The notes beneath the pieces are model-generated. The model saw nothing but the letters and a program-made list of their open reading frames with translations, searched no databases and was not told where the DNA came from. DNA of 64,000 nt, from the sequence record PQ567651.1; one strand, written 5' to 3'. A program made the position numbers and the translations under genes. Origin of the DNA: Escherichia phage cardinal. How positions within the stretch are numbered: position 1 is the stretch's first letter; each line of letters opens with the position of its first letter. This document shows positions 1-64,000 of this stretch, one piece after another.

Positions 1-276
1 AGCACCTAATGCATTTTTAGACATACGATAAAATTTATTTACTGCTGCACTACGAGACATTTTAAAGAAGCTATCCCACATAGTTACAAGAGCATCAGTA
101 ACTGCTCGACGAATACCTAAAACAATTACACCACGTGCTTCACGATCTGCATAGTGTGCAAAGTTTTTATCATTACGAGGAGTTAAATTAGAGAAAATGA
201 GTTTTGTATTTTGGTTGTACATCTGCTTGTGACCAGGTTTATACCAATCAGTAGCAAAAGGTGCAAAAATATTCAT
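1..276 (-). CDS. NAMPT-family protein (NadV/Namat-like), N-terminal ~92 aa; gene continues past window start
   Basis: Minus-strand translation from ATG at ~276 gives MNIFAPFATDWYKPGHKQMY..., matching the NAMPT N-terminal TD(S/W)YK..H motif; RBS AAGGAGA upstream. Confidence 0.7.
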   Translation of the reverse strand, partial: MNIFAPFATDWYKPGHKQMYNQNTKLIFSNLTPRNDKNFAHYADREARGVIVLGIRRAVTDALVTMWDSFFKMSRSAAVNKFYRMSKNALGA

Positions 277-308
277 AGTTATGTCTCCTTGTTTGTTAGT
301 GTGGGAGT

Positions 309-337
309 ATCTTACTAAGCATACTCCCTATTGTCAA
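309..337 (-). promoter_or_regulatory. sigma70-like promoter (TTGACA-17-TAAGAT) overlapping hairpin gggagtat/atactccc
   Basis: Minus strand reads TTGACAATAGGGAGTATGCTTAGTAAGATACTCCC followed by AAGGAGA and ATG. Confidence 0.5.
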
Positions 338-347
338 CACTTATTAT

Positions 348-1241
348 TTAAAAATTCCACACGTATGGAGATACAATTTGTTGTTGCAAATCTGACTGAT
401 TCTTAACAAGAACACCGGAATCTTCTTGGATGTTATCTTCCCACACATTAAGAGAATGAATGCAGTCAAAGTGCTCACTTAACTCTTTAAGACCTTTAGA
501 AAAGATACCGTGTGTAACATATAACTCAATCTTACCTGCGTTACGAGCACGTAGCACTTTAGCCAATTCAATAAAAGTTCTACCGCCGTCACAGATATCA
601 TCTACGATCATCAGGTTACGCTTATTGAAATCCTGTACAGAAATGTCTGTACGAACAATAGCACCTGTTGCAGTATCTCTAACCTTCTCTGCACAGAACA
701 CATCTAAAGACATTTTCTTAGATAATTTAAATATTTTCTTAAGAGCACCACCATCAGGACTAACAAGAGCAAAATTCTCCATACGTAACTTCCACTTTAA
801 AGTTTCATAAGCAATCTCTTCTTGAGGTATTACACAGAGTCTGTCAAACACCGCTGGAGTAACATCACTATGTGGATCAGCAACGATAACACGTGAGAAA
901 TTTAATGAATTAATTATAGAAGCAAATGCTTTAACTCCGAATGCTTCACCAGGCTCACACACTCTGTCTTGTCGTGCATACGGTACATACAACATGAGCA
1001 AATCAACACAATATGGTTTATGATATAGCATATTGTCCAATGCATTCTTAGTCATAACCAAAGTCATCAAGTCTTTAGCAGATCTTACTTCTAAAGAGAG
1101 TAAGATTCTGTCTGTAGCATGATTGAAACCTGATAGATTCGTGTCTAGTTGAACATGTTGTTCTCCACCAGAGAATGTAAAGACTTTAACGTCTACATCA
1201 GTAACATAACAGTCAACACCATGTAGAATACTAACTTTCAT
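348..1241 (-). CDS. ribose-phosphate pyrophosphokinase (PRPP synthetase)-like protein; possibly Adps-like
   Basis: 297 aa; PRTase motif MIVDDICDGGRTF, SPDGG and THGIFS motifs typical of Prs. Confidence 0.75.
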   Translation of the reverse strand: MKVSILHGVDCYVTDVDVKVFTFSGGEQHVQLDTNLSGFNHATDRILLSLEVRSAKDLMTLVMTKNALDNMLYHKPYCVDLLMLYVPYARQDRVCEPGEAFGVKAFASIINSLNFSRVIVADPHSDVTPAVFDRLCVIPQEEIAYETLKWKLRMENFALVSPDGGALKKIFKLSKKMSLDVFCAEKVRDTATGAIVRTDISVQDFNKRNLMIVDDICDGGRTFIELAKVLRARNAGKIELYVTHGIFSKGLKELSEHFDCIHSLNVWEDNIQEDSGVLVKNQSDLQQQIVSPYVWNF

Positions 1242-1662
1242 TGTTTATCTCCTTAGTTGAGTTAGGACTTTATGTTCTCTACTCTACATACAGATAGATC
1301 TAAAGTCAATAGATATTTATTATTTAATTTATTATTTAATTAATAATAAAATTAATAAAGAATCTATTGTTAGTATAGAGTATGTATGTTAGTATTATAG
1401 ACATAACATAGTGCTATATGTAGACTACTCAGTTGTCTGTTAGATCATGTATCACAAGATTAGATAACACCCCCTCGCTGCGCTCGGCGTTTTTCGGGGG
1501 TTAGGGTAGCATACTTTTTTGCGTTTGTCAACACCTTTTTGGATTATTTTTAAGTACAACCTAAACCTCCTAAAAACGATTGTAACGAGTTTTACTGTGA
1601 GGTAAGGTGATTGCATATCTTAAAGGCTATTAGCTCGTTACAGAGCCGTACAGGAGGGAATA

Positions 1663-2031
1663 ATGAGGGTCACACGCTACGTTAGAAGTGAAACAATAGA
1701 TGGAAGCATAATGTATGCTTTCTACGATGATAAAACTTTTTGTTCTGCGTTCTATGAAGAAGACTTATCTACGGAATGGCAACAAATCATCTTCTTACTT
1801 GACATTTTGAAAAGAAGAGATAACTTTGAAGGTATTGAGTGGACAGTGGGAAGCAAAGTTATCATTCCAGGCTTAAGCAAACATGAGTTGCTTGACTTAG
1901 ATTGCAAACTTTGTAATTATCAATTCTCAAAACGTTTACCATTAGAAAGACAGTTAGGAGTTGAGATTCATGTTGACTTGGGCGATGGAGTATCCTATAC
2001 TCTCAACAAGCATAGTGCTGACGTTAATTAG
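1663..2031 (+). CDS. hypothetical protein
   Basis: track ORF, RBS AGGAGGG upstream; no recognisable motif. Confidence 0.55.
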   Translation: MRVTRYVRSETIDGSIMYAFYDDKTFCSAFYEEDLSTEWQQIIFLLDILKRRDNFEGIEWTVGSKVIIPGLSKHELLDLDCKLCNYQFSKRLPLERQLGVEIHVDLGDGVSYTLNKHSADVN

Positions 2032-2097
2032 TGGGATCACAAAGTGCGTCACGAGCATTTGCGATTGTTTAACACATTTTAAACAAAGGAAAAATAA

Positions 2098-2295
2098 ATG
2101 AATCAAACTATACAAACAAGCTATAGAGTAATTCTTGGTGAGTTCCATGTTGTTAAGTCAACATTGAATTATGAAGAAGCTAAAGAGAATTTCTTGCTTT
2201 GGGTTGAAGCATTCTCTGAAGTTGAAAAGGTAAGTTACAATTGTGTAACTTTGACTGCTGATCACGTACCTGTTTTGGAGTTTATTAAAAAATGA
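2098..2295 (+). CDS. hypothetical protein
   Basis: track ORF colinear with neighbours. Confidence 0.5.
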   Translation: MNQTIQTSYRVILGEFHVVKSTLNYEEAKENFLLWVEAFSEVEKVSYNCVTLTADHVPVLEFIKK

Positions 2296-2531
2296 AAAAA
2301 GAAATTTTAACTGATGTAACATATTCTTGTATTAGCAAAGGTGGTTTATATCGTGTAGTTGGCTTTCCTAAACCAGCGGGTGTATCTAAAGTATTTGATC
2401 CTGTTGTGATCTACGAAGATGTAAGGACTGGTCAACAGTATTGGCGATTCCAGCAAGATTTCTTACACCGTATGGAGGTTGTTGATGGCGAAAACACCGA
2501 AGAAGCGATCCGTAACAAAGCACGCATCTAA
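2292..2531 (+). CDS. hypothetical protein
   Basis: track ORF, start overlaps previous stop (ATGA). Confidence 0.5.
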   Translation: MKKEILTDVTYSCISKGGLYRVVGFPKPAGVSKVFDPVVIYEDVRTGQQYWRFQQDFLHRMEVVDGENTEEAIRNKARI

Positions 2532-2820
2532 AGATGGGGCGGCAAAGGCCGCTCCTAAGAAACAAAAATTTGACACAGAGGCTTTTGTCTTTGATACTCC
2601 AATAGAAAAGATAGAAGAAGCTCTTGCTAAATTTGAAGAACGTGAAGCAGATCCTATGGCAGATCCTTTCACAGAAGATGAATTGTATTGGTTTGGCTGG
2701 TGGGTTTTGAATCTACCAGAAGCTAAAAAACGAGGAATGAAATCAGTTCCTATTTGTGCAAAAGAGTCGGCTGTGTTAGGTTTATACGAGAAGCCTAAAA
2801 GAAGGAGCAAAAAGAAATGA
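2485..2820 (+). CDS. hypothetical lysine-rich protein
   Basis: ATG at 2485 preceded by GGAGG; track ORF 2479 uses TTG; basic N- and C-termini. Confidence 0.5.
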   Translation: MAKTPKKRSVTKHASKDGAAKAAPKKQKFDTEAFVFDTPIEKIEEALAKFEEREADPMADPFTEDELYWFGWWVLNLPEAKKRGMKSVPICAKESAVLGLYEKPKRRSKKK

Positions 2821-3095
2821 GAAAAACCTACCTGAAGTGTTTGTCTGTTGTGCAAAATGAATGGTATTCAGGTTTGCTGACAGCAGGTAAGAAATATGAA
2901 GTGCTCAATAAACCAGGGGCAAGGTTTTCATTAATTAAGAACGATGAAGGCACTGAAATGCTTATTTCAGTTGCAGATTCTGTGTATGGTACTTTTGAGT
3001 TTGTCTATGAACATGCACCAATTATTCTTGAATACAGCGGTACAAACAAACCTTACACAGCTTTAGATGTGATCAACAACAAAAGGAATAAATAA
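2817..3095 (+). CDS. hypothetical protein
   Basis: track ORF, colinear. Confidence 0.5.
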   Translation: MRKTYLKCLSVVQNEWYSGLLTAGKKYEVLNKPGARFSLIKNDEGTEMLISVADSVYGTFEFVYEHAPIILEYSGTNKPYTALDVINNKRNK

Positions 3096-3286
3096 TGTTC
3101 CTTATTTATTCAGGTAAAGCCAAATACATGCAAGGTGTAAAGCGTGTAGAAGTAGTAGATACTGTAACTATAGGAAAATCCTTTATTCTTTATCTGTTTT
3201 ATGTCAATGGAGAAAGATTTGCTGTTTCTAAGCAATTGGTAGATAAAGGTAAAACTTGGAAAGAAGAGAAACAGGAAGGGGGTTGA
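3095..3286 (+). CDS. hypothetical protein
   Basis: track ORF, colinear. Confidence 0.45.
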   Translation: MFLIYSGKAKYMQGVKRVEVVDTVTIGKSFILYLFYVNGERFAVSKQLVDKGKTWKEEKQEGG

Positions 3287-3288
3287 TA

Positions 3289-3630
3289 GTGGCTAAAATT
3301 CTTTGGTTAGACGATTTAAGAGATCCTAAAGATTATGGTTATGAGGATGCCATTTGGTTAAAATCTTTTGAGGATTGGTTATCTTTTGTTTCAGATGAAG
3401 ATAATTTCAATAATATCTCAGAGATACACTTCGATAATGATCTTGGAGAAGATCAAGAAGGATATCATGCGTTCTTAGACGTAGAATGTATGTTGTACGC
3501 GGGTGAATGGGATGCTCTTAAAACTATCTATGTTCATACATCAAATCCTTCTGCTGCTGGTAAATATATGTTAGCTAAGGAAAATTTTATTTCATCCTAT
3601 GGTATTGAAATTAAACGTGTTAACTATTAA
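3289..3630 (+). CDS. hypothetical protein
   Basis: GTG start after GGAAGGGGG RBS; track ORF starts at upstream TTG 3256. Confidence 0.5.
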   Translation: MAKILWLDDLRDPKDYGYEDAIWLKSFEDWLSFVSDEDNFNNISEIHFDNDLGEDQEGYHAFLDVECMLYAGEWDALKTIYVHTSNPSAAGKYMLAKENFISSYGIEIKRVNY

Positions 3631-3788
3631 GTAGGTATTATGCATTACTCAGTTTGGTCAGAGCAAGAAGAGGATGAAGGGCATTTTATCTATAAAGAGG
3701 AAGAAAACTGTAGCGATACGAGTAATGATCTTTTACTTCCTGATTACAGTTTTTTCGCTGATAGATTAAAAGAGTATGGGGAAAATTG

Positions 3789-4148
3789 ATGTGCGCTACT
3801 AATCAACATGATATTTGTTACCAACCTCTTACTTGGATTGGTGAGGATCACTATGCTCAACGTGTTATAGTCTGCGCTGCGAATAAGTATATTCTCAATA
3901 ATGGCGAAGAGTTAATTATTCCTTGTGTTAGGCATGCAAATCCTGTACTATCTGCACAACTTAATGTTTTAAAAGATGCAGGATTGATTGATAAACTGTT
4001 TTGCTTACCTGATAATCAAGGGTTTATTGATCAGTATTATAACTGGTGGAGTCGCAAAGATGCTTATATCATTGCAGATAACGCCAAACAAATTAACTAC
4101 GAAAGAAATGGTCACAACAGTGAACTATTCAGCGAGGGATTATACTAA
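3789..4148 (+). CDS. hypothetical protein
   Basis: track ORF; ATG at 3789. Confidence 0.5.
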   Translation: MCATNQHDICYQPLTWIGEDHYAQRVIVCAANKYILNNGEELIIPCVRHANPVLSAQLNVLKDAGLIDKLFCLPDNQGFIDQYYNWWSRKDAYIIADNAKQINYERNGHNSELFSEGLY

Positions 4149-4699
4149 TGTTTATTACAAGTGATTTGCATTTTATGCACAAACGTATCCGAGAGTTTGC
4201 TCCTGAATATCGCCCGTGGGAAGATATGGAGCATATGACAGAAGCACTGATCGAAGCATGGAATAAATGTGCCACAACACCAGGAGTAAAGATGTACCAT
4301 CTTGGGGACTTCTGTTTCGGGACTGAAGAAGATACCCGTAAGATTGCTTCCCGTCTCCAAGGGGATATTACTTACTGTGTTGGGAACCATGATTATAGTA
4401 AACACAGAAAAGTGCTTGCAGAGTATGGAGAAGTTGTGTATTATGACGAAGTGAAATATCAGAAGCTGTTCTTCGTCTTAAGCCATTACCCTATGGCTGC
4501 CTGGAATAAACAAGGGCATGGATCAATCATGCTACACGGACACTCTCACGGATCATTCCCTGATCATTTGTATGGGAAAATGTTGGATGTTGGTTGGGAT
4601 GCACACGGGAAAATCTTGCATTTTGACGAAATCATCTCTATTATGGATAAGCGTGATATTGTTGTTGTAGACCATCATAAGATAATCAAAGGAGATTAA
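4148..4699 (+). CDS. calcineurin-type metallophosphoesterase
   Basis: MPP motifs SDLHF, GDFCFG, GNHD, HGHSHG in order. Confidence 0.7.
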   Translation: MFITSDLHFMHKRIREFAPEYRPWEDMEHMTEALIEAWNKCATTPGVKMYHLGDFCFGTEEDTRKIASRLQGDITYCVGNHDYSKHRKVLAEYGEVVYYDEVKYQKLFFVLSHYPMAAWNKQGHGSIMLHGHSHGSFPDHLYGKMLDVGWDAHGKILHFDEIISIMDKRDIVVVDHHKIIKGD

Positions 4700-4700
4700 G

Positions 4701-5633
4701 GTGGCTAAGTTCAATTGTGATGACCTGATTGCAAAAGGTTTAGTGCATAAAAAAGAAGTTAAATCTGGAGAGTATGCTGGTCTTGCTGTGCTTAAATACA
4801 AAAACAATGTATTCTGGGATAATTTGTGGAACGTTGACAAACGACTTTTAGATTGTCGTGGGTTGGTTGTTGACTCAGAAGATAATGTTGTTATTTGGCC
4901 TTTTACTAAAATCTTTAATCGTTTTGAAAATGGTACAGATCTTCCAGCAGACGAAATTGTAGATGCTGTCCGTAAAGTAAACGGTTTTATGGCATCTGTA
5001 GGTGTGTACAAAGGGAAACTTGTTGTATCAACAACAGGGAGCCTAGAATCAGATTTCGCAATTATGGCAAAGAACCGTATTGTTTCCGAGTGTGACGACA
5101 TAGAGTATTTCATTAAGTGGACAGAGAGTGCAAAAGCAACTTTTCTTTTTGAAATCTGTGATCCTTCTGATCCACATATTGTCGAAGAAGAACCAGGCGC
5201 ATACTTAATTGGAGCAAGAATTCAAAATCTTGATGGAACAAGTTTCATGTTACCTGAAGGTGTTCTTGATGGGATTGCATCTATTACAAAGTTTAAACGT
5301 CCTGAAGTTTATCCGATGATTAAATTTTCAGATGTTGTTGAAATGTCTAAACATTGTAAACACGAAGGGTTTGTTGTTCGTGAAACAAACTATCCGTTTA
5401 ACTTACTCTTAAAGATTAAGTCACCATACTATCTTGCTAAGAAGTTCCTTATGCGTGGTGGCAATAAGAAGTGGGATATGATTTGGGACAACCCAAACAA
5501 TGCTAAACAAATTGTTGACGAAGAATATTATACTTTGTTAGAATGGCTTCGAAATAACTTTACGAAGGTTCAATGGGCTGCTCTAGATCCACAAGAGCGA
5601 CGTAAAGAAATAGAAAACTTCTTTGGAGGCTAA
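4701..5633 (+). CDS. RNA ligase, T4 Rnl1-like
   Basis: GTG start after AGGAGA; DCRGLVVD...FTKIFNRFENG and KVNG (motif I KxNG) and KIKSPYY resemble recalled T4 Rnl1 segments. Confidence 0.6.
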   Translation: MAKFNCDDLIAKGLVHKKEVKSGEYAGLAVLKYKNNVFWDNLWNVDKRLLDCRGLVVDSEDNVVIWPFTKIFNRFENGTDLPADEIVDAVRKVNGFMASVGVYKGKLVVSTTGSLESDFAIMAKNRIVSECDDIEYFIKWTESAKATFLFEICDPSDPHIVEEEPGAYLIGARIQNLDGTSFMLPEGVLDGIASITKFKRPEVYPMIKFSDVVEMSKHCKHEGFVVRETNYPFNLLLKIKSPYYLAKKFLMRGGNKKWDMIWDNPNNAKQIVDEEYYTLLEWLRNNFTKVQWAALDPQERRKEIENFFGG

Positions 5634-6038
5634 ATGAAACAACTTATCATTTTACGTGGTGTTTCAGGCGCAGGTAAATCTACAGTAGCAGAAATTATTT
5701 CTGAAGGTTATTGGCCTATCTGTGAGGCAGATCAATATCATTACACAGAAAACGGTGTTTACGATTGGAAGCCAGAAAATGTAGGTAAAGCACACTCATG
5801 GTGTCAGAGTATTGTTCGTGATGCTATGGCATCTAATATTAAAAAGATTATTGTCTCTAACACTTCAACCACAGAGAAAGAACTTAAACCTTATTTTACT
5901 ATTGCTGAAGAGTTTGGTTATCAAGTTATCTCTTTAGTTGTTGAAAATAGGCACGGTAACGACTCAATTCATGAGGTTCCACAACATATTCGTGATCAGC
6001 AAGAGAAACGTCTTCGCAGTTCACTTAAGCTACAATAA
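5634..6038 (+). CDS. polynucleotide kinase-like P-loop kinase (T4 Pnk kinase domain-like, no HAD phosphatase domain)
   Basis: N-terminus MKQLIILRGVSGAGKSTVA (Walker A) closely resembles T4 Pnk MKKIILTIGCPGSGKSTWA. Confidence 0.6.
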   Translation: MKQLIILRGVSGAGKSTVAEIISEGYWPICEADQYHYTENGVYDWKPENVGKAHSWCQSIVRDAMASNIKKIIVSNTSTTEKELKPYFTIAEEFGYQVISLVVENRHGNDSIHEVPQHIRDQQEKRLRSSLKLQ

Positions 6039-6047
6039 GGAGAGTGT

Positions 6048-6368
6048 ATGGAAATTTATTCTGGTGAAGGTAAGTATTTTACAGTAGTCGATAATGGTGA
6101 AATTATTATTTATCGCTACGGAAGTGAGTGGAGGAACGAGACAGGAGACGGCTATATCTTATCTTTGCTCAGTTTGATTAATGATCTTACGGAAGAACTT
6201 GAAGAAACAAAACGTTCGTATGATGATCAAGTAGATTCATTAGAAAACATTATTTCAGATCTAAACGAAGAAGTTTCTTGTTTGAATGAACAAGTTTCAG
6301 AATTAACACTGGAATGTGAAGATTTAGGTGATGTTATTGCAGATTTAAATGAACGTCTTAAGGATTAA
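6048..6368 (+). CDS. hypothetical acidic coiled-coil protein
   Basis: track ORF; heptad-like acidic C-terminus. Confidence 0.5.
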   Translation: MEIYSGEGKYFTVVDNGEIIIYRYGSEWRNETGDGYILSLLSLINDLTEELEETKRSYDDQVDSLENIISDLNEEVSCLNEQVSELTLECEDLGDVIADLNERLKD

Positions 6369-6371
6369 TAT

Positions 6372-6596
6372 ATGAGTACAGCTATCTATGTTAAAGGTGT
6401 AAGCGAAGATCAACAAATGTTATTCTCATTTGGTGAGAATACTGAAATGGAAGATATGTTTAATGATATCCTTGATGCCCTTTCTTCGGAAGGGTTCACA
6501 ATGATTACATACTTTATGGCAACATCTTCTGAATACGTTGATACAGATCTTGAAGACTTAATGGAAGAAATTCAAACTCTTGTGTATAATTGGTAA
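6372..6596 (+). CDS. hypothetical acidic protein
   Basis: track ORF, colinear. Confidence 0.5.
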   Translation: MSTAIYVKGVSEDQQMLFSFGENTEMEDMFNDILDALSSEGFTMITYFMATSSEYVDTDLEDLMEEIQTLVYNW

Positions 6597-6604
6597 GGGT
6601 AACT

Positions 6605-6793
6605 ATGACATTTATTGAAGAACTAACGAGAATTGCAAACGCACCTAACAGTAGCGAAGATCCTTACTTTATGGTGGATGATTACACTGGTGGTAATATT
6701 GATGATGCCTATGAACTAGGCAGACTACACGGTGAAATTGAAATGGCTAAATGGGTTCTTTCGCAACTGGAGGTTAAAGATGAAACAAACTAA
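6605..6793 (+). CDS. hypothetical protein
   Basis: ATG at 6605 within track ORF 6590..6793. Confidence 0.45.
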   Translation: MTFIEELTRIANAPNSSEDPYFMVDDYTGGNIDDAYELGRLHGEIEMAKWVLSQLEVKDETN

Positions 6794-7895
6794 TCCTACA
6801 TTATACGGCAAAACTTCTACAGGTAAAATTAAACAATGGTCAGTCTATACCGAAGGTAGTGTTGTAACTGTTGCTCATGGTCAATTAGGTGGAAAGATTA
6901 CTAGCAAATCTTATACAGCAGAACCTAAAAATATTGGTCGCTCAAATGAAACAACAGCAGAAGAACAAGCTGAAATAGAAGCTCTTGCCAAATGGACAAA
7001 GCAACTTAAGAGTGGGTATTATAAAACAAAAGAGGAAGCTGAAAATCATGTTCCTTCCACACCCATGAAATGTCAGGATTATAAAGATTATGCTGATCGT
7101 GTTTTGTTCCCAGGTTATGCACAATATAAATTGAATGGTCTACGTTCAATGATTAACATGCAAGGTGAATGTTTATCTAAAGCTGGGGAGGTATATAAAC
7201 TTCCACCTCACTGGGAAGAAATTCCAACCTTCATTAAAGAAGTAGTTGGTCATCCTCTTGACGGTGAAGTTTTTGCTGGTTTGGGTGTCCTTAGCCTTCA
7301 ACAAATTAATAGTGCGTGGAAAAAGCATAATGCTAACACACCACTTCTTAAATACTATGTATATGATGTTCCTGTGGCATCTGTACCATTTGAGAAGAGG
7401 GTTCAAGTTTTGGCTGCGCTAAAAGAAGTTGTTGAAGATAAAGGTTTAGATGAACTTATTTGTGTAGTACATACAGAGTACATTGAAAACCAAGAACAGT
7501 TTGATGCTTTCTATGCAAAAGCTCTACGTGAGAAAGCGGAAGGTGTGGTGTATCGTAACGCACAAGGTGTTTACGAGTTTGATAAACGTTCTTATGATGT
7601 TATTAAACGTAAACCACGACAGACGCTTGAAGTTAAAGTGGTAAGTGCAAAGCGTGATAAAAATGGTGACGGGGTATTGACAGGCGAGATGGAAAATGGT
7701 AAAGTAGTCGAATTCCTGATGCGTAAGGATTCAGATGAAACCATTAACTATCGTAAAGCAGAAAATGCCGAAATGTTAATTGGTAAATTTGTTGAGATTG
7801 AGTATGAAGAGTTTTCCGATGGTGGAATACCTACGAAACCAACAGGTGTCCGTTTACGTAAGATGATTCCAGGTACTTGGGAACCAGCAGAGTAA
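6780..7895 (+). CDS. ATP-dependent ligase-like nucleotidyltransferase (DNA or RNA ligase)
   Basis: ATG after GGAGG; candidate motif I YKLNGLR (KxNGxR); track ORF starts upstream at 6732. Confidence 0.5.
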   Translation: MKQTNPTLYGKTSTGKIKQWSVYTEGSVVTVAHGQLGGKITSKSYTAEPKNIGRSNETTAEEQAEIEALAKWTKQLKSGYYKTKEEAENHVPSTPMKCQDYKDYADRVLFPGYAQYKLNGLRSMINMQGECLSKAGEVYKLPPHWEEIPTFIKEVVGHPLDGEVFAGLGVLSLQQINSAWKKHNANTPLLKYYVYDVPVASVPFEKRVQVLAALKEVVEDKGLDELICVVHTEYIENQEQFDAFYAKALREKAEGVVYRNAQGVYEFDKRSYDVIKRKPRQTLEVKVVSAKRDKNGDGVLTGEMENGKVVEFLMRKDSDETINYRKAENAEMLIGKFVEIEYEEFSDGGIPTKPTGVRLRKMIPGTWEPAE

Positions 7896-7903
7896 GAGAT
7901 AAT

Positions 7904-8083
7904 ATGGTATTAGTAACAGTTCTTATGATGTTAATTGCTATTGCAATTATAATGTTAGCCTCGTTTCCAGTGGACAAATGGTACTGCAATTTTTGTAGAT
8001 TTGTTGTTTTCCTCTGTGCTGGGGTGTATATGGGCGAATCGGTAGTTCGCATTAGTGTTTTGTTAGAACAATATTTTAAATAA
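7904..8083 (+). CDS. hypothetical small membrane protein
   Basis: hydrophobic stretch VLVTVLMMLIAIAIIMLA; weak RBS. Confidence 0.35.
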   Translation: MVLVTVLMMLIAIAIIMLASFPVDKWYCNFCRFVVFLCAGVYMGESVVRISVLLEQYFK

Positions 8084-8092
8084 GGAGAAACA

Positions 8093-8815
8093 ATGATCGA
8101 GAATTTTTTCAAACAAGTAAAAGTGGACAATAGCTTCTTTATCAAAGCTGCCGATCAAATTGTTGCTTGGAATGCTAAGGCACGTGGTGGAGTAACCCCA
8201 GAATTTACTCAAGAGATGTTTGAAGCTCAACTTTCTTTTGTACGAGAAGAACTTAAAGAGTTTCAAGCAGCAGCACAGGAAAATGATCACGTTGAATTAC
8301 TTGATGCAGCAGCAGATATTTTTGTGGTAGCCTCCTACCTGGCATTTATGTTCTTTGGTAAAGAAGGTGTTGATAAAGCTCTGGAAATGCCGACAGGAGA
8401 TGTTCTGGCAGAAAACATTTACGATGTTATCATTGAATTTGATAAAATGGTAGAAAATGACTTGCAATTTGCCTTAATGTCTCTTACACTTACACGTATG
8501 GCACGAGATACTTTGGTGCGTTCTGTCTATAACGAGAAGAAGGTTATGCGTGAAGTGTTGAATAGCAATGAGTCCAAGTATCCTACCAAGAAGCAACTCC
8601 TGGCTATTTGGGAAACTAAGGATATTATTGAAGCTCTTGAAAAAGAGTGCGATGCTATCGAGATGCGAAGCAAAGATCGTGCAGAAGGTTCTTATACTGG
8701 GGTACATGCTGTATATAACGAAGTTCAAAAGGTGTACGTATTCTTTGATGACAAAGGTAAAATTATGAAACCATCTACCTTTGTTAAACCTAATATCGCA
8801 GCAATCATTGCTTAA
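8093..8815 (+). CDS. hypothetical protein, possibly MazG-like NTP pyrophosphohydrolase
   Basis: EELKEF...ELLDAAADIFVVASYLA resembles the MazG-type all-alpha NTP-PPase motif; weak. Confidence 0.4.
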   Translation: MIENFFKQVKVDNSFFIKAADQIVAWNAKARGGVTPEFTQEMFEAQLSFVREELKEFQAAAQENDHVELLDAAADIFVVASYLAFMFFGKEGVDKALEMPTGDVLAENIYDVIIEFDKMVENDLQFALMSLTLTRMARDTLVRSVYNEKKVMREVLNSNESKYPTKKQLLAIWETKDIIEALEKECDAIEMRSKDRAEGSYTGVHAVYNEVQKVYVFFDDKGKIMKPSTFVKPNIAAIIA

Positions 8816-8822
8816 GAAATAA

Positions 8823-8845
8823 AGCCCCTTCGGGGGCTTATTGGA
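8823..8845 (+). terminator. hairpin agcccc-ttcg-ggggct after gene end
   Basis: GC stem with UUCG loop right after stop; weak T-tract. Confidence 0.4.
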
Positions 8846-8851
8846 GGTATT

Positions 8852-9130
8852 ATGTTAACAGCAGAAGATATCTTTAAACACGGTTTGCGTCAGGTAATCA
8901 AATCCTTGAAGAATGCAGGTATTGAAGATATCACACAGGAAATTGTTGGTTTAGAAAAAGAAGGTAAGAGAACAGAGTTTAAGTTTTACACAGAAGAACA
9001 GTGGCTGAGTAATCCGCAAAACAAAGCTAATGAAGCTGTTAGTCTGTTTGGTAAATCTTATAAAGGATTTAAATATCCTGATCATATTGTCGAATATGAT
9101 GGTGTAAAATATTTTGTAGTTATTATTTGA
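8852..9130 (+). CDS. hypothetical protein
   Basis: track ORF, RBS GGAGG. Confidence 0.5.
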   Translation: MLTAEDIFKHGLRQVIKSLKNAGIEDITQEIVGLEKEGKRTEFKFYTEEQWLSNPQNKANEAVSLFGKSYKGFKYPDHIVEYDGVKYFVVII

Positions 9131-9140
9131 GGAGAAAACT

Positions 9141-10025
9141 ATGTTTGCTAAAAATTTCAAATCTTGCGTAACCCTGATTTCTGGTGATGGTCTGTCTATT
9201 TCCGCACTGAACACAGTAACAGACAAACCGCTGGATTTTGTTGTGGCACAGGGTCAACAAGCACATACCATTGGTCTTGTTCGTTTTGAAGATGATGGTT
9301 CCTATGTAAAAGTGTTCTCTGGTTTAGAGGTTATTAAAGTAGGGCAATCTGTTAAGAAAGTTAACAAGAAAAAAGTTAAACGCATTCTTAATGAAAAACT
9401 CCAAGAGATGGAACAAGAGTTTATTGCTGCAAATCCTACTAAAGAATTCTTCTTGGACAAAGAAAGTAAAAAAGCAATTGAGGCTGATATCGTGTTTTCT
9501 CTGCTCCCAGAAACAGAGGCAGATGATTTCTATAACTATGTTGTTGTAGACACTGAAAACAGTATTACCTACGTTCTTAATGGTTCTAAGAAAATTAGTG
9601 AAGATATTGCTGTATTTCTTCGTGAGGTGTTGGGTACTTTCCCAGTCCTGCCGTTTAGTGTACACGAAGAAGCCATTATTAAAGGTTTTGATACCATCTT
9701 AGAAGAACATGAGGCTGAACGACTGACCCTGGGTAATTATATTAAACTTGAAGATTCGGAAGGTGTGGTTGTATGGAGTAAAGAGTCCCTTTATGAATCT
9801 CGTGCAGTAGAACTTATGGAAGATGGTAAGCACGTCGTTGCCATTGGTCTGGAATATGACGGCTTCGTTAACTTTATTGTTGATAAAGAATTTAAGTTGA
9901 GTGGTATTAAATTCCCTAAATACTTTAATGATGAAGAAGGATCTTTTGAAGCATCTGTCCTTCTGTGCTTTAATGAAATCCGTGGTATTATGCAAGACCT
10001 TATCAAGTCAACTATTCAAAAATAA
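9141..10025 (+). CDS. RdgC-like recombination-associated protein
   Basis: FSLLPETE and LGTFPVLPF segments resemble RdgC conserved regions. Confidence 0.5.
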   Translation: MFAKNFKSCVTLISGDGLSISALNTVTDKPLDFVVAQGQQAHTIGLVRFEDDGSYVKVFSGLEVIKVGQSVKKVNKKKVKRILNEKLQEMEQEFIAANPTKEFFLDKESKKAIEADIVFSLLPETEADDFYNYVVVDTENSITYVLNGSKKISEDIAVFLREVLGTFPVLPFSVHEEAIIKGFDTILEEHEAERLTLGNYIKLEDSEGVVVWSKESLYESRAVELMEDGKHVVAIGLEYDGFVNFIVDKEFKLSGIKFPKYFNDEEGSFEASVLLCFNEIRGIMQDLIKSTIQK

Positions 10026-10099
10026 TACTTGACTTACTAATTTAATATGTGTTAATATGCCTACCTACTCAGTTAGGTGGGCTTTTAAGGAGACACACC

Positions 10100-10312
10100 A
10101 TGAAAAAACTTCTTGTCGGTTTACTTTTAGTAATCAGTTCTTATTCTTATGCTGGTCAAATAACTTTAATTAATTCTGGAGAACAAGTTTCTGGAAGTAC
10201 AAAATACTGTTTTTACTCTAACGGTATGTACGACAAGGTTATAGAGGTTTCTGCAAGTCGTCAGTGTCCCTACACACGAACATTCTCAACAGAGAGTTCA
10301 GATGATGAATAG
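10100..10312 (+). CDS. small secreted protein with signal peptide
   Basis: ATG after AAGGAGA; MKKLLVGLLLVISSYSYA signal-peptide-like N-terminus. Confidence 0.5.
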   Translation: MKKLLVGLLLVISSYSYAGQITLINSGEQVSGSTKYCFYSNGMYDKVIEVSASRQCPYTRTFSTESSDDE

Positions 10313-10404
10313 GAGGTAATATTAGCGGTTACATTTTAATCCAACCGGAAGACCTGCACAAATATGTTGACGAGAACACAATTCTTGCAATAGACTACGA
10401 TCAA

Positions 10405-11439
10405 GTGGCGTTCCAAGCGGCTTCAGCTTTAGAACAAAGAAAAATCCACGCTGTACACAAGGCTTCCGGTAATGTAAAAGAGTTTGAAACAAGAACAGAT
10501 TTTTGGGGTAAATCTTCAAAAAATATTGGAGGATGGTTAGGAGCACTTAACGCGCAACGCGAAGCTGCTGGTAAGAAGTTGTTCTCCAAGGAAGATTTTG
10601 AAATAAAAGATGTTCAAATAGTCCCAGAGAATATTTCTTTTACGTTTCAAGCTGCAAAGACAAAAATAACCCAGATGGTGGATCACCTAAAACTTCAAAA
10701 GTATTGCGGTGTCATCGGGGTAGGAAAAACCTTCCGGCATTCTTTCAAAATGCCAAAAGAATATAAATCAGAACGATCAGATTTAAGACCAATCCAATTA
10801 TCAGATACTAAAGATTATCTAGTTGAAAAACATAACGGTGACGTTGTTACTGGTATTGAGGCAGATGATGCTTTAGAAATCTATGGATATGCAGGGTATA
10901 AAGCCTACAAGGAAACTGGTAAGTTTTCTCATATTGTAGCATCTATCGACAAAGATAGCTTACACACACCAAGTTTACTCTTTAACTTTTATAAAGAGGA
11001 TGGTGTTTATAAAAATCCTTGTGTTATTCTGATTGATGAATCTATCGGTGATATCTGGATCGTAGAAAAAGGTAAGAAAAAAGAAGTTAAGGGTTGGGGT
11101 AGTTACTGGTTAGCTTATCAAATGCTAATGGGCGATAAGACAGATAGTATTCGACCTTACCAAGATTTCGATGTTAAGTTTGGAGATATTACTTGCTTTA
11201 ATCTTATTTCCAAATGTAAAACACAGGCTGAACTTTTTCAGACAGTTAAAGATCAGTATTATGAATGGTTCCCAGATGGCGTTAAATTTACTTCTTGGGA
11301 TGGTGAAGAAGTAGAAATGACAACTGATGAATGGATAGAGACAATTTTTCAGTTGGTATATATGAAACGTTGGGCGAATGATGAAACAACTTTTGAAAGT
11401 ATGCTACAAGCATATATTTCAGAGCAGGAGGAACATTGA
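10405..11439 (+). CDS. RNase H / 5'-3' flap exonuclease (T4 rnh-like); true start probably upstream near 10321
   Basis: GIEADDALEIYG and LMGDKTDSIRP (H3TH-like) motifs; in-frame upstream extension encodes ILAIDYDQVAF resembling T4 RNase H ICLIDFSQIAL. Confidence 0.65.
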   Translation: MAFQAASALEQRKIHAVHKASGNVKEFETRTDFWGKSSKNIGGWLGALNAQREAAGKKLFSKEDFEIKDVQIVPENISFTFQAAKTKITQMVDHLKLQKYCGVIGVGKTFRHSFKMPKEYKSERSDLRPIQLSDTKDYLVEKHNGDVVTGIEADDALEIYGYAGYKAYKETGKFSHIVASIDKDSLHTPSLLFNFYKEDGVYKNPCVILIDESIGDIWIVEKGKKKEVKGWGSYWLAYQMLMGDKTDSIRPYQDFDVKFGDITCFNLISKCKTQAELFQTVKDQYYEWFPDGVKFTSWDGEEVEMTTDEWIETIFQLVYMKRWANDETTFESMLQAYISEQEEH

Positions 11440-12398
11440 GTAAATTAACAGACGAACAGAAAGCCTTGATTGTATCTATGAAAGCACAAGGTTATTCTTC
11501 GCGTAAGATTGCACAAGAGGTGTTGGGAAGTTCTACTAAGAAGAGCACAGTAAATGATTACTTAGCTCGTGTAAATTCACCACATCGCGGTGCTCCGCAA
11601 GATAAAGGTGGGCCAGTAATTAAAATTATTGACGTAGAGACAGCACCGGAGATTGTGTATAGCTTCTCACGTTTCAAAGCCTTTATTGCACCTGAACAAG
11701 TTATTCGTCGAGGTTACTTGCTTTCCTATTCCTCTGCTGATTTAGAAACAGGGGAAGTAGAAGGTAAGAACCTTAGCAATTACCCTTTGTTTGACATAGA
11801 TCATACAGATGATTGGGAATTATGTCAAGATCTCTGGCACTTGCTTGATGATGCAGATATTGTGATCGCGCACAATGGTATTAAGTTTGATAAGGCTTAT
11901 ATTAACCAACGTTTTGCTTTTCACGGTATGGAGCCACCATCACATTACGTTGTAATTGATACACTCAAGGCAGCTAAGAAGCAGTTTGCACTACCTTCTA
12001 ATGCGATTAAAGAAATGTGTTTGTATTTTGATACAGAAAACTTTAAACTTGATAATGAAGGTTTTCCTTTGTGGAAAGCATGTTGTGAAGGAGATAGACA
12101 TGCCTTCTTCCGTATGCAAACATACAACGATGGTGATGTTGTTTCTCTTCGAGATCTTTACATCAAACTTCGTGCATGGATTCCACAACATCCTAACGTA
12201 TCTGCATTCTATGACGATGAAAAACTTCGTTGTCCTCGTTGCGGTAAAGAGCACCTTGAAGTTGTTCCTGGTAAGGTTTACACAACAGCGGTTAGTACAT
12301 TCCAAGTGCTAAGATGCACATCATGTAATAGCCTGTCTCGTGGACGTGTTAATTTGCGTAGCAAAGAGAAGCGTGTAAACACTGTTATTGGAATTTAA
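11436..12398 (+). CDS. DEDD-family 3'-5' exonuclease with N-terminal HTH and C-terminal Cys pairs
   Basis: TTG start after AGGAGG; IIDVETAPE (Exo I), IAHNGIKFD (Exo II), C-terminal CPRCG...CTSCN. Confidence 0.5.
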   Translation: MSKLTDEQKALIVSMKAQGYSSRKIAQEVLGSSTKKSTVNDYLARVNSPHRGAPQDKGGPVIKIIDVETAPEIVYSFSRFKAFIAPEQVIRRGYLLSYSSADLETGEVEGKNLSNYPLFDIDHTDDWELCQDLWHLLDDADIVIAHNGIKFDKAYINQRFAFHGMEPPSHYVVIDTLKAAKKQFALPSNAIKEMCLYFDTENFKLDNEGFPLWKACCEGDRHAFFRMQTYNDGDVVSLRDLYIKLRAWIPQHPNVSAFYDDEKLRCPRCGKEHLEVVPGKVYTTAVSTFQVLRCTSCNSLSRGRVNLRSKEKRVNTVIGI

Positions 12399-12403
12399 TA
12401 AAA

Positions 12404-12428
12404 AAGGGGCGAAAGCCCCTTTATTTTT
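12404..12428 (+). terminator. rho-independent terminator ggggc-gaaa-gcccc + T-tract
   Basis: aaaaaggggcgaaagcccctttattttt immediately after stop. Confidence 0.7.
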
Positions 12429-12437
12429 GGAGGATTT

Positions 12438-12839
12438 ATGACTACAGCACTGGATATTCAAATTGATGGTGATCACTACAAACGTATGCGTATGCAACCT
12501 TTGGAACTTGCATATCTAATTGGTGCAACTCCTTGTTTCACTAAGTTAGCTAAGTATGCTTGTCGAAACAAAGGTGATCGTGTGATCAACCTAAACAAAG
12601 CGATTCACGTTATTCATATTGAAAAAGAATTAAGTGATAAGTATTACAATATGTTGTATGAAGCCTACCCTAACTTAAAAAATCCTGTAAAAATTGAGTT
12701 AGCTAATCAGCTAATTGATTTATACACAGACGATGATCTTGTTCGTAAGGCTTTAAAAGCAATGTACAAAGGTAAGTATATTGAAGCAGCAGATGCTATT
12801 GAAACATTGAAGGAGAGTGTAGATGGCTTCTCACGGTAA
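12438..12839 (+). CDS. hypothetical protein
   Basis: track ORF, RBS GGAGG. Confidence 0.5.
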   Translation: MTTALDIQIDGDHYKRMRMQPLELAYLIGATPCFTKLAKYACRNKGDRVINLNKAIHVIHIEKELSDKYYNMLYEAYPNLKNPVKIELANQLIDLYTDDDLVRKALKAMYKGKYIEAADAIETLKESVDGFSR

Positions 12840-13017
12840 ACAATACGGAGAGGGTGAAGTATATAAAATATACAATAAACGTGGAGATAAACTCCTATAT
12901 ACAATCACAATCCCAGAAAACATGTGTAAAGCTGGTTTAGACCGTATGCTTTTCTTTAAATATAACATTCCACCAGGAGATTATGTAGCTAAAAAGGTGA
13001 GCACTATTGGAAAATAA
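12823..13017 (+). CDS. hypothetical protein
   Basis: track ORF, overlaps neighbours by a few codons. Confidence 0.45.
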   Translation: MASHGKQYGEGEVYKIYNKRGDKLLYTITIPENMCKAGLDRMLFFKYNIPPGDYVAKKVSTIGK

Positions 13018-13582
13018 AGAACCTAAAGTTATTTGGGGAGATGGAACACCTTGGAAAACTCAAGCAGCCTTTTATACATATTTAAGGGGTTGCTTAAGGA
13101 AAGCATGGGTGAGACACCCGAATAAAATAAAAAAGATCCAATCTGTACGATTTAAAGCGGATAGGTTGGATAAAGATGGAAATATAGTTTTAGATAAGAA
13201 AACAGGCAAACCGAAACAGGTTTGGAATTGTAAATGTGAATTGTGTGGACATACAGGAGGTATGAAAGACTTTCAAGTAGACCATATTAATGCAGCAGGT
13301 ACATTAACCTGTTATGAAGATATCCCAAGTTTTGTTTTACGCCTATTGTATGTAACAGAAGACGACCTGCGTGTAGTTTGTAAGCAGTGTAACGCTATCC
13401 TGGCTTATGCTGACAAGCACGATATGACATTCAGGGAAGCAAAAGCGGAGAAAGAAGCGATAGCTTTATGCCAATCTAAAAAGGATAAAAATTGGCTAAC
13501 GAAGCGCGGAATTTCACCAGAAAGTACAGTAAGTAAGCGAAGAAAACAAATAGTAAAAATTCTTCTTGACGAAGAGAAATAA
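13007..13582 (+). CDS. HNH endonuclease (homing-endonuclease-like)
   Basis: CKCELCG...DFQVDHINA...CKQCNA arrangement typical of HNH nucleases; TTG start. Confidence 0.5.
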   Translation: MENKEPKVIWGDGTPWKTQAAFYTYLRGCLRKAWVRHPNKIKKIQSVRFKADRLDKDGNIVLDKKTGKPKQVWNCKCELCGHTGGMKDFQVDHINAAGTLTCYEDIPSFVLRLLYVTEDDLRVVCKQCNAILAYADKHDMTFREAKAEKEAIALCQSKKDKNWLTKRGISPESTVSKRRKQIVKILLDEEK

Positions 13583-13627
13583 TAAAGTATTATCGCTCCC
13601 ACAAATGGGAGCGTTAGAGGAGAAAAT

Positions 13628-14191
13628 ATGGCTAAACTTTATTTCCGATATAGTCCGATGAACAGTGGTAAAAGCACACATTTGCTACAAACAGCTTGGA
13701 ACTATAAAGAAAGAAATATGAAAGTTCTTCTTTTAACTTCAGCTTTAGATACCAGATCTGGTTGTGCTATTGCTTCTAGGATAGGTATTAAAGAGGAAGC
13801 AAAACCAGTTAAAACAAAAGAAGATATGCTGGAAATTTATACACAACTTAAAGAAAATCCAGTAGATGCAGTATTTGTGGACGAATCACAATTCCTAACT
13901 AAAGATATGGTTGACATTCTTGGAGATGTGGTAGATAATTACGATATTCCTGTATTCTGTTATGGGCTTAAAACAGATTTTGCTACAGAATTGTTTGAAG
14001 GTTCTGAACGGTTATTAGCCATAGCAGATTCAATTACAGAATTGAAAAGCATTTGTAAATGTGGAAGAAAAGCTATTTTCAATGCTAGACTTATCGACTC
14101 TAAAGAACAGATTGTTATTGGAGGAGAAGACATTTACGAAACAATGTGTAGAAAATGTTATAACAGGAGAAATAATGCGTCTAGTATGTGA
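13628..14191 (+). CDS. tdk: thymidine kinase
   Basis: N-terminal YFRYSPMNSGKSTHLLQ P-loop and C-terminal CKCG...CRKCY zinc motif. Confidence 0.85.
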   Translation: MAKLYFRYSPMNSGKSTHLLQTAWNYKERNMKVLLLTSALDTRSGCAIASRIGIKEEAKPVKTKEDMLEIYTQLKENPVDAVFVDESQFLTKDMVDILGDVVDNYDIPVFCYGLKTDFATELFEGSERLLAIADSITELKSICKCGRKAIFNARLIDSKEQIVIGGEDIYETMCRKCYNRRNNASSM

Positions 14192-14765
14192 TTGGGATTT
14201 AGTAATAGCTCCTGCCGATGTAGAATGGTTGAGTTGGTTAAATGCGGTAAGTAGATCTAATATCAAATTTGATAAGACACATAAGACTGTGCATTATGAT
14301 ATTACGAAATATTTTCCTGATTTTAAAAAGCAATTTGGTGTAGATCCTTACTCTTTTTGGGATAACCAACATCTATATGATACTATGGGAGTAGTACCTA
14401 ATAGTACAGATGTTGTTCATCGTATAATTGCAAATGGAGCTAATATATCTATAGCAAGCCACACTAAAGGTGGACACCTTAGTTCTAAATATAGACACGT
14501 AACACGATCTTTAGATAAAGTGGACTTTAGTAGAACATCTGGTAATGGCTTTTTTGCAACAAAAGAAAAATACTTATTACCTTGCGACGTAACTATTGAC
14601 GATAGGGCTGAAAATCTTGTCCTATTTCCAGATGAAACGTTGAAAATATATTTCAACACTATTTACGAAGATCCATACTTGGAAGAGTTAAAGAAACTTC
14701 CTAATGTAATTATCACTGGTTTAGATAATCAGTGGGAAGAAATTGAAAGTATTTTACTACCTTAA
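14175..14765 (+). CDS. HAD-family 5'(3')-deoxyribonucleotidase-like protein
   Basis: ATG after GGAGAAATA; N-terminal VCDWDLVIA (DxD HAD motif I); track ORF starts upstream inside tdk. Confidence 0.5.
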   Translation: MRLVCDWDLVIAPADVEWLSWLNAVSRSNIKFDKTHKTVHYDITKYFPDFKKQFGVDPYSFWDNQHLYDTMGVVPNSTDVVHRIIANGANISIASHTKGGHLSSKYRHVTRSLDKVDFSRTSGNGFFATKEKYLLPCDVTIDDRAENLVLFPDETLKIYFNTIYEDPYLEELKKLPNVIITGLDNQWEEIESILLP

Positions 14766-14774
14766 GGAGAAATA

Positions 14775-15746
14775 ATGACAAACTCTATTTCAGCAAAAAT
14801 TATTGCACACTCTCAAACATCTGAAGGTAAGGATATTGTTACCTTTGAACTTGAATATCCTCGAATCATTCACTCTGAATTGATGACGCATCGTTTGTTT
14901 TCTCGTAATGCCGCATCAAGTCGAGCTATCCCTGTTAAAACTCTAATTGAAATGGTACGGCAATCTCCAGCACGTCCTTATCGTTTTGGTGCTAACCAAC
15001 CAGGTATGCAAGATAAAGGCACAGATCACGATGCCCTGATTGATGCAGGTTACACTGCAAAAGAATGGTGGGACTTGGCTGCACTAAGTGCTGCACGTTT
15101 TGCAGAAGAGTTTGCCCTTGCTGGTTATCATAAACAGGTTGCAAACCGCCTACTAGAACCATTCCAGCGTATGAAGACTGTAGTAACCACTACAGAGCTA
15201 GAAAACTTCTTGTGGTTGCGCGTAGATGCTGATGCAGATCCTACTATTGAGGCTCTTGCTAAAGAAATTAAAAAACTGTATGAATCTTCTGAACCATATC
15301 TTCTTTTCCCAGGGGAATGGCATACACCTTACGTTAATCGTGATCGAGATCCAGAAACTGGCATGATCCGTTATTTCTTGGGTGAAACCTTCTCCAACGA
15401 GAAAATGTTGACAGAAGAGGAAGCAAAAGCTATTTCAGCTTCTTGTTGCGCTCAGGTAAGTTATCGTAAATTGAATGATACTAAAGATAAAGCATTGGAC
15501 ATCTATTCTCGTTTGCTGTCTGGACAAAAGGTACATGCATCTCCGTTTGAACACCAGGCAACGCCAATGAAAGAAATGGATTTGTCAGGATTAAAACAAC
15601 AGAAAGGTGGTATTAATATTCCTCCGTTCCCTACTTCTTGGGAAGAAGGTATTACACACATGGATCGTAAACATCGTTTGTGGAGTGGAAACTTCTGTGG
15701 TTGGATTCAACATCGTCAACTTTTGACTAACCATACAAAATGGTGA
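14775..15746 (+). CDS. thyX: flavin-dependent thymidylate synthase ThyX
   Basis: ThyX signature ELMTHRLFSRNAASSRAIP (RHR...S...R). Confidence 0.85.
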   Translation: MTNSISAKIIAHSQTSEGKDIVTFELEYPRIIHSELMTHRLFSRNAASSRAIPVKTLIEMVRQSPARPYRFGANQPGMQDKGTDHDALIDAGYTAKEWWDLAALSAARFAEEFALAGYHKQVANRLLEPFQRMKTVVTTTELENFLWLRVDADADPTIEALAKEIKKLYESSEPYLLFPGEWHTPYVNRDRDPETGMIRYFLGETFSNEKMLTEEEAKAISASCCAQVSYRKLNDTKDKALDIYSRLLSGQKVHASPFEHQATPMKEMDLSGLKQQKGGINIPPFPTSWEEGITHMDRKHRLWSGNFCGWIQHRQLLTNHTKW

Positions 15747-15763
15747 TCAACTTAAAATTATAG

Positions 15764-15792
15764 TTGACTTTTAATTGAGATTCGTGTAGTAT
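15764..15792 (+). promoter_or_regulatory. sigma70-like promoter TTGACT-17-TAGTAT
   Basis: consensus-like -35/-10 with 17-nt spacer in intergenic gap, followed by hairpin ggagagc/gctctcc and RBS. Confidence 0.5.
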
Positions 15793-15843
15793 AGGCTAAC
15801 GTTAGGAGAGCTATGCTCTCCTTAAAAGAGAGAAGGAGAATTT

Positions 15844-16254
15844 ATGTCACTAATTAATACAACCATTTGGGCGACCGTAAGTATGTCTACCATTAAGGCT
15901 ACACCGATCTGGAAAGAAATGGCTAAAAAACACGGAGGAAAAATTCCTCACGAGTATCATAACACTACATTGCGAGCAGCATTAGTAATGCTTGGTATGT
16001 CTACCGATGGACATTATACAGTAGAACGTGGTGTTAATATTCGTAGTAACAACAATCGACGTGTGGTGTTTGCAAATACTACATTGTATACTTTCCCAGT
16101 TCGACAAGACTATAAATATAAGCGAATCTATCAAGGTGTAGATATTTTGCACTTTGGAGAAGAAGATTTTACAGGTTGGGGTAGCTCTCATATCAAAATG
16201 GAAGACTTCGGAAATGAACATGATCCATCACGAGATGATGATTCTGAATTCTAA
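15844..16254 (+). CDS. hypothetical protein
   Basis: track ORF, RBS AAGGAGA. Confidence 0.55.
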   Translation: MSLINTTIWATVSMSTIKATPIWKEMAKKHGGKIPHEYHNTTLRAALVMLGMSTDGHYTVERGVNIRSNNNRRVVFANTTLYTFPVRQDYKYKRIYQGVDILHFGEEDFTGWGSSHIKMEDFGNEHDPSRDDDSEF

Positions 16255-16266
16255 TTGAGAGGCCAA

Positions 16267-16515
16267 ATGACAGAAAGTAATAAATATGAAGGCTGTGAAA
16301 TTGAAGTCTATTTTGATGAAACATTAGGTTGCAATGTAACAGTTATTCTTGATACATCTAAAAGATTATCCCCAAAAAGACAAGAAGCAGACCGCAAAGC
16401 AAAGGCAAAAGGTTTTGAAGGTATAGATCATTTTGAAGGTTTTCTATACGCAAATGGCTTATATAATGAGATGCGTGGCGGTTATGATGTAGATGTTCTA
16501 AACATGCACAATTAA
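16267..16515 (+). CDS. hypothetical protein
   Basis: ATG at 16267 after GAGAGG. Confidence 0.5.
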   Translation: MTESNKYEGCEIEVYFDETLGCNVTVILDTSKRLSPKRQEADRKAKAKGFEGIDHFEGFLYANGLYNEMRGGYDVDVLNMHN

Positions 16516-16526
16516 TAGGAGAGGAA

Positions 16527-18791
16527 GTGACTCAGTATCTAAGCAAATCTATCCGTTATGTAACAAAAACAAACGGCAAGAAAGAAGAATTTAATCCAGA
16601 AAAACTTCGTAAATGGTCAGAGTTTGCTGCTGGTAAATTAAATTGGTCTGAAATTGAACTCGAAGCTGTTAAACGTTGTTACGACGGTGTGCCTACTCGT
16701 GATTTACATAAAGCTATGATAGCAGCATGTATTGATAAGAAAGATCAGGCATATAGTGATATGGCAGGTCGGTTACTTCTTGGTATGATTTATAAACAGG
16801 CTCATGGGGGATATCACAATATCCCCTCCCTCCTGGATTTCTACAATATGTCTGTAAGTAAAGGCTATTGGGGAAAAATGGATTATACAGAAGAAGAAAT
16901 TATTGAGATTGGTAAAATTGTCAATCATGATAAAAACCTAACTTATGGTTATTCCGTACTGCGCCAGATGGTTGATAAGTATCTTGTGAAAGATGCGATC
17001 AATGATGTGGTTTTTGAATCACCACAATTTTTATTCATTGGTGTAGCAATGAAGGTAATGGAAATTCAACCAAAAGATCGCAGAGTAGAAGACATTAAAC
17101 GTCTATATACCTACGTAAGTGATCTTAAGATTAATTTACCATCACCTTATTTAACAACGTTGCGTACTAAGATTAAAGGTAGTGCTTCTTGTTGTCTGTT
17201 TAGAGCAGATGATACAGCAGAATCTTTAGCAATTGCTAACTATCTTGCTCATGAATATACATTGAATAATGCAGGTATTGGTGTTAACCTCCAAACCCGT
17301 GCTACAGGACAAGGTGTTAAGAACAACCGTATCGTTCACGGTGGTCTTTTACCATATCTGAAATGGATGGAAACAAGTGTTGGAGCATCAAAACAAGCAA
17401 GCCGTGGTGGAAGTGCAACAGTAACGTTTACAATATTAGAACCTGATTTTGAAGATCTGGTACGTTTGAAAAACCCAACTACTGTTAGTGAAAAACGAGT
17501 AGATAAACTTGATTACTCTATTGTAGTAAACAATGCTTTCCTGCGCCGTGCAGCAAAAGGTAAAGATTGGATGCTAGTCAGTTATGACGAAGCACCAGAA
17601 CTCTATGAGGCGCTTTATAAAAGCGAGGAAGAGTTTGAAGAAGTATATGAAAAAGTTAGTCGCAAACGAATTAAGAAGAAGTTTGTAAAAGCACGAGATC
17701 TTCTGGCAGAAATTATTACACAAAGAGCAGAGACAGGACGTATTTATATGTTCTTTGCGGATAATGCTAATAAGCATACTCCGTTTAAGGATGTTATTTA
17801 TCAGTCCAACTTGTGCCAAGAAATTTTCTTACCTACGAAAGCATTTCACAGTATGACTGATCTTTTCACAGGTGAGAATACAGAAGACCAAGAATTGGCA
17901 TTATGCTTCCTGTCTTCTATTGTAGCTGGTCGTGTTACACCAGAAGAATATGAAGATGTTGCATATTATACCGTTCTAACTATTGATAATGTTATTGAAA
18001 CAATGCAGTATCCGTTTAAACATAACGAAATCACTGCTAAAGCACGTAGGTCTATCGGTGTAGGTATTACAAACCTGGCACATTATCTGGCAAGTAATTT
18101 TGTTACTTATTCAGATCCTTACGGCAAAAAACTAATTCACGAATTAGCAGAAAGACATTATTACTGGTTAGCAAGAGCTTCTCTTCGTTTGGCAAAAGAG
18201 AAAGGTAATGCAGAATGGATGCATAAAACCAAGTGGCCTGAAGGATGGTTGCCTATTGATACCTACGCTAAAGCTGTAGACGATATTGGCAATTTTAAAC
18301 TTAAAATGGATTGGGAAGGTTTACGACAAGATATCATTGCACAAGGTGGTATCCGAAATAGCGTATTAGCAGCTATTGCTCCAAATGAGTCCAGTAGTCT
18401 TGTAAGTAATACGACTAACTCTGTGTATCCTGTACGTGATACTATAGTTTATAAACAAAGCCAAAAGGGTAATGTTCTGTTTATTGTGCCAGACTACGAT
18501 AAACTAAAAGATATTTACCAATCGGCTTGGGATACACCAGATAAAGATATGGCTGAAGCATATGGACTGTTGACTAAATTCTTAGATCAAGGTGCATCAT
18601 GTGATAAGTGGATTGACTATTCTAAGATGGAAGGTGGTCGTTTATCCATTAAATCAGAAATGCAATATATTCTTCAGTTTGCAAAACTTGGTGGTAAATC
18701 TTTGTACTACCTAAATAGCAGAACAAAATCGGCATCCTCACTCGCTCAAGAAGATTCTGAAGACGAGGGGTGTAGCGCCTGTAAAATGTAA
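16527..18791 (+). CDS. nrdA: ribonucleoside-diphosphate reductase large subunit
   Basis: 754 aa; N-terminal ATP-cone-like region, C-terminal Cys pair CSACKM, overall class Ia NrdA organisation. Confidence 0.85.
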   Translation: MTQYLSKSIRYVTKTNGKKEEFNPEKLRKWSEFAAGKLNWSEIELEAVKRCYDGVPTRDLHKAMIAACIDKKDQAYSDMAGRLLLGMIYKQAHGGYHNIPSLLDFYNMSVSKGYWGKMDYTEEEIIEIGKIVNHDKNLTYGYSVLRQMVDKYLVKDAINDVVFESPQFLFIGVAMKVMEIQPKDRRVEDIKRLYTYVSDLKINLPSPYLTTLRTKIKGSASCCLFRADDTAESLAIANYLAHEYTLNNAGIGVNLQTRATGQGVKNNRIVHGGLLPYLKWMETSVGASKQASRGGSATVTFTILEPDFEDLVRLKNPTTVSEKRVDKLDYSIVVNNAFLRRAAKGKDWMLVSYDEAPELYEALYKSEEEFEEVYEKVSRKRIKKKFVKARDLLAEIITQRAETGRIYMFFADNANKHTPFKDVIYQSNLCQEIFLPTKAFHSMTDLFTGENTEDQELALCFLSSIVAGRVTPEEYEDVAYYTVLTIDNVIETMQYPFKHNEITAKARRSIGVGITNLAHYLASNFVTYSDPYGKKLIHELAERHYYWLARASLRLAKEKGNAEWMHKTKWPEGWLPIDTYAKAVDDIGNFKLKMDWEGLRQDIIAQGGIRNSVLAAIAPNESSSLVSNTTNSVYPVRDTIVYKQSQKGNVLFIVPDYDKLKDIYQSAWDTPDKDMAEAYGLLTKFLDQGASCDKWIDYSKMEGGRLSIKSEMQYILQFAKLGGKSLYYLNSRTKSASSLAQEDSEDEGCSACKM

Positions 18792-18798
18792 TGAAACT

Positions 18799-18822
18799 AG
18801 GGGGCTTTGTCCCCCTTTCTTA
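18799..18822 (+). terminator. hairpin aggggg-ctttgt-ccccct + T-rich tail
   Basis: located right after nrdA stop. Confidence 0.5.
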
Positions 18823-18831
18823 AGGAGGAAT

Positions 18832-19167
18832 ATGCCTACATTAGTTGTATTACCTGGAGCAACACCACAAAGACATTGGGGAAATTATACACTGGTAGAT
18901 AGTAAAGATTTTACATTCGATTGGTGTTGCCATTATATTGCAGGTTTTCAATTTTCCAGTGTTGAAATATGGGCTTCCAATGATCCAGAAGCTACCTGGT
19001 ATGCTTTAACCAGGGCAAGATATGATGGAGAGGTTACTGTACTACTCACAAAGAGTGTATGGAACGCATTAGAGAAGGCTTACATAGAGAATGGTATGGA
19101 GAGAAAACACATTGATACAATAAAAGCAATGTGTGATATTGTGGAGGATTTAAATGGCAGCGATTAA
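18832..19167 (+). CDS. hypothetical protein
   Basis: track ORF between nrdA and nrdB. Confidence 0.5.
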   Translation: MPTLVVLPGATPQRHWGNYTLVDSKDFTFDWCCHYIAGFQFSSVEIWASNDPEATWYALTRARYDGEVTVLLTKSVWNALEKAYIENGMERKHIDTIKAMCDIVEDLNGSD

Positions 19168-20239
19168 TTTATACAACGACACTTACAAAGAAGGTTTCTA
19201 CCCTGTATTTTTGGGAGAACAGTTAGGTATTTTTGATTCTATTAACGTAACATACCCAGAAATGCATCGTCTGTACAAACTACAAAAACAGCAAGATTGG
19301 GATGAAAACGAAGTAAACTTAGATCAGACACGAAAAGATTTCGTAGCTTGTTCTAAAAGCAACTATGATGTTATGATCAAAAACCTATCCTTCCAATGGG
19401 AAAATGATTCACTTGCTAAATCAATCATCACTTTGTTTGCACCATTTTTAAGCAACAACGAAGCATGTGCAATGATGATGAAGCAATCAGAAATGGAAGT
19501 TTTACACGCTTTGACATATTCTGAAATTATTCGTCAGTGTATCCCTAATCCAAATGAAGTTATCGATCAGATTATGGAGAACGAAAGAATCTTCCAGAGG
19601 ATGGGTATAGTTGAAGAGATAATGAGTGATCTGGCAGAGGCAGGGCATAAATATGCTCTAGGTCTGATTGAGAAGGATGATAACCTTCGTCTACTGATTC
19701 TGAAAGGAATGATTGCACTTATCGGTCTGGAAGGCATTCAATTCATATCATCTTTTGCTGCAACATTTGCCTTAGCAGAGCAGCAATTGTTTGTAGGTGC
19801 AGCTAAACTCATTCAAAAAATTATGTTGGATGAACTATTGCACGTTAAAATGGATTATGCTATTATTGATGCACTGCTGAAAGATCCTGTTTGGAGAAAA
19901 GTATACGAAGACAATATCGACGTTCTGACAGAAATTCTTGACACGGTAGTTGGACAAGAGGAAGATTGGTGTGACTATCTGTTTAGTGAAGGAAGGGTTA
20001 TCGTTGGTGGTAACGCAGAGTTGTTCAAACTTTGGGTTTACTTCAATGCCGCGCCTATCTATCGCAGACTGAAAATGAAACACAAATTCCGTGCACCGAA
20101 GAAAAGTCCACTGCCTTGGATGGATGTTTGGTTAAATCCAGATCAAATTCAAGCAGCAGCACAGGAGATCCAAATTACAGCTTACAAACTGAATTCAGCA
20201 AATAAAGATGTAAGTGATGACGAGGAGTTAGACTTCTAA
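19154..20239 (+). CDS. nrdB: ribonucleoside-diphosphate reductase small subunit
   Basis: 361 aa; position after nrdA and iron-ligand-like E/H-containing helices; C-terminal acidic tail DDEELDF. Confidence 0.8.
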   Translation: MAAINLYNDTYKEGFYPVFLGEQLGIFDSINVTYPEMHRLYKLQKQQDWDENEVNLDQTRKDFVACSKSNYDVMIKNLSFQWENDSLAKSIITLFAPFLSNNEACAMMMKQSEMEVLHALTYSEIIRQCIPNPNEVIDQIMENERIFQRMGIVEEIMSDLAEAGHKYALGLIEKDDNLRLLILKGMIALIGLEGIQFISSFAATFALAEQQLFVGAAKLIQKIMLDELLHVKMDYAIIDALLKDPVWRKVYEDNIDVLTEILDTVVGQEEDWCDYLFSEGRVIVGGNAELFKLWVYFNAAPIYRRLKMKHKFRAPKKSPLPWMDVWLNPDQIQAAAQEIQITAYKLNSANKDVSDDEELDF

Positions 20240-20457
20240 TGAAACTACTTTGTGTTGGATTAATTTCTGACTTCAAAGACGTTTTCGAAAAGGGAGCCTC
20301 TTATGAGGCTTCCGAATTACAGAATGGTTTCTGTGATGTTTACGGCAAACGTTTAAAAAAGAATGGTGATCATTGGCTAGGAGTTATGTCTTGCGGTCAT
20401 ATTATAGTTAATGGTGTAGCCAAGTTTGAAATTATCAAAGGAGAAAAAGATGATTGA
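20239..20457 (+). CDS. hypothetical protein
   Basis: track ORF. Confidence 0.45.
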   Translation: MKLLCVGLISDFKDVFEKGASYEASELQNGFCDVYGKRLKKNGDHWLGVMSCGHIIVNGVAKFEIIKGEKDD

Positions 20458-20632
20458 TTTTGTTGATGTAGATATTAATTCTGACTTAACAGAAGATGAA
20501 GGTGGTGCTTTTGTGTGTTCAGATGGAGAGAAATGTTTTACTCTGATGGTAGAAACTTATGATGGTATCACAGAAATTCTGTTAACAGAGAATGAGTTAA
20601 AACAGATGTTAGAAAAGATTGAGGAGCTTTAA
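20450..20632 (+). CDS. hypothetical protein
   Basis: ATG after GGAGAAAAAG within track ORF 20426..20632. Confidence 0.45.
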   Translation: MIDFVDVDINSDLTEDEGGAFVCSDGEKCFTLMVETYDGITEILLTENELKQMLEKIEEL

Positions 20633-20634
20633 TA

Positions 20635-20781
20635 ATGGACGATGTAAGTATTTGTCCTATCTGCGGCGGCACTGGGAATTTTATTGTTAGTATGGAACAA
20701 TTTATTCCTTGTTGGAATTGTAACGGTTTAGGTTTCGTTCATACGGAAGAAAAAGAAGAGGAGGAAGATAATGGGAACTAA
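20635..20781 (+). CDS. small Cys-pair (zinc-ribbon-like) protein
   Basis: 48 aa, CPICGG...CWNCNG; RBS GAGGAG; below track size cutoff. Confidence 0.35.
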   Translation: MDDVSICPICGGTGNFIVSMEQFIPCWNCNGLGFVHTEEKEEEEDNGN

Positions 20782-21097
20782 TATTGAATGGCGTATGTTA
20801 CAGGGTGCGCCTTTTAATAAATGGGAAGAGGCTGTAGGAGAAGATCCTAGAATTGAAGAAGAATTTGATGGAGATTTTAACTGGTTCTTACAAGAAGGTC
20901 TTGATTTAAGTCGTATCTCTCCTTTCTATGACGCTGATGAATCTTACTGCATATATGGCATTTATTTAGAAGGTGGCGAAGGAAGTATAGCTGTAGATCT
21001 TGAGCAACTAAATAAGAATGCAAAAGAAGCCTATGCACAACTTCTTGAAAAATATAACATTGAAACGGAAACTATTATTTCTCAACACGTTTGGTAA
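20771..21097 (+). CDS. hypothetical protein
   Basis: track ORF. Confidence 0.5.
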   Translation: MGTNIEWRMLQGAPFNKWEEAVGEDPRIEEEFDGDFNWFLQEGLDLSRISPFYDADESYCIYGIYLEGGEGSIAVDLEQLNKNAKEAYAQLLEKYNIETETIISQHVW

Positions 21098-21110
21098 GGA
21101 GGATAGTAGA

Positions 21111-21308
21111 ATGATGCTAGATCAACTGATCAATGCTCCTCGCGTAACAGTAAGTCCAAAAACATTTGCATCACTTTTAGAAGATGCTAGAGAGGTTTAT
21201 AACTTTACTGAAGAAGAGATTCCTGTTCCTGTTGAAAAAGGTTCCAGATGGTTGTTTTATGAAGGTATTATTTTTACTGAAGGGAATAATTGGAAGGAGA
21301 CTAAATGA
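21111..21308 (+). CDS. hypothetical protein
   Basis: ATG after AAGGAGG within track ORF 21018..21308. Confidence 0.45.
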   Translation: MMLDQLINAPRVTVSPKTFASLLEDAREVYNFTEEEIPVPVEKGSRWLFYEGIIFTEGNNWKETK

Positions 21309-22213
21309 AATACTTAGTAACAGGTGGTTTAGGCTTTATTGGAAGTGCGGTAGTTCGTTTCCTGGCTAAAAACACTAAGAATGATATTTACGTTATAGAT
21401 AAATGGAGTTACGCTTCAGACCCTAGAAATTTATCAGAAACACCTAATGTAAAGTTTTGTCGTGTTGACTTGACAAATGCTCAGTTAACTGCTAAGATTG
21501 TGGCAGATGTTAATCCAGATTATATAATGCATCTTGCAGCAGAAAGTCACGTAGATAACTCAATAGCATCACCGAGTGTTTTTATAAATTCAAATATTGT
21601 TGGAACATTTAATCTTCTAGAAGCTGTTCGTTTAATGGGAGATAAATCAAATCTTAAAATGTTTCATCATATTTCAACAGACTATGTTTTTGATGGGCAT
21701 GTTGCTGGCACAGAAGATAGTAAAACAAACCCCTTGAACACCTACGGTTACAGTAAACAATTAGGTGAAACTTTAGTACAAACAGTTTGTCCTACAGCAC
21801 TTATTATCAGAACAGCTTCTGTTTATAGTGAATTTGGACATAACTTTTTGAAAACTATGTTGGAACGCTACAACGGTGGTCAAAAAGAATTTAATGTAGT
21901 ATGTGATCATTTATCATGTCCTACTTATGCACCTGATCTTGCAGAAACAATTTTTAAACTTGTAAAAGATGGTGTAAATAGTAAAATTGTACACTATGCA
22001 GGTGCAGATTATATTTCTTGGTATGATTTTGCACGAAAGATATTTCTTGTTATAGATTTATCTGTTACAGTTAATCCTGTATCTGCTTCAACCTATAATT
22101 CCAAAGCAGTCAGACCAGCAACATCTTATTTAAGAACAGATCCTACTTTAAATCCGCGAAGTGTTGATAGCGGTATTGTAAGAGCTTTAACTATACTTTT
22201 AAACAAGGAGTGA
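21305..22213 (+). CDS. NAD(P)-dependent epimerase/reductase, RmlD (dTDP-4-dehydrorhamnose reductase)-like
   Basis: Rossmann VTGGLGFIGS and STDYVFDG motif characteristic of RmlD-type reductases. Confidence 0.5.
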   Translation: MKYLVTGGLGFIGSAVVRFLAKNTKNDIYVIDKWSYASDPRNLSETPNVKFCRVDLTNAQLTAKIVADVNPDYIMHLAAESHVDNSIASPSVFINSNIVGTFNLLEAVRLMGDKSNLKMFHHISTDYVFDGHVAGTEDSKTNPLNTYGYSKQLGETLVQTVCPTALIIRTASVYSEFGHNFLKTMLERYNGGQKEFNVVCDHLSCPTYAPDLAETIFKLVKDGVNSKIVHYAGADYISWYDFARKIFLVIDLSVTVNPVSASTYNSKAVRPATSYLRTDPTLNPRSVDSGIVRALTILLNKE

Positions 22214-22476
22214 AAATGAATTTTATTATCTACGGTAAACCAAATTGTCCTTTCTGCACTAACGCTAAGATTCTACTAGAACAGCGTGAACAGGATTTTA
22301 AATACCTTACCTTAGATGAAGACTATTCTTTAGATCAGATTCAGAATCTGGTTTTAGAGAAAACAGGTGTTCTACCACGCACATTTCCTCAGATTTTTGT
22401 GGAAGATGGTGAACAGCTAACCCACGTAGGAGGTTTTTCTGAACTACGTGAATTCATGGCTCAGATTGCGGAGTAA
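22210..22476 (+). CDS. glutaredoxin / NrdH-like redoxin
   Basis: 88 aa with CPFC active site and thioredoxin-fold length. Confidence 0.75.
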   Translation: MKMNFIIYGKPNCPFCTNAKILLEQREQDFKYLTLDEDYSLDQIQNLVLEKTGVLPRTFPQIFVEDGEQLTHVGGFSELREFMAQIAE

Positions 22477-22480
22477 CAAT

Positions 22481-22624
22481 ATGAAAGGTAAACAGAAACG
22501 TAAAATCTTTTCTCGTGCTTTGGCAACAGAGCTTAAGTCCCAAACTAAAAAGACGAAGCCTAAACGTGAAATGTCTCCTGAACACCTACTGTTTCAAGAG
22601 TTAGATCATGGGGAGGGCGACTGA
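22481..22624 (+). CDS. small basic protein
   Basis: 47 aa ORF with RBS GGAG; below track cutoff. Confidence 0.3.
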   Translation: MKGKQKRKIFSRALATELKSQTKKTKPKREMSPEHLLFQELDHGEGD

Positions 22625-22636
22625 TATAAGGAAAAC

Positions 22637-23137
22637 ATGGCTAAAGTAGTTGATGTGTTTGATATGTTACGTTTTGATGAAGGACTAAAGCTAACTGTGT
22701 ATCCTGATACCGAAGGGTATTGGACAGTTGGTATTGGACACCTTCTGACAAAACTCAAAGATAAAGCAGAAGCTATACGTATTCTTGATAACTTAGTAGG
22801 TAGAAAAACCAATGGGGTTATTACTGAAGCGGAAGCTAGAAGAATCTTTGAGAGTGACGTAAAGAAAGCGATACAACAAATCCATTCAAGTGCCATATTA
22901 TCTCCTATTTACGATAAAGTAAGTCCTAATCGTAAAATGGCTATTATTAATATGGTATTTCAAATGGGATTGAAAGGTGCAGAATCTTTCAAAAATAGCT
23001 TGACTTTAGTGAGTAATTCATATTATACTCAAGCCTCTATAAATTTACGTAAAAGTAAATGGTATCGCCAAACACCTAATCGCGCAGAGCGTGTAATTCA
23101 GGTACTTAAAACTGGAACATTAGACGCTTATAACTAA
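22637..23137 (+). CDS. T4-type lysozyme (GH24 endolysin)
   Basis: MLRFDEGLKLTVYPDTEGYWTVGIGHLLTK and WYRQTPNRAERVI closely match T4 lysozyme. Confidence 0.85.
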   Translation: MAKVVDVFDMLRFDEGLKLTVYPDTEGYWTVGIGHLLTKLKDKAEAIRILDNLVGRKTNGVITEAEARRIFESDVKKAIQQIHSSAILSPIYDKVSPNRKMAIINMVFQMGLKGAESFKNSLTLVSNSYYTQASINLRKSKWYRQTPNRAERVIQVLKTGTLDAYN

Positions 23138-23140
23138 ACA

Positions 23141-23162
23141 AAGGGGCGAAAGCCCCTTTTAT
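23141..23162 (+). terminator. rho-independent terminator ggggc-gaaa-gcccc + TTTT
   Basis: same hairpin sequence as at 12404 and 34425. Confidence 0.7.
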
Positions 23163-23175
23163 AAGGAGTGCAAAC

Positions 23176-23928
23176 ATGGGAAATAAAACCGCAAAGGCTC
23201 GTCGTCAATCAGCAGCCAATGATGACAAACGTGCCAGTCGTTATGCGGCTAAAGCAGTAGGAAATGATGATTACCGTCTTGATGAATTTACCCCTGTTGG
23301 GAATCAAGAAGCTATTGTAAGAAGCATGGTTTGGAATGATTTAACCATTGTTAATGCCCCAGCAGGAACAGGAAAAACGACAACAGCACTATGGAAAGCA
23401 TTGCAAATGCTTAAAGCTGGTGATTTCAGAAAGTTGATTTTCCTTAAAAACCCGACAGAAGTAGGTGATGATCAAATTGGTTTCTTATCTGGAGATAAGA
23501 CTGATAAACTAGCAGCACATTACGAATCAACTAAAAGAATTTTCCAACAGTTTATGACTGCAAATAAATTGGAAAACGATATTGCAAGTGGCAAAATTGA
23601 ACTTAATATTCCAAACTATGCACTAGGTGCTACGTGGGATAACAGCATTATTCTTATTGATGAAGTTCAACTTATGTCACCAAATACAGTAAAACTTCTC
23701 CTTGAGCGAGCAGGTCTTAATACACGTATTGTCATTATGGGTGATGTTAATCAAACATATGCAATTAAACGAAGAGCTAATGGGTTAGGTGATTTGTTAG
23801 ATCGTGTTGTTCCTATTAACGAAGAAGGAGAAAGGGAAGCTATTGTAGATTTTATTGGTTATGTTGAAATGACAACTGCTGATAACCAACGTTCCCGTTT
23901 GTCTCAGTTCATCACGGAAGTATATTAA
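23176..23928 (+). CDS. phoH: PhoH-like ATPase
   Basis: Walker A NAPAGTGKTTTAL and PhoH-like overall organisation. Confidence 0.8.
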   Translation: MGNKTAKARRQSAANDDKRASRYAAKAVGNDDYRLDEFTPVGNQEAIVRSMVWNDLTIVNAPAGTGKTTTALWKALQMLKAGDFRKLIFLKNPTEVGDDQIGFLSGDKTDKLAAHYESTKRIFQQFMTANKLENDIASGKIELNIPNYALGATWDNSIILIDEVQLMSPNTVKLLLERAGLNTRIVIMGDVNQTYAIKRRANGLGDLLDRVVPINEEGEREAIVDFIGYVEMTTADNQRSRLSQFITEVY

Positions 23929-23964
23929 TAATTACAAGGCAAGGATGCCTGTTATGGAGGTTAA

Positions 23965-24456
23965 ATGACGCTAATTGAGATTGATCGCAATGGTATTGAT
24001 GAATGCTATCAAGCTGGCTTAGTTAAGCCGAATGAGTTTAGACAGATTTATATTGACAAGATTGAAAAAGAAATATCTCTTCGTTTAGAGAACATGACAA
24101 CTTTGCAAAAAGTTCAGATGTTTTTTAGTTGGTTGAAAGGAGAGGATTGGCTAACTAAATATTACCAGGAATTATCTGATAGTCAAGAAGGCTTGTTTGA
24201 GTGTATAATAAATGTAGCTGGGTCTAATTCAGAGTTACTCCTGATTGATGAAGAAGATTCTAAACTTCTTTTTCTTAGCAGTATTTTTCACAAGAAATCT
24301 ATGTTAGTAAGAAATTGCAGTGATTTACTAAATCATCCACTAACAAGAACTAATAAAATTCTTGTGGATAAAGAAACACTAAGAGCTATTGATTACCTCC
24401 GTAAATATGTAAGCGGTGGTAAAGCAGTCCTTAAAACACTACAGGAGGAAGTATAA
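23965..24456 (+). CDS. hypothetical protein
   Basis: track ORF. Confidence 0.5.
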   Translation: MTLIEIDRNGIDECYQAGLVKPNEFRQIYIDKIEKEISLRLENMTTLQKVQMFFSWLKGEDWLTKYYQELSDSQEGLFECIINVAGSNSELLLIDEEDSKLLFLSSIFHKKSMLVRNCSDLLNHPLTRTNKILVDKETLRAIDYLRKYVSGGKAVLKTLQEEV

Positions 24457-25109
24457 TGACAACAATTATTGCAACACGTAACAAAATTTTGTCTGACGGT
24501 AAGGTAACAGTAGGTAGTCGTGTAGACACTTTAAACTTCAAGAAAGTGCGTAAAATTGGGGACTACCTTGTTGGTGGTGCAGGACGTCTGTCTTCTATCC
24601 TGACTTTCTTTTCTTGGTTTGAACAAAACTTACAATGCCAGGCAGCACAAGAGACAATCCCAGGTTTGGTGATCCAGTCAGATCCCGATAAAGAAGATGA
24701 AGAGTTTGTGGCATTGGTTGTTCATCCAGATGGTAAAATTTATATGCACGAGGGTAATAATCCAACGCGAGCATATCCTTTAACTGAAGATTATTATGCT
24801 GTTGGTAGTGGGGCAGATTTTGCTTTAGCAGCTTTAGATGCAGGGGCAACTCCAGAAGAAGCGATGGAAGTTGCAAAACTGCGAGATGCTTTTTCCGGCG
24901 GTGAAACTTTTATCGAAGAGATCGAAGAACAACTGGAGTTAACAGCGGAAGATATTCTGAACTTCAGCAAGGAGCAACTAATTAGTATGCTGTTGACTGG
25001 TGATCCTGATAGCGATGAAGCTGAAAGTATTTTAGCAGAAATGAAAGAATCACAAGAAAAAGTATTGACAGTCTCTGAAAAACTTGATAAAGTGTCCTCT
25101 GATAATTAA
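24456..25109 (+). CDS. HslV-like Ntn-hydrolase peptidase with acidic C-terminal extension
   Basis: MTTIIATR (Thr right after Met) and YAVGSGADFALAA resemble HslV TTIV.. and AIGSGG motifs. Confidence 0.5.
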   Translation: MTTIIATRNKILSDGKVTVGSRVDTLNFKKVRKIGDYLVGGAGRLSSILTFFSWFEQNLQCQAAQETIPGLVIQSDPDKEDEEFVALVVHPDGKIYMHEGNNPTRAYPLTEDYYAVGSGADFALAALDAGATPEEAMEVAKLRDAFSGGETFIEEIEEQLELTAEDILNFSKEQLISMLLTGDPDSDEAESILAEMKESQEKVLTVSEKLDKVSSDN

Positions 25110-25117
25110 TCTAGTAT

Positions 25118-25140
25118 AAACCCCCTCAAGGGGGTTATTA
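25118..25140 (+). terminator. hairpin accccct-caa-gggggt
   Basis: GC hairpin after stop; weak T-tract. Confidence 0.4.
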
Positions 25141-25149
25141 GGAGGAGAT

Positions 25150-25578
25150 ATGTTACCAGTACCTGTAACCTTTGTAGAAAAAGCCTACTACTCTTTAGAA
25201 CAAAACTGTAAAAGAGCTAAAAATTTTATTGAAAGTTTAGCAGAACAGCGTTACACTGTATCTAAAAAGGGATGGTTCAGAACTTCACAATATTCAGTCA
25301 ACCCTTTCGGAGAAGTTCGTGTGTTGTACGGCAACACAGAAAATATCTTAGAAAGAATGTTAGAACTAGATAGGATCTCCTCCTGTGATTATCAACTGTT
25401 GAAATTTTACGATTTGTCAGAAAACTTTAAAAACTTTCTTGACGATTTATGTAAACGAAAAACAGAAGAAGATACAATACCAGTATCTATGGAAGAATTA
25501 ACGTTCTTAAGAGATATTATGGTTTTTGAAGAAGACCCTGAAATCACAAAAGAGGAGATTTTAAGTAGTGGCAAATAA
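25150..25578 (+). CDS. hypothetical protein
   Basis: track ORF, RBS AGGAGGAG. Confidence 0.5.
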   Translation: MLPVPVTFVEKAYYSLEQNCKRAKNFIESLAEQRYTVSKKGWFRTSQYSVNPFGEVRVLYGNTENILERMLELDRISSCDYQLLKFYDLSENFKNFLDDLCKRKTEEDTIPVSMEELTFLRDIMVFEEDPEITKEEILSSGK

Positions 25579-26077
25579 GTATGATCGTCCACCAACTGAT
25601 TACTATCCTACTCCACAAAAATGTATAAATGCATTATTTAGTGTAATAGATTTTAATAACCTTAAAGAAGAAGGTTTTATTTTTGCAGAACCGTGTAAAG
25701 GCGCTGCTGCTGCAATTTATCAACATTTTCCAGAAGGATCAGAATATTGTGAGTTAGAAGAAGGGAAAGATTATTTTAACCACGAATGGCATACTAAGCC
25801 GGATATTATAATCACAAATCCCCCATTCAAACTTGCACTTGAGTTCTTGCAAAAGAGCTTAAAAGAAGCAGACGTTTGCATATACTTGTTGCGTCTTGGG
25901 TTCCTAGAGTCTATTAAACGAAGGGAATTCCATAAACAGAATCCACCAACAAATTTGATTGTTCTTTCTGAACGACCATCTTTTGTTGCAGGTGGTACTG
26001 ATAAGACAGCATATGCTTGGTACGTCTACGACCCAAAAAACAGGCTGGGTTTAACTCAACCTTTCTATTTTGTTTAA
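25568..26077 (+). CDS. small DNA N6-adenine methyltransferase-like protein (NPPF motif)
   Basis: EPCKGAAA (SAM-binding-like) and IITNPPF (motif IV). Confidence 0.45.
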   Translation: MANKYDRPPTDYYPTPQKCINALFSVIDFNNLKEEGFIFAEPCKGAAAAIYQHFPEGSEYCELEEGKDYFNHEWHTKPDIIITNPPFKLALEFLQKSLKEADVCIYLLRLGFLESIKRREFHKQNPPTNLIVLSERPSFVAGGTDKTAYAWYVYDPKNRLGLTQPFYFV

Positions 26078-26090
26078 GAGGAGCATTTTT

Positions 26091-26321
26091 ATGACCGAGA
26101 AATTTATTGTTACTATGGAACTCACCTTTGATGAAGAAGATTTTGATCTTCATGTATCAACTAAAGCAGATAACATTCACACAACACAGAGTGTTGCAAT
26201 CGCTATGTTCTTTAAACAAGCTATTGCAAAACAAGCTGAAGTATGTGCTGGTTTAGCTGTAGAGTATGCAGAAGTTGTCAAGGTTCTTGAAAGTGCTCGT
26301 AACGGCGATTGGGATGAATAG
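26091..26321 (+). CDS. hypothetical acidic protein; ends at TAG followed by in-frame open extension
   Basis: ATG after GGAGCA; TAG stop at 26319..26321. Confidence 0.5.
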   Translation: MTEKFIVTMELTFDEEDFDLHVSTKADNIHTTQSVAIAMFFKQAIAKQAEVCAGLAVEYAEVVKVLESARNGDWDE

Positions 26322-26528
26322 TGGCATACAATTACTATCTGGTATATTTTTAACGAAACTAAGAAAAAAGACACAGGAACTAATGTTTATGCGGAATCCG
26401 AAGAACACGCAAAAGCTATTGGTTCAGTGCTTCTTTCTAGAATAGCAGGTGAAGAAATTCCTGTAGAGGCTATCTTTGCAGAAGTTGACCCTAGTATTCA
26501 AGAGGATGGTATTACCACTACTTAACTG

Positions 26529-26557
26529 TTGACTTTAACATTAAGGTAGTGCATACT
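26529..26557 (+). promoter_or_regulatory. sigma70-like promoter TTGACT-17-CATACT upstream of recombinase gene
   Basis: -35/-10-like hexamers followed by AGGAGGG RBS. Confidence 0.4.
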
Positions 26558-26582
26558 TCCTGTAACAGAACAGGAGGGTATT

Positions 26583-27245
26583 ATGAAGTTTGTACTATAT
26601 CATCGACTTTCTAAGAAGAAACAACAAGGCAACCAGTATGGTATAGAATCACAGGAAGCAGATATTCAACGCTTCCTGGATTCACAAGAAAATTATACTA
26701 TTGTAGGTAGCTTTGCAGAGTTTTATTCGGGTAAAGGCGATTGGAAGCAACGTAGAGAGCTTGTAAAAGCTGTTAATCTTTGCAAAGAAACAGGTGCTAC
26801 ACTTGTTGTTGCTAAGGTTGACCGTCTTGGACGTAACACAGCTTCTGTTGCAACCTTGTTAGAGATGATCAATGTACGAATAGCAACTATGCCCTCCGCT
26901 GAAAATATGATAATAAATATTTTAGCAGTTCTGGCAGAAGAAGAGGCTCGTGCAATATCTGATCGTGTTAAGAAGAGCCTTAAGGTAGCAAAAGCGAAGG
27001 GAACGCTTCTTGGTGCAGCAAACCCTAAATACAAAAGAACAGATTATAAGAAAACGGAAGAAGCAAAACGCTCAAGAGAGTTTGCGCTTTCTTTAAAAGA
27101 TTCTTTAGTTGCATACAGAGCTTGTAAAACGCCATATATGACGATTGCAAAGCATCTGAATGAATCAGGAAAGAGAACTATTCGTGGGAGTTTGTTCGAT
27201 GCCAAAGCGGTACAACGTCTTTGTGCAAAATTGAATATTAAATAA
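26583..27245 (+). CDS. serine recombinase (resolvase/invertase family)
   Basis: YHRLS (catalytic Ser context), VAKVDRLGRN, EEEARAISDRVKKSL motifs. Confidence 0.75.
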   Translation: MKFVLYHRLSKKKQQGNQYGIESQEADIQRFLDSQENYTIVGSFAEFYSGKGDWKQRRELVKAVNLCKETGATLVVAKVDRLGRNTASVATLLEMINVRIATMPSAENMIINILAVLAEEEARAISDRVKKSLKVAKAKGTLLGAANPKYKRTDYKKTEEAKRSREFALSLKDSLVAYRACKTPYMTIAKHLNESGKRTIRGSLFDAKAVQRLCAKLNIK

Positions 27246-27254
27246 GGAGGAAAC

Positions 27255-27458
27255 ATGGCAGTTCAATCTTTTGAGGAGACTGTTAAAAAACAATTCCTAT
27301 CGAAGCGAGCGATGGTTGAATTTTTGCATTTTCTCGAAGTAGATAGGGTACTTATTGAGACTACACCAGATGGTAACTGGCAAGTCTCGTATATTGCCAC
27401 CAGGCATATCGTAGACAGTACGAAAGAAGAAAGTTCGGAAGTTACGGTTGCTAGTTAA
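27255..27458 (+). CDS. hypothetical protein
   Basis: track ORF, RBS AAGGAGG. Confidence 0.5.
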   Translation: MAVQSFEETVKKQFLSKRAMVEFLHFLEVDRVLIETTPDGNWQVSYIATRHIVDSTKEESSEVTVAS

Positions 27459-27469
27459 AGGAGTTAAGT

Positions 27470-28042
27470 ATGCGTTTAGCTTTTAACGGGAAGATAAGCA
27501 CAGCAAACATATTATCAGCCATAGGATTATTAGGTAAAAAATTCACACCTTTCAGTTTACCTGTTTGTGTAGATTTTGATCATGTATTTGATATTAATAA
27601 TCCTTCACGTTGTATCGCCAGAAGTAATATTGATAACCCAAGTGAAAATCTGTTTTATATTACTAAACCATCCCAGGCAATTTTGAATCAATGGGAAGCA
27701 GGTCTGATTAAACCAGGTAAATATTTTGCATTACTACCTTGTAAATCATTGGCTATAGAGGACAGTCTAAACTATGCAAACAATCTTGTTGTTACAGCAT
27801 TCATTGTCTCAGAAAAAGAAGAAACTGCGGCACTTGCAAACACTGTTAAATCTTTGTATGATGCTTTGGGTGTTACTTACACTACCTTCGTTTGTGAAGA
27901 TATTCCACATTGCGTTGAATTCGTGGTGAATGGTGTAACTGTATGTCGTGTAGAAACAACTCAAGACGAAGACGTTTTTATTACTGTAGCCGATGTAATA
28001 TCTGAACCTGTGTTTAGTTATGCAGTTTCATTAACACATTAA
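27470..28042 (+). CDS. hypothetical protein
   Basis: track ORF. Confidence 0.5.
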   Translation: MRLAFNGKISTANILSAIGLLGKKFTPFSLPVCVDFDHVFDINNPSRCIARSNIDNPSENLFYITKPSQAILNQWEAGLIKPGKYFALLPCKSLAIEDSLNYANNLVVTAFIVSEKEETAALANTVKSLYDALGVTYTTFVCEDIPHCVEFVVNGVTVCRVETTQDEDVFITVADVISEPVFSYAVSLTH

Positions 28043-28052
28043 GGAGAAGGGG

Positions 28053-28379
28053 ATGAAAATAACGACAGAACAGGCTTTAATAGACAAAGGAAGGGAAATC
28101 TTAGAAAGTCATTTGGAGGATATTCAAAGGACTCCAGGGTATCTCGGCTGGCGTATACAAGAAGCCGTCGATTTTCTACCCCGTAAAAATAAAGAGATTG
28201 AAGTAAGATCTCTATTCCTCCTTGTTAAAGTAGATGGTGACGCTATATACAAAGATGTAGCGTCTCACATTGAACAAATAGAAGAAAAAGCCTACAAAGA
28301 ATTTGCAGATCTTGTTGTAGAACATAATATAGAAGGTAAAGTTAATATCTTTATACTTATGGATTTTGAGGAGAGTTGA
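28053..28379 (+). CDS. hypothetical protein
   Basis: track ORF, RBS AAGGAGAAGGGG. Confidence 0.5.
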   Translation: MKITTEQALIDKGREILESHLEDIQRTPGYLGWRIQEAVDFLPRKNKEIEVRSLFLLVKVDGDAIYKDVASHIEQIEEKAYKEFADLVVEHNIEGKVNIFILMDFEES

Positions 28380-29121
28380 TGCTAGTATATCAAGAAATTA
28401 GTGTAAAAGATGATCAAGACCTGTTTATTATTGGTGATTTACATGGTTGCTTTGATTGTACCAGAAAGGTGTTAATACTTTAGGTATCCGAGATCAAGAT
28501 GTTGTTGTATCTTTAGGAGATCTTACAGATCGCGGCAAGCAGAATTTTCGTTGTGTTGTTGAATTCACCAGAAAGCTAAATCGTTATGGTATTCGTGGAA
28601 ACCATGAAGATATGATGATTAAAGGGTTGCTAGAAGGTGATAGACGATATTACGAATGTTGGTTTCAGAACGGAGGCCATACAGTTCTAGACGAGTGTGG
28701 AGAAGAGGGTGCAACTGCTCTTGCTTCGATGCTAGAAGATTTACCTGTTGTACTTGTTGTCAATTATCGTAATATGAAACTAGGCTTTATTCACGGTGGG
28801 TATCCTTCAGTTTTGGAACATTTGCCAATAACAGAAGTTTTGCCATTTTGTTTGAATATGAATAAAGAGCAAGTTTCTCGATTCACAGAATCTTTAATGT
28901 GGGATCGTGATATGATAGATTGCGCACTTGAAGGGATTCTTCTTCCTAGAGTTTCAGGAGTAGATTATGTATTTCACGGGCATTCTTATGTTCCTAAACC
29001 TGTGATTAGCAGTAATAGGGTATATATGGACACAGGATCTTGCTTCAATGGTAATTTAACCTTTGCATATTTTGATGATTCAAATACGTTACAATTTTAT
29101 TCTACTTTAGAGGAGGACTAA
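28379..29121 (+). pseudogene. lambda-type Ser/Thr protein phosphatase (PPP family) interrupted by apparent 1-nt frameshift near 28465..28483
   Basis: GDLHGC in frame of ATG 28379, then GDLTDRG, GNHE, HGG, GH in the track frame 28456..29121. Confidence 0.6.
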
Positions 29122-29441
29122 TGTATAAAATCACAATTAAAGAAACAGTAGGAGAACTTACGAAAGAAACTACTATTGAGACGGAAGATGTTGAGTTAGT
29201 CAAAGAGCTTTTATTTCCAAAACCAGAAATAAAAGATAATGATGAACAGTTGGATGAAGATAATGAGACAGCAAGGGATAAATGGAAGAAACAACTAGCG
29301 GAGATTTGGAAAAAGCCTGAAGTAACTCCTCCATTTGATCCTCGTAGACCTTATAATCCTTGGGAAATTGGAAGCCCTTGGTTTACGTACCCTATTACTC
29401 CAATTGTTAATCCAATTGTTACTCCCAATATTACTTGTTAA
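29121..29441 (+). CDS. hypothetical protein
   Basis: track ORF. Confidence 0.5.
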   Translation: MYKITIKETVGELTKETTIETEDVELVKELLFPKPEIKDNDEQLDEDNETARDKWKKQLAEIWKKPEVTPPFDPRRPYNPWEIGSPWFTYPITPIVNPIVTPNITC

Positions 29442-29451
29442 GGAGAAAACC

Positions 29452-30030
29452 ATGAGCGATTTATTCTACACAGGTGTTGGTAGCAGAGATATTACAGACG
29501 AAGAATGGGATACTATGGTATCTGTTGCAAAATGGCTATCTACATGGTTCATTTTGCGATCTGGTAAAGCAGAAGGTGCAGATTCCGCATTTGAATGCGG
29601 GGTATATGATAGTGGGAACAATACAAAGAAAGAAATATACATCCCTTGGCTCTCGTTTAAAGGTAATGAAATAGAGGGAGAGGTTATTGTTCTTGACAGA
29701 CCAGATAGTGTAAACTATGCTCTAACCTTGCAATATGCAAAAGAATTGCATCCAGCTTGGGACAGATTATCTCAAGGTGCTAAAAAATTACATCAAAGAA
29801 ATATCCACCAAGTTCTTGGAAGAGACCTTGAGAATCCAAAACCATCTTGTTTTCTTTTAGCTTGTGCAAATACAGATAAAAATGGAGATCCTTTAGGTGG
29901 TACAAGAACAGCTTGGATGTTGGCTAAAAAGTTTAATGTCCCTTGTTTTAATATTCGAGGTAAAAGTAAAAAACAAATTTTCGAATTTATTAAGCCTATT
30001 TTAGAGGAGAATGGTCTTGTCCAGAAATAA
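29452..30030 (+). CDS. SLOG/DprA-like Rossmann-fold protein
   Basis: ATG after AAGGAGA; YTGVGSRDIT and SGKAEGADSAFECG resemble DprA/YpsA-type motifs. Confidence 0.4.
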   Translation: MSDLFYTGVGSRDITDEEWDTMVSVAKWLSTWFILRSGKAEGADSAFECGVYDSGNNTKKEIYIPWLSFKGNEIEGEVIVLDRPDSVNYALTLQYAKELHPAWDRLSQGAKKLHQRNIHQVLGRDLENPKPSCFLLACANTDKNGDPLGGTRTAWMLAKKFNVPCFNIRGKSKKQIFEFIKPILEENGLVQK

Positions 30031-30535
30031 TATAAGCGTCATTAAAGATAGTTTTATTGATGTAACAAACGATATTGTACCTACAATACAATATATAGTT
30101 GAGGCACAAGGTTTAAACTTTATACGTGATAAAGTTAAGATTGTTTTTCATAACACTCCAGGTTTTGTAACAGTAGGTTCAACAAAAACGCCGTGCTCTA
30201 CAGATCTGATTACTTTAGACAAAAACTTAACACAAGAAGAAGTAGAAATTCTTAACCTCTATTGGCTAGGTTTTAAAAGATATGAGGATACAGCTTTATC
30301 CCGAATGTCAACTATTTTAGCTAACATTCTGGTTCGGAAAATTTCTAAACTATGGGATGAAGAAAACCCAGATGAAATAGTTTTACACTTTGCTAAACCG
30401 GAAGACGGGGCATATGATATAGACACATCTGAAATGGCTTATGGGTTTATTATTTCTGGTAATGTATTACAGATGGAATCTTTATTGTATGTTGAGACAG
30501 TAAAACACAATAACAATTACGAGGAGGTTGTATGA
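30011..30535 (+). CDS. hypothetical protein
   Basis: track ORF. Confidence 0.5.
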   Translation: MVLSRNNISVIKDSFIDVTNDIVPTIQYIVEAQGLNFIRDKVKIVFHNTPGFVTVGSTKTPCSTDLITLDKNLTQEEVEILNLYWLGFKRYEDTALSRMSTILANILVRKISKLWDEENPDEIVLHFAKPEDGAYDIDTSEMAYGFIISGNVLQMESLLYVETVKHNNNYEEVV

Positions 30536-30789
30536 AAGGTTTAGAGTTTAACTTTGTAGATGCGTGGGAAGGATGGGATGAACTAGGAGTAGGGGATTTA
30601 TGTTTTTATGATGTTACCTTGAAGGAAGAATACAAACATCTAGCTCCTAGTGAAGATTGCGATGTGATTCTAACTATCCTATTAAGTCAGTCTATAGTGC
30701 AATTTGATTTTCTAAAAGGTAGTGAGTGTATTGAAAGTAAAGCATTCCGTTTAGAAGTTTCTCTTGGTGAAGAAGTTCCTGTAGAATAA
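30532..30789 (+). CDS. hypothetical protein
   Basis: track ORF. Confidence 0.5.
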   Translation: MKGLEFNFVDAWEGWDELGVGDLCFYDVTLKEEYKHLAPSEDCDVILTILLSQSIVQFDFLKGSECIESKAFRLEVSLGEEVPVE

Positions 30790-30792
30790 TAT

Positions 30793-30817
30793 AAACCCGC
30801 TTCGGCGGGTTTTTTGT
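30793..30817 (+). terminator. rho-independent terminator cccgc-ttcg-gcggg + TTTTTT
   Basis: strong hairpin and T-tract after stop. Confidence 0.75.
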
Positions 30818-30845
30818 TGACAACACCAGTTTTTTCGAATAAACT
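30817..30845 (+). promoter_or_regulatory. sigma70-like promoter TTGACA-17-TAAACT
   Basis: directly after terminator, upstream of 30872 gene. Confidence 0.45.
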
Positions 30846-30871
30846 ACAGAAAAACAGAAGAGGAGTTTAGC

Positions 30872-31282
30872 ATGTATTATAGTGATTATTTTGTAAACCC
30901 AACAAAAGAACAACTTCAATCAGCAGTGGATAAGATGCAGATTGTAGTTAAAGAATGTGAAAAAATAAGAAAACAACTACAAGAAGAGACTGTTGTTGTT
31001 AATAAATGGTTTGGTCTTAGGAAGAAAGTTGTTAGTAAACACAATATCATCCTTGAAAAAGCAAAAACGACAGGAACTAGTTACGCCTTACAAGCCTTGT
31101 TACTAAATTACATTGATATAGAACAACATTCTCTTCTGCACTGTTGGCTTAACAGTCCTGGTATTGAGGATCTCTTGTTCTGGTTATCGTGTGAATCTGT
31201 ACTTTTAAATGAGAATGAGGCTTACCGTTTAAACTTCTGCCTCAAGGCAGAATTACCAGCTAGTGTTAAGGAGAAGAAGTAA
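30872..31282 (+). CDS. hypothetical protein
   Basis: track ORF, RBS GAGGAG. Confidence 0.5.
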   Translation: MYYSDYFVNPTKEQLQSAVDKMQIVVKECEKIRKQLQEETVVVNKWFGLRKKVVSKHNIILEKAKTTGTSYALQALLLNYIDIEQHSLLHCWLNSPGIEDLLFWLSCESVLLNENEAYRLNFCLKAELPASVKEKK

Positions 31283-31284
31283 TA

Positions 31285-32274
31285 ATGAAAGTTTTAAGTC
31301 TTTTTGATGGTATGTCAGGAGGAATGCTTGCGCTAAAAAGTGCAGGTATTGAAGTAGATACATATTATGCTTCAGAATTAGACAAATTCGCCATAGCTGA
31401 AAGCCAAGCAAATTTTCCAGATATTATTCAGTTAGGTGATGTTACAAAATGGAGAGAATGGGATATCCCGTGGGGAGAAATTGATCTTTTGTTAGGTGGT
31501 AGTCCGTGTCAAGGCTTCTCTTCTTCTGGTAAGGGTTTGAACTTTCAAGATCCGCGATCTAAGCTATTCTTCGAATATGTTGAGATTCTTGAACATATTA
31601 AAAAGTTTAACCCTAATGTTAAGTTCATGCTTGAAAACGTTAAGATGAAAGTGGAGTGGGAAAACGTGATCACAAGTTACTTAGGTGTTGATCCCGTATT
31701 CATTAACTCCGCAGATTTCACGGCACAGAATAGACAACGTTTATACTGGTGCAACTGGGAAATAAAGCCTTGGGATATTACCAATGCAGTGCTGCAAGAT
31801 ATCATTGAAGATGATAGTATTGTAGACAGAGATAAGGCTTATTGCATAGATGCAAATTATGCCAAAGGTGGTAATATAGAACAGTATTTTGAAAAGAGTC
31901 GCAGACAACTGGTTTTTTATCCGGCAGCAATATATGGGCGTAGAATTAATGAAAATGGCAAACGTAGTACATCTAAAACTGATCGTTTGGTACATTGTTT
32001 GGAAGTTCAGGACAGTGAAAAAACTCGTTGCCTCACGACTGTGCCTAAAGACGTACTATTAGCTTACATTCCACCTGGAAGATATCTAGATGCCTTTGAA
32101 AAATTAAGTGAAGGCGTACATTATAGAAAGTTAACGGTTAAAGAGTGTTGCCGCTTGCAAGGTGTGCCAGATGACTACTTTAAAGTGAGTAGTAACACAC
32201 AAGCATATAAGATGTTAGGTAACGGTTGGACTATACCTGTCATTGCACATATTCTTAAATGTATGGAGGAATAG
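31285..32274 (+). CDS. DNA (cytosine-5)-methyltransferase
   Basis: SLFDGMSGG (motif I), GGSPCQGFS (PCQ motif IV), ENV, CCRLQGVPDDY, GNGWTIPVI. Confidence 0.8.
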   Translation: MKVLSLFDGMSGGMLALKSAGIEVDTYYASELDKFAIAESQANFPDIIQLGDVTKWREWDIPWGEIDLLLGGSPCQGFSSSGKGLNFQDPRSKLFFEYVEILEHIKKFNPNVKFMLENVKMKVEWENVITSYLGVDPVFINSADFTAQNRQRLYWCNWEIKPWDITNAVLQDIIEDDSIVDRDKAYCIDANYAKGGNIEQYFEKSRRQLVFYPAAIYGRRINENGKRSTSKTDRLVHCLEVQDSEKTRCLTTVPKDVLLAYIPPGRYLDAFEKLSEGVHYRKLTVKECCRLQGVPDDYFKVSSNTQAYKMLGNGWTIPVIAHILKCMEE

Positions 32275-32397
32275 TGGAAACATTGTGGAAAGGCTGGAAG
32301 ACTGCTCTGATAGCTTTTATAATTCCATTAACTTTTCTTGGTTGGTGTTTTTGGGAATTTATCTTTTGGTTAATTTCCCATATACATTGGGGGTAAT

Positions 32398-33006
32398 ATG
32401 ACTCAAAAAGTTGCATATCAAGTAGATCGTGAAGATGGTGAAGGTAGTGTTGTAGTTTTTGATACACATGGTCTTGCAGCAAGACGCAAAGGCGCTTGTC
32501 TACTGGACATTGGTGGTGAAGATGAATACTGCACTGTACGTAGAGTAAAAGAATTTGATCAATATGCTGAAAAAGGTTTTGTACCCGTGAAAGCACTATT
32601 AGAAGCTGGATGGTGGATACCTAGTGCACATGATTATGATATTTTGGAAGATACAGATGAATTCAACAGTGAAGATTTTGTTTTTTCTCTGGATGAAAAA
32701 TGCGTTTGGAAAAACTGGGATGAAATGGAACGCCATGCTTATTTTATAAACGAAGCATTAGATCGTAAAACTTGGTTTGAAAATACAGTTAAAGCAGCGT
32801 ATCCTCAATTTACTTTTATACAGTTTTGGGGTGGCCCACATCATATTACTCATACAGCATATTTCGAGTTCCCAGGTTCACGTTATAAAGGTACTGTTTA
32901 TTGGGATTGGGACGAGGACAAAGAACCTTCTGCTCAAGACTTCCGTTGCTATGTTTGTCAAGGTGATCAAGAAGCCCTTGACAAGTACCTTAAAAGTCTG
33001 GTATAA
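32398..33006 (+). CDS. hypothetical protein
   Basis: track ORF. Confidence 0.5.
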   Translation: MTQKVAYQVDREDGEGSVVVFDTHGLAARRKGACLLDIGGEDEYCTVRRVKEFDQYAEKGFVPVKALLEAGWWIPSAHDYDILEDTDEFNSEDFVFSLDEKCVWKNWDEMERHAYFINEALDRKTWFENTVKAAYPQFTFIQFWGGPHHITHTAYFEFPGSRYKGTVYWDWDEDKEPSAQDFRCYVCQGDQEALDKYLKSLV

Positions 33007-33023
33007 TCCGTAAAACTTAACCA

Positions 33024-33050
33024 AAGCCCCCCAAGCAGGGGCTTTATTTG
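33024..33050 (+). terminator. hairpin agcccc-ccaagca-ggggct + T-rich tail
   Basis: after stop of 32398..33006. Confidence 0.55.
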
Positions 33051-33062
33051 TCTGGAGGATAT

Positions 33063-33617
33063 ATGGGTTTTGATGATATGTTATTATATGAGGAGGCTTG
33101 TGTGAAAGAAGCTATGGCTTTACCAGTTTTATCTATTGATATTACAACAGTAGACACTTTTTCAGATTGTGAAACGTGTGGATCGTATTCAAGTATTGTA
33201 CATGTGGTCTGTGGGGATTTAGGCACTTACGAAGATGGAGATTATGCAAGTTGTTTAGGTGATAATCAAGATGGTGAAGTGGCAAATGTTGCAAACTGGA
33301 TTGCTTCTAAGTTAAAAGAAAGAAATCGTCCGTTCCCTAATCTTCTTACACCAGAAGCTATGCTTAAAGCTGAACAAGAGATGTATGATTATGGTTATAA
33401 AGTAGATTATGACTATAATGATCCTAATTATAAAAAATTGAGTGACAAGTATTGGGAACTAGCTAACGCTTATGATAAATACTACTCTACAGAAAACATT
33501 GTTAAATTGTTTTTAGATTTTGGAGTAGAAATTAATTGGGATTTCGAAGAGGAAGAGCGTTACGACGCATCTTCTTGGGATGATGATTACGAAGAGGATA
33601 TTGAATGCGAAGAGTAA
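33063..33617 (+). CDS. hypothetical acidic protein
   Basis: ATG after GGAGG within track ORF 33048..33617. Confidence 0.5.
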   Translation: MGFDDMLLYEEACVKEAMALPVLSIDITTVDTFSDCETCGSYSSIVHVVCGDLGTYEDGDYASCLGDNQDGEVANVANWIASKLKERNRPFPNLLTPEAMLKAEQEMYDYGYKVDYDYNDPNYKKLSDKYWELANAYDKYYSTENIVKLFLDFGVEINWDFEEEERYDASSWDDDYEEDIECEE

Positions 33618-34417
33618 TTTTTGTTAGTGGCGCAGGACTATCTGTGGATAGCGGTATCCCAGCTTTTAGAACAGATACTTCTTCAGGGGAGGCGTTATGG
33701 TCTTCTTATGATCTTTCTGAGGTTTGTGACATTTTCAACTTCCGTGACGGTTATCAGCAAGAACAAGGTGTTCTTGATGCTATGGGTGGTTTAGATGCGG
33801 AAGGATATAACCTCTACCGTAAAACTCACGACTTTTACAATAAACGTCGCGTGGAATTAGAGAAAGTTGACCCGAATCCAGCACATCTTCAGATTGGAGA
33901 ATGGTTCAAAAAATATGGCCCAGAACGAATTATTAACATTACTACTAACGTGGATGACCTCCTTGAACGAGCAGGAGTAGATAGGGAAGAAGTGCTACAT
34001 GTGCACGGTTTTCTTCCTGAAATTACTTTTCAAAGAAAAGCCGGACAACCTACAATTGTAAAAGATGTTGGTTATCAAGCCATAGATGTAGATGACTACC
34101 ATTATGTAAAACCTAATGTAATTTTCTTTGGGGAAGCTGCTCCACTTTACACGGATATGTATTATATTTTTGATACACTGACGGCTCAAGATTTGGTTGT
34201 AGTAGTAGGATGTTCAAACCAAGTTATCAATTTTAATTGGGAATTATTCCCTGCACTTAATATGGGTACAAAAATGATCGTTGTTAACCCAGGAATTAAT
34301 TACGAAGAAACTCTTCTTTACGAAGATAGAGGAGTCTTTGTTTATCGAGAAAAGGCCGCAGATGCTTTTAGCAATCCTGCTTTCATAAAAATGATAGAAG
34401 ATCATTTGACTAAATAA
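33605..34417 (+). CDS. Sir2-family (sirtuin-like) NAD-dependent protein
   Basis: VSGAGLSVDSGIPAFR, TTNVDDL, HG, PNVIFFGE, VVGCS match sirtuin motifs. Confidence 0.7.
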   Translation: MRRVIFVSGAGLSVDSGIPAFRTDTSSGEALWSSYDLSEVCDIFNFRDGYQQEQGVLDAMGGLDAEGYNLYRKTHDFYNKRRVELEKVDPNPAHLQIGEWFKKYGPERIINITTNVDDLLERAGVDREEVLHVHGFLPEITFQRKAGQPTIVKDVGYQAIDVDDYHYVKPNVIFFGEAAPLYTDMYYIFDTLTAQDLVVVVGCSNQVINFNWELFPALNMGTKMIVVNPGINYEETLLYEDRGVFVYREKAADAFSNPAFIKMIEDHLTK

Positions 34418-34424
34418 CTTAACC

Positions 34425-34448
34425 AAGGGGCGAAAGCCCCTTTTCTTA
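34425..34448 (+). terminator. rho-independent terminator ggggc-gaaa-gcccc + TTTT
   Basis: third copy of the same terminator hairpin. Confidence 0.7.
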
Positions 34449-34460
34449 TAGGAGAATATT

Positions 34461-34718
34461 ATGACCACAGAACAAATCGTTAAAGACCATTTTATGATGC
34501 ACTACGTTTATTACTTCAATAATAATCAACAGAAAGGTGAGGGATTTTGTTATCTATCCGCACAACAAGGTTTTGGTATCCGTCAAGCAGATATTAACGG
34601 AGCAGTGGCTGGAATTACAAAAGGCTTGGTTGCAAACCTTAAAGACAATGTTGTTGTTGTCCCAACGTGCATCTCTTACCTCTCAACCTGCCCTGAAGAA
34701 GATTTTATGCATTCCTAA
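34461..34718 (+). CDS. hypothetical protein
   Basis: track ORF, last gene of plus block. Confidence 0.5.
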   Translation: MTTEQIVKDHFMMHYVYYFNNNQQKGEGFCYLSAQQGFGIRQADINGAVAGITKGLVANLKDNVVVVPTCISYLSTCPEEDFMHS

Positions 34719-34783
34719 AACCTCCTGTAACGAATTCTAACGCACTTTTTATTTTAGTAATACGTTTCCCTATCCAATGCAAA

Positions 34784-34820
34784 CAAAAGCCCCTAGAATC
34801 GCTTCTAGGGGCTTTATTTT
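34784..34820. terminator. bidirectional terminator at convergence of plus and minus blocks
   Basis: aaaagcccctagaatcgcttctaggggctttatttt: 9-bp stem flanked by A-tract and T-tract. Confidence 0.65.
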
Positions 34821-34893
34821 AGTCTTCTGTAAAATATCCTATGACAACAATGATAAAGATGATTAACACTACGATACTCTCTAGTAAAGTCAT

Positions 34894-35115
34894 CTATAAA
34901 TCTCGTTCATATAGTTCAATTATCAATTCATCCTCTGCTGTTATCGTACCAATTTGCCAAGTGTGAAGATAAACCTCTGTGTAAGAGTGTATCTTACTAT
35001 CTAACAAGCACAACCACGTATTGTTGCTTACCTTTTCTTGAATATGAACCTTAACCACGAAAGGGTGAGGGTTATCTACTAAGAAACCAATACTACCTTC
35101 TACAACTACAGACAT
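34894..35115 (-). CDS. hypothetical protein
   Basis: track ORF. Confidence 0.5.
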   Translation of the reverse strand: MSVVVEGSIGFLVDNPHPFVVKVHIQEKVSNNTWLCLLDSKIHSYTEVYLHTWQIGTITAEDELIIELYERDL

Positions 35116-35176
35116 AATACCTCCTATTATTTATGCTAAGAAAATACTTATAACAAATAAAGAACACACATACAAG

Positions 35177-35198
35177 AAAACCCGCCGAAGCGGGTTTA
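35177..35198 (-). terminator. hairpin cccgc-cgaag-gcggg flanked by A/T tracts
   Basis: identical core to hairpins at 30795 (reverse orientation) and 60976. Confidence 0.5.
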
Positions 35199-35202
35199 TG
35201 TG

Positions 35203-35526
35203 TTATACAATGTGTTTTGTTTTAACGTGCGAAGATTTAAAAATCTTATTATGTAATGAAATACGATTATCACGGAACACATAATAGTTAACAACATCTG
35301 GTTTATCAACACAGAGTGTAGCCACAACTTTCATAGGTATAGATACATTCTCACGAAGAGTAACACTACCTTTCAAACGTTCAGATGAAATGTGAATCAA
35401 ACCTTCTTTTTCATCAATGATAACTTCTTTAACATTTTTGAAATTATAACAAGAGTTGTCAACATAAGATACCCTTGCTTTTGTTTGCTTCTGTTTAGGA
35501 CGAGAACCAGTGTTTATTTTTTGCAT
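35203..35526 (-). CDS. hypothetical protein
   Basis: track ORF. Confidence 0.5.
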   Translation of the reverse strand: MQKINTGSRPKQKQTKARVSYVDNSCYNFKNVKEVIIDEKEGLIHISSERLKGSVTLRENVSIPMKVVATLCVDKPDVVNYYVFRDNRISLHNKIFKSSHVKTKHIV

Positions 35527-35534
35527 AGTTTTCC

Positions 35535-35822
35535 TTATTTGCTTTCACGAGCAAAATAATAATTTTCATATTCATTACGTGTAACGATTTCTGGATGATC
35601 AGGTTCACCGTAACTAAGTTTAATTTCAGGATACACTTTGGTGTTGAATAGACACGTAACACCTCTCATATAATATCCTGTAGGACTTAAAACAACATCA
35701 TCTTCACTTACACTTGAGAATTTTATTTCACCATTAGTATCTTTGACGACAATAAGAGCATGTTCAGGCCAATCAAGATTCTCTTCTTTCAGTTTTTCAT
35801 AAACTTCTTGCACTAGTTCCAT
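35535..35822 (-). CDS. hypothetical protein
   Basis: track ORF. Confidence 0.5.
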   Translation of the reverse strand: MELVQEVYEKLKEENLDWPEHALIVVKDTNGEIKFSSVSEDDVVLSPTGYYMRGVTCLFNTKVYPEIKLSYGEPDHPEIVTRNEYENYYFARESK

Positions 35823-35829
35823 ATTGCCT

Positions 35830-36005
35830 CCTCAGATTACAAATTTTTCTTCTTCTGGTTTCTCGTAGTTGGGAGAATAAACGTGGGATGGATTAAAACC
35901 TTTAAAGCTACCCCGCCCTTTTCGTGGACAATTGAATGTTTTAGCTTTGTGATCACCAAAAGATTTACCACAATGTACACATTTATAATTGGTATCTTTG
36001 AACAT
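35830..36005 (-). CDS. small Cys-rich protein (CxxC...C)
   Basis: 57 aa MFKDTNYKCVHCGKSFGDHK... with RBS GGAGAG; preferred over overlapping track ORF 35837..36034. Confidence 0.35.
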
Positions 36006-36160
36006 TTTACTCTCCTTTGAAAGATAGGCTGCACAGCAGTACAGCCTTTTAAAAATTAGTGTTTAAATTTTTCGATTACTTCGTCAACTTTAGCGATGAT
36101 AACATCTTGGTACTTGTGACCAAAATAACCAACAACAACACCAACAATAAACGTCATCAT

Positions 36161-36760
36161 TTACTTCTCCTTTTTAACTATAATTGCTTCTTCATTCAGG
36201 GTAAACAGCAAGGAAGATGTATCACCAACACACCTTGCACCTGGAATGAGTTCTAAAATCTTAGAGGATATAGCAATAGTATCTTCATCCAGTACATATT
36301 CTCCAGGTAACAATCTTAATGTTATTGGAAAATCTACGGATGCCAAACCAGAGAACATCCCATCATTAAGAAGAACAACTTCTAAACCGTTGCCTTCTTG
36401 TTGTGCATTATGCACTTTTTCAGGTAAGAAGTCAATACATTGATTTAAAATTTCCACATTTAATTCTACGCCAGTCCGAGCTTTATAAACTCTAGCCAAA
36501 TCTATGATCCGAGGATCAATACTGGCGTAAGGAGATTCTAGGTGTTTTGGGTCAATAGGAGCAACGCGCAATTTACCATCGAGAGATATCCACGTTACAA
36601 TCCACATTTCACCAACCCCAGGTTGATCTCGCTCAGTAAGGAATTCTACTAATGCTCCAGGGTTAGGCATTATGTAATCTTGTGTGATCAACATGTTCTT
36701 TACTCGCAAAAGCATTCCTGGCTTTAGTAAGCCCCTCTCACCACTCCAATATTCTTTCAT
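36161..36760 (-). CDS. hypothetical protein
   Basis: track ORF, start moved to ATG with AGGAG RBS. Confidence 0.5.
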   Translation of the reverse strand: MKEYWSGERGLLKPGMLLRVKNMLITQDYIMPNPGALVEFLTERDQPGVGEMWIVTWISLDGKLRVAPIDPKHLESPYASIDPRIIDLARVYKARTGVELNVEILNQCIDFLPEKVHNAQQEGNGLEVVLLNDGMFSGLASVDFPITLRLLPGEYVLDEDTIAISSKILELIPGARCVGDTSSLLFTLNEEAIIVKKEK

Positions 36761-36773
36761 TTTTACTCCTGAT

Positions 36774-37046
36774 TTAATGTCGTAGTTCACTAAACTTACA
36801 AACAAAGTGAACGTTAAGAAAAGTTAGTTTTCGATCTGGTGTAAACTCTGTTACTGTTTTATACACCTGTGCAATACCGAACCTGTTGATAGCAGGTACT
36901 GACAATTGGCTTATACATTTCATAGCTGACAGTTTTGCCTCTTCTTCAGATGCAAAATAAGTAAAGATACCTTCTTCGTCAACTATAATTTCTTGTGTAA
37001 CACAATCTACAAAACAAAAGAAAACATTAGGTAATTTTTCCGACAT
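36774..37046 (-). CDS. hypothetical protein
   Basis: track ORF. Confidence 0.5.
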   Translation of the reverse strand: MSEKLPNVFFCFVDCVTQEIIVDEEGIFTYFASEEEAKLSAMKCISQLSVPAINRFGIAQVYKTVTEFTPDRKLTFLNVHFVCKFSELRH

Positions 37047-37047
37047 A

Positions 37048-37260
37048 TTAGTTGTTCCTGTACTTAGAGAACAAAGTATTGACTAACCAGTCAGCAAACA
37101 GTAATCCAAGTGTACCAATACCGTAACCGATAAGCATAATGTAAGGCACTGCCTTATTTTCATTACCTGTCATTACTTCAGGAAAAATCAAAAACACAAT
37201 ACCGTTACCAACGATAATCCAGAACATAAGAAACACAAACATACGAAGCAACATTGTCAT
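37048..37260 (-). CDS. hypothetical membrane protein
   Basis: two hydrophobic segments. Confidence 0.5.
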   Translation of the reverse strand: MTMLLRMFVFLMFWIIVGNGIVFLIFPEVMTGNENKAVPYIMLIGYGIGTLGLLFADWLVNTLFSKYRNN

Positions 37261-37261
37261 A

Positions 37262-37444
37262 TTATTCTTCCTCCTTCACTTCTTCAACTTTACGAAGCAT
37301 ACGTTTATCAAATGTAGCTTTCTGTAGTTGTTCATTAACATCAAACCACACCACTTCGCAAGTATCGTAGGTAGATACCATTACAGTCATTAACATTTCT
37401 TCACTGGCAAGACGTACAATATCACCTGTTTTAATATTTACCAT
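37262..37444 (-). CDS. hypothetical protein
   Basis: track ORF. Confidence 0.45.
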   Translation of the reverse strand: MVNIKTGDIVRLASEEMLMTVMVSTYDTCEVVWFDVNEQLQKATFDKRMLRKVEEVKEEE

Positions 37445-37848
37445 AACTCCTCCAGAAGTTTACCAAGTTTAGTTTTAAATTCATTATCCCACGCTATACG
37501 AACTATGTCAAGATCACCTTGTGCATTACGTTTTGTATCTAAGTAGTAACCACCATGCTCATAGCGGTGTTTTATATGCTCGATCAGACGTTCTTTACCA
37601 CTCTTAGATAAATAATCATCAAATTCCCCATTGAAAAGGTCTAAGATTGTTTGTCTATTATCTCCTAATTGAGTGATTCTAAAGCTAATCAAACATCCCT
37701 GTAAACCTATATCTGTTTGTTTAAGAGAAAACTCATGACCAAAGCCGCCTGTAACTATAACAAGCGGTTTTCCTGTGATAGAGCTTTTAATAACATCTTG
37801 CTTAGGTTCTGCCAAAGATGTTAGAAACTCTTTTAACCATTTGAACAT
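37438..37848 (-). CDS. hypothetical protein
   Basis: track ORF. Confidence 0.5.
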   Translation of the reverse strand: MFKWLKEFLTSLAEPKQDVIKSSITGKPLVIVTGGFGHEFSLKQTDIGLQGCLISFRITQLGDNRQTILDLFNGEFDDYLSKSGKERLIEHIKHRYEHGGYYLDTKRNAQGDLDIVRIAWDNEFKTKLGKLLEELW

Positions 37849-38008
37849 AAACTCTCCTGTGTGGCGTGGCTTTGCCTAAGCGCCGAAGGCGCGGATCAAA
37901 TATAAGCTGAATTTATTACGCCCAGGTAGCCAGGGCGCATAAATATCAGAAATTTACCATCGAATAACTATTCGAGTAAAATTTTCATCGTAATGAGATG
38001 TTTCTGTA

Positions 38009-38203
38009 TCAATAAAAGTTGAAAAAACCTTCAGCATCCAAGCTAACTTTTGCGAAAGTTGGATAAAGCGTGTATATAGCAACTTCTCTGTCTCCATCTT
38101 TAGCTGCTCTCTCAATATACGCGTAGATATTTTGTAAACTCTCCTTTGCTTTGTTAAGTTCTGCGTTTTCTGCCAGTTCTCTCATTTTATCTGCTACAGT
38201 CAT
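38009..38203 (-). CDS. hypothetical protein
   Basis: track ORF. Confidence 0.45.
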   Translation of the reverse strand: MTVADKMRELAENAELNKAKESLQNIYAYIERAAKDGDREVAIYTLYPTFAKVSLDAEGFFNFY

Positions 38204-38472
38204 TTGTCAGTATCCTTTTCAATAAATCCTGTGGTTTTACAAGGCACACATTCATACATCTGTCCAACATCTGCAACTACCCAACCCATTCCATTGCAAT
38301 AAGGACAGATTGTTTTGTTCTCTTTAGCATACACAGCCAGAAGTCTTTCTTCTAGCTTGTTGTAATCAGCAAGAAGAACATAGTCTCCTTCTGGATCTGG
38401 TACAATATCACATTGACCAGCAGCACCTTGGCTGTACACCTCTAAATCATATCGTGTAACCATTATTCCCAC
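38200..38472 (-). CDS. hypothetical protein with two Cys pairs
   Basis: CPYCNG...CVPCK. Confidence 0.5.
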   Translation of the reverse strand: MGIMVTRYDLEVYSQGAAGQCDIVPDPEGDYVLLADYNKLEERLLAVYAKENKTICPYCNGMGWVVADVGQMYECVPCKTTGFIEKDTDK

Positions 38473-38681
38473 TCCGCAATCAGTTTTGGATTTTCTGCAC
38501 GAGAATAGAATGTTGTAATGTCACCGTAAGTGTACTCTTGTTCCGACAGTTTTACAAGAGAGATCATTTCACGATCTGGAGTACCAGGAATCCAATCAAA
38601 TACGGCAACGCCACGTGGTGTTACATAGAAACCAGATGTATTACCCGTAAACTTATCTTTTCCTTTATATAATTTGTACAC
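38463..38681 (-). CDS. hypothetical protein
   Basis: track ORF. Confidence 0.5.
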   Translation of the reverse strand: MYKLYKGKDKFTGNTSGFYVTPRGVAVFDWIPGTPDREMISLVKLSEQEYTYGDITTFYSRAENPKLIAEWE

Positions 38682-38888
38682 TTTCTACTCCTCATAGATA
38701 GAATCTATTAAAAACCTGCTATCAATCGGTATAAACAGTTTTACTTTTCGTAAAAAACATGCTACCCTAATCTTATATACCGAGCGATAGCGAGGTAGAG
38801 AATATTCCATGTTATACATGGAAAGAGTATATGTAATGTTACTAACTCTATAACTAACTATATACTCTTTATACCTTACTTACTACTC

Positions 38889-39152
38889 TTATTGAAGTTC
38901 AAAGATATCCCCATCTCCATCATATCCATACTCTAACTCTCCTGTATCATATAATACAATAAAGTCTGTATCATCTTCAATAAAAGATTTAGCATAATCT
39001 ACTAACTCTTCATTATCTTCATACCCTTCCAGGTACTCAATACGACCATTGATACATTTAGCTGCAACAACTCCTGGGCCATTGCTTGGAGTCCACTCAC
39101 TGTATACTCGCATACCTAATTCTTTAATCATTGTTTGTCTCCTCATAATCAA
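38889..39152 (-). CDS. hypothetical protein
   Basis: track ORF. Confidence 0.5.
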   Translation of the reverse strand: MIMRRQTMIKELGMRVYSEWTPSNGPGVVAAKCINGRIEYLEGYEDNEELVDYAKSFIEDDTDFIVLYDTGELEYGYDGDGDIFELQ

Positions 39153-39348
39153 TGTAGTTGTAACACTTATTCTTTAAGAAATCTTCTGCTTGTTTCTTGT
39201 GTTTTAGAATGATGCACTTCTCTTTATTCTGTTCTACATCATTATGTAGATTGTATAAGTTAGATGCACCATACAGAATACCAATTAACAAAAGCAAAAA
39301 GATTGCTGTTGATAACAAAAATTGTTGCAACTTGTTTACAGACTTCAT
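39124..39348 (-). CDS. small membrane-anchored protein (paralog of 44134..44343)
   Basis: N-terminal TM helix; C-terminal KCIILKHKKQAEDFLKNKCYNYIDYEE. Confidence 0.5.
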   Translation of the reverse strand: MKSVNKLQQFLLSTAIFLLLLIGILYGASNLYNLHNDVEQNKEKCIILKHKKQAEDFLKNKCYNYIDYEETNND

Positions 39349-39402
39349 AAACCCTCCTTATCGTTAGTACACATTGATACTAACAAGAAGTTAAGATCGT
39401 GT

Positions 39403-39575
39403 CAACATCTTTGTGTTAATTTTATCCACTGTTCACATTCTTCTTTTGTGTCGTACTCTACAGGCTTTCCTGTATCATTTCCACAACCATCTCCGAACGT
39501 AGCCCACCAGGAGAATAGAAAACAAGTTTCTCTTACTCTCCACTTATTGGCATAAGGTACAACATAATAACTCAT
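39403..39575 (-). CDS. small hypothetical protein
   Basis: 57 aa ORF below track cutoff; fills gap on coding strand. Confidence 0.3.
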
Positions 39576-39823
39576 AAGATTGTGATCCTTAGTTCATTTT
39601 CTAAGGTATGTCTCACACATTCTTTGAAATTGTTATCAATATAAACAACACGTACTCCATGAGGTGTTTCTTTACATTCAAACACATTATATACAGTGTC
39701 AGATAAGACATGTTGTACGTTTACTTGTCCAATACCATCTTTAACCACAACCATCACTTTCAGTAAACTTGTATGGTTTTTAACTTCATCTTCTACGTAT
39801 GCTACAACATCTTTGATATTCAT
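39572..39823 (-). CDS. hypothetical protein
   Basis: track ORF. Confidence 0.5.
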   Translation of the reverse strand: MNIKDVVAYVEDEVKNHTSLLKVMVVVKDGIGQVNVQHVLSDTVYNVFECKETPHGVRVVYIDNNFKECVRHTLENELRITIL

Positions 39824-40119
39824 TGTTTCTCCTGTTTAAGTACGATATAAGATTGACGAGATTTCCATCGTCCTATCTTAACAAGGCAAATAATGCCTCT
39901 CTTTAACAGATATTTCATATCTTCGTCATAAGCTGTTTGCAATTGCCACTTACTGTTAACAGGAAGAGAACCATGTACCCTTAAATGAGCTAACAGATAC
40001 TTTCTTCGCTCCTTCCCATAAGGCAGATATTGCCATTCTTTCTTTGATACAGGTTCATGTACTTTACGATGCCAGTAAGTAAGGTGTCTTCTTTTATGTA
40101 AACCCCTATTCCTTACCAT
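39820..40119 (-). CDS. hypothetical basic protein
   Basis: track ORF. Confidence 0.5.
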   Translation of the reverse strand: MVRNRGLHKRRHLTYWHRKVHEPVSKKEWQYLPYGKERRKYLLAHLRVHGSLPVNSKWQLQTAYDEDMKYLLKRGIICLVKIGRWKSRQSYIVLKQEKQ

Positions 40120-40358
40120 TATACCTCTACCTCCGTTACCCCAGGATCTCTAGTCCAGGTGTAGTAGAGCATACCATCTTCTTTCAGTGCAATGCGATCA
40201 CTTTCGTCTCGAAGATATAGGTCACATACTACGCGCAGTTGCGGATCTGATCCGAGTAGTTCTGAAACAATAAGGTCATCACCGCTCATACGAGCAACAA
40301 TCACTGCATATTGACCAGTATCTGCATCAAAAATTGGTTGTCCGATGTTTAATTGCAT
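40119..40358 (-). CDS. hypothetical protein
   Basis: track ORF. Confidence 0.5.
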   Translation of the reverse strand: MQLNIGQPIFDADTGQYAVIVARMSGDDLIVSELLGSDPQLRVVCDLYLRDESDRIALKEDGMLYYTWTRDPGVTEVEV

Positions 40359-40543
40359 TGTGTTGTCTCCTTATTCAGTACGTTGTTTTGTGCTGCGCAC
40401 CAGCACTCATAAAAACCTTGGGTTAATGGCATAGTGTAGTTTCCAGAAGGATCTCTTTCGAGATCCCCATCTGCATAACAACCACTACCTAAGAACCATT
40501 TTTCAAAATCGGATAAATCATCCCAATCTACACTATTTTTCAT
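40349..40543 (-). CDS. hypothetical protein
   Basis: internal ATG of track ORF 40349..40630, avoids overlap. Confidence 0.4.
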   Translation of the reverse strand: MKNSVDWDDLSDFEKWFLGSGCYADGDLERDPSGNYTMPLTQGFYECWCAAQNNVLNKETTQCN

Positions 40544-40544
40544 A

Positions 40545-41003
40545 TTATACTGTCTTATATCCGACAATAGCAACCTGATTCGTAGGCTTCCAACGACCAA
40601 TAATCTCACCAGAAATCTCTGTGCTACCATTTATGTATTGGTAATGGGTATCATCATGATTAACCCATGCCATAACGTCAAGAGTAGGGGTTTTGACGTG
40701 TACCAGTAGTGTAGCCCATTCTGGGGCTTCTTTAATATCCACAGAATCTTGCCAATCTTCTTCGATGTGCCAAGTAGGTTCGCCATCAACATCTGTAACG
40801 AAGAAACGAGCTTTCATACGTTTAAAGAACATTGGTGTATACCCATGATCGCACTCTGGGATAAAATCATCCATCGTTTCGTCATAGGTGAAATATTGTC
40901 CATCTTTATAATGAAAAGATGCACAAAACAGTTCATTACGAGCAGGAACATGCCATACAGCTACAAAACTACGACCATGTGGATAATGTTTAACCTCTTT
41001 CAT
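40545..41003 (-). CDS. hypothetical protein
   Basis: track ORF. Confidence 0.5.
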   Translation of the reverse strand: MKEVKHYPHGRSFVAVWHVPARNELFCASFHYKDGQYFTYDETMDDFIPECDHGYTPMFFKRMKARFFVTDVDGEPTWHIEEDWQDSVDIKEAPEWATLLVHVKTPTLDVMAWVNHDDTHYQYINGSTEISGEIIGRWKPTNQVAIVGYKTV

Positions 41004-41018
41004 AGTTTTCTCCTTATT

Positions 41019-41363
41019 TTATTCAAAAGAATCAATTCGATTTTGTTCTATGTCAATTGCAGCTTCTAAGATAAGTTTTAATGCTTCAAATTGCAAGTCT
41101 TCCTCTAAAGAGAAGACATATAAAACAACGGATTCCAAGTAAGACAGCACTCCAAGACTAAGCGTTGCAATCTCTACTCCTGCATCGGAGAAACCTGTTT
41201 GCAAAACTTCTTTGAAGAAACGTTGTTTATCAACAATAGCAGATAAGATAAGCGTTTTACGCTCGTCTGCTGATCGTACTGTGCAGTATATGTTGCTAAA
41301 AGAATCTAGCCACATTTTGATCATACCTTGTCGGTACATAAGGATTTCAATATCAGCCAACAT
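41019..41363 (-). CDS. hypothetical protein
   Basis: ATG with GGAGAG RBS within track ORF 41019..41462. Confidence 0.45.
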   Translation of the reverse strand: MLADIEILMYRQGMIKMWLDSFSNIYCTVRSADERKTLILSAIVDKQRFFKEVLQTGFSDAGVEIATLSLGVLSYLESVVLYVFSLEEDLQFEALKLILEAAIDIEQNRIDSFE

Positions 41364-41364
41364 A

Positions 41365-41532
41365 TTATCTCTCCTCTGGAGAAAGATTTGCATTAATTTG
41401 ATAGTAAAAATCAAAATCCTTGTGTTGATCGCACCATTCTTGAGCTTCTTTAAATGACGCAAATTGCATAGTGAATGTTGCCATCCACGTGTTCATACTT
41501 TTATTGAACTTGTCGATAAAAAATGTTTGCAT
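41365..41532 (-). CDS. hypothetical protein
   Basis: ATG with GGGAGG RBS within track ORF. Confidence 0.45.
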   Translation of the reverse strand: MQTFFIDKFNKSMNTWMATFTMQFASFKEAQEWCDQHKDFDFYYQINANLSPEER

Positions 41533-41750
41533 TATTCCTCCCATTTTATCCAAAGGCAGTATTCTGGAACATAAACCTCCTTCCCTTTGTTATTTACAAA
41601 GGTGTACTCCACAAATTCTGCTTTATATGTTTTGTTATATTCCTGTGCTGCTGGCACAGGACATTTTGTAATGCGCGTTTCAGTCCAACGGCGGTGTATA
41701 ACCGCCTTGTTCTTTGGATCAAACGGATGTATAAAGTGTGTTTTACTCAT
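41532..41750 (-). CDS. hypothetical protein
   Basis: track ORF, internal ATG. Confidence 0.45.
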   Translation of the reverse strand: MSKTHFIHPFDPKNKAVIHRRWTETRITKCPVPAAQEYNKTYKAEFVEYTFVNNKGKEVYVPEYCLWIKWEE

Positions 41751-42147
41751 GCGCCATTTCCACAAGATTTTTAATCATAGTTTCTCGACAGAGATTCCAC
41801 ATGTCCGAAGCAACCATAGCAGCATATTCATCGGGGTTGGATTCTGGTAAAATCTCTTTAACTGCTTCTGGTGTCGGGTTGCACATAGCAGGTAGTGCTT
41901 TAAGTGCATCTTCAATAGAGAGCTTTTTACCTTCACTGTAAATAACTTCGTAAGCATAGTCATTTACATCTTCTGGAATATCTTGATCCAGGTAACGCAC
42001 AGTAGAGTTATGCATTTTGTTCATAGCTTCACTAACACCAGCGCCACAAAGCTGTGCAACTTCTTTAGAGATACAGTCACAAATAACAACTTCGTAAGGC
42101 TTTCCACCATAATACTGCGCATTATATTTGATTTTAACAGACCACAT
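41743..42147 (-). CDS. hypothetical protein
   Basis: track ORF. Confidence 0.5.
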   Translation of the reverse strand: MWSVKIKYNAQYYGGKPYEVVICDCISKEVAQLCGAGVSEAMNKMHNSTVRYLDQDIPEDVNDYAYEVIYSEGKKLSIEDALKALPAMCNPTPEAVKEILPESNPDEYAAMVASDMWNLCRETMIKNLVEMAHE

Positions 42148-42157
42148 ATTACTCTCC

Positions 42158-42844
42158 TTATTTAACGTGTTTTAGCAATTCAATGTTGGCAGAATAGTTT
42201 TCACCACAATTAGTAACGCTCAACAGTGACCATTTACAAGAGAATACACCTTTTAGATGATCTGGAACACACATCAGCGGAACATAAACTGTTTCTGAAT
42301 CTTGTGTTTGCTCTGTTTTGTTAACATTGCAACAAAATGGCAATACATCATCATGAATCATTTTACATTCACTCAAATTATCTAACATATGTGAAACTTG
42401 TTCTGAAGTTTCAAACATTTGTGCTTCACAAGCCAGCGCACCAACCACTTGATAAGCCTCTCCACACAAATCTTCTAGTTCTAAAATACGTTCAGACATA
42501 GCTTCGATGATTGCTGATCGTGCTTTCACCTTAGTTTCTGCTTCTTTAATTTTCTTCTCAAGTTCTGTAATGTACTTCAGTAGTGCACTAACAACATCTG
42601 GAGTATTTTCTTGATCATCTTGGGAAATTTTTACCAAAGAAGAAGCTGCTTTGCAGCGCACTTTAGGCTCTACGTAGCCAAAAGTCATATTTTCCGAAGA
42701 AGATTGTTGTGAAAACCAGTGTTTGTTCGAAGAAAACACAGGTTCATCTTCAAACCAGAACACATCTCCAGTGATATCACGAGCCATGAAATTTGCATTG
42801 TCTGGAACTTCGTAACGATGCCCTTCAAACATAATCTCTTTCAT
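42158..42844 (-). CDS. hypothetical protein
   Basis: track ORF. Confidence 0.5.
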   Translation of the reverse strand: MKEIMFEGHRYEVPDNANFMARDITGDVFWFEDEPVFSSNKHWFSQQSSSENMTFGYVEPKVRCKAASSLVKISQDDQENTPDVVSALLKYITELEKKIKEAETKVKARSAIIEAMSERILELEDLCGEAYQVVGALACEAQMFETSEQVSHMLDNLSECKMIHDDVLPFCCNVNKTEQTQDSETVYVPLMCVPDHLKGVFSCKWSLLSVTNCGENYSANIELLKHVK

Positions 42845-43254
42845 TACACATCCTCCATTTGGAACATCTTCTTGTGGTTAGAATAGATCTGTTTGAAAAT
42901 CTTGTCAAGGCGTTCATATGATTCTTTATGCTCTTGTTTCCATCCATGATTTCGGATTTTATCTGCCAGGTCATAAGCCTCGCATAAAACTTTGGCAAAG
43001 TTGGTATTATCTATAGCACAAGCCTCAAAACCTTGAACTAAACCCTCTACATCATACCACGTATAGTCAGAGTCACTAGGAGTCTTTCCTGCATCGGCTA
43101 AACGTTGCCTCACCCATTCGATACGTTTTTCATTTAAATGGCACTTACCTTCTCTACACTCTTGTTCTAATTCTTCTTTAGATTCGTTGAATGGGTGAAG
43201 GACAGGAAGTTCTGCTTTTTGCAATTGCTCCAGGTATTCACCTACAATGCGCAT
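42844..43254 (-). CDS. hypothetical protein
   Basis: track ORF. Confidence 0.5.
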   Translation of the reverse strand: MRIVGEYLEQLQKAELPVLHPFNESKEELEQECREGKCHLNEKRIEWVRQRLADAGKTPSDSDYTWYDVEGLVQGFEACAIDNTNFAKVLCEAYDLADKIRNHGWKQEHKESYERLDKIFKQIYSNHKKMFQMEDV

Positions 43255-43258
43255 AGCT

Positions 43259-43426
43259 TCACTGTGTACACTTTCTGCCTGTGTGCCAATAACGGAAGAT
43301 ACTTTCTGTTAAACAGATGTTTTTACTAAACATCGCATTGTCTTTAACATTCGATCTATTAACCCAGTCTAAGTAATATACATAAAACTGCAATAATTCA
43401 TAACTGCTTGGTATAACTTTACTCAT
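43259..43426 (-). CDS. small hypothetical protein
   Basis: 55 aa ORF with AAGGAGA RBS, below track cutoff. Confidence 0.35.
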   Translation of the reverse strand: MSKVIPSSYELLQFYVYYLDWVNRSNVKDNAMFSKNICLTESIFRYWHTGRKCTQ

Positions 43427-43435
43427 AACCTCTCC

Positions 43436-43603
43436 TTAATTGTGCAAAATGTTATCGATCAGTATGACTAATAGTACGAGGATAGAAGGGAGTAGGAATA
43501 GAAATCTTAACATTATGTGATGCGTGTGAGAAGCGGCTTTAGCGCCAGCCGCCAATAAGCCTACTAATCCTACAATAAAGAGCAGTTGTTCAGGGACACC
43601 CAT
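43436..43603 (-). CDS. small hydrophobic membrane protein
   Basis: 55 aa ORF, start overlaps upstream stop (TAATATG). Confidence 0.3.
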   Translation of the reverse strand: MGVPEQLLFIVGLVGLLAAGAKAASHTHHIMLRFLFLLPSILVLLVILIDNILHN

Positions 43604-43607
43604 ATTA

Positions 43608-43829
43608 TGGAACACTTGGATACTCCGTAAGTTCGGCTAATAGTTGGATATGTGGACACGTGAATTGTTGTCCTGGATAGCGTGAGCTAATATCATCCAG
43701 TAAAGCAATCACAGCATTGTGCAATGCTTCGTAATCTTCATAATACACCATCTCTCCATTAGGATCTTCAACAATATCACAGTGGCAAGCGTGAGCAGTA
43801 CACGCATCCCATTCCAGACGTTTTACCAT
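43608..43829 (-). CDS. hypothetical protein
   Basis: track ORF. Confidence 0.5.
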
Positions 43830-43875
43830 AAACCCTCCTATTTATATATCAAGAAACACAAAAGAATAACATCTA

Positions 43876-44124
43876 TCACCAAACCGTTACTACTCCGGTA
43901 CGTAGCGTCTCTTCATGTCCCCAAATATCCGCTTCAATTGTAATTACAACCCACTCCGTGCTCCACTGAATACCAGTGATCTCTGTGAGATGTGCAGCTT
44001 CACGTTGTAGTGAGGCTGTGTCTGTAAGAGACGCACGTAAAGCATCCAATTCTTGTTCAATTTTGGTACGTTCTTCTTCGGTAATCGGTGTACCAACACG
44101 ATCAAAGGTAAAAATATCTAACAT
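43876..44124 (-). CDS. hypothetical protein
   Basis: track ORF. Confidence 0.5.
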   Translation of the reverse strand: MLDIFTFDRVGTPITEEERTKIEQELDALRASLTDTASLQREAAHLTEITGIQWSTEWVVITIEADIWGHEETLRTGVVTVW

Positions 44125-44133
44125 ACTTCCCTC

Positions 44134-44343
44134 CTAATTATAATTCACATAGCGCCCACAATCCTGTTCAAGAAATTTTTCAGCATCCCTTTGGTGCTTT
44201 AACACGATGCACTGTTCTTTTTTAGCTTCACTTTCACGAGCTTCTCTTGCCATATACTCACCTAAACGAATGATACTAGAGAATAACACGTATGCAAGAA
44301 TAAGACAAACAGTGATTGCACAGAAAGTTTTAAACTTAACCAT
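44134..44343 (-). CDS. small membrane-anchored protein (paralog of 39124..39348)
   Basis: ATG after GGAGG; TM helix; EQCIVLKHQRDAEKFLEQDCGRYVNY. Confidence 0.5.
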   Translation of the reverse strand: MVKFKTFCAITVCLILAYVLFSSIIRLGEYMAREARESEAKKEQCIVLKHQRDAEKFLEQDCGRYVNYN

Positions 44344-44686
44344 TGTATTCCTCCATATCACGAATACGATCAATCACCCATTGTACACGTTCTTTATTAA
44401 GGTGTGCAATGCCTAGTTCTGTTTCCGTAAAGTAGTGCGAGAAATCCGTATTAAACGGATGTAAATGGTTCAAACCCGCTTTCTTAAATTGTTCCTTCAT
44501 TTCCTCTCGTACAGAGGATTGGAGCTTTGATACATTCTCAACATCTTTTATCCAAGCAATATTGTACAAGAAGTCTACAAGACACGTGCAAAGACCATAA
44601 TGCTTTTTGCTAAAGTTTGTATCTTCTTGTTCTAACCACCACTCATAAAATTGTAGCAAATAGGAGCTGCTTTTCATGTTACACAC
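44336..44686 (-). CDS. hypothetical protein
   Basis: track ORF. Confidence 0.5.
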   Translation of the reverse strand: MCNMKSSSYLLQFYEWWLEQEDTNFSKKHYGLCTCLVDFLYNIAWIKDVENVSKLQSSVREEMKEQFKKAGLNHLHPFNTDFSHYFTETELGIAHLNKERVQWVIDRIRDMEEYNG

Positions 44687-44699
44687 TTTATTATTCTCC

Positions 44700-44999
44700 T
44701 TAATACCAGTCTACGATCACTGAATCTACAAAGCCCTCTTTGGTGTTTAAAGCATACACCTTACTAAGCCCATGCTCTCGTAGTGCTTCCATAGCAAGAT
44801 CAATCAAATCAACTTGTCGTTTCTTTGCTTGTTCATTTTTTGGATAGTCATCCAAACCGAAAACAGACGGTTTAAATGCTTTGGAGTATTTGCCAGTTTT
44901 AGCCTGATCATAACAGTCCTGAATAATTTCCTCAATAGGAAACCATAAACCTTCTCCACTTTGCTTTGCAATACAGCGCAGTTTTTCTGTAATAGTCAT
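44700..44999 (-). CDS. hypothetical protein
   Basis: track ORF. Confidence 0.5.
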   Translation of the reverse strand: MTITEKLRCIAKQSGEGLWFPIEEIIQDCYDQAKTGKYSKAFKPSVFGLDDYPKNEQAKKRQVDLIDLAMEALREHGLSKVYALNTKEGFVDSVIVDWY

Positions 45000-45208
45000 T
45001 CTTCCTCTCCTTTCAATTTACACTCAAAGATACCATTCTTAATGTTATCTGTCAAATAAAGGCTATCTTCTATCTCTTCTTTTGTATACACATAAGCCTC
45101 CTTTTCCACGTCTGTCAGACCTTGCATCGGAGCTAGTAGCCACCAGCCCCGCCAGTCAAACATAGGAGACTTATCAGATACACGAAGAATGTATCTGTCA
45201 TTACACAT
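44996..45208 (-). CDS. hypothetical protein
   Basis: track ORF. Confidence 0.45.
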   Translation of the reverse strand: MCNDRYILRVSDKSPMFDWRGWWLLAPMQGLTDVEKEAYVYTKEEIEDSLYLTDNIKNGIFECKLKGEEE

Positions 45209-45211
45209 ATA

Positions 45212-45664
45212 TTATACGATGTTCACACTAATATCTGCAACACCAACAAGAGAATAGACTTCAACTACACTTTGTGTACGATCCAGCTTGTAACGTTTCG
45301 CCTCTTTTTCAACTTCCTCACGGGAGATGGTTTCCATGATCGGAACTCCATCCACTACAAGCAGGTATTTCTCTTCGTGTTTACTTTTTGGTGCTTCCTC
45401 TAAGACTTCTACAAAATACTCAAACTCACTTTTTGCAAGCAACGTGTAACACTGAAGAAAGTCTCCTTCATTTTGAGCGATAATTTCTTGTTCTCCTGCT
45501 AAGGATTGCAAAGCAGTGACACCATACCAATCATCCACATCTAATACACGAAAATAAGAATCACCTAAAAAAGAAGCAATCCTGCTATTGCACTCAGACA
45601 CGTTAGCAAACTTACGGATATAAGATGGGTTTTTAAAACGATACACTTTACCAATTTCAAACAT
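45212..45664 (-). CDS. hypothetical protein
   Basis: track ORF. Confidence 0.5.
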   Translation of the reverse strand: MFEIGKVYRFKNPSYIRKFANVSECNSRIASFLGDSYFRVLDVDDWYGVTALQSLAGEQEIIAQNEGDFLQCYTLLAKSEFEYFVEVLEEAPKSKHEEKYLLVVDGVPIMETISREEVEKEAKRYKLDRTQSVVEVYSLVGVADISVNIV

Positions 45665-45674
45665 TACACAAATC

Positions 45675-45852
45675 CTTATTGTTCAAGAGTAAAAGGAATG
45701 ATTTCACCATAGCTGTATTGCATGGCATTCACTTCTGCTTCTGCACGTTGTGCTAGTTCTAATGTTGCACAGATTTTGTAAGGTACAGTGCTGCATTGGC
45801 TCCAGCCTGGGGTATTCTTTGTTACTAAGTACACAGTAGTCTCTTTATCCAT
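45675..45852 (-). CDS. small hypothetical protein
   Basis: 59 aa ORF with GAGGAAAAG RBS. Confidence 0.35.
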
Positions 45853-45866
45853 CTTCTTTTCCTCTT

Positions 45867-46082
45867 TTAAACAGTATATTCGTGTGGAAGGAAAACATAG
45901 TCTTCTCCTTCAACAACATCAACTACTTCCCACTTCCAGCCAGGTACTTGGCTCATTGTCTTGAATGACACATAAGCAACTCCGCTGTAAGCGATATCGG
46001 CATCTAACATAAGAGGGAAAGCAACGTGTGTCAATCCCAGATAACCACAATTATTTTCAATACACACCTGAATGCTTTTCAT
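45867..46082 (-). CDS. hypothetical protein
   Basis: internal ATG of track ORF 45867..46127 just after upstream stop. Confidence 0.45.
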   Translation of the reverse strand: MKSIQVCIENNCGYLGLTHVAFPLMLDADIAYSGVAYVSFKTMSQVPGWKWEVVDVVEGEDYVFLPHEYTV

Positions 46083-46083
46083 G

Positions 46084-46542
46084 TTATGCTCCATTAAAGA
46101 CGGGGCGTGTAGCATTACGTTCATCATTCACTGTAATAAGGTTTTTCATAACCATAACACCCTGAATATAGCCTAACCAACGATGGCGTTTGGTTTCAGA
46201 CATACCATTACACCCATCCTGAATTTCATTCAACATCCACAGTAAGTGGGAAGCACCTGTTTCACTGGTATCTGGATCTTCTACAGAACTAAGAATCGTT
46301 TCATAGCGTTCACAAATTTCTGGGTAGAATTCATAATCCTGTTGTACATCTCGCATTTCTCGAATGAAGTGACGAGCAATAGGCTTCCCACGAAAATATT
46401 CATTGATGAAATCAATAACACACATCTCACTGCCTGTCACCACGGAAGGCGTTCCTATGTTAAATTGAACACTCACACCGCATTCTTTTACAAGATTATG
46501 TACACGCTCAGTGTTAGCAAGATACAAAGATACAGTTTTCAT
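46084..46542 (-). CDS. hypothetical protein
   Basis: track ORF, first gene of minus block. Confidence 0.5.
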   Translation of the reverse strand: MKTVSLYLANTERVHNLVKECGVSVQFNIGTPSVVTGSEMCVIDFINEYFRGKPIARHFIREMRDVQQDYEFYPEICERYETILSSVEDPDTSETGASHLLWMLNEIQDGCNGMSETKRHRWLGYIQGVMVMKNLITVNDERNATRPVFNGA

Positions 46543-47000
46543 TTACACCTCTCATTAGTAGTTTGTTATGCGCGATATTGCATATTTTATGGAACACAGT
46601 GTACAGACATTTCTATTCAATGCAAGCATTATTTGCATCTTATAAATTTACGTCTCATGCCACACATCATACAGCGTCTTTTCATCTATTACAAGAACAG
46701 CAACCTAGGAACATCATTAATGGAGGGATTAGTATAGGGATTAGTATAGGATTTCCCTATCAATTATTCTATATATACCTAATATTTTTAACACACCCCT
46801 TTGTACATAATATAGACAAATAAATATCTATGCCACAAAAATTTTCTGGTATACCCGATTTATTTCGACACACCCCCTTTTCATAAGCGTAAAGTCAATA
46901 ATATCAATAACTTGCCGCAAAATACTGCTCGCTTGCGAGAGGTGCTTAACGCGATTTTCAGCGCCCCCCCGATTTCTGCCGACCGTCCCCCTCAAATATC

Positions 47001-47037
47001 AATGAGAATAATTATCATTTGCATTATCATTCAATGA
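47001..47037. promoter_or_regulatory. Fur-box-like AT palindrome cluster
   Basis: aatgagaataattatcatttgcattatcattcaatga. Confidence 0.35.
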
Positions 47038-47198
47038 CTTATAAGACTTTTGATTATTTTCTGAGCAAGAAAGGTACTACTCACAACAAAACAGATAAAT
47101 TCTAAGTAAATCAATGGCTTGGCAAGTCTAAACATCTATATACACCTTGCCAAATGAAATGATCTGGCGTGAAATAGTGCCACCCGTGGAAGATAGCT

Positions 47199-47219
47199 GA
47201 TAATGATTATCATTTGCAT
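47199..47219. promoter_or_regulatory. Fur-box-like palindrome
   Basis: gataatgattatcatttgcat vs Fur box GATAATGATAATCATTATC. Confidence 0.4.
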
Positions 47220-47451
47220 ACTTTCTGTACTATAAAACCGACTAAAAATCAAGATAATTCTGATTTATTGCGCTTTTAAGAGAGTAGGCTCAACAAATAA
47301 CAACAAATGAGGTATGTTATAGGGGCAATAGTATGAAAAATCATCTATTCAGATGTAAATAATTTTGCGCAATAGTGGTAATATTTTTCTTGACAAGAAA
47401 GATTTCTTTGTGTGCACATAGCGCCCCTGGAGGGTGGCGCATTATGATCAT

Positions 47452-47505
47452 CAGTGTCATTATTCATTTCAGTGTCATTATTCATTTCAGTGTCATTATT
47501 CACCA
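47452..47505. repeat. 3 tandem copies of 18-bp unit cagtgtcattattcattt
   Basis: perfect copies 1-2, third diverges at end. Confidence 0.8.
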
Positions 47506-48120
47506 TGTTTATTATTGCATAGCTTATTATATGGAGCTTATATTATAGCCAATGTTCTAAACATTAGCTAATAATAACGCACCGCAACAATGTAAGGGAT
47601 ACAATATACCATGTATATTGTTGCGCTTGCAATTGTTGCAAGCTACATAAGCACAAATAATAACTATCGGTGATGGTTATTATGTGGGGTGTGTAGTTGC
47701 GTTATTATTAGCCGCCTATGTGTCCGGCATAGGCTGCTAATGATACGCTTGCGAATTATATTTCTTGTTATAGTTATTGTATGGAATGATTACTACATGA
47801 AATGGTTACTGTATGAAATGATTATCTAAGTAATAGATAGGAAGGTAAAGATTAGATCATAAATAGATAGGATGTGAATTATTTAGTAATGTTACTAACA
47901 ATTTAATAGTTACTTTGTGCAACAATTCGATAGATTATAATTGTAGTTTTAAGGGTTAGATAGATTATATTTAGCTTAGTAATGATTTATATTAGTTATT
48001 ATTGTTTAATACAATGTTATCAATGAGATAGTAACAGTAAGTTATAAATAAAGGTGAGATAATTAGTTTTAATTTAGTTAGATAACTTATTATTTTATAG
48101 GTTAGATGGTCTTAAGTTAA

Positions 48121-48196
48121 GAATGATTCTCATTATTGCATTATGCAATTTATTGCATAAATAATCAGCTATAAATAAGAATGATTATCATTTAAG
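48121..48196. promoter_or_regulatory. Fur-box-like palindromes
   Basis: gaatgattctcattattgcattatgcaat...aagaatgattatcatttaag. Confidence 0.35.
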
Positions 48197-48406
48197 AGGA
48201 AAGACAAGAAAAAGGCTGTTTTTGCCAGGTAATTACATGAAGAAATTAAAAATAAGCGGTCTAAAACACGTTGTAAGCGCCTTATGATCTTCATGGTATG
48301 GTTGTTCATCTGCTCCTTGATTAGCTCGATACCGCGATCTATTCACTTTTTTCGGTGAACGTTTTTGATAGGTAAAAGCTATCATCTTTATTTAGGTAAA
48401 AAGAAA

Positions 48407-48423
48407 GGGCGCAATAAGCGCCC
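48407..48423 (-). terminator. terminator hairpin gggcgc-aataa-gcgccc at end of minus block
   Basis: minus strand reads hairpin then TTTCTTTTT; same hairpin (opposite orientation) at 52283. Confidence 0.6.
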
Positions 48424-48439
48424 TTGTTTGAAATGTTAT

Positions 48440-48811
48440 TTACTGATAAGCTGGATCGTTTGTTATATCAATCCAATGAGATAAATTAATTTTATTTTTT
48501 GCTTTCATTTTCTCGATCAAACGTTCGGCTAATGTTTCTGAACGAATATAAACATGCTCGCTAAAATCTTGCCCCGTTTCTTCGTCGATCATTTCTCTAT
48601 ATTCAACCTTGCCGATAAACGCATAAGTTTTACCCGTGTACCAGTTATGTAAATGGATCTCGCATTTATAATCATCGCTATACCCTTCGGTTGTTCTAAC
48701 TTCAACCAAGTCACCTTTAAACACTGATAAGCACCACATAGGATCACGATCTACAGCGCCGTTAAAATCTTTACCGTTTACAGTAGCCGCCAGGTTGATG
48801 ATATTGCTCAT
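48440..48811 (-). CDS. hypothetical protein
   Basis: track ORF. Confidence 0.5.
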   Translation of the reverse strand: MSNIINLAATVNGKDFNGAVDRDPMWCLSVFKGDLVEVRTTEGYSDDYKCEIHLHNWYTGKTYAFIGKVEYREMIDEETGQDFSEHVYIRSETLAERLIEKMKAKNKINLSHWIDITNDPAYQ

Positions 48812-48886
48812 GGTGATTCCTCGTTTACCGTTTAAAATGATTTGCCCTACACGATAACTATAAGTTAACAGAGGCTATAAAGCAAG

Positions 48887-49117
48887 TTATTTTTCAAAAA
48901 ATTTTTCTACTGTGATATTCTTCCCAGTGGGATTAGCTACTTTCAAAATTTTATCATGTACTGGACGCCCAAAAGAATAAGATCCGTATACAGTAAACCA
49001 ATAATCACCGTCAGGCTGTACTATCACCGCTGCATAGGGTACGCCTTTTTCGTTATTGCTGACAGAATAGATCACATTGCCGTTAATAGCTTCAGCGCGT
49101 TTAATTTGTTCGATCAT
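48887..49117 (-). CDS. hypothetical protein
   Basis: track ORF. Confidence 0.5.
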   Translation of the reverse strand: MIEQIKRAEAINGNVIYSVSNNEKGVPYAAVIVQPDGDYWFTVYGSYSFGRPVHDKILKVANPTGKNITVEKFFEK

Positions 49118-49136
49118 GATATGATTCCTATATTGA

Positions 49137-49196
49137 GCGGGAAACCACTTCCCGCCTTACGTGATACATCTTAGTATAAGGGCGATCCGGTGTCAA
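49137..49196 (-). promoter_or_regulatory. promoter + stem-loop cassette (PeSL-like)
   Basis: minus: TTGACA-17-TAAGAT-GTATCAC..GGCGGGAAGTGGTTTCCCGC. Confidence 0.55.
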
Positions 49197-49324
49197 TAGG
49201 TAGAATTGTAAAGATTTGATAGTTTATTTCTTTGATGTTTTGTTATTTGATAGGTGGAAGCTATCAATATATAATAAGATCGTCCGGTGATTATCTTCCC
49301 CTGCTCCCAGGTGCCGCCCGTTCA

Positions 49325-49365
49325 ATAAGCATAACAAAAAACAGGACAAAAACAAGCCCTGTTTT
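49325..49365 (-). terminator. rho-independent terminator after 49373..49576
   Basis: minus: ACAGG-loop-CCTGT followed by TTTTTTGTT. Confidence 0.5.
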
Positions 49366-49372
49366 GTAAAGA

Positions 49373-49576
49373 TTAGATGATCTGCATATCCTCCACGATA
49401 ATTTCTAATTTCCAAACAAGATGATCTAAGCTCCCTGATAAAAATGATTCCGATACATAACCGCCATCTGACACCGTAGCAAGGATCTCGCCATTTGCTT
49501 GCTCTTTGATTTGAACATCCAGGCGGTTAGCCTTTGCTTTATTCAGGACGGCGATCAGGCGGTTAGCTGTAGTCAT
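49373..49576 (-). CDS. hypothetical protein
   Basis: track ORF. Confidence 0.5.
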   Translation of the reverse strand: MTTANRLIAVLNKAKANRLDVQIKEQANGEILATVSDGGYVSESFLSGSLDHLVWKLEIIVEDMQII

Positions 49577-49598
49577 GGTGTTTTCCTTCCAGTTGTGA

Positions 49599-49654
49599 GC
49601 GGCACTATTGCCGCCCTACGAAATACATTCTACCCGATTTATAATTGTTGTCAA
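49599..49654 (-). promoter_or_regulatory. promoter + stem-loop cassette (PeSL-like)
   Basis: minus: TTGACA-16-TAGAAT...GGCGGCAATAGTGCCGC. Confidence 0.5.
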
Positions 49655-49655
49655 A

Positions 49656-49925
49656 CTATTTTTTCAAGCTCGACCAGTCAAAACACGGGGCGATCTCGTT
49701 AAAACTTGTACCATGTAAAGCACATAATTTTTTAGCAATAGCCGCCGTAACCTGGCGTTGTACGCGCGGATCTGCTACTGATTGGAGAAAATAGGCGGTT
49801 TTATATGTGATCATGCTTTCGCCTGTTTCCTTGTTAACGTGGTGCACGGTTTTAGCCTTATCATCTTTTACCAGGGTGTAACCGGATTCGATGGCCTTGA
49901 TTGCAACGTCCAAAGATATTTTCAT
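49656..49925 (-). CDS. hypothetical protein
   Basis: track ORF. Confidence 0.5.
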   Translation of the reverse strand: MKISLDVAIKAIESGYTLVKDDKAKTVHHVNKETGESMITYKTAYFLQSVADPRVQRQVTAAIAKKLCALHGTSFNEIAPCFDWSSLKK

Positions 49926-49945
49926 GATTTACCTCTTTATTGACG

Positions 49946-49965
49946 GCGGGGAATACTCCCCCGCC
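49946..49965 (-). promoter_or_regulatory. leader stem-loop ggcgggg/ccccgcc
   Basis: GC hairpin of cassette family upstream of 49656..49925; no clear -35. Confidence 0.4.
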
Positions 49966-49972
49966 TTATTAA

Positions 49973-50143
49973 TTACTCTTCATCGTCGCCGTTATAGTAT
50001 TCAATGCCGTTTTCATCGGTTACAGTAATGTTAACGCCACCGATAGCAACACGATCACGGGCAAACGTCATGGCTTCATTTAAATCTTCAGACCAAAAAA
50101 TATTGTGACCTTTGCGCGATACATAAAACATAGTTGGGATCAT
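49973..50143 (-). CDS. small hypothetical protein
   Basis: 57 aa ORF filling gap between cassettes. Confidence 0.35.
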   Translation of the reverse strand: MIPTMFYVSRKGHNIFWSEDLNEAMTFARDRVAIGGVNITVTDENGIEYYNGDDEE

Positions 50144-50165
50144 GATTTGTTTCTCTTCTGTTGTG

Positions 50166-50226
50166 AGCGGGAAACCATTTCCCGCCCTATGTGATAAACT
50201 TTACTACGTTGTTTGCCTAGTGTCAA
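50166..50226 (-). promoter_or_regulatory. promoter + stem-loop cassette (PeSL-like)
   Basis: plus: gcgggaaaccatttcccgccctatgtgata...tgtcaa. Confidence 0.5.
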
Positions 50227-50227
50227 A

Positions 50228-50512
50228 TTATTTTTTAATGTTTTGCCCTACAAAATTGATCACTTCCTTAAGCTGTTTCTCAGTCATGATCGTGCCTGGT
50301 AATTCTTCTTTGATTTCTTCCGGTAGATAGATATTACCGCGCCAGGTTAATAAACAACCGTTTTGATCTTCGCAGATAGAATAAGAGAAGATCCACTCAT
50401 TATCATTCTCAAGCTCCCAAAAGCACAAAAAATCTTCTTTCCCTAAATTTTCAACGGTTAAACATAATCCGCGACGTGCTGCATAGTTGGAAAGTGCTTT
50501 TGTGATCTTCAT
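50228..50512 (-). CDS. hypothetical protein
   Basis: track ORF. Confidence 0.5.
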   Translation of the reverse strand: MKITKALSNYAARRGLCLTVENLGKEDFLCFWELENDNEWIFSYSICEDQNGCLLTWRGNIYLPEEIKEELPGTIMTEKQLKEVINFVGQNIKK

Positions 50513-50531
50513 AGCTTATCTCTTCTGTTAA

Positions 50532-50594
50532 GGCGGGGAAACCATTTCCCCGCTCTATGAGATACAATATACTATCTGTTAGGTGTGCTGTCAA
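50532..50594 (-). promoter_or_regulatory. promoter + stem-loop cassette (PeSL-like)
   Basis: plus: ggcggggaaaccatttccccgc...tgtcaa. Confidence 0.5.
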
Positions 50595-50918
50595 TCAATA
50601 ATCTTTAAGATTTTCTACATTTACAAAAGTGCGTTTATTTTCTAAGTTTTCGCCGTACCATTGCCCCATGTTGATTTCTGCGGTGCGCAACCAGGACATG
50701 CCGCGCTCTATCTTTTTACTTGCAATCTCGATCCGGCTTTTGCATAGTGCTTTCGCTTGCAATGTAAAAACACTATTGCCCTGTAATGCTTCCAGGTCAT
50801 CATGTGCAAGGCGATACTCTTTAAAGCCTGATTCTATCATTTCAATAGCATCAAGTAAACGCGCGCGATGATAGAAAAAATCAGAGTTATCCAAATAAAC
50901 ACCGATCACAGATTTCAT
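50595..50918 (-). CDS. hypothetical protein
   Basis: track ORF, internal ATG start. Confidence 0.45.
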   Translation of the reverse strand: MKSVIGVYLDNSDFFYHRARLLDAIEMIESGFKEYRLAHDDLEALQGNSVFTLQAKALCKSRIEIASKKIERGMSWLRTAEINMGQWYGENLENKRTFVNVENLKDY

Positions 50919-51247
50919 AATTTTACCCTTTTGTTTGCGGCCTTTGCCGTTTTCAAGATATAGTTTAAAGCATAACAAAAAATTGTCAAGCCTTTAAAGC
51001 GTACAACTATAAAACCTATTAAAACACAATGTATAACAACATGGCTATAGTAGCAATACAACATAAAGCCATGCTTGTTTTCCTTCCTTCCTCGTATGCT
51101 GGATTTATTACGCTATATTGTACGGGAATAATTTTCATGCTGTTTCCTTAATGTCTTAAAACGTGGTTTACAATAGAAACAAGCATACAGAAGAAAAAAG
51201 ATCCTGTCAATAAGATACCGAAAAATAAATGTAAATAGGGCATGGTT

Positions 51248-51550
51248 TTACTCCTTAAAAAAATCATTGACAATTAAACTGATAACGCCCAGCACCAGAT
51301 CACCAGGTAGTGCCGCGCTTTCGTTGTTGCTTGTTTGCACTTCCTCACTAGTACCAGCACGATAGATTGCATGGTAAGCAATAGTATAATAACCTTTCGT
51401 TATTTCTTTAAGATTAATGATTAGCACGTTATTTGTTTCATCTTGAAACAATTTAGCGGTGATAGTATTGTTTTCTTTTACACTATCGACTTTTATTGAT
51501 GGATCATTTACACCAGAAAAAAGAAAAAACGTTTTAGCTATGCCGTTCAT
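51248..51550 (-). CDS. hypothetical protein
   Basis: track ORF. Confidence 0.5.
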   Translation of the reverse strand: MNGIAKTFFLFSGVNDPSIKVDSVKENNTITAKLFQDETNNVLIINLKEITKGYYTIAYHAIYRAGTSEEVQTSNNESAALPGDLVLGVISLIVNDFFKE

Positions 51551-51597
51551 GTAGTTCTCCTTTGTTGTGTGTATCTTATAACGTGCTTTCTATGTTG

Positions 51598-51999
51598 TCA
51601 ATCTTTTATCTCGGTGCATTTTGCCAGGGTATACGTTGCAAGTGCTGACACTAGTTTTTCATTGCTACGATCTGCGGCTGTACTGTGTACTTTTTGAATA
51701 CTTTTTAACCACGGCGTAAAATTTTGAGTAGTCAGCACACTGGTAATAATTTCACATGGCACATCTTCATTTAAGCCGTTAACAATAGATTTATCTATTT
51801 TTGCCGTTAGTTGTGTAACAGCACCATAAGCGATCATGTGTGAATCCTCCATGATTTCATCGGGGATCGCATTATTAATAAGCATGACGTTTTCCATTGC
51901 ATCAACGGCGCTTAATTCTGCTACTGTGGAGGATATCGCCGCGCTAGATGTTCCAACCATGCCAAAAGAGATTAAACCAGCGATCAATAATTTTTTCAT
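51598..51999 (-). CDS. secreted protein with signal peptide
   Basis: MKKLLIAGLISFGMVGTSSAA signal-peptide-like. Confidence 0.5.
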   Translation of the reverse strand: MKKLLIAGLISFGMVGTSSAAISSTVAELSAVDAMENVMLINNAIPDEIMEDSHMIAYGAVTQLTAKIDKSIVNGLNEDVPCEIITSVLTTQNFTPWLKSIQKVHSTAADRSNEKLVSALATYTLAKCTEIKD

Positions 52000-52007
52000 T
52001 TCTTGCC

Positions 52008-52190
52008 TCATATATGTTTTATTGAGATTATATTGTCACTATATACAACGTTTTTCAACGTGTCAATAAAAATCTTATTGCCTTCAATCCCCAGGATCAC
52101 GCCGCTAGTTATGAAGCCATATTGATCACGATATCGGGCGCATAACCTTTGCCCCTGGGCTAGTGCCTTGCTTATTTCGTCTAATTTCAT
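52008..52190 (-). CDS. hypothetical protein
   Basis: track ORF. Confidence 0.45.
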   Translation of the reverse strand: MKLDEISKALAQGQRLCARYRDQYGFITSGVILGIEGNKIFIDTLKNVVYSDNIISIKHI

Positions 52191-52282
52191 TTTTAAAGCT
52201 CCTGTAAAGCCGTCTAACGTTGATTTATAGGCTTATCCTGGCGTTACCATTGCCTATGGGTAACAAGCCTCTATATAAGCTA

Positions 52283-52310
52283 AAAGGGCGCTTATTGCGC
52301 CCTTTTTTGT
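52283..52310. terminator. bidirectional terminator hairpin gggcgc-ttatt-gcgccc
   Basis: aaaagggcgcttattgcgcccttttttg. Confidence 0.55.
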
Positions 52311-52447
52311 TATTCGTTCCAGTATCTTTTTGTGCTGCGATCTCTTTTTGTTTTGTTCCGCTTGTCGCCTTTTTTGGTGATCTCTTCGTTCCAATTTTTA
52401 CGCGCCTTGCTGCGGTTGAATTTTTCGATCTGCTGTGATGCGTTCAT
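52310..52447 (-). CDS. small basic protein
   Basis: 45 aa ORF with AAGAGGAAG RBS. Confidence 0.3.
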   Translation of the reverse strand: MNASQQIEKFNRSKARKNWNEEITKKGDKRNKTKRDRSTKRYWNE

Positions 52448-52462
52448 GTTTCTTCCTCTTAA

Positions 52463-52822
52463 TTACGCCACGTTATGCTGTTTTGCCAGGATTACGATCA
52501 TGCTTGCAATATATAACCAATAATTTTCCCGCTCACGGGTAACGGTTGTTTCTTTGCTTGTTTCTTTTATGTACTTCCATTCAATTAACAAGTGATCGAT
52601 CTCGTTATAATCAAAAGCAATATTGATTTCTGACGGTAAACCTTGTAACCAGGAGGCTATCGCCTTGATCATGTTGTGATTGTAACGTTTTTGATTATCG
52701 GGATACCAGTATTCAGATGTAAAACGGCGCATCAGTTCGGTGATCTTTTCTTTTTCTGTTGTAGTACCCTCAAAAGAAATAGCCGACACAATGTAAGTTT
52801 TAATTGCTTTTACTGATTTCAT
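52463..52822 (-). CDS. hypothetical protein
   Basis: track ORF. Confidence 0.5.
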   Translation of the reverse strand: MKSVKAIKTYIVSAISFEGTTTEKEKITELMRRFTSEYWYPDNQKRYNHNMIKAIASWLQGLPSEINIAFDYNEIDHLLIEWKYIKETSKETTVTRERENYWLYIASMIVILAKQHNVA

Positions 52823-52842
52823 AATCTTATCTCTTTATTGTT

Positions 52843-52901
52843 GGCGGGAAACCATTCCCCGCCGTTGTTGTTACTTTACTTATAAATGATGCTACTGTCA
52901 A
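52843..52901 (-). promoter_or_regulatory. promoter + stem-loop cassette (PeSL-like)
   Basis: plus: ggcgggaaaccattccccgcc...tgtcaa. Confidence 0.5.
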
Positions 52902-52908
52902 ACGGATA

Positions 52909-53079
52909 TTATTTGTTTTTTAACGTTAATGTTCCCAGCTTATCAGCGTGACGCAGACCAGGAAAGATCCATTTTCCTGATTCATCTTTTACCGGGGCTT
53001 TAAGCGTAGCGCCCAGGTTGGCGGCATTAACTTTACGTGCAACGTTGCGAGCGGCTTCACGGGTAGCGAAAGTGATCAT
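52909..53079 (-). CDS. small hypothetical protein
   Basis: 56 aa ORF with GAAGAGGAAA RBS. Confidence 0.35.
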   Translation of the reverse strand: MITFATREAARNVARKVNAANLGATLKAPVKDESGKWIFPGLRHADKLGTLTLKNK

Positions 53080-53103
53080 GATGTTTTCCTCTTCTCTTTG
53101 TTA

Positions 53104-53188
53104 GGCGGTGGGCTATTCCACCGCCTTGATGAATACAGTTTACTTTATTTTTGCAGTATTGCAAGCGGTTTTATGAAATAAATGTCAA
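53104..53188 (-). promoter_or_regulatory. stem-loop + TTGACA element (cassette variant)
   Basis: plus: ggcggtgggctattccaccgcc...tgtcaa. Confidence 0.4.
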
Positions 53189-53386
53189 AGTAAAATCATA
53201 ATCTTTTGACAGTTTATATTGCACCTTGTTACCGTATATGTCACCTTTACGTAAAGATCCGCGAATACCTATTACATCCTTTACATCTTTAAGATTTTTC
53301 ACGCCTGTAATGTCTTTATTGAAATGATCGTGATCAGAAAATAAAACCTGCTTTGCATTTTTTAACAGTGTGCGGATATTAGCCAT
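53171..53386 (-). CDS. hypothetical protein
   Basis: track ORF. Confidence 0.5.
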   Translation of the reverse strand: MANIRTLLKNAKQVLFSDHDHFNKDITGVKNLKDVKDVIGIRGSLRKGDIYGNKVQYKLSKDYDFTLTFIS

Positions 53387-53407
53387 TTGATAATCTCTCT
53401 TACTAGG

Positions 53408-53464
53408 GGCGGCACTATTGCCGCCCTATGCATTACATTTTACTGATTTTAGTTATCTTGTCAA
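53408..53464 (-). promoter_or_regulatory. promoter + stem-loop cassette (PeSL-like)
   Basis: plus: ggcggcactattgccgcc...tgtcaa. Confidence 0.5.
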
Positions 53465-53472
53465 TATTATTT

Positions 53473-53700
53473 TTAGTTTAATTGATCCAGGCACAACAAG
53501 CGATCAACATTCAGATCGGTTAGGCTAATCGTTGGCACCTGGTAGGATTCGATGTACTCAACGCTCGACCATTGCCCGAAGTTAGCGACCGCCCAGCTAT
53601 TCAAGGAAGAGTGAAGATCATCCCCTTTCTTCTCGGTGATAACTGCTACTACCTGGGAGCTTCCAACCGTACCGGATACGCGAACAATAACGATAGCCAT
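53473..53700 (-). CDS. hypothetical protein
   Basis: track ORF. Confidence 0.5.
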   Translation of the reverse strand: MAIVIVRVSGTVGSSQVVAVITEKKGDDLHSSLNSWAVANFGQWSSVEYIESYQVPTISLTDLNVDRLLCLDQLN

Positions 53701-53722
53701 AATGATAACCTTTCTTTGATTT

Positions 53723-53782
53723 GGCGGGAAACCATTTCCCGCCCTATGTGATATATCTTACACTAATTTAAAACGTTGTCAA
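53723..53782 (-). promoter_or_regulatory. promoter + stem-loop cassette (PeSL-like)
   Basis: plus: ggcgggaaaccatttcccgccctatgtgatatatctta...tgtcaa. Confidence 0.55.
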
Positions 53783-53877
53783 ATTATTTTCTATTTCTTC
53801 CGTAATAGCCCAATTTATGATCTAAGCTAAAACGTTTTGTGAGATAGGTCGAACGATGTTTCATTTTTATGTCTCCT

Positions 53878-54117
53878 TTACATTCCAACCATAGCGGCAC
53901 GGATCGCGGTTTTACTGAACTTGAATCCGTCTGGCGTTTTATCTTGATCCATACTTTCAAGAAATAACATCATATCCCGCGCTGCGTCATTCTTATTGGT
54001 GTTAGCTGCGATAAATTCACGCGCAAGATTATAAAAACCTTCATCGTTGTTGATCCAAAGGCTTACATTCCAATGAGTTTTGTTTTTGTGACCTAAGAAC
54101 ATTTTAGATTTAGCCAT
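53878..54117 (-). CDS. hypothetical protein
   Basis: track ORF. Confidence 0.5.
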   Translation of the reverse strand: MAKSKMFLGHKNKTHWNVSLWINNDEGFYNLAREFIAANTNKNDAARDMMLFLESMDQDKTPDGFKFSKTAIRAAMVGM

Positions 54118-54141
54118 GATGTTAATCTCTTTTTCAGTGAG

Positions 54142-54199
54142 GCGGGAACTATTCCCGCTCTCGATATAAGTATTATATGCTTTTTATTCGTGCTGTCAA
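54142..54199 (-). promoter_or_regulatory. promoter + stem-loop cassette (PeSL-like)
   Basis: plus: gcgggaactattcccgc...tgtcaa. Confidence 0.5.
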
Positions 54200-54205
54200 T
54201 GCTTT

Positions 54206-54571
54206 TTATAAATCTTTTTTACGTTTAACATCGCTTGCATGACTGTATACAGCGATCCCATTATCACGGCAAAAACGGGAAAGATACGCGCCGCGTGAAA
54301 ACTCTTTGCCCTCCAGGTTGATAACCTTGCTAAACTCTTCCAGGGCGACGGTATCAAAATGATCCCCATAACCATATTGAAACGGAACGTTAACGACTTC
54401 AATCAGTTTACCGCCGATCTCAACGTCAACCATCAAAGAGAAATAAGTATTACCATAAGACTTTTGAAACCAGCGACGGGCGCTAATATGTACCGCTTCA
54501 ATGCTGGATAGTTCAATTTTAGCAGTGTTAGCCAGGGTAGCATAAGCAGAAACATTGATATTTTTAGCCAT
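54206..54571 (-). CDS. hypothetical protein
   Basis: track ORF; preferred over overlapping 54196..54402. Confidence 0.5.
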   Translation of the reverse strand: MAKNINVSAYATLANTAKIELSSIEAVHISARRWFQKSYGNTYFSLMVDVEIGGKLIEVVNVPFQYGYGDHFDTVALEEFSKVINLEGKEFSRGAYLSRFCRDNGIAVYSHASDVKRKKDL

Positions 54572-54666
54572 AGTCTTTAATCTCTTTTGATTAGTTAGGA
54601 GTATTCCCGATAAAAGTTATTATGCTTGTACTATCGTTCGTTGTCAATAGCACAAGACTAAAACTT

Positions 54667-54848
54667 TTAACGATAATCATCATAGGCTTTATTGACCTGG
54701 CGAATATAGCATTCAAAAGCTAGATCAATAGATTTATATTCACGGATATAATCACCATAGGAAACCACATACATTTCTATAGCTTCCTCATATGCCAGGA
54801 TGATAGAATCTAAACCTACGATCTCAGTCTTTGCAATAATAGCCATGC
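54667..54848 (-). CDS. small hypothetical protein
   Basis: 59 aa ORF with TAAGGAA RBS. Confidence 0.35.
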
Positions 54849-54932
54849 TTTTATTCCTTAGTAATGTTTCAATCTATATAAGCATTATAGCTTACTGATT
54901 TCAGGTGTCAAGTGATTTTTTATTTCACCTTA

Positions 54933-54989
54933 TGGGGCGTTGCCCCGCTTTATGTGGTACATATTACGGGGCTTGTTCGCATATGTCAA
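54933..54989 (-). promoter_or_regulatory. stem-loop + TTGACA element (cassette variant)
   Basis: plus: ggggcgttgccccgc...tgtcaa. Confidence 0.4.
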
Positions 54990-54992
54990 GCC

Positions 54993-55547
54993 TTACACAA
55001 GACAATTTTCATAATTTTTTAGGGCTTGTCTTTTTTCCTCTTCCGTCGGCATGTATGGCTGGATCTCTTCCTCTTCCAGGGTAGGCATGATTTCTTCCTC
55101 TTCCTCCTGGTCGTCCTGGTCTTCCTCTTGCGCTACTGCAACAAGTTTATTGATCTTCTCCTGGGCTTTAATCAATTTTGCATCTAGCACCATTTTAGCG
55201 GTGTTGTATACCGTCCATGCCATGCGTTTTTCTTCGTATGCTTTATCTAGTGCGGCTAATTTAGCGGGATACTCTTCCAACACCTTAAAAGCCGGATCAA
55301 TGCTGTATAAGGGATTATTTTTAGCGTCATCGCTTGGATCTGCGGCGCTTGCAATGTCAGCGTTGCCATTCGCCAGCCATCCAGGGCGAACGGATCGCGC
55401 CTTTGTGTTGCCGTTGCTCTTTGCCGCTCGATTTCCTATCTGCTCCCCGCTATACCCTACCATGTGATCGATCATGTCATCTGGTATTATGCGCGGATCA
55501 TTAGCGTCATGCTTTACCCAGGACTGGATCACATATTCACGCCCCAT
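54993..55547 (-). CDS. hypothetical protein with acidic C-terminus
   Basis: track ORF. Confidence 0.5.
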   Translation of the reverse strand: MGREYVIQSWVKHDANDPRIIPDDMIDHMVGYSGEQIGNRAAKSNGNTKARSVRPGWLANGNADIASAADPSDDAKNNPLYSIDPAFKVLEEYPAKLAALDKAYEEKRMAWTVYNTAKMVLDAKLIKAQEKINKLVAVAQEEDQDDQEEEEEIMPTLEEEEIQPYMPTEEEKRQALKNYENCLV

Positions 55548-55809
55548 GTTCGTTCGCCTCTTCTGTTAGTAGTTTACATACCTTAAACATGCTTGCCGCG
55601 TCTTTTGACGGTAGCCAGCCTATGCGATACACTCCAGGATCTGGATTCGTTATATCTGTTAATTGAGCGTTACGATGATTAAAAATAGTGTAACCGCCGC
55701 CAGCACGGGGATAAACATTATCTTTAAACCTGATAGCGTATCTCGCCAGGTTGAACGTTGTAGCATGTTCAAAAGCGATCACATTATCAAAAACTTTTAG
55801 AAAAAACAA
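55537..55809 (-). CDS. hypothetical protein
   Basis: track ORF. Confidence 0.5.
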   Translation of the reverse strand: MFFLKVFDNVIAFEHATTFNLARYAIRFKDNVYPRAGGGYTIFNHRNAQLTDITNPDPGVYRIGWLPSKDAASMFKVCKLLTEEANEHGA

Positions 55810-55810
55810 G

Positions 55811-55957
55811 ATTATCCTCCCCAGCGTTTAAAGCCCGTTGCACGGTTATTTTTTAACTCTCGTTTTAGTCTCTTGCAACGGTTTACAAGTGCAAACCGTG
55901 CCGGAGTGGTAACAGTAGCGCCGTTTTTGGTGTGAATACTCATTACATATTGTTTCA
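55811..55957 (-). CDS. small basic protein
   Basis: 48 aa ORF with AGGA RBS. Confidence 0.3.
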
Positions 55958-55976
55958 TAAAGTTTTATCCTATGTA

Positions 55977-56030
55977 AGCGGGAACTATTCCCGCTTTAAG
56001 ATAGCTTATCAGGTTTTAGTGCAATGTCAA
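55977..56030 (-). promoter_or_regulatory. promoter + stem-loop cassette (PeSL-like)
   Basis: plus: gcgggaactattcccgctttaagatagc...tgtcaa. Confidence 0.5.
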
Positions 56031-56036
56031 CCGTTT

Positions 56037-56399
56037 TTATTCGTAAATTTTACCGCTTTCTACCCATACCATAACGCGGCGCATATTATCCCATGCATCT
56101 TGTCGCAGATTTAAGGCATGCAATTCTTCGGTTGTGCTCATACCTGGTACGGGCTTGCTATATGTTACAAAGAGATCGCCAGCATATTCATAAGCCAGGG
56201 TAAGATCACATTGAATCATCTTTTTAAGCATAGCATTAAGCATCATATTAGCGGCATGTTGATCACGTTTTAGCGGTAGCGTTGCGATCTGTGAGCGATA
56301 GCTTTCGATCCGTGCATCCACTGCATCACGTGGAAGATTTTTCACGTCGTCGCGGAAAGATACCAGGTTTAACATGATAGTATTGATTTGCTTGCTCAT
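56037..56399 (-). CDS. hypothetical protein
   Basis: track ORF. Confidence 0.5.
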   Translation of the reverse strand: MSKQINTIMLNLVSFRDDVKNLPRDAVDARIESYRSQIATLPLKRDQHAANMMLNAMLKKMIQCDLTLAYEYAGDLFVTYSKPVPGMSTTEELHALNLRQDAWDNMRRVMVWVESGKIYE

Positions 56400-56424
56400 T
56401 GTGTTACCCTTTCTTTGATGGCCT

Positions 56425-56484
56425 GGCGGGAAACCATTTCCCGCCCTATGTGATACATCTTATCAGATTAAAAAACGTTGTCAA
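56425..56484 (-). promoter_or_regulatory. promoter + stem-loop cassette (PeSL-like), best consensus copy
   Basis: minus: TTGACA-16-TAAGAT-GTATCACATAG-GGCGGGAAATGGTTTCCCGCC, about 25 nt before ATG. Confidence 0.6.
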
Positions 56485-56503
56485 GAATATTTTTTAGATA
56501 ATT

Positions 56504-56785
56504 TTAACTATATGATCCACATTGTTCGCAGTAGTGATCATCGTCGCCATCAGCTACCTGGCTGATAAAGTGATCTACTTTTGCTTTTAGGTTATTATAA
56601 TTGTTTTCTACTTCCTTTAATCGCTCCTGATAGTAGCCCAGGGCTTTAATATACGCCGCCTCTTCTGTTTTTTCACGCATGGCTAAATTCATGCCGCGCG
56701 TATCATCATACAGCCAAAAGCCATCGGTACATTCACTCATTGAAAGGGTAGGGCTTAACTCTTTATGATTAATTACCTTGCTCAT
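56504..56785 (-). CDS. hypothetical protein
   Basis: track ORF, internal ATG start; C-terminal CEQCG. Confidence 0.45.
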   Translation of the reverse strand: MSKVINHKELSPTLSMSECTDGFWLYDDTRGMNLAMREKTEEAAYIKALGYYQERLKEVENNYNNLKAKVDHFISQVADGDDDHYCEQCGSYS

Positions 56786-56796
56786 AGTGTGCGCCT

Positions 56797-56901
56797 TATA
56801 GAATGATTGAAACAACAATTGCTACAGTGATCCACACTGGAACGGCTAACAAAATAGCGTTAATCGTTCCAACCGTCAAGCTGTTTTCTTTCTTGATCAT
56901 C
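56797..56901 (-). CDS. small membrane peptide
   Basis: 34 aa hydrophobic ORF with AAAAGG RBS. Confidence 0.3.
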
Positions 56902-57169
56902 GTTATCAACCTTTTATAAGTAATGTTATTGTGACGGTGGATTGTGGAGATCCTCACCTTTGCCCGTCCTGCATTGCGCCCTCCTTTTGTTTATTGTCGT
57001 TGTGCCTCGCCCCCCTCGACAAGATGAATAATACGCTACCAGGTGAGGAACGTCAACCCCTTTTTTAATCTTTTTTTCATTTCTTTTTTTTGCTTGCTAT
57101 CTATAAAGGAAAGGGCTATTATCTTTCTACCACGCCAACCAGGGCGCACATCAAAGAAAGGGCGATACC

Positions 57170-57436
57170 ATGACAAATACTACTTTACACCTCATGCACT
57201 CATTAGGCTGGCAAGGCGGCACGGTGCACCAGGTAGCAAGCGCAACGGGCTTAAAGGTTGAAACCGTTCTCAACCTGGGCGATCATAAGGTGGAAGAAAT
57301 AGATCATTTTGATACGTTCGCAAATGGTTATCTATGGGCTTGCAGTGGCGGCGGGGAAAGCAAGATCCCACCAGGGGCGCGGGGTGATATATATTTTTGG
57401 TTAGGTGTCCTATCCTGGCAAGAAAACAAAAAATAA
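57170..57436 (+). CDS. hypothetical protein
   Basis: track ORF. Confidence 0.5.
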   Translation: MTNTTLHLMHSLGWQGGTVHQVASATGLKVETVLNLGDHKVEEIDHFDTFANGYLWACSGGGESKIPPGARGDIYFWLGVLSWQENKK

Positions 57437-57438
57437 TA

Positions 57439-57467
57439 TTGACAAGCCCAGGGATCGGGCTTATACT
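57439..57467 (+). promoter_or_regulatory. sigma70-like promoter TTGACA-17-TATACT with palindromic spacer
   Basis: TTGACAagcccagggatcgggctTATACT. Confidence 0.5.
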
Positions 57468-57586
57468 GTTTTACATACAGAAGAGGAAGCGCCACCCCCA
57501 CGGCGTAAAGGCGGGGCTAACATACCAGGGCACTACTGGTTGGAAGGTTGATCGCTGGTACAACGTATTTACAAAGGAGGTTAGCA

Positions 57587-58180
57587 ATGAAAAAAGTTTT
57601 TGGAGTAGGCATTAACGATAGTGCAAAGCCGATCAAAGGTTGTCGATTCTATGCAACATGGCGCAACATGTTACAACGTTGTTATAGTGAATCATATCAG
57701 GACAAAAGGCCATCTTATAAAGGTTGTAGTGTTTGTGATGAATGGTTGACGTTTAGCACTTTTCGTGCTTGGATGGAACAGCAGGATCACCAGGGAAAAC
57801 AATTAGATAAAGATATAATAACACCGGGTAATAAACTCTATTGTCCTGATCGTTGCGTATTTGTAACGCAAGAAATGAATAGTTTGTTAACAGTTACAAA
57901 GAGTAACAAAGGGGATCATCCTTTGGGTGTTTCATTTTTGAATCATAAACCATTGCCGCGCCCTTATTTAGCAACAATACGTTATAATAACGTAGTGGAA
58001 AGATTAGGGTACTATGTAGATCCTTTATCCGCTCATTTGGCCTGGAATAGGCGCAAACGTGAAATAATCATAGAGATTATTAGTAATGAAACGGATTCAA
58101 GGATCGCCGCTGGCTTGGCTTTACGTGTTGACGCTCTCGATCTGGCTTATGAAAATAAAGCGGAAATAACTTGCTTATGA
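57587..58180 (+). CDS. putative homing-endonuclease-like DNA-binding protein
   Basis: ATG after AAGGAGG; N-terminal FYATWRNMLQRCYSESY...GCSVCDEW motif and AP2-like GVSF...RLGYY segment. Confidence 0.4.
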   Translation: MKKVFGVGINDSAKPIKGCRFYATWRNMLQRCYSESYQDKRPSYKGCSVCDEWLTFSTFRAWMEQQDHQGKQLDKDIITPGNKLYCPDRCVFVTQEMNSLLTVTKSNKGDHPLGVSFLNHKPLPRPYLATIRYNNVVERLGYYVDPLSAHLAWNRRKREIIIEIISNETDSRIAAGLALRVDALDLAYENKAEITCL

Positions 58181-58183
58181 CGC

Positions 58184-58212
58184 TTGACAAGCGCCCGACA
58201 AGGGCGCATAAT
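58184..58212 (+). promoter_or_regulatory. TTGACA + palindrome + CATAAT element at start of non-coding region
   Basis: cTTGACAagcgcccgacaagggcgCATAATc. Confidence 0.4.
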
Positions 58213-58436
58213 CTCTTACATAGACAGGAACGCCTACCAATGGCGCTAAACTTGGTGATGATAGCCGCAGGGCATCGACAGCTATAATCGCCGGTAGCTC
58301 GTCTAAAATAAATTTGTAAAGAAATGTAAAGATAAAAATAATCGCTTGCTTTTGTTGTTGGTTATGCTATTCTTATTGTATGGCGAGGGGACACGGGAGC
58401 GCGAGACAAACACCGCCCCTGCGCGTTATTTTCTAA

Positions 58437-58546
58437 ATGAGAAAATTCTCATTTGCTAATGATTCTCATTCTCTTACTGAGAATGATTATCACTTACATA
58501 ATTAAATGATAATGATTCTCATTTACAAATGAGAATGATTATCATA
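58437..58546. promoter_or_regulatory. cluster of Fur-box-like palindromes
   Basis: repeated aatgattctcatt / gagaatgattatcat units. Confidence 0.4.
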
Positions 58547-58569
58547 CGCATACCTATAAAAACACGAAA

Positions 58570-58766
58570 TTGAACTTTTCATTTTTGATTTTTCTACGGA
58601 AAAAGGCAAAAAAACTTTAAATAAACTGGGGAATTTTTAAAAAATTGAAGTTTTCATTTTCAAAATCTGGATAGAAATACGTACAAAAACTTTAAATAAT
58701 TTTGACCAAACTTGAACTTTTCATTTTCAAAATTTGTACCCAAAAATCTGTAAAAACTTTAAATAA
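58570..58766. repeat. 3 direct repeats of ~55-bp unit TTGAACttttcattttcaaaat...aaaaactttaaataa
   Basis: three similar units at about 70-bp period. Confidence 0.7.
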
Positions 58767-59082
58767 TTTTGTACTTTTTATAAAAATGATTTTACTGTTC
58801 TGTTATAAGTAGTAGTTAAGAGATAGTATGCCTTTTAAAGATCAGATACCATAGTCAAACAAACAAATTAAATACTTTATTAACAGAGTACAGAATAATA
58901 TTTACTCTGGATATATTATTCAGAGGGTGGATTTCCGTACATGAAACCCACACCCCTTTTTATAAAAATAAAAATTTTCAAAATATCAGTAAATATCAGA
59001 TTGTGCTTTTAGATAAACAGCAAGGTCTGTATGCCATTTTCCTAAAAGATTTTGTCCTTTCCAACAGTCCTTATTTTCCACA

Positions 59083-59538
59083 TCACGATCCCACATTCCC
59101 ATTTTTGATACCATAAATAGAATCATAAGGGCTTGCCTCTACGAACTCCTTATCTGCGTAAGCGATAAGTTTATTTTTGAGATCTTCATTTTGTGTGTAT
59201 TTAAGATACAAACCACGTTTGACAATCTTCTCCCGTAAAGAAGTCCAGGTATCTTCATCATAATCTTTAACTAATCTGCCTAGACGTTTATAATATGCTT
59301 GTTCTTTTTCTCCTGTATATCTTAGATCTCCGGTTAAAATAGAAGATGCAATATTGTAATCATAAAACAAACATGCTTTTCTCCACATCATATATTGTTC
59401 CACACAAGTAAATTCGACAGAACTTGTGATAGAATTATTATACTTGGGAGCTAAAGGTTCAATAAAAGATGATAGATACCAGTTGCTAAATTCATCTTTT
59501 GCCGAGAAAAAGAACACATACTTGTCAGTAATCCGCAT
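59083..59538 (-). CDS. NADAR (YbiA-like, DUF1768) domain protein; C-terminus apparently frameshifted
   Basis: FTCVEQYMMWRKACLF, RLGRLVKDYDEDTW, EFVEASPYDSIYGI match NADAR; conserved C-terminal WKGQNLLG lies in +1 frame. Confidence 0.6.
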   Translation of the reverse strand: MRITDKYVFFFSAKDEFSNWYLSSFIEPLAPKYNNSITSSVEFTCVEQYMMWRKACLFYDYNIASSILTGDLRYTGEKEQAYYKRLGRLVKDYDEDTWTSLREKIVKRGLYLKYTQNEDLKNKLIAYADKEFVEASPYDSIYGIKNGNVGS

Positions 59539-60936
59539 TTACACCTCCTTATTGTATACTAATTTGCCACCATATTGTGTAACAATTTTTTGAAGATTTT
59601 CCAAATCAGAAACACTTACTGTTTCTGTATGACCATCTTTCAACTCTCTTGCCGTTAAAATACCAGTTTTTAATTTTTTCTTTATAGCTCTTTCAGCAGC
59701 CTTACATTGTTTCACTGTGCTAAAATCATATAAACAAATACGCTCCATAGGAAACATATTACAGCTATTTTGACGTTTTAATCGACTATCACTATTTTTA
59801 GCTATACCAAACTTAAGAGCAACTATAATATTATCATCCTTAACAATATTAATATATAACTGCTGCTGACTATGACCAGCACACATAGGACAACCTCGAC
59901 CGTGGCTTAATAAGGCATTAGCCCTCCCTGTCTGTTCCCCATGCACAAGACAAAGATATTTAAACTTACCGTGACTTCTAGACGGTTTACCGATCCAACC
60001 TACCCAGACATACCCTTTCCCTTCTACTTCCTTTTTTACCCTGTAGGTAATCTGATTTTCTGTATAGTGATAACTAGTTGCACAGCGGCAAGGGATACTT
60101 CCTTGTTTTAGGGGCCACCCTTTAGAGTAAAATTTACCATCGCAAACACCTGCTTGAACATATTCATCATGGGAGCAAACAGGACACTCAACCATCCATA
60201 CTGCATCACGCTTGTTACGTTTCCCTGTATTGGTGAAGATAGTGCCTTCCTTAAATTTCCCTGTAGAAAAGAAATCTGCAATATGTTGATCGTCGGACAT
60301 TGTTAGTGCCTTCCTTGTATTCTCATACCTACATAAAGGACAACCATAACCACGTTTAAAATTGTTAATACTTGTAGTATCCCATTTATAACCACAGTGA
60401 CACAACAAATCAAGTTTTGTTTTATGTCCTTTCCATTTTCCAACGTACCCTAACACCTGATACCCCTTCTTCTGTGCTATCTCTTCCAAGATCGGTAATT
60501 CTGTTTCCCATGCTAACGGTTTATTACTTGCACATGCCGGACAACCACGTCCATTCCTAAAATCAATAATGTTTGTGGTGTTCCACTCTCCATGTTTAGG
60601 GCAAATTATGCGAATTTTTGTTCGCACACCTCGCCACTCCTCGGCAAGACCTATAAAAGTAAACCCTCTTTCTTTAGCAATATCAACAAGGGAGATACAT
60701 TCCTTTTCTTCTGTTACTTTTCTATGACCATTGCAATCGGAGCAACATTTACCGCCTTTAGTTTTAAATACATTGATTATGGTACTTTCCCACTCTCCAT
60801 GATCAGAGCAAGATAGCTTAAGCCTAGTCCTGCTACCTTTCCATTCACCAACATAACCCAAGATTTGAATATTGTGATTTTTAGCAAGGGGTATTAATTC
60901 TTCTTTATATTGTTCCCATGATTTTAGTGCTACCAT
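59539..60936 (-). CDS. protein with five N-terminal Cys-rich (zinc-ribbon-like) repeats and C-terminal T5orf172/GIY-YIG-like domain
   Basis: repeats of LGYVGEWKG..TKL.L.C..HGEW.TT.IN.F..G.GCP.C; C-terminal LYINIV...FGIAKNSDSRLKRQ. Confidence 0.5.
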   Translation of the reverse strand: MVALKSWEQYKEELIPLAKNHNIQILGYVGEWKGSRTRLKLSCSDHGEWESTIINVFKTKGGKCCSDCNGHRKVTEEKECISLVDIAKERGFTFIGLAEEWRGVRTKIRIICPKHGEWNTTNIIDFRNGRGCPACASNKPLAWETELPILEEIAQKKGYQVLGYVGKWKGHKTKLDLLCHCGYKWDTTSINNFKRGYGCPLCRYENTRKALTMSDDQHIADFFSTGKFKEGTIFTNTGKRNKRDAVWMVECPVCSHDEYVQAGVCDGKFYSKGWPLKQGSIPCRCATSYHYTENQITYRVKKEVEGKGYVWVGWIGKPSRSHGKFKYLCLVHGEQTGRANALLSHGRGCPMCAGHSQQQLYINIVKDDNIIVALKFGIAKNSDSRLKRQNSCNMFPMERICLYDFSTVKQCKAAERAIKKKLKTGILTARELKDGHTETVSVSDLENLQKIVTQYGGKLVYNKEV

Positions 60937-60973
60937 CTACTACTCCTTTTATTAAATCTGGCATCAATACAAG

Positions 60974-61000
60974 AAAACCCGCCGAAGCGGGTTTTTATTT
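60974..61000. terminator. terminator hairpin cccgc-cgaag-gcggg with A/T flanks
   Basis: caagaaaacccgccgaagcgggtttttattt; identical core at 35177. Confidence 0.6.
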
Positions 61001-61010
61001 GCTGGCTTAC

Positions 61011-62045
61011 TTAAAACACACTTGCCAAAGTTGCACCATTGGTGATAGTTGGTTCCAGAACAATACGGAAAGAATCTTCTGGATCATCACTAAACACAAC
61101 GATTTTACCGCCTGTAATAAGGTCTGCTTTCATTTTTGTCGCATTCAATGGAATTCGAGCATCTCCTTCATCATCAAAAACCACGTAAGAGCTATTAGCA
61201 AGGGCTTCTTTAGAGTCTGCATCACTTGGAGATGACAAGTACACGTCTAGTGTGCACGAACCACCTAAAAAGATTGCAGGTGTGAAGTTATGCCAACTAG
61301 ATACCCAGCTAACTTTCTGAAGTTTTCCATTAATAACAACGCTGCTGATATCCCATTTATTACCACCACCTAAAGAAACACCCATCATAGAGATGCATTC
61401 TTTAAAGGATAAATCAGGGTAGAAATTAAGTTCTTCTACTATACCTTGGATCACATCAAAGGACAACTCTAAACTTACATCCCAAAGTCTTTGGAAATTA
61501 TCAAAGTGTGCTTTGTTATCCAGGTTTTTATCTAAATAGTCAATCATAGTTTCTAGTGAGATTTTATCATAATTAAAATTATAAAACACACGACTAGGAC
61601 GATTTAAAAAGAATTCAGAGATAAAACCACTGTTTTTAGTCAGAATAAACAGTTTATTACCACTGCCAGTACCATCTAACAAAGTGAGAAGTGCTTCTTG
61701 ATCTTGTTTCTTCTCATACACTTTATCAAACTCGTCAAAAATAATCACTGCTTTGTCGGTGATCTTGCTAATAAGTTCAATGAAATTAGCATCGCTGTAG
61801 GCTTGAGTAACCATAATAGTTGGAATACCTTCTTCTACAAGGTCACGACTAATGAGTTTGGCTAACATAGTTTTACCACTGCCCTTAGTTCCTGTCAGGA
61901 GCAAACCTGTATTTTTACCTTGTGCACTCCGGCGATGGAATGTACGAATAACGTGATTTGCTCGTTTTTCTGTTTCACCATACAGAACATCCGGTACACC
62001 TGTTAGATTACCACGGCTTAAAAAAATAATTGCCAAGGGGATCAC
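61011..62045 (-). CDS. AAA+/P-loop ATPase; N-terminus may extend to ATG near 62140 through a frameshift at an A7/T7 run
   Basis: Walker A GTKGSGKTML, Walker B VIIFDEFD; GTG start lacks RBS while upstream ATG has AAGGGG RBS in +1 frame. Confidence 0.6.
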   Translation of the reverse strand: MIPLAIIFLSRGNLTGVPDVLYGETEKRANHVIRTFHRRSAQGKNTGLLLTGTKGSGKTMLAKLISRDLVEEGIPTIMVTQAYSDANFIELISKITDKAVIIFDEFDKVYEKKQDQEALLTLLDGTGSGNKLFILTKNSGFISEFFLNRPSRVFYNFNYDKISLETMIDYLDKNLDNKAHFDNFQRLWDVSLELSFDVIQGIVEELNFYPDLSFKECISMMGVSLGGGNKWDISSVVINGKLQKVSWVSSWHNFTPAIFLGGSCTLDVYLSSPSDADSKEALANSSYVVFDDEGDARIPLNATKMKADLITGGKIVVFSDDPEDSFRIVLEPTITNGATLASVF

Positions 62046-62151
62046 GACTAACAGTATAGAATCCAGGTGGAAGATAGTTAGATTCCACGCCCATATCTTT
62101 ATTTACACTTACAATATCACCATAAATCGTGTATTTCATTTTAAACCCCTT

Positions 62152-62589
62152 TTATTTTTGTTGAGATGAACGAATTAAATCAGCAGCAAATTCAATCAGA
62201 TACACTTTTGGTGCAATAATGATTTTTAGCCAATCAAAATTCGAAAAGAAAATAACAAATCCTAAAAAGAAAAAGAAAGCACAGACAACAAGACCAACAA
62301 TAGGTAAAGCAGATACTTCACCATAGCGATCTCGTGACCACAGGCATTCTTTATCTTTAATTGCTTTTACGAGGTTCCGTACAGCAATAAAAGTAATAAA
62401 CATAAAGCAAATACTAAAAAGTTGCCATAAACCTGCGGATACTGCTTTCCACAATAACAATTGATGGATTACTTCTGGAATTTGTTGTTTTCCAAACTCC
62501 ACAACATCACTCATTGTTTGAATAGTGACGTTAACCATGTTCAGAAGTACATCCGTTGCTTTATCTGCGATTGCGTTTGTTTTACTCAT
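62152..62589 (-). CDS. hypothetical membrane protein
   Basis: two or three hydrophobic helices. Confidence 0.5.
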   Translation of the reverse strand: MSKTNAIADKATDVLLNMVNVTIQTMSDVVEFGKQQIPEVIHQLLLWKAVSAGLWQLFSICFMFITFIAVRNLVKAIKDKECLWSRDRYGEVSALPIVGLVVCAFFFFLGFVIFFSNFDWLKIIIAPKVYLIEFAADLIRSSQQK

Positions 62590-62603
62590 TCTTTATTCCT
62601 CAC

Positions 62604-62778
62604 TTACCTTTTAAGGAAACCAATCATAATGAAGAACCACATCCAGGCAGGAGAGATAATAAAGCCAAAGAAACCGCAAATAACCGCTTTCTTAATCTCT
62701 TCCAGACAACCCACCAGGAAAAGACCGAGTGAGACTACAATCCAGATAGCCATAAATACTGTAACAAAGAAACTCATA
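62604..62778 (-). CDS. small membrane protein
   Basis: 58 aa hydrophobic ORF with GGGAGAAAGG RBS. Confidence 0.35.
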
Positions 62779-62797
62779 CCTTTCTCCCGTCTGTATT

Positions 62798-63049
62798 TTA
62801 AAATTCAACCACCACTTTATCGAGGTGCTCTGCTTCAACTTGATCTAATGTTAACACCTCAACTAAACCCTTGTCAATACCTAATTTAATAACATCAACA
62901 TATTGTCCAAACAGATCCTGAATAGATATCTTGTGTTCGACAACAACCACTACTTCATTCCCTTTTGTGAATTCTCTCCATACACGTCCACATTTGAAAA
63001 TAAAGTCTGCTTCATCTGCTGTTATCATTTTAGGTTTGATACTTAACAT
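62798..63049 (-). CDS. hypothetical protein
   Basis: track ORF. Confidence 0.5.
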   Translation of the reverse strand: MLSIKPKMITADEADFIFKCGRVWREFTKGNEVVVVVEHKISIQDLFGQYVDVIKLGIDKGLVEVLTLDQVEAEHLDKVVVEF

Positions 63050-63600
63050 TATAAAACTCCGTATTCCGGCTCAAAATCATATTTTTCACAAATCATGTCC
63101 CAGCGTTCGTTGCCGAAGCTGCGACCACAAATTGCATCGTAAGCATAATGCTCTGCTAACCATTTTACAACAGTGTCTACATCGTTATCAAGTGGTAATC
63201 TGAATTCTTTGCCATATCGCATACGAAGAACAAATTCATCCCCTTCTTCAAACAAGTGCATATGGCTTTTTGCATAAGAAGCCAAGTTGAAAAAAGATAC
63301 CTCTTCCCAGCATTCTTTTTCCACTGCAATCCCGTGATCAACAACTAAAGCACCGATAACGCGATACATAATAGGGCTAAACAGTGCGCTTGAGCTAGGC
63401 TGCTCTTCAACTACAGACCAACCTGTTCCCTGCCAAATTTCATTTTTGAACCATTGTTGCATGTCATTCCCTTTTTCATCTACAAGGGATCGGTTACGCA
63501 TTTCAAACCATTCTCCTTCGCAAAAGTATTTATGTTTAACACGTTTGCCTTTTAACATTGCTTCTTTGGCTTCTATCCAAGTCAGATCGGTGTTTTGCAT
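63049..63600 (-). CDS. DUF2829-like (Tad2-fold-like) N-terminal domain fused to unknown C-terminal domain
   Basis: ATG after GGAGATAAACGA; TWIEAKEAMLKGKRVKH...EIWQGTGWSVVEE resembles DUF2829 consensus. Confidence 0.4.
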   Translation of the reverse strand: MQNTDLTWIEAKEAMLKGKRVKHKYFCEGEWFEMRNRSLVDEKGNDMQQWFKNEIWQGTGWSVVEEQPSSSALFSPIMYRVIGALVVDHGIAVEKECWEEVSFFNLASYAKSHMHLFEEGDEFVLRMRYGKEFRLPLDNDVDTVVKWLAEHYAYDAICGRSFGNERWDMICEKYDFEPEYGVL

Positions 63601-63719
63601 TCGTTTATCTCCTCTCATTTGTGTATGCATTAAGATTAGCACAATAAAACAGTATGTCAATACTTGATCTGAAATTAATTTCTGGTATTCTGTGTGTATC
63701 GTAACAAAAGAGGTTAGAT

Positions 63720-64000
63720 ATGAACATCACACTAGCAACTAAGAATATTACAGAAACTTTTGATGGTTTTGGCATTATTATTGCTGTTCATGGGCATAAC
63801 GAAAAATGGTTAGCCTCTTTTGAAGAGGACAAAGAACGCAATGTACGTTTGAATGCACCAATCAAAGTTTTACACCAGGTAGGTGAGAATAAGAAACAAT
63901 GGAGATCATACAAAGAGTGGAACATTACGAACGAGTTAATACACAAACTTGACAAAGTGATAAACATGTTCGACAATGCACCAAGCAGTGCAAAACGTGT
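63720..64000 (+). CDS. hypothetical protein, 5' part; continues past window end
   Basis: ATG after AAGAGG, open to window end; absent from track because no stop in window. Confidence 0.4.
   Translation, partial: MNITLATKNITETFDGFGIIIAVHGHNEKWLASFEEDKERNVRLNAPIKVLHQVGENKKQWRSYKEWNITNELIHKLDKVINMFDNAPSSAKR

What the first reader, a model, noticed from the sequence alone, without database searches (positions are those of the whole stretch)
25568..26077. Small N6-adenine-methyltransferase-like gene in addition to the C5 methyltransferase
A 169-aa protein carries a SAM-binding-like EPCKGAAA and an IITNPPF motif IV. Together with the Dcm-like enzyme at 31285..32274 the phage would carry two orphan methyltransferases, a pattern linked to restriction evasion.
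Basis: inference. Interest (0 to 1): 0.35.

Follow-up and report, generated by a model that had tools for sequence, protein, structure and literature searches.

The report
Small orphan phage adenine-methyltransferase-like gene
This is a real, conserved 169-residue gene of a phi92-like E. coli phage that folds like the catalytic core of an adenine methyltransferase. Public records already annotate it that way, and published data show these phages are not broadly protected from restriction, so the finding is ordinary.

Summary
The ORF at 25568..26077 (+) is real: 169 aa, GTG start, GAGGAG ribosome-binding site. The window is a phi92-like phage (Justusliebigvirus, 98.5-99.1% identical to phi92, PATM, EmilieFrey). 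This gene is already annotated there as 'putative N6 adenine methyltransferase' or 'DNA methyltransferase' (PHROG 799, E 8e-57).

Most likely it is a stand-alone m6A DNA methyltransferase of unknown sequence specificity. The substrate is inferred, not shown.

'Two orphan methyltransferases' holds for the window. The genus carries a third, outside the window. 'Restriction evasion' is weakly supported: phi92-like phages are reported as exceptionally sensitive to restriction-modification and BREX. The stronger anti-restriction signal in the sequence is avoidance of palindromic sites.

The parts
25568..26077 (+). Small methyltransferase-like gene, 169 aa plus stop, GTG start. Ortholog of bas61_0203 and phAPEC8 gp177.
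   Evidence: PHROG 799 E 7.8e-57. AF2 pLDDT 90.6. dN/dS 0.05-0.09.
25552..25557 (+). GAGGAG ribosome-binding site, 10 nt upstream of the GTG start. The start overlaps the upstream ORF by 11 nt.
   Evidence: Read directly from the sequence. The same AAAGAGGAG context occurs upstream of the phAPEC8 ATG start.
25598..25615 (+). N-terminal D11-Y-Y-P-T15-P16 segment, resembling motif X of gamma-type amino-methyltransferases.
   Evidence: T15 is invariant; D11, Y13 and P16 are conserved in at least 90% of 46 homologs. It aligns with the Y-F-T-P segment of the type I M subunit 2okc.
25688..25711 (+). Motif I, E41-P-C-K-G45-A-A-A (SAM-binding loop). In this clade the second glycine of the GxG consensus is replaced by alanine and one residue is inserted.
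   Evidence: E41, P42, C43 and G45 are conserved in at least 90% of homologs. The segment follows strand E39-41 in the model.
25751..25774 (+). E62 (motif II acidic residue at the end of strand 2) through D68-Y69 (motif III-like).
   Evidence: E62 and D68 are conserved in at least 90% of homologs and Y69 is invariant. Their roles are assigned by analogy with class I methyltransferases (inference).
25808..25828 (+). Motif IV, I81-I-T-N84-P-P-F87 (catalytic loop for an exocyclic amino group).
   Evidence: I81, T83, N84, P85 and P86 are invariant and F87 is conserved in at least 90% of homologs. It is the only such motif in the window. It follows strand E80-83.
25973..26032 (+). R136-P-S-F139 (motif VIII-like) plus the loop 140-148 and T144-D145...Y149-A-W151...D155. 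This is the candidate substrate-contacting region and the only lower-confidence part of the model.
   Evidence: R136, P137, F139, D145 and D155 are invariant. Mean pLDDT for residues 141-150 is 77. Some homologs carry a four-cysteine zinc-ribbon-like insert (CG...C-x-CG) exactly here.
31285..32274 (+). C5 cytosine DNA methyltransferase, 329 aa, the second methyltransferase of the window (ortholog of bas61_0190).
   Evidence: PF00145 E 1.8e-43, TIGR00675 E 5.9e-41, PHROG 116 E 3.7e-74.

Best explanation
The gene encodes a stand-alone, minimal SAM-dependent methyltransferase of the amino-methylating (N6-adenine) type.

Proposed mechanism. SAM binds through motif I (E41-P-C-K-G45), E62 and D68/Y69. 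A target adenine is flipped out of double-stranded DNA into a pocket made by N84-P-P-F87 and F139, and its N6 amino group is methylated. The 169 residues only make up the catalytic Rossmann core, with no separate target-recognition domain. Any sequence recognition must therefore come from core loops: the N-terminal R7...DYYPTP segment, the 136-155 loop and hairpin, or oligomerisation.

Proposed role. The enzyme is an orphan (no partner nuclease). It is made from the block of same-strand accessory and DNA-metabolism genes and would mark phage DNA at a short, still unknown motif. It could protect only against restriction enzymes that share that motif, not broadly.

What is shown: the ORF, its conservation, the fold, the intact motifs, the orphan context and the phage-restricted distribution.

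What is inferred: DNA as substrate, adenine N6 as target atom, existence of a specific motif, and a protective role.

For: 2. Motifs. They run in the order X-like, I, II, III, IV (NPPF), VIII-like, and are invariant or nearly so in 46 homologs.

3. Selection. dN/dS is 0.05-0.09 against orthologs in EmilieFrey, phAPEC8 and KP13-26.

4. Nearest sequence families are mainly DNA adenine methyltransferases. PHROG 799 'DNA methyltransferase' scores E 7.8e-57. Subthreshold Pfam hits among the 46 members are EcoRI_methylase 36, MTS 17, Eco57I 8, Dam PF05869 7 and N6_Mtase 5. The profile against PDB sequences is best to a type I M subunit and to DpnA.

5. Remote homology to the equally small phage Dam family PF05869. 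hhalign gives 90.6% probability, E 1.3e-6 over 115 columns. HP1 Dam hits PHROG 799 at 1.3e-7. BFVD 'phage N-6-adenine-methyltransferase' models match at E 1e-6 to 5e-5. PF05869 includes phage T1 Dam. M.EcoVT2Dam and the T1Dam-related M.Btr190III are reported to methylate GATC (PMC6602927, PMC4996451).

6. Genomic association. In bacterial prophage loci the homolog sits beside C5 DNA methyltransferases (L006, L009, L043), a D12 N6A methyltransferase (L043), a PF01555 methylase with a ResIII helicase (L047), and the P2-type replication gene GPA (L006).

7. Distribution. About 14,000 representatives at 50% identity match; the best 150 are nearly all 160-220 aa. Hits lie in phages, prophages and non-mobilizable, phage-plasmid-sized replicons.

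8. Orphan status. No nuclease domain is found in the neighbours, and the flanking genes are not conserved with rV5.
Against: - I found no experimental characterisation of any member of this family. No member reaches a Pfam or NCBIfam threshold, and no PDB sequence is related.
- There is no target-recognition domain, so how a sequence would be read is unexplained.
- phi92-like phages are reported as exceptionally RM-sensitive and BREX-sensitive. No protective phenotype has been seen, and extensive or non-specific adenine methylation of virion DNA is unlikely.
- The phage also has a conventional beta-class N6/N4 methyltransferase, which could account for any m6A found in virion DNA.
Confidence: 0.6

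Rival explanations
1. It is an RNA (tRNA or rRNA) adenine-N6 or guanine-N2 methyltransferase that modifies phage-encoded or host RNAs rather than DNA.
Against: Sequence-level similarity to METTL5/PH1948 is not significant (E 0.35-1.1). The commonest subthreshold families, the PHROG family and the remote PF05869 link all point to DNA adenine methyltransferases. Homologs occur in P2-like prophages, next to C5 DNA methyltransferases and replication genes. The family is confined to phage-type elements.
Confidence: 0.15
2. It is a DNA methyltransferase with very relaxed or no sequence specificity, like Hia5 or M.EcoGII. This would be a consequence of lacking a recognition domain and would give broad protection from restriction.
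For: There is no target-recognition domain. Non-specific phage-borne adenine methyltransferases exist (Hia5/Hin1523, PMC3299994; M.Btr192IV). The T1Dam-related M.Btr190III shows marked off-target activity.
Against: phi92-like phages are exceptionally sensitive to the RM systems tested in BASEL. Pau and PATM are reduced about 7 logs by BREX, whose GCTAAT motif is protected by N6mA. The window avoids 25 of 64 palindromic hexamers entirely, which would be unnecessary if adenines were globally methylated. Hia5 is a 281-aa Dam-like enzyme of a different class.
Confidence: 0.07
3. It is an N4-cytosine DNA methyltransferase rather than an adenine enzyme.
For: N4-cytosine and N6-adenine enzymes share the (D/N/S)PP(Y/F) chemistry. 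One paper on a related phage (BME3) lists predicted m4C, m6A and m5C enzymes among four methyltransferase CDSs (PMC12210895).
Against: By established knowledge, the NPPF form of motif IV and the X-I-IV motif order are typical of gamma-type adenine enzymes, whereas m4C enzymes usually have SPPY/TSPPY in a beta arrangement. All near structural and sequence neighbours are adenine enzymes.
Confidence: 0.07
4. It is catalytically inactive, or a SAM-binding decoy with no methyl-transfer role.
For: In the phi92 clade the second glycine of motif I is replaced (KGAAAA versus the consensus KGxG). No methylation phenotype has been reported.
Against: The catalytic NPPF, F139, E62 and D68/Y69 residues are retained. 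dN/dS is 0.05-0.09 over the whole length. The model is a confident, complete Rossmann core.
Confidence: 0.04

Closest known systems
PHROG 799 'DNA methyltransferase': the same gene in phi92, EmilieFrey (bas61_0203 'putative N6 adenine methyltransferase'), phAPEC8 gp177, rV5-like phages and KVP40.0137
   Same: It is the same protein family, and for phi92-like phages the same gene at 98-99% identity. Length, motifs and synteny match, with PhoH, an HslV-like protease and a hypothetical gene preceding the methyltransferase.
   Different: Nothing differs. The name is a prediction, and I found no biochemical or methylome evidence for any member.
Pfam PF05869 'Dam': small phage N6-adenine DNA methyltransferases (HP1 Dam and T1 Dam confirmed as members here; M.EcoVT2Dam assigned from memory)
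   Same: Both are single-domain proteins of about 170 aa with no separate recognition domain. Both have an N-terminal D-x-(Y/W)-x-T-P segment followed by NPP(Y/F)S...L.F, and both are phage or prophage orphans near replication genes. The profiles align at 90.6% probability.
   Different: There is no pairwise similarity and the protein does not reach the PF05869 threshold. Motif I differs: EPCKGxG here versus D-L-D-x-C-A in PF05869. T1 Dam, M.EcoVT2Dam and M.Btr190III are reported to be GATC-specific. The specificity here is unknown.
Gamma-type N6-adenine DNA methyltransferases (M.TaqI, MmeI, M.BseCI, type I HsdM, CamA)
   Different: Those enzymes are 380-1500 aa and read DNA with a dedicated recognition domain or an S subunit. 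This protein has neither, and it fails their Pfam models.
METTL5 / PH1948 RNA m6A methyltransferases
   Different: Sequence similarity is not significant. By established knowledge METTL5 needs the TRMT112 partner. The distribution here is in phages, and the neighbours are DNA methyltransferases and replication genes.

Membership tests
PHROG 799 (phage 'DNA methyltransferase' family) | Significant full-length match to the family HMM | tested here: met
   E 7.8e-57, residues 2-163. The rV5 and KVP40 homologs also match, at 8e-67 and 1e-58.
Class I (Rossmann-fold) SAM-dependent amino-methyltransferases | Rossmann-type alpha/beta methyltransferase fold, with motif I after strand 1 and (D/N/S)PP(Y/F/W) after strand 4 | tested here: met
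Gamma-type N6-adenine DNA methyltransferases (M.TaqI-like; Pfam PF07669 / PF02384 / PF13651) | Motif order X, I, II, III, IV...VIII with NPP(Y/F) as motif IV | tested here: met
   The order is read from the alignment and the model. The N-terminal YPTP plus motif I align to the type I M subunit 2okc.
Gamma-type N6-adenine DNA methyltransferases (M.TaqI-like; Pfam PF07669 / PF02384 / PF13651) | A target-recognition domain, or an S subunit, that reads the DNA sequence | tested here: not met
Gamma-type N6-adenine DNA methyltransferases (M.TaqI-like; Pfam PF07669 / PF02384 / PF13651) | Score above the curated Pfam gathering threshold | tested here: not met
   PF13651 scores 13.6 bits against 26.4. 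Among 46 family members none reaches a threshold.
Pfam PF05869 'Dam' (small phage GATC methyltransferases) | Score above the gathering threshold (28.1 bits) | tested here: not met
   This protein gives no hit. The rV5 homolog scores 19.2 bits, and 7 of 46 members give subthreshold hits.
Pfam PF05869 'Dam' (small phage GATC methyltransferases) | Detectable common ancestry by profile-profile or fold comparison | tested here: inconclusive
   hhalign gives 90.6% probability, E 1.3e-6 over 115 columns. HP1 Dam hits PHROG 799 at 1.3e-7. BFVD phage Dam models match at E about 1e-6. However, T1 Dam as a single sequence is not significant.
Pfam PF05869 'Dam' (small phage GATC methyltransferases) | Methylation of GATC at adenine N6 | not testable with these tools
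   Only an indirect hint exists: GATC is not avoided in the window (306 observed, 279 expected). The E. coli host's own Dam would explain that equally well.
Orphan (solitary) phage DNA methyltransferase | No cognate restriction endonuclease encoded nearby | tested here: met
   The neighbours within about 1.6 kb upstream and 1.2 kb downstream (23965..27245) are an HslV-like protease, three proteins of unknown function and a serine recombinase. None has a nuclease domain in Pfam or PHROGs.
Orphan (solitary) phage DNA methyltransferase | Methylates DNA in vivo | not testable with these tools
   I found no methylome or LC-MS data for phi92-like, phAPEC8-like or rV5-like phages in the literature searched.
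METTL5 / PH1948-type RNA m6A methyltransferases | Significant sequence relationship to the family | tested here: not met
   A profile search of PDB sequences gives E 0.35-1.1 for METTL5 and PH1948. Only the fold is similar.

The most novel reading that the evidence does not exclude
PHROG 799 proteins would be a distinct, very large clade of minimal amino-methyltransferases (about 14,000 clusters at 50% identity) with no Pfam model. They would read or select their substrate without any recognition domain, for example through the 136-155 loop (which carries a zinc-ribbon insert in some members), by dimerising, or by acting on single-stranded or replicating DNA. Their specificity or target would be unlike classical Dam. 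Characterising one would define a new structural solution for DNA (or RNA) methylation in phages.
Probability: 0.2. Interest if true: 0.45.

Novelty: already known. Interest (0 to 1): 0.2.

Why it matters
As a finding it adds little. The gene and its predicted function are already in GenBank and PHROGs, and published phenotypes argue against broad restriction evasion.

What is still open is biochemical. A very abundant family of about 170-residue phage methyltransferases has no recognition domain, no curated model, no structure and no known target. Knowing its motif would improve interpretation of phage methylomes. It would also help explain how phi92-like therapeutic-candidate phages combine three methyltransferases with extreme palindrome avoidance and yet remain RM- and BREX-sensitive.

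Tried and rejected
1. Direct sequence assignment failed. Pfam, NCBIfam and a PDB phmmer search gave nothing significant for the small protein.

2. I tested whether it is simply an HP1/T1-type Dam. BLASTP found no similarity and it fails the PF05869 threshold. Only a remote profile-level link remains, so I do not file it as a member.

3. I tested whether it resembles the non-specific enzymes Hia5/Hin1523. Those are 281-aa Dam-like alpha-class enzymes with DPPY, so this was rejected.

4. I looked for a partner or specificity subunit. The upstream ORF, which overlaps by 11 nt, and the downstream ORF are lineage-specific unknowns that are not conserved next to the rV5 homolog. This was rejected.

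5. I looked for informative domain fusions among longer homologs and found none.

6. I searched the literature for methylome, LC-MS or restriction-digest data on phi92-, phAPEC8- and rV5-like phages. Nothing was found. Kelly et al. 2023 (AEM) is not held.

7. The gene has no DNA-level match in 5,426 complete E. coli genomes.

8. The afdb50 fold library was unavailable.

9. I tried to infer specificity from k-mer statistics. GATC, GCGC and CCWGG are not avoided whereas many palindromes are. This is suggestive for CCWGG and the C5 enzyme, but not diagnostic for the small enzyme.

Full report
**Observation.** A GAGGAG sequence lies 10 nt upstream, and the start overlaps the stop of the preceding ORF (25150..25578) by 11 nt. 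The protein has no internal methionine. The phAPEC8 and KP13-26 orthologs start at the same position with ATG and TTG, and GenBank annotates the same 510-nt CDS in a 98.9%-identical phage. EPCKGAAA is residues 41-48 and IITNPPF is residues 81-87. NPPF is the only (D/N/S)PP(Y/F/W/H) motif in any ORF of at least 80 aa in the 64-kb window. The second gene, 31285..32274, is a full-length C5 cytosine methyltransferase (PF00145 E 1.8e-43; TIGR00675 above its cutoff).

**Where the window comes from.** A 10-kb stretch around the gene is 98.5-99.1% identical to phi92 and many Justusliebigvirus phages: KMB37, PATM, EmilieFrey/Bas61, Paula and others. In those records the gene is called 'putative N6 adenine methyltransferase', 'DNA methyltransferase' or 'hypothetical protein'. 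It matches PHROG 799 'DNA methyltransferase' at E 7.8e-57.

**What the protein is.** Pfam, NCBIfam and PDB sequence searches give nothing significant, so I used homologs and structure.
- 225 homologs were found, all about 160-200 aa and none with a Pfam domain.
- In an alignment of 46 of them, down to about 42% identity, these residues are invariant: T15 (in a D-x-Y-P-T-P segment), Y69, I81, T83, N84, P85, P86, F93, L107, R118, R136, P137, F139, D145 and D155.
- E41, P42, C43, G45, E62 and D68 are conserved in at least 90%.
- The AlphaFold model is confident (pLDDT 90.6, pTM 0.87) and shows a compact Rossmann core.
- M.TaqI is the top Foldseek PDB hit.

So the protein is the catalytic core of an adenine-N6-type amino-methyltransferase and nothing more. 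The DNA enzymes it resembles are 380-1500 aa and carry a recognition domain or use an S subunit. This protein has neither. The only lower-confidence stretch is the loop after R136-P-S-F139 (mean pLDDT 77 for residues 141-150). Some homologs carry a four-cysteine zinc-ribbon-like insert at exactly that position, which makes it the best candidate for substrate contact (inference).

**Is it functional?** dN/dS is 0.087 against EmilieFrey, 0.065 against phAPEC8 and 0.049 against KP13-26; synonymous sites are saturated for the distant pairs. The family is very large. A profile search of 1.84 billion representatives finds 13,971 at E of 0.001 or better and 7,070 at 1e-10 or better, and the best 150 are nearly all 160-220 aa. 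The small size is therefore the native form of the family, not a truncation.

**DNA or RNA?** This is the weakest link, and it is inferred. Five lines favour DNA.
1. Subthreshold Pfam hits of the 46 members are mostly to DNA adenine methyltransferase families: EcoRI_methylase 36, Eco57I 8, Dam PF05869 7 and N6_Mtase 5. However, 17 hit the RNA/protein 'MTS' domain.
2. The family profile's best PDB sequence hits are a type I M subunit and DpnA.
3. There is a remote link to PF05869, the equally small phage Dam family. hhalign gives 90.6% probability and E 1.3e-6 over 115 columns. HP1 Dam hits PHROG 799 at 1.3e-7. BFVD phage Dam models match the structure at E 1e-6 to 5e-5. HP1 Dam and T1 Dam are PF05869 members. 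M.EcoVT2Dam and the T1Dam-related M.Btr190III are reported to methylate GATC, the latter with marked off-target activity. That VT2 Dam belongs to PF05869, and that HP1 Dam was shown to be GATC-specific, rest on my own memory of Piekarowicz, Bujnicki and Radlinska.
4. In bacterial prophage loci the homolog sits beside C5 DNA methyltransferases (L006, L009, L043), a D12-class N6A methyltransferase (L043), a PF01555 methylase with a ResIII helicase (L047) and the P2-type replication gene (L006).
5. The family occurs in phages, prophages and non-mobilizable, phage-plasmid-sized replicons. The gene has no DNA-level match in 5,426 complete E. coli genomes.

**Orphan status and number of methyltransferases.** The neighbours of the small gene are an HslV-like protease, proteins of unknown function and a serine recombinase. 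None has a nuclease domain, and the flanking genes are not conserved next to the rV5 homolog. 'Orphan' and 'stand-alone' are therefore fair. The window holds two methyltransferases. The annotated stretches of EmilieFrey that I read (about 97% of the genome) list three, the third being bas61_0037, a 243-aa PF01555 N6/N4 enzyme that maps outside this window. A paper on the related phage BME3 counts four candidate CDSs.

**Restriction evasion.** Published phenotypes do not support a broad effect. [quoted passage not shown] Picton et al. report that phages Pau and PATM are reduced by about seven orders of magnitude by a BREX system that marks its own DNA with N6mA in GCTAAT, and that they are not among the BrxU-sensitive phages (PMC8565348). 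Paula and PATM are 98.8% and 99.0% identical to the window over the 10-kb stretch compared. Extensive or non-specific adenine methylation of virion DNA is therefore unlikely. Only protection at specific, untested motifs remains possible.

The sequence itself shows a much stronger anti-restriction signature, which is palindrome avoidance.
- 25 of 64 palindromic hexamers are completely absent from the 64 kb, against a summed expectation of about 124. Examples are AAGCTT 0 against 22.5 and GGATCC 0 against 9.2.
- GGCC is at 0.28 of expectation, GGWCC is 0 against 18, and CCSGG is 2 against 9.6.
- Non-palindromic hexamers have a median observed/expected ratio of 1.00.
- Sites that are not avoided include CCWGG (114 against 86), GATC (306 against 279), GCGC, GAATTC and GATATC.
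- The contrast between CCWGG and CCSGG/GGWCC is suggestive that CCWGG is protected by methylation, from the host Dcm or the phage C5 enzyme (inference).
- For the small enzyme the k-mer data are not diagnostic.
- The unavoided EcoRI and EcoRV sites would fit RM sensitivity if those systems were among the ones BASEL tested. That they were is my recollection of the paper, not something shown in the passages I read.

**Mechanism proposed.** SAM binds through motif I, E62 and D68/Y69. A target adenine is flipped into the pocket formed by N84-P-P-F87 and F139, and methyl is transferred to N6. Any sequence selection is made by core loops or by oligomerisation. The ORF, fold, motif conservation, selection and context are shown. 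The substrate, the target atom, the specificity and the biological role are inferred.

**Verdict.** The gene is already known by annotation and the finding is ordinary. The residual interest is that this abundant family, which lacks a recognition domain, has no curated model, structure or known target.

Noticed in passing
window 1..64000 (whole window): Extreme avoidance of palindromic restriction sites. 25 of 64 palindromic hexamers have zero copies, against a summed expectation of about 124 (for example AAGCTT 0 against 22.5, GGATCC 0 against 9.2, CGATCG 0 against 8.3). GGCC is 18 against 64, GGWCC 0 against 18 and CCSGG 2 against 9.6. CCWGG (114 against 86), GATC (306 against 279), GCGC, GAATTC and GATATC are not avoided. 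Non-palindromic hexamers have a median observed/expected ratio of 1.00.
   Followed up: partly
window 21305..22213 (+), junction at 21668..21681: A 302-aa ORF is an in-frame chimera. It joins the first 377 nt of the rmlB-like dTDP-glucose 4,6-dehydratase to nt 286-831 of the rmlD-like reductase of related phages. The join falls on a shared 14-nt stretch, CATATTTCAACAGA, which encodes HISTD in both. About 2.35 kb carrying the rmlA-like and rmlC-like genes is missing. None of 55 related phage records spans this junction. It is either a real deletion variant of the dTDP-rhamnose operon or an assembly artefact.
   Followed up: partly
outside the window; L063:35999-36730 (-) in Escherichia phage EmilieFrey (bas61_0037): The genus carries a third predicted DNA methyltransferase, a 243-aa beta-class PF01555 N6/N4 enzyme (E 1.9e-30) annotated 'Dam-like' and located next to the tail-fibre and DNA polymerase region. 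A paper on the related phage BME3 counts four methyltransferase CDSs.
   Followed up: partly
alignment A1 columns about 200-235; L005:2794-3513 (+): A subset of homologs (for example P0061, P0078, P0087) has a zinc-ribbon-like insert (CG...C-x-CG) between the RPSF motif and the TD motif. The K139-like Vibrio prophage homolog instead has a C-terminal zinc ribbon (PF13248, E 3e-4). These may be add-on substrate-binding modules.
   Followed up: no
window 26583..27245 (+): A serine recombinase or DNA invertase (PF00239 Resolvase, E 8.4e-22) is encoded about 500 nt downstream of the methyltransferase in a virulent myovirus. Its target is unknown.
   Followed up: no
window 23176..25109 (+); L002 and L067: The order PhoH-like ATPase, hypothetical gene, HslV/proteasome-like peptidase, hypothetical gene, small methyltransferase is conserved from phi92-like through phAPEC8-like to rV5-like phages. 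The hypothetical gene immediately upstream of the methyltransferase is not homologous between the phi92-like and rV5-like lineages.
   Followed up: partly
phage collection records MG065639.1, MG065661.1, MG065653.1, MG065672.1: Several records labelled 'Campylobacter phage' (host C. jejuni) carry this gene. A150 is 98.2% identical at the protein level to this E. coli phage, and the others match at the same 47.1% identity as the rV5-like E. coli phage records. They look like mislabelled or contaminant coliphage genomes.
   Followed up: no

What the first reader, a model, noticed from the sequence alone, without database searches (positions are those of the whole stretch)
26583..27245. Serine recombinase inside a virulent-phage-like gene block
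Resolvase/invertase motifs are clear (YHRLS, VDRLGRN, E..R..I..R). No integrase or repressor context is visible, so this is more likely a DNA invertase (host-range switching), a resolvase of a mobile cassette, or a recombination-dependent replication function than a lysogeny integrase.
Basis: partly seen in the sequence, partly recalled or inferred. Interest (0 to 1): 0.5.

Follow-up and report, generated by a model that had tools for sequence, protein, structure and literature searches.

The report
Early serine recombinase of phi92-like phage
The ORF is a real, intact and strongly conserved small serine recombinase, but it is the already-annotated gp053 gene of phi92-like virulent coliphages; no invertible segment, transposon or prophage form goes with it, so its DNA target is still unknown.

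Summary
Window 26583-27245 (+) encodes a 220-aa serine recombinase (Pfam PF00239, E=8e-22). The catalytic residues Y6, R8, S10, D80-R81, R84, E121 and R128 are conserved across the family. The window is a phi92-like virulent myovirus (Justusliebigvirus). The ORF is 99% identical to Phi92_gp053, which RefSeq already labels 'DNA invertase'.

The protein combines a resolvase-type catalytic domain, a long E-helix and a four-helix C-terminal domain. That C-terminal domain matches the start of the large-serine-recombinase 'Recombinase' domain, not the HTH_7 of Hin/Gin or Tn3 resolvases.

The gene is under strong purifying selection (dN/dS 0.08-0.14). A sigma70-type promoter lies directly upstream in six phage lineages. 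It is present in every Justusliebigvirus and Phapecoctavirus record matched. In Klebsiella phage 05F01 the catalytic domain has been replaced by a Gin-like one while the C-terminal domain is kept.

No support for the invertase reading:
- about 55 related genomes are collinear over their whole length, tail-fibre region included;
- the only inverted repeats of 22 bp or more are terminator hairpins.

No prophage copy exists in 5,426 E. coli genomes. The genome has short direct terminal repeats that lie inside this window.

Verdict: observation confirmed, gene already known, function unresolved. My best guess is an early lytic-cycle recombination between directly repeated sites.

The parts
26583..27245 (+). 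Serine recombinase CDS (220 aa plus stop), orthologue of Phi92_gp053
   Evidence: ORF; PF00239 E=8.4e-22; PHROG 125 E=1.6e-31; 99% identical to phi92 gp053, annotated 'DNA invertase'; dN/dS 0.08-0.14
26583..26897 (+). Catalytic alpha/beta domain (aa 1-105), with Y6, R8, S10, Q24, D80, R81 and R84
   Evidence: Invariant or nearly invariant columns in A1 and A3; strands and helices of the AF2 model; fold matches to Sin, TP901-1 and Bxb1 catalytic domains
26904..26996 (+). Long E-helix (aa 108-138), with E121 and R128
   Evidence: Helix H108-138 in the AF2 model; E121 and R128 invariant
27066..27230 (+). C-terminal four-helix DNA-binding domain (aa 162-216). It resembles the start of the large-serine-recombinase 'Recombinase' domain (PF07508), not HTH_7
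   Evidence: Helices 162-170, 172-180, 185-194 and 207-216, pLDDT about 95; 16 of 24 family members hit PF07508 and none hits HTH_7; best full-length fold hit is Bxb1 integrase; motif IAxxLNxxGxxTxRG...VxRL
26529..26557 (+). Sigma70-type promoter, TTGACT-17 nt-CATACT, in the 57-bp gap upstream of the gene
   Evidence: Promoter scan; an equivalent TTGACA-17-NANANT promoter lies directly upstream of the orthologue in FKP3, phAPEC8, KP13-16, Vibrio phage 1.063.O and Shewanella phage 1/40
26572..26577 (+). Ribosome-binding site AGGAGG
   Evidence: Read from the sequence; annotated as an RBS in phi92
27255..27458 (+). Small downstream ORF (67 aa, gp052 homologue) that starts 9 nt after the recombinase stop codon. 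It is co-located with the recombinase in Justusliebigvirus and FKP3, and probably in KP13-16. Function unknown
   Evidence: PHROG of unknown function
26321..26525 (+). Upstream small ORF (gp054 homologue), conserved next to the recombinase in FKP3 and KP13-16. In this window it is broken by a GTG start and a +1 T in a T-run
   Evidence: the gene caller skipped it on the Logan contig
46948..47290 (.). Direct terminal repeat (physical genome end), about 20 kb downstream of the gene. It is context only: a candidate substrate that has not been shown to be one
   Evidence: BME3 DTR of 342 bp (PMC12210895) maps here; many records start at this point; phi92 RefSeq annotates DTR-L; FKP3 DTR of 317 bp is homologous

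Best explanation
This is the gp053 orthologue of phi92-like virulent myoviruses: a catalytically competent small serine recombinase.

Shown:
- The protein has a resolvase-type catalytic domain, an E-helix, a roughly 23-aa linker and a short helix-turn-helix domain of the large-serine-recombinase 'RD' type.
- It has its own sigma70-type promoter, so it is probably read early by host RNA polymerase.
- It is kept under strong purifying selection throughout the Stephanstirmvirinae, and distant marine myoviruses also carry it.

Inferred:
- Like every studied family member, it binds as a dimer to a short dyad-symmetric site, synapses two such sites, cuts all four strands through phosphoserine links and exchanges them by subunit rotation.
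- The genome never varies in orientation and has no paired inverted sites, so the reaction most likely joins directly repeated sites. That means resolution, deletion or cyclisation rather than inversion.
- The most economical substrate is the phage's own DNA early in infection. One concrete possibility is a site inside the two direct terminal repeats, which would circularise or monomerise the incoming or replicating genome in the manner of Cre/loxP.

The target site itself was not identified.
For: Identity and activity:
- PF00239 E=8e-22; catalytic residues invariant; confident AF2 model with serine-recombinase fold hits.
- Selection: dN/dS 0.08-0.14.
- Presence: found in all 55 Justusliebigvirus records and, at 58% identity, in the Phapecoctavirus records matched. 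Also present in Vibrio phage 1.063.O and Shewanella phage 1/40, in the latter close to the DprA-like gene as in phi92.
- Early expression: consensus-like promoters sit directly upstream in six lineages.
- Catalysis plus specific DNA binding is what selection keeps. In 05F01, at the same locus, the catalytic domain is a Gin-like one (E=3e-21 to Gin; only 30% identical to this protein), while the C-terminal domain stays 60% identical.

Against inversion, and so in favour of direct-repeat chemistry:
- Whole-genome collinearity in about 55 genomes.
- No inverted repeats of 22 bp or more other than hairpins.
- No family of paired dyad-symmetric sites.

Substrate availability:
- The virion DNA carries two directly repeated copies of a 317-342-bp terminal repeat.
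- That repeat has blocks conserved between E. coli and Klebsiella phages, including a single-copy inverted repeat TTGGCA-N23-TGCCAA.
Against: - No recombination site was found, and nothing links the terminal repeat to the recombinase.
- The conserved inverted repeat in the terminal repeat spans an odd 35 bp. That fits poorly with a crossover site centred on a dinucleotide, and it could just as well serve the terminase.
- Well-studied phages with direct terminal repeats (T7, T5, SPO1, N4) need no site-specific recombinase (established knowledge).
- Continuous resolution of concatemers would work against packaging.
- The Phapecoctavirus phage Schickermooser carries a copy with many frameshifts. 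If these are real, the gene is dispensable for plaque formation.
- The C-terminal domain diverges faster (31-62% identity) than the catalytic domain (62-85%), whereas the terminal-repeat blocks examined are well conserved.
Confidence: 0.35

Rival explanations
1. It is a Gin/Hin-type DNA invertase, as the RefSeq/PHROG label says. It would flip a phage segment or promoter to switch the expression of alternative genes, for example receptor-binding proteins.
For: - PHROG 125 carries the name 'DNA invertase'.
- phi92 has a multivalent tail-fibre apparatus, a classic place for invertible switches (established knowledge of Mu and P1).
- The 05F01 orthologue carries a catalytic domain most similar to Gin.
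Against: - About 55 genomes show a single orientation over the entire genome, tail region included.
- Terminator hairpins are the only inverted repeats of 22 bp or more, and no paired dyad sites exist.
- Both neighbours are small co-directional ORFs.
- No HTH_7 domain is present.
- All NCBIfam matches score far below their cut-offs; Mpi, for example, scores 32 bits against 272.
Confidence: 0.1
2. It acts on host or competitor DNA rather than on the phage genome. It might excise, invert or break a host element such as a defence island, satellite or prophage, or a co-infecting relative, early in infection.
For: - Early promoter.
- The gene sits among host-takeover-type genes: phosphatase, methyltransferases, Sir2 and an HslV-like peptidase.
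- No site pair could be found in the phage genome.
- The DNA-binding domain evolves faster than the catalytic domain.
- Precedent that phage and satellite conflicts run through serine recombinases (PLE/ICP1, PMC6002521).
Against: - There is no direct evidence.
- Divergence of the DNA-binding domain does not track the host. The E. coli phage phAPEC8 is 44% identical to this protein, while the Klebsiella phages FKP3 and 05F01 are 60-62% identical.
- No example is known of a virulent phage using its own serine recombinase in this way.
Confidence: 0.15
3. It is a selfish or relic gene cassette (promoter plus recombinase) that moves or persists on its own account and does nothing for the phage.
For: - It carries its own promoter.
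- Its neighbours in Phapecoctavirus are unrelated to those in Justusliebigvirus.
- A 20-bp direct repeat brackets a 4.3-kb block that starts just upstream of the promoter and ends at a terminator: 26448-26467 and 30766-30785.
- The Schickermooser copy is frameshifted.
- Distant roughly 220-aa relatives are common in bacterial mobile-element contexts.
Against: - dN/dS is 0.08 over deep divergence.
- Not one of the 55 Justusliebigvirus genomes lacks it.
- Its locus is stable across Justusliebigvirus, FKP3, KP13-16 and 05F01.
- In 05F01 the catalytic domain was replaced rather than lost.
- The 20-bp repeat is absent from FKP3, KP13-16 and phAPEC8, and it has E=0.03 within 12 kb.
Confidence: 0.1
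4. It is a small serine integrase that allows rare integration or pseudolysogeny, like the resolvase-like integrase of the filamentous phage phiRSM.
For: - Small serine recombinases can act as integrases (phiRSM; PMC3816273, listed).
- BACPHLIP scores FKP3 as only 46% virulent (PMC11663894).
Against: - No trace of this region in 5,426 complete E. coli genomes.
- No close relative in 185,579 species genomes.
- All isolates are described as strictly lytic.
- No repressor gene is annotated in the phi92 region examined, and the isolate papers report no lysogeny genes.
Confidence: 0.05

Closest known systems
Phi92_gp053 (YP_009012384.1) and its orthologues in Justusliebigvirus and Phapecoctavirus
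   Same: 99% identical protein at the same locus, with the same neighbours and the same upstream gap. This is the same gene.
   Different: Essentially nothing, apart from 1-2 amino-acid changes. In this window the upstream gp054 homologue is frameshifted. No member has been studied functionally; the papers either overlook the gene or guess at 'resolvase for concatemers'.
Small serine recombinases of the resolvase/invertase group (Tn3 and gamma-delta resolvase, Sin, Hin, Gin)
   Same: The catalytic domain, the E-helix and the overall 'catalytic domain, then linker, then small helical DNA-binding domain' layout and size class.
   Different: - The C-terminal domain is not HTH_7 but PF07508-like.
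- The linker is longer, about 23 aa.
- An 11-residue insertion follows the catalytic serine (YxRLSxxKxxGNQYGxxSQ), as in large serine recombinases.
- No adjacent res site, transposase or invertible segment.
Large serine recombinases / phage serine integrases (Bxb1, phiC31, TP901-1, CcrB)
   Same: - Best full-length fold match is Bxb1.
- Best NCBIfam alignment is to CcrB residues 10-225.
- PHROG 95 'integrase' matches profile positions 88-307 of 651.
- The N-terminal motif and the start of the recombinase domain are of this type.
   Different: Only 220 aa. It lacks most of the recombinase domain and all of the zinc-ribbon/coiled-coil domain that gives integrases their attP/attB selectivity and their control by directionality factors. 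No prophage state is known.
Cre/loxP of phage P1 (functional analogy only)
   Same: A phage recombinase that can cyclise a terminally redundant genome and resolve multimers through directly repeated sites. This is the working model offered here.
   Different: Cre is a tyrosine recombinase of a temperate plasmid-prophage. No lox-like site has been identified in this phage.

Membership tests
Serine recombinase superfamily (Pfam PF00239) | Catalytic domain scoring above the Pfam gathering threshold | tested here: met
   78.3 bits against a cut-off of 23.3, aa 4-141
Serine recombinase superfamily (Pfam PF00239) | Nucleophilic serine in a YxRxS motif, plus the conserved Arg/Asp/Glu cluster | tested here: met
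   Y6, R8, S10, D80, R81, R84, E121 and R128 are invariant or nearly so in 24 and in 13 homologues
Serine recombinase superfamily (Pfam PF00239) | Actual strand-exchange activity | not testable with these tools
   Requires biochemistry
Hin/Gin/Cin/Pin DNA invertases | C-terminal HTH_7 (PF02796) DNA-binding domain in a protein of about 190 aa | tested here: not met
   No HTH_7 hit at E<=1 in this protein or in any of 24 relatives; the C-terminus matches PF07508 instead
Hin/Gin/Cin/Pin DNA invertases | Adjacent DNA segment bounded by inverted crossover sites of about 26 bp | tested here: not met
   No inverted repeats of 22 bp or more except terminator hairpins in a complete genome; none near the gene
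Hin/Gin/Cin/Pin DNA invertases | Both orientations of the segment seen among related genomes | tested here: not met
   About 55 genomes collinear over the full length
Hin/Gin/Cin/Pin DNA invertases | Fis-dependent recombinational enhancer | not tested
   No reliable sequence test is available
Tn3 / gamma-delta-type resolvases | Multi-subsite res region next to the gene, and a transposase | tested here: not met
   The 57-bp upstream gap holds only a promoter and an RBS; no transposase within +/-12 kb
Large serine recombinases (phage serine integrases) | Full recombinase domain plus zinc-ribbon/coiled-coil domain (over 400 aa) | tested here: not met
   220 aa; the model ends after a four-helix bundle; CcrB and XisF models score far below cut-off
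Large serine recombinases (phage serine integrases) | Integrated prophage forms in host genomes | tested here: not met
   No match in 5,426 E. coli genomes; no close relative in 185,579 species genomes
IS607-type serine transposases | N-terminal MerR-like HTH placed before the catalytic domain | tested here: not met
   The catalytic domain starts at residue 1 and the DNA-binding domain is C-terminal
PHROG 125 ('DNA invertase' phage protein family) | Profile match | tested here: met
   E=1.6e-31, aa 1-207. The family name is an annotation, not a tested function

The most novel reading that the evidence does not exclude
A strictly virulent phage with terminal repeats uses an early-expressed mini serine recombinase as part of its lytic programme. 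It would either cyclise or monomerise its own genome through a site in the direct terminal repeat (a serine-recombinase analogue of Cre/loxP), or rearrange a host or competitor DNA element. Either would be a lytic-cycle role for site-specific recombination that has not been described for this enzyme class.
Probability: 0.12. Interest if true: 0.65.

Novelty: already known. Interest (0 to 1): 0.3.

Why it matters
Serine recombinase genes are routinely treated as lysogeny markers when phages are screened for therapy, and phi92-like and phAPEC8-like phages are popular therapy candidates. The evidence here shows what this gene is and is not. It is a conserved, selected core gene of a virulent lineage with an early-type promoter. 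No prophage copies were found and no inversion. The 'DNA invertase' label on it is therefore unsupported, and so is any use of it as a temperate flag. The open question of what a site-specific recombinase does in a purely lytic cycle is real and can be answered with a knockout plus ChIP-seq. The gene itself is not new.

Tried and rejected
1. Invertible segment. Inverted-repeat searches of the window and of a complete relative, A145, gave only terminator hairpins. Collinearity searches with six chunks covering the whole genome found no second orientation in about 55 genomes.

2. Paired dyad-symmetric crossover-like sites. I scanned 12-nt arms with gaps of 0-8 nt, requiring at least 10 of 12 matches, then clustered the hits. 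Only GC-rich hairpins recur.

3. A site next to the gene. The upstream gaps of six lineages share only a promoter. FKP3 has a 10-5-10 palindrome over the -10 region that the other phages do not conserve.

4. Cassette boundaries. A 20-bp direct repeat (26448-26467 and 30766-30785) brackets 4.3 kb, but FKP3, KP13-16 and phAPEC8 lack it. It lies in coding sequence (GEEIPVE / GEEVPVE) and has E=0.03 locally. I treat it as probable chance or a relic.

5. Prophage or plasmid copies in E. coli: none.

6. Close relatives in bacterial genomes: none. Distant roughly 220-aa relatives are abundant (at least 565 loci), but only 11 of 80 have any nearby inverted repeat, against 32 of 80 with direct repeats. 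Contexts are mixed, so no function can be transferred.

7. Alternative genomic contexts of the exact protein: a single Logan contig with the same context.

8. Literature. No functional study was found. The papers either say 'no recombinase' or guess at concatemer resolution.

9. The terminal repeat as substrate. Conserved blocks were found, including TTGGCA-N23-TGCCAA, but nothing ties them to the recombinase.

10. The nearby NinI-like phosphatase as an analogue of the Bxb1 gp47 directionality factor. I considered this from memory only and did not test it. This protein lacks the coiled-coil that such factors bind.

Full report
**Observation.** Window 26583-27245 (+) is an ATG-to-TAA ORF of 220 aa, with an AGGAGG ribosome-binding site 6 nt upstream. 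It matches the Pfam Resolvase catalytic domain at E=8.4e-22 (78 bits, cut-off 23; aa 4-141). It matches PHROG 125 at E=1.6e-31 and the solved Sin, Tn3 and gamma-delta resolvases. In an alignment of 24 homologues spanning 31-87% identity, Y6, R8 and S10 are nearly invariant and Q24, D80, R81, R84, E121 and R128 are invariant.

**What the window is.** The 6 kb around the gene is 98-99% identical to 55 phage records of the genus Justusliebigvirus (subfamily Stephanstirmvirinae), the phi92-like virulent myoviruses of about 146-150 kb. The ORF is 99% identical to Phi92_gp053. The authors annotated that gene in 2012 as 'putative recombinase, resolvase family protein / DNA invertase', and RefSeq now calls it 'DNA invertase'. 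The gene is therefore already known. Its function has not been studied. The papers I could find either state that these phages have no recombinase or guess that it 'keeps concatemers as single genomes'.

**Anatomy of the protein.**
- AlphaFold2, run on the 24-sequence alignment, gives a confident model (mean pLDDT 88.8).
- The model has a resolvase alpha/beta catalytic domain (aa 1-105), a long E-helix (108-138), a lower-confidence linker of about 23 residues and a compact four-helix bundle (162-216).
- The best full-length fold match in the PDB is the Bxb1 large serine integrase. The catalytic domain alone matches Sin and TP901-1.
- No family member matches the HTH_7 domain of Hin/Gin or Tn3 resolvases. 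Sixteen of 24 match the start of the 'Recombinase' domain PF07508 of large serine recombinases. The motif IAxxLNxxGxxTxRG...VxRL is typical of that domain.
- The stretch after the catalytic serine (SKKKQQGNQYGIESQ) carries the insertion typical of large serine recombinases.
- The protein is thus a 'mini' serine recombinase. It is in the resolvase size class, but its N-terminal motif and its DNA-binding domain are of the large-serine-recombinase type.
- It reaches no curated NCBIfam cut-off; CcrB, Mpi, YneB and XisF all score far below threshold.
- Proteins of about 215-240 aa with this layout are very common: 3,546 cluster representatives at E<1e-30.

**Evidence that the gene is functional and matters to the phage.**
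- dN/dS is 0.10-0.14 between close relatives and 0.08 against FKP3, where synonymous sites are saturated.
- The gene is present in all 55 Justusliebigvirus records. It occurs at 58% identity in the Phapecoctavirus records matched, and in Klebsiella relatives: FKP3 at 78%, KP13-16 at 51% and 05F01.
- More distant homologues sit in Vibrio phage 1.063.O (next to rIIA/rIIB) and in Shewanella phage 1/40 (next to a DprA-like gene, as in phi92). Both are myoviruses of about 130-140 kb. This points to long vertical retention in a group of large virulent myoviruses.
- In six lineages the gene is directly preceded by a non-coding gap holding a consensus-like sigma70 promoter. In the window this is TTGACT-17-CATACT at 26529-26557; the others have TTGACA-17-CATACT, TAAAGT, CAAACT, CATAAT or TAATAT. 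I infer early transcription by host polymerase.
- The most telling observation comes from Klebsiella phage 05F01. Its orthologue at the same locus has a catalytic domain only 30% identical to this one, and that domain is most similar to the Gin invertase (E=3e-21). Its C-terminal domain is 60% identical, as close as that of FKP3.
- A catalytic domain was therefore swapped in while the DNA-binding domain was kept. That is what one expects if selection maintains 'serine-recombinase chemistry at the site this domain recognises'.

**Tests of the invertase reading.**
- A complete relative, A145 (146,364 bp), has no inverted repeat of 22 bp or more apart from palindromic terminator hairpins.
- A scan for recurring imperfect palindromes with 12-nt arms found only such hairpins.
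- Six megablast queries that together cover the whole genome show every one of about 55 Justusliebigvirus records to be collinear. The only records with two matching places are those whose numbering starts inside the query. This includes the tail-fibre/tailspike region, where 54 records cover at least 80% of the query in one place.
- Both neighbours of the gene are small co-directional ORFs of unknown function.
- The defining features of Hin/Gin-type invertases were therefore tested and not met.

**Tests of the other readings.**
- *Integrase or lysogeny.* The 2-kb region has no match in 5,426 complete E. coli genomes, even at blastn sensitivity. No close relative exists in one genome from each of 185,579 bacterial and archaeal species.
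- *Transposon resolvase.* There is no transposase and no res-like array.
- *Mobile cassette.* Synteny (methyltransferase, gp055, gp054, recombinase, gp052..., phosphatase) holds in Justusliebigvirus, FKP3, KP13-26, KP13-16 and 05F01. Phapecoctavirus carries the gene among unrelated small ORFs.
- *Possible cassette boundary.* A 20-bp direct repeat (26448-26467 and 30766-30785) brackets 4.3 kb running from just upstream of the promoter to a terminator. It lies in coding sequence, relatives do not share it, and it is only marginally significant.
- *Dispensability.* The Schickermooser copy has many frameshifts: 23 gap positions in 1 kb against phAPEC8. This may be sequencing error.
- *Bacterial relatives.* Distant relatives of about 220 aa are abundant, but only 11 of 80 have nearby inverted repeats, against 32 of 80 with direct repeats. 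Their contexts are mixed.

**Genome ends.** BME3 and FKP3 were shown with PhageTerm to have short direct terminal repeats of 342 and 317 bp (PMC12210895 and PMC11663894). phi92's RefSeq record annotates a left terminal repeat. These map to window 46948-47290, inside a 1.6-kb non-coding stretch about 20 kb downstream of the recombinase. The repeat has blocks conserved between the E. coli and Klebsiella phages, including a single-copy inverted repeat TTGGCA-N23-TGCCAA at 47119-47153. Packaged DNA therefore carries two directly repeated copies of every site in this repeat. They are the only obvious paired sites in the genome. Nothing links them to the recombinase, and the odd 35-bp span fits a dinucleotide-centred crossover site poorly.

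**Most likely mechanism.**
- Shown: an intact, selected serine recombinase with its own sigma70-type promoter and a specific C-terminal DNA-binding domain.
- Inferred from the family: dimer binding to a dyad site, synapsis of two sites, double-strand cleavage through phosphoserine links and exchange by subunit rotation.
- Inferred from the negative tests: the productive reaction is between directly repeated sites (resolution, deletion or cyclisation) and not inversion.
- My best guess, at about 0.35, is an early lytic-cycle reaction on the phage's own DNA, possibly through the terminal repeats in the manner of Cre/loxP.
- Rivals: action on host or competitor DNA (0.15), a true invertase with an undetected switch (0.10), a selfish or relic cassette (0.10) and rare integration (0.05). 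The remainder is unassigned.

**Verdict.** The gene is already known and annotated. The useful outcomes are that the 'DNA invertase' label is unsupported and that the gene should not be read as a temperate marker. The function is an open question that experiment can settle. Interest is modest.

Noticed in passing
window 47001-47019, 47196-47214, 48116-48134, 48174-48192, 58452-58470, 58476-58494, 58505-58523, 58528-58546: There are eight same-strand copies of a 19-bp 9-1-9 palindrome-like motif, AATGAKAATNATTMTCATT, against 0.5 expected by chance. It closely resembles the E. coli Fur box (GATAATGATAATCATTATC from memory; 15-17 of 19 by my own hand alignment). Two copies lie in the terminal repeat, and four lie in tandem in a non-coding region at 58.45-58.55 kb. 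The first copy is conserved in Klebsiella relatives. They may be iron/Fur-responsive early promoters, a Fur sink or a phage regulator's operator.
   Followed up: partly
window 49136, 49945, 50166, 52843, 53723, 56425 (21 bp each): A GC-rich hairpin, GGCGGGAAACCATTTCCCGCC, recurs six times (0.01 expected) between the small leftward early genes next to the genome end. On the coding strand it is not followed by a T-run and sits just upstream of an RBS-like AAAGAAAGG. It may be a 5'-UTR or processing element rather than a terminator.
   Followed up: no
window 46640-48230, with the terminal repeat at about 46948-47290: The window runs straight across the physical genome end. A 1.6-kb non-coding stretch contains the roughly 342-bp direct terminal repeat. 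Blocks conserved with FKP3, KP13-26 and phi1_175008 include the end-proximal GC(N)CCCCC, a single-copy inverted repeat TTGGCA-N23-TGCCAA (47119-47153) and AAAATCAAGATAATTC. A threefold tandem repeat of 'cagtgtcattattcattt' lies at 47452-47500.
   Followed up: partly
window 26321-26525: The gp054 homologue directly upstream of the recombinase has GTG in place of ATG and an extra T in a T-run (TTTT to TTTTT). This frameshifts it after 10 codons relative to phi92, A145 and FKP3. The gene caller skipped it on the matching Logan contig. It is either a homopolymer sequencing error or a real inactivation.
   Followed up: partly
L093:2408-3079 (Klebsiella phage 05F01, LC483177.1): This is a natural chimeric recombinase at the orthologous locus. 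It has a Gin-like catalytic domain (E=3e-21 to PDB 4m6f; 30% identical to the window protein) fused to a phi92-type C-terminal domain (60% identical).
   Followed up: yes
window about 18790-19137 and about 21670: Compared with phi92, this genome lacks the HNH endonuclease gene (gp074) between nrdA and nrdB. It also carries a deletion of about 2.3 kb in the dTDP-rhamnose gene set (gp064-gp067). On the matching Logan contig the ORF called across that point (302 aa) carries epimerase/dehydratase and RmlD-binding Pfam domains, consistent with a fusion of the flanking gp067 and gp064 homologues. Nearly all other Justusliebigvirus records keep the 2.3 kb.
   Followed up: no
window 26448-26467 and 30766-30785: A 20-bp direct repeat (19 of 20 here, 20 of 20 in A145) encodes GEEIPVE and GEEVPVE at the ends of two unrelated small ORFs. 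It brackets the 4.3-kb block that runs from the recombinase promoter to a terminator. FKP3, KP13-16 and phAPEC8 do not have it.
   Followed up: yes
L092:2300-3046 (Escherichia phage Schickermooser, NC_048196.1): Here the recombinase orthologue is broken by multiple frameshifts, and only a 128-aa C-terminal ORF is annotated. There are 23 gap positions per kb against phAPEC8, which suggests either low-quality sequence or a genuine pseudogene.
   Followed up: partly
Records MG065639, MG065645, MG065656 and MG065689 ('Campylobacter phage' A150, A145, C3, A110a): Four unannotated 'UNVERIFIED' records labelled as Campylobacter jejuni phages are 98-100% identical to E. coli Justusliebigvirus genomes. 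The host label is probably wrong, or the preparations were contaminated.
   Followed up: no
window 28456-29121 (NinI-like Ser/Thr phosphatase, gp049 homologue): A metallophosphoesterase gene lies 1.2 kb downstream of the recombinase and stays close to it in FKP3, KP13-16, KP13-26 and 05F01. From memory, the Bxb1 directionality factor gp47 belongs to the same enzyme superfamily. The FKP3 paper mentions an 'RDF' gene without saying which one it means. This is an untested lead.
   Followed up: no

What the first reader, a model, noticed from the sequence alone, without database searches (positions are those of the whole stretch)
28379..29121. Lambda-type Ser/Thr phosphatase split by a 1-nt frameshift
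The metal-binding motif GDLHGC is encoded in the frame of ATG 28379, which stops at TAG about 28481..28483. The rest of the PPP signature (GDLTDRG, GNHE, later HGG/GH) is in the -1 frame that the track reports from 28456. A single-base indel around ccagaaaggtg would restore one reading frame.
Basis: seen in the sequence. Interest (0 to 1): 0.45.

Follow-up and report, generated by a model that had tools for sequence, protein, structure and literature searches.

The report
Frameshifted phage NinI-like phosphatase gene
A well-known, dispensable phage gene for a lambda-type protein phosphatase is broken here by the loss of a single T; the break is seen only in this phage isolate, so it is an ordinary knockout allele (or, less likely, a sequencing error), not a new kind of gene.

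Summary
The window comes from a phi92-like coliphage (Justusliebigvirus). Its homologue of phi92 gp049, a NinI/lambda-PP-type Ser/Thr phosphatase of 247 aa, is split in two. ORF A (28379-28483, 34 aa) carries GDLHG. ORF B (28456-29121, 221 aa) carries GDLTDRG, GNHE and the later His ligands.

The lesion is one missing T in a TTT run (tt at 28456-28457; p.Leu27Cysfs*9).

All 55 related phage records and 2 metagenome contigs have the intact allele. Motif I (D20, H22, G23) is invariant in homologues down to 29% identity. There is no slippery heptamer or stimulatory RNA structure, so this is not recoding.

A read-level Logan assembly of one SRA run (SRR33749226) reproduces the split. It also reproduces two of at least five other private simple-repeat frameshifts, and a private 2.3 kb microhomology deletion in the rhamnose genes.

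Most likely this is a real, recent null allele of a non-essential accessory gene in a lineage that is losing accessory genes (about 0.68). A platform or consensus artefact remains possible (about 0.27). Interest is low.

The parts
28379..28483 (+). ORF A: the N-terminal fragment of the phosphatase gene. It has 26 native residues including motif I GDLHG (28433-28447; metal ligands D20 and H22), then 8 out-of-frame residues (CTRKVLIL) and TAG. Its ATG overlaps the TGA of the upstream gene and is preceded by the SD-like GAGGAGAG at 28368-28375.
   Evidence: identical to phi92 gp049 residues 1-26.
28456..28457 (+). The lesion: a TT run that is TTT in every relative. It is a 1-nt deletion spanning codons 26/27 (GAT TTG becomes GAT TGT), p.Leu27Cysfs*9.
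   Evidence: Alignment A1. All 55 phage records show 162 vs 161 nt or 159 vs 158 nt. Two metagenome contigs carry the 31-nt intact allele. Private against 4 genomes.
28456..29121 (+). ORF B: the remaining 221 codons of the phosphatase in the -1 frame. It holds GDLTDRG (28516-28536), GNHE (28597-28608), H139 (IHGG) and GH (H202). It lacks motif I and has no SD before its TTG. Its TAA overlaps the ATG of the next gene (TAATG).
   Evidence: Metallophos 4.6e-9; 98.6% identical to muut gp175 residues 27-247.
28053..28379 (+). Upstream co-directional gene (108 aa, phrog_15398, function unknown), with stop/start overlap to the phosphatase gene.
29121..29441 (+). Downstream co-directional gene (106 aa, phrog_15301, function unknown) with its own SD (GAGGAGGA). 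Little polarity from the frameshift is therefore expected.

Best explanation
The locus is the Justusliebigvirus orthologue of phi92 gp049, a NinI/lambda-PP-type metallophosphatase (PPP superfamily) that sits inside a long, tightly packed early or middle operon.

In this one phage genome a replication-slippage event removed one T from a TTT run at codons 26/27. Translation from the normal ATG then ends after 34 residues. The remaining 221 codons have no ribosome-binding site and lack the invariant motif I ligands Asp20 and His22. No active phosphatase should be made, so this is a recent null allele (pseudogene).

The phage tolerates the loss because phosphatases of this type are accessory: lambda ninI and P1 ppp are non-essential.

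The lesion belongs to a wider private load of loss-of-function changes in accessory genes of the same genome. These comprise at least five more simple-repeat frameshifts and a 2.3 kb microhomology deletion, which points to relaxed selection on accessory genes in this lineage.

Shown: the lesion itself, that it is unique to this genome, the family assignment, invariance of the lost motif, absence of recoding signals, and reproduction in a read-level assembly. Inferred: that the change is in the DNA and not in the base calls, that the products are inactive, and why the lineage accumulates such lesions.
For: - **Intact relatives.** Phi92, KMB37, PHB05 and muut carry one 744-nt ORF here. None of 55 phage records or 2 metagenome contigs carries the deletion. 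Every listed member of the 105-member protein cluster is 247 aa except this 221-aa product.
- **Family assignment.** Lambda PP 1G5B matches at E 1.1e-29 and PHROG 246 at 1.2e-75. D20, H22, G23, D48, D51, R52, G53, G74, N75, H76, H139, G201 and H202 are invariant in 28 homologues.
- **Recent event.** The 161 nt around the site are otherwise identical to 22 relatives. ORF B is 98.6% identical to muut.
- **Read-level support.** A Logan assembly of SRR33749226 has a 63,127-nt and a 71,993-nt contig. The sampled stretches of these contigs that overlap the window (about 16.8 kb) are 100% identical to it. It carries the same split phosphatase, split ATPase, truncated gp153 homologue and RmlB/RmlD chimera. 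The window spans both contigs and the gap between them, so it comes from a different assembly.
- **Lesion types.** They include T3 to T2, a TG dinucleotide loss and a 2.34 kb deletion between 14-nt repeats. These are not typical majority base-calling errors.
- **Distribution.** No frameshifts occur in window 1-26 kb (ligase, exonucleases, ThyA, NrdAB) or in the 2.8 kb helicase beyond the window.
- **Dispensability.** Lambda ninI and P1 ppp are scored non-essential (PMC10695390).
Against: - The window has significantly more ORF-breaking private indels per private substitution than four control genomes: 5-8 per 179 against 3 per 847, Fisher p 1e-4 to 6e-3. All but one are in homopolymers. That is also the signature of an error-prone platform or consensus.
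- The sequencing platform of SRR33749226 is unknown to me.
- The Logan assembly and the window's source probably rest on the same reads, so a systematic read error would appear in both.
- I could not see read-level allele fractions.
- The positional argument that frameshifts avoid core genes is weak (p about 0.04 by length).
Confidence: 0.68

Rival explanations
1. Sequencing or consensus artefact. The phage really has TTT and an intact 247-aa phosphatase. The missing T and the other private homopolymer indels would be miscalls of the platform used for this genome, carried into every assembly made from those reads.
For: The window has 6 private frame-breaking indels in simple repeats in 64 kb, plus one more frame-breaking indel in the 9.6 kb beyond its end (compared with muut only). 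Four related genomes have 0-2, with similar or higher private substitution counts. All but one are 1-nt homopolymer length changes (T4 to T5 twice, A5 to A6, A6 to A7, T3 to T2). The allele occurs in exactly one run.
Against: Two different assemblies agree at 100% over the roughly 16.8 kb compared, including the phosphatase, gp153, gp104 and ATPase indel sites and the rml junction. A k-mer assembly yielding 63 kb and 72 kb contigs implies accurate reads. Runs of 2-3 T and a TG dinucleotide are not sites of majority miscalls on common platforms. This rests on my own knowledge of platform error profiles and was not tested here. The same genome carries a 2.34 kb deletion that cannot be a base-calling error. 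Long core genes are clean.
Confidence: 0.27
2. Programmed -1 ribosomal frameshifting, or leaky slippage at A_AAG (28465-28468), restores a full-length phosphatase, so the split is a recoding feature and not a defect.
For: ORF B is in the -1 frame and overlaps ORF A by 28 nt. The overlap contains an A_AAG tetramer on which tRNA-Lys can slip. The product would differ from wild type at only three residues (27-29).
Against: There is no X_XXY_YYZ heptamer in the overlap. The 92 nt downstream fold no better than shuffles (z 0.15). In 57 of 57 other sequences the gene is a single ORF with identical flanking sequence, so no frameshift signal has been selected. Any slippage would be background level.
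Confidence: 0.02
3. The two pieces are functional as they stand: an N-terminally truncated phosphatase from ORF B, or a two-chain enzyme reconstituted from ORF A and ORF B.
For: ORF B retains motifs II and III and the later His ligands, and it is still called as a gene with a Metallophos hit.
Against: D20 and H22 of motif I are invariant in all 28 aligned homologues, and no homologue starts downstream of motif I. In lambda PP these two residues bind one of the two catalytic metals (crystal structure 1G5B; my knowledge of that structure). ORF B starts at TTG with no SD. ORF A ends in 8 aberrant residues.
Confidence: 0.02

Closest known systems
Escherichia phage phi92 gp049 (YP_009012380.1) and its Justusliebigvirus orthologues, annotated 'NinI-like serine-threonine phosphatase'
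   Same: Same locus, same neighbours (gp050 upstream; gp048 and the DprA-like gp047 downstream), and 97-99% nucleotide identity. The two window fragments together cover all 247 residues.
   Different: The window lacks one T of the TTT at codons 26/27, so the gene is split into 34-aa and 221-aa ORFs. All 55 records have it intact.
Bacteriophage lambda Ser/Thr protein phosphatase (NinI, Orf221; PDB 1G5B)
   Same: PPP-superfamily fold signature: GDxHG, GDxxDRG, GNHE and the later His ligands, aligned over residues 3-230 at E 1.1e-29. It is non-essential in its phage.
   Different: Sequence relationship is only distant, with about 25 extra residues in the middle (an insertion after IHGGYP). The genomic context differs: a virulent 146-kb myovirus operon versus the lambda nin region. 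In this window the gene is frameshifted.
E. coli PrpA / PrpB protein-serine/threonine phosphatases (NCBIfam NF008516, NF007425)
   Same: Same lambda-PP-like subfamily. These are the best NCBIfam hits (4.8e-27 and 1.2e-22).
   Different: Scores of 95 and 81 bits fall far below the equivalog cut-offs of 326 and 332 bits. It is a homologue, not an equivalog.

Membership tests
Lambda-PP / NinI-like PPP-family Ser/Thr phosphatase | Motif I GDxHG (metal ligands Asp20, His22) | tested here: met
   GDLHG at 28433-28447, but only in ORF A. Invariant D20, H22 and G23 in alignment A2.
Lambda-PP / NinI-like PPP-family Ser/Thr phosphatase | Motif II GDxxDRG and motif III GNH[E/D] | tested here: met
   GDLTDRG at 28516-28536 and GNHE at 28597-28608, both in ORF B. 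D48, D51, R52, G53, G74, N75 and H76 are invariant.
Lambda-PP / NinI-like PPP-family Ser/Thr phosphatase | C-terminal His ligands (lambda H139 and H186 equivalents) | tested here: met
   H139 (IHGG) and G201-H202 (FHGHS) are invariant in A2 and align to the lambda PP 'HAD' and 'GH' positions.
Lambda-PP / NinI-like PPP-family Ser/Thr phosphatase | Significant full-length sequence similarity to characterised members | tested here: met
   Repaired protein: 1G5B at 1.1e-29 over residues 3-230; PHROG 246 at 1.2e-75; Pfam Metallophos above the gathering score for ORF B.
Lambda-PP / NinI-like PPP-family Ser/Thr phosphatase | All catalytic motifs encoded in one uninterrupted polypeptide | tested here: not met
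   Motif I and motifs II-III lie in different frames, separated by TAG 28481-28483. The feature is met in all 57 other sequences. The window therefore holds a disrupted allele of a family member, not a functional member.
Lambda-PP / NinI-like PPP-family Ser/Thr phosphatase | Mn2+/Ni2+-dependent phosphoprotein phosphatase activity | not testable with these tools
   Needs an enzyme assay of the repaired protein and of ORF B.
Programmed -1 ribosomal frameshift site | Slippery heptamer X_XXY_YYZ in the overlap of the two frames | tested here: not met
   None found in 28379-28483. Only an A_AAG tetramer is present at 28465-28468.
Programmed -1 ribosomal frameshift site | Stimulatory downstream RNA structure | tested here: not met
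   28469-28560 has an MFE of -16.5 kcal/mol against a shuffle mean of -16.9, z 0.15.
Programmed -1 ribosomal frameshift site | Two-frame arrangement conserved among relatives | tested here: not met
   None of 55 phage records or 2 metagenome contigs share the two-frame arrangement.
E. coli PrpA/PrpB equivalogs (NCBIfam NF008516 / NF007425) | Score above the curated equivalog cut-off | tested here: not met
   95.4 bits against a cut-off of 326, and 80.7 bits against 332.

The most novel reading that the evidence does not exclude
The frameshift may be one symptom of an unusual lineage, not an isolated accident. This phage carries a significant excess of private simple-repeat indels (5-8 per 179 private substitutions, against 3 per 847 in four relatives). 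It also has a microhomology deletion, while its substitution load and transition/transversion ratio are normal. That pattern would fit a slippage-specific mutator condition, such as an altered replicase or proofreading subunit, or propagation in a mismatch-repair-deficient host. It would equally fit long serial passage that is stripping accessory genes. Either case would give a natural experiment on which Justusliebigvirus accessory genes are dispensable: the phosphatase, the AAA ATPase N-terminus, the NADAR protein and the dTDP-rhamnose pathway.
Probability: 0.1. Interest if true: 0.4.

Novelty: already known. Interest (0 to 1): 0.12.

Why it matters
It matters little beyond annotation quality. 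If real, it shows that the NinI-like phosphatase is dispensable for propagation of a phi92-like phage. The same would hold for the other genes hit, such as the dTDP-rhamnose genes. That is useful for people engineering or minimising these therapeutic-candidate phages. If it is an artefact, it flags the source assembly as needing polishing before its gene calls are trusted. Either way the locus should be annotated as a frameshifted NinI-like phosphatase (pseudogene), not as two genes.

Tried and rejected
- **Recoding.** I scanned for slippery heptamers and folded the downstream RNA. Neither supports it.
- **Naturally short homologues lacking motif I.** A survey of 50 homologues and a 28-sequence alignment found none. 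The two short hits are not such forms: one (208 aa) keeps motif I and has an internal gap, the other (152 aa) is a partial hit that I did not align.
- **The deletion allele elsewhere.** IMG/VR holds neither allele, so it is uninformative. Metagenomes hold only the intact allele, twice. GTDB genomes hold none.
- **The repaired protein as a minor variant or in another sample.** The exact sequence is not in the 15-billion-protein collection.
- **Source and platform of SRR33749226.** A literature search found no paper citing the run. The Intesti-cocktail Justusliebigvirus study deposits in ENA under PRJEB96854, so it is not the source.
- **Raw count of private indels as a quality indicator.** It does not discriminate (window 11, others 4-8). 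Only the ORF-breaking subset does.
- **Extension upstream of the window through the read-level contig.** This failed because the chosen marker protein (RPPK) is identical in many phages, and other contigs were returned.
- **Local promoters or terminators.** The scan found nothing above chance.

Full report
**What is in the sequence**

The window between 28379 and 29121 holds two overlapping + strand ORFs.

- ORF A runs from ATG 28379 to TAG 28481-28483. It reads MLVYQEISVKDDQDLFIIGDLHGCFDCTRKVLIL, with GDLHG at 28433-28447.
- ORF B opens at 28456, directly after a TGA at 28453-28455 in that frame, and runs 221 codons to TAA 29119-29121. It contains GDLTDRG (28516-28536), GNHE (28597-28608), IHGG and FHGHS.
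- ORF B is in the -1 frame relative to ORF A.
- ORF B alone passes Pfam Metallophos (4.6e-9).

**What genome this is**

Megablast places the window in the phi92-like coliphages (Stephanstirmvirinae, Justusliebigvirus). There are 55 records at 95-99.5% identity, and none is identical. In phi92, KMB37, PHB05 and muut the locus is a single 744-nt gene, phi92 gp049, annotated 'NinI-like serine-threonine phosphatase'. It is flanked by the same small genes and linked to them by stop/start overlaps.

**The lesion**

Aligning the window with three relatives shows a single difference in length. Relatives read GCTTTGATTTGTACC and the window reads GCTTTGATTGTACC. One T of a TTT run spanning codons 26/27 is missing, leaving tt at 28456-28457. 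The change is p.Leu27Cysfs*9.

**How widespread the deletion is**

- With a 161-nt query, every one of the 55 records aligns with one extra base, 162 vs 161 or 159 vs 158.
- A pattern that accepts either allele found two metagenome contigs, both with the 31-nt intact form.
- The pattern was absent from IMG/VR and from the GTDB genomes.
- In the 90%-identity protein cluster of 105 members, every listed member is 247 aa except this 221-aa product.
- The surrounding 161 nt are otherwise identical to 22 relatives.

The event is therefore private to this genome and recent.

**Family membership**

- The repaired protein matches lambda phosphatase (PDB 1G5B) over residues 3-230 at E 1.1e-29.
- It matches PHROG 246 at 1.2e-75.
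- It matches E. coli PrpA and PrpB models well below their equivalog cut-offs.
- Fifty homologues down to 32% identity are almost all 243-260 aa with full query coverage.
- In a 28-sequence alignment D20, H22, G23, D48, D51, R52, G53, G74, N75, H76, H139, G201 and H202 are invariant.

ORF B lacks two invariant metal ligands. It also starts at a TTG with no Shine-Dalgarno sequence. I infer that it is neither efficiently made nor active.

**Recoding**

The overlap 28456-28483 contains no X_XXY_YYZ heptamer, only an A_AAG. The 92 nt downstream fold no better than shuffled sequence (z 0.15). The two-frame arrangement is not conserved in any relative. Programmed frameshifting is rejected. Background slippage at A_AAG cannot be excluded but would be minor.

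**Real mutation or artefact**

*Evidence consistent with an artefact.* Comparison with phage muut showed further frame-breaking small indels in genes that are intact in muut:

| Window position | Change | Gene affected |
|---|---|---|
| 26347 | ins T | gp180 homologue |
| 38022 | ins A | gp153 homologue |
| 43263 | del TG | gp137 homologue |
| 59102 | ins T | gp104 homologue (NADAR domain) |
| 62020 | ins A | AAA ATPase gp102 homologue |

- All are private against muut, alia, VEcB and A150.
- The ATPase site is private against 55 records and the gp137 site against 35 records.
- The raw number of private small indels is unremarkable: window 11, controls 4-8.
- Only in the window do many of them break long open frames.
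- Relative to private substitutions (179 in the window, 146-307 in the controls, with normal transition/transversion ratios), the excess is significant, at Fisher p 1e-4 to 6e-3.
- Such an excess is what an error-prone assembly would show.

*Evidence for a real mutation.*

- The exact 221-aa and 34-aa products occur in a Logan assembly of one SRA run, SRR33749226.
- That assembly has a 63,127-nt and a 71,993-nt contig. The sampled stretches that overlap the window (about 16.8 kb) are 100% identical to it.
- It reproduces the split ATPase, the truncated gp153 homologue and the deletion described below.
- The window spans both contigs and the 8.9 kb between them, so it comes from a different assembly of what is evidently the same phage.
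- Long k-mer contigs and perfect agreement between two assemblers suggest accurate reads.
- The lesions include a T3 to T2 change and a TG dinucleotide loss. Beyond the window end there is also a T2 to T1 change.
- The genome also has a private 2.34 kb deletion between two 14-nt direct repeats (CATATTTCAACAGA, junction 21668-21681). It fuses an RmlB-like N-terminus in frame to an RmlD-like C-terminus and removes rmlA and rmlC. This cannot be a base-calling error.
- No frameshift lies in window 1-26 kb (ligase, exonucleases, thymidylate synthase, NrdAB) or in the 2.8 kb helicase beyond the window. This positional argument is weak (p about 0.04).

I put a real mutation at about 0.68 and an artefact at about 0.27. 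Read-level allele fractions would settle it.

**Consequence**

Lambda ninI and P1 ppp are scored non-essential (PMC10695390), so a null allele is tolerable. The downstream gene has its own SD (GAGGAGGA before ATG 29121), and no local promoters or terminators rise above chance. Polarity should be small.

**Verdict**

It is an ordinary frameshift-inactivated allele, or a miscalled copy, of a known, well-annotated accessory gene. The only mildly interesting aspect is the genome-wide pattern of private accessory-gene lesions in this isolate.

Noticed in passing
window 21305-22213 (junction 21668-21681): A private 2.34 kb in-frame deletion lies between two 14-nt direct repeats (CATATTTCAACAGA, encoding the HISTD motif of both enzymes). 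It fuses an RmlB-like dTDP-glucose dehydratase N-terminus to an RmlD-like reductase C-terminus (a 302-aa chimera) and removes rmlA and rmlC. Muut, alia, VEcB and A150 have the full cluster, and all listed relatives span at least 2.3 kb more. The chimera occurs only in SRR33749226.
   Followed up: yes
window 62020 (ORFs 62008-62139 and 61011-62045, minus strand): A private extra A (A6 to A7) splits the AAA-ATPase gene (375 aa in muut gp102) into 43-aa and 344-aa ORFs. It is absent from all 55 related records and present in the Logan contig.
   Followed up: yes
window 43263, 38022, 59102, 26347: Four more private frame-breaking indels in simple repeats: del TG in the gp137 homologue (194 aa), ins A in the gp153 homologue (82 aa), ins T in the NADAR-domain gp104 homologue (183 aa), and ins T giving a stop at codon 11 of the gp180 homologue (67 aa).
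   Followed up: partly
L016 about 7661 (1.9 kb beyond the window end): A 1-nt deletion (TT to T) sits at about codon 62 of the 88-aa gp085 homologue, and no gene is called there in the Logan contig. The adjacent 924-aa UvrD-type helicase with weak intein hits is intact.
   Followed up: partly
window 7858-8067 and 33580-33607: Relative to muut the window lacks an HNH endonuclease gene (muut gp217) and a 246-aa hypothetical gene (muut gp166). Most other relatives also lack the second, so these look like ordinary presence/absence polymorphisms of mobile or accessory genes.
   Followed up: no
window about 46500-58300: This is the most divergent part of the window against relatives (83-96% identity, many indels, repeat regions annotated in muut). 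The read-level Logan contigs break on either side of it, at about 47480 and 56426.
   Followed up: no
window 27470-28042: The 190-aa protein two genes upstream is annotated 'histidyl tRNA synthetase' in RefSeq relatives but has no Pfam hit at E 0.01 or better. The name looks unsupported.
   Followed up: no
GenBank MG065639, MG065645, MG065656, MG065689 (L008): Four 'UNVERIFIED Campylobacter phage' records are 97.5% identical to this coliphage genus and are classified as Justusliebigvirus. The host label is probably wrong, or the records are contaminants.
   Followed up: no
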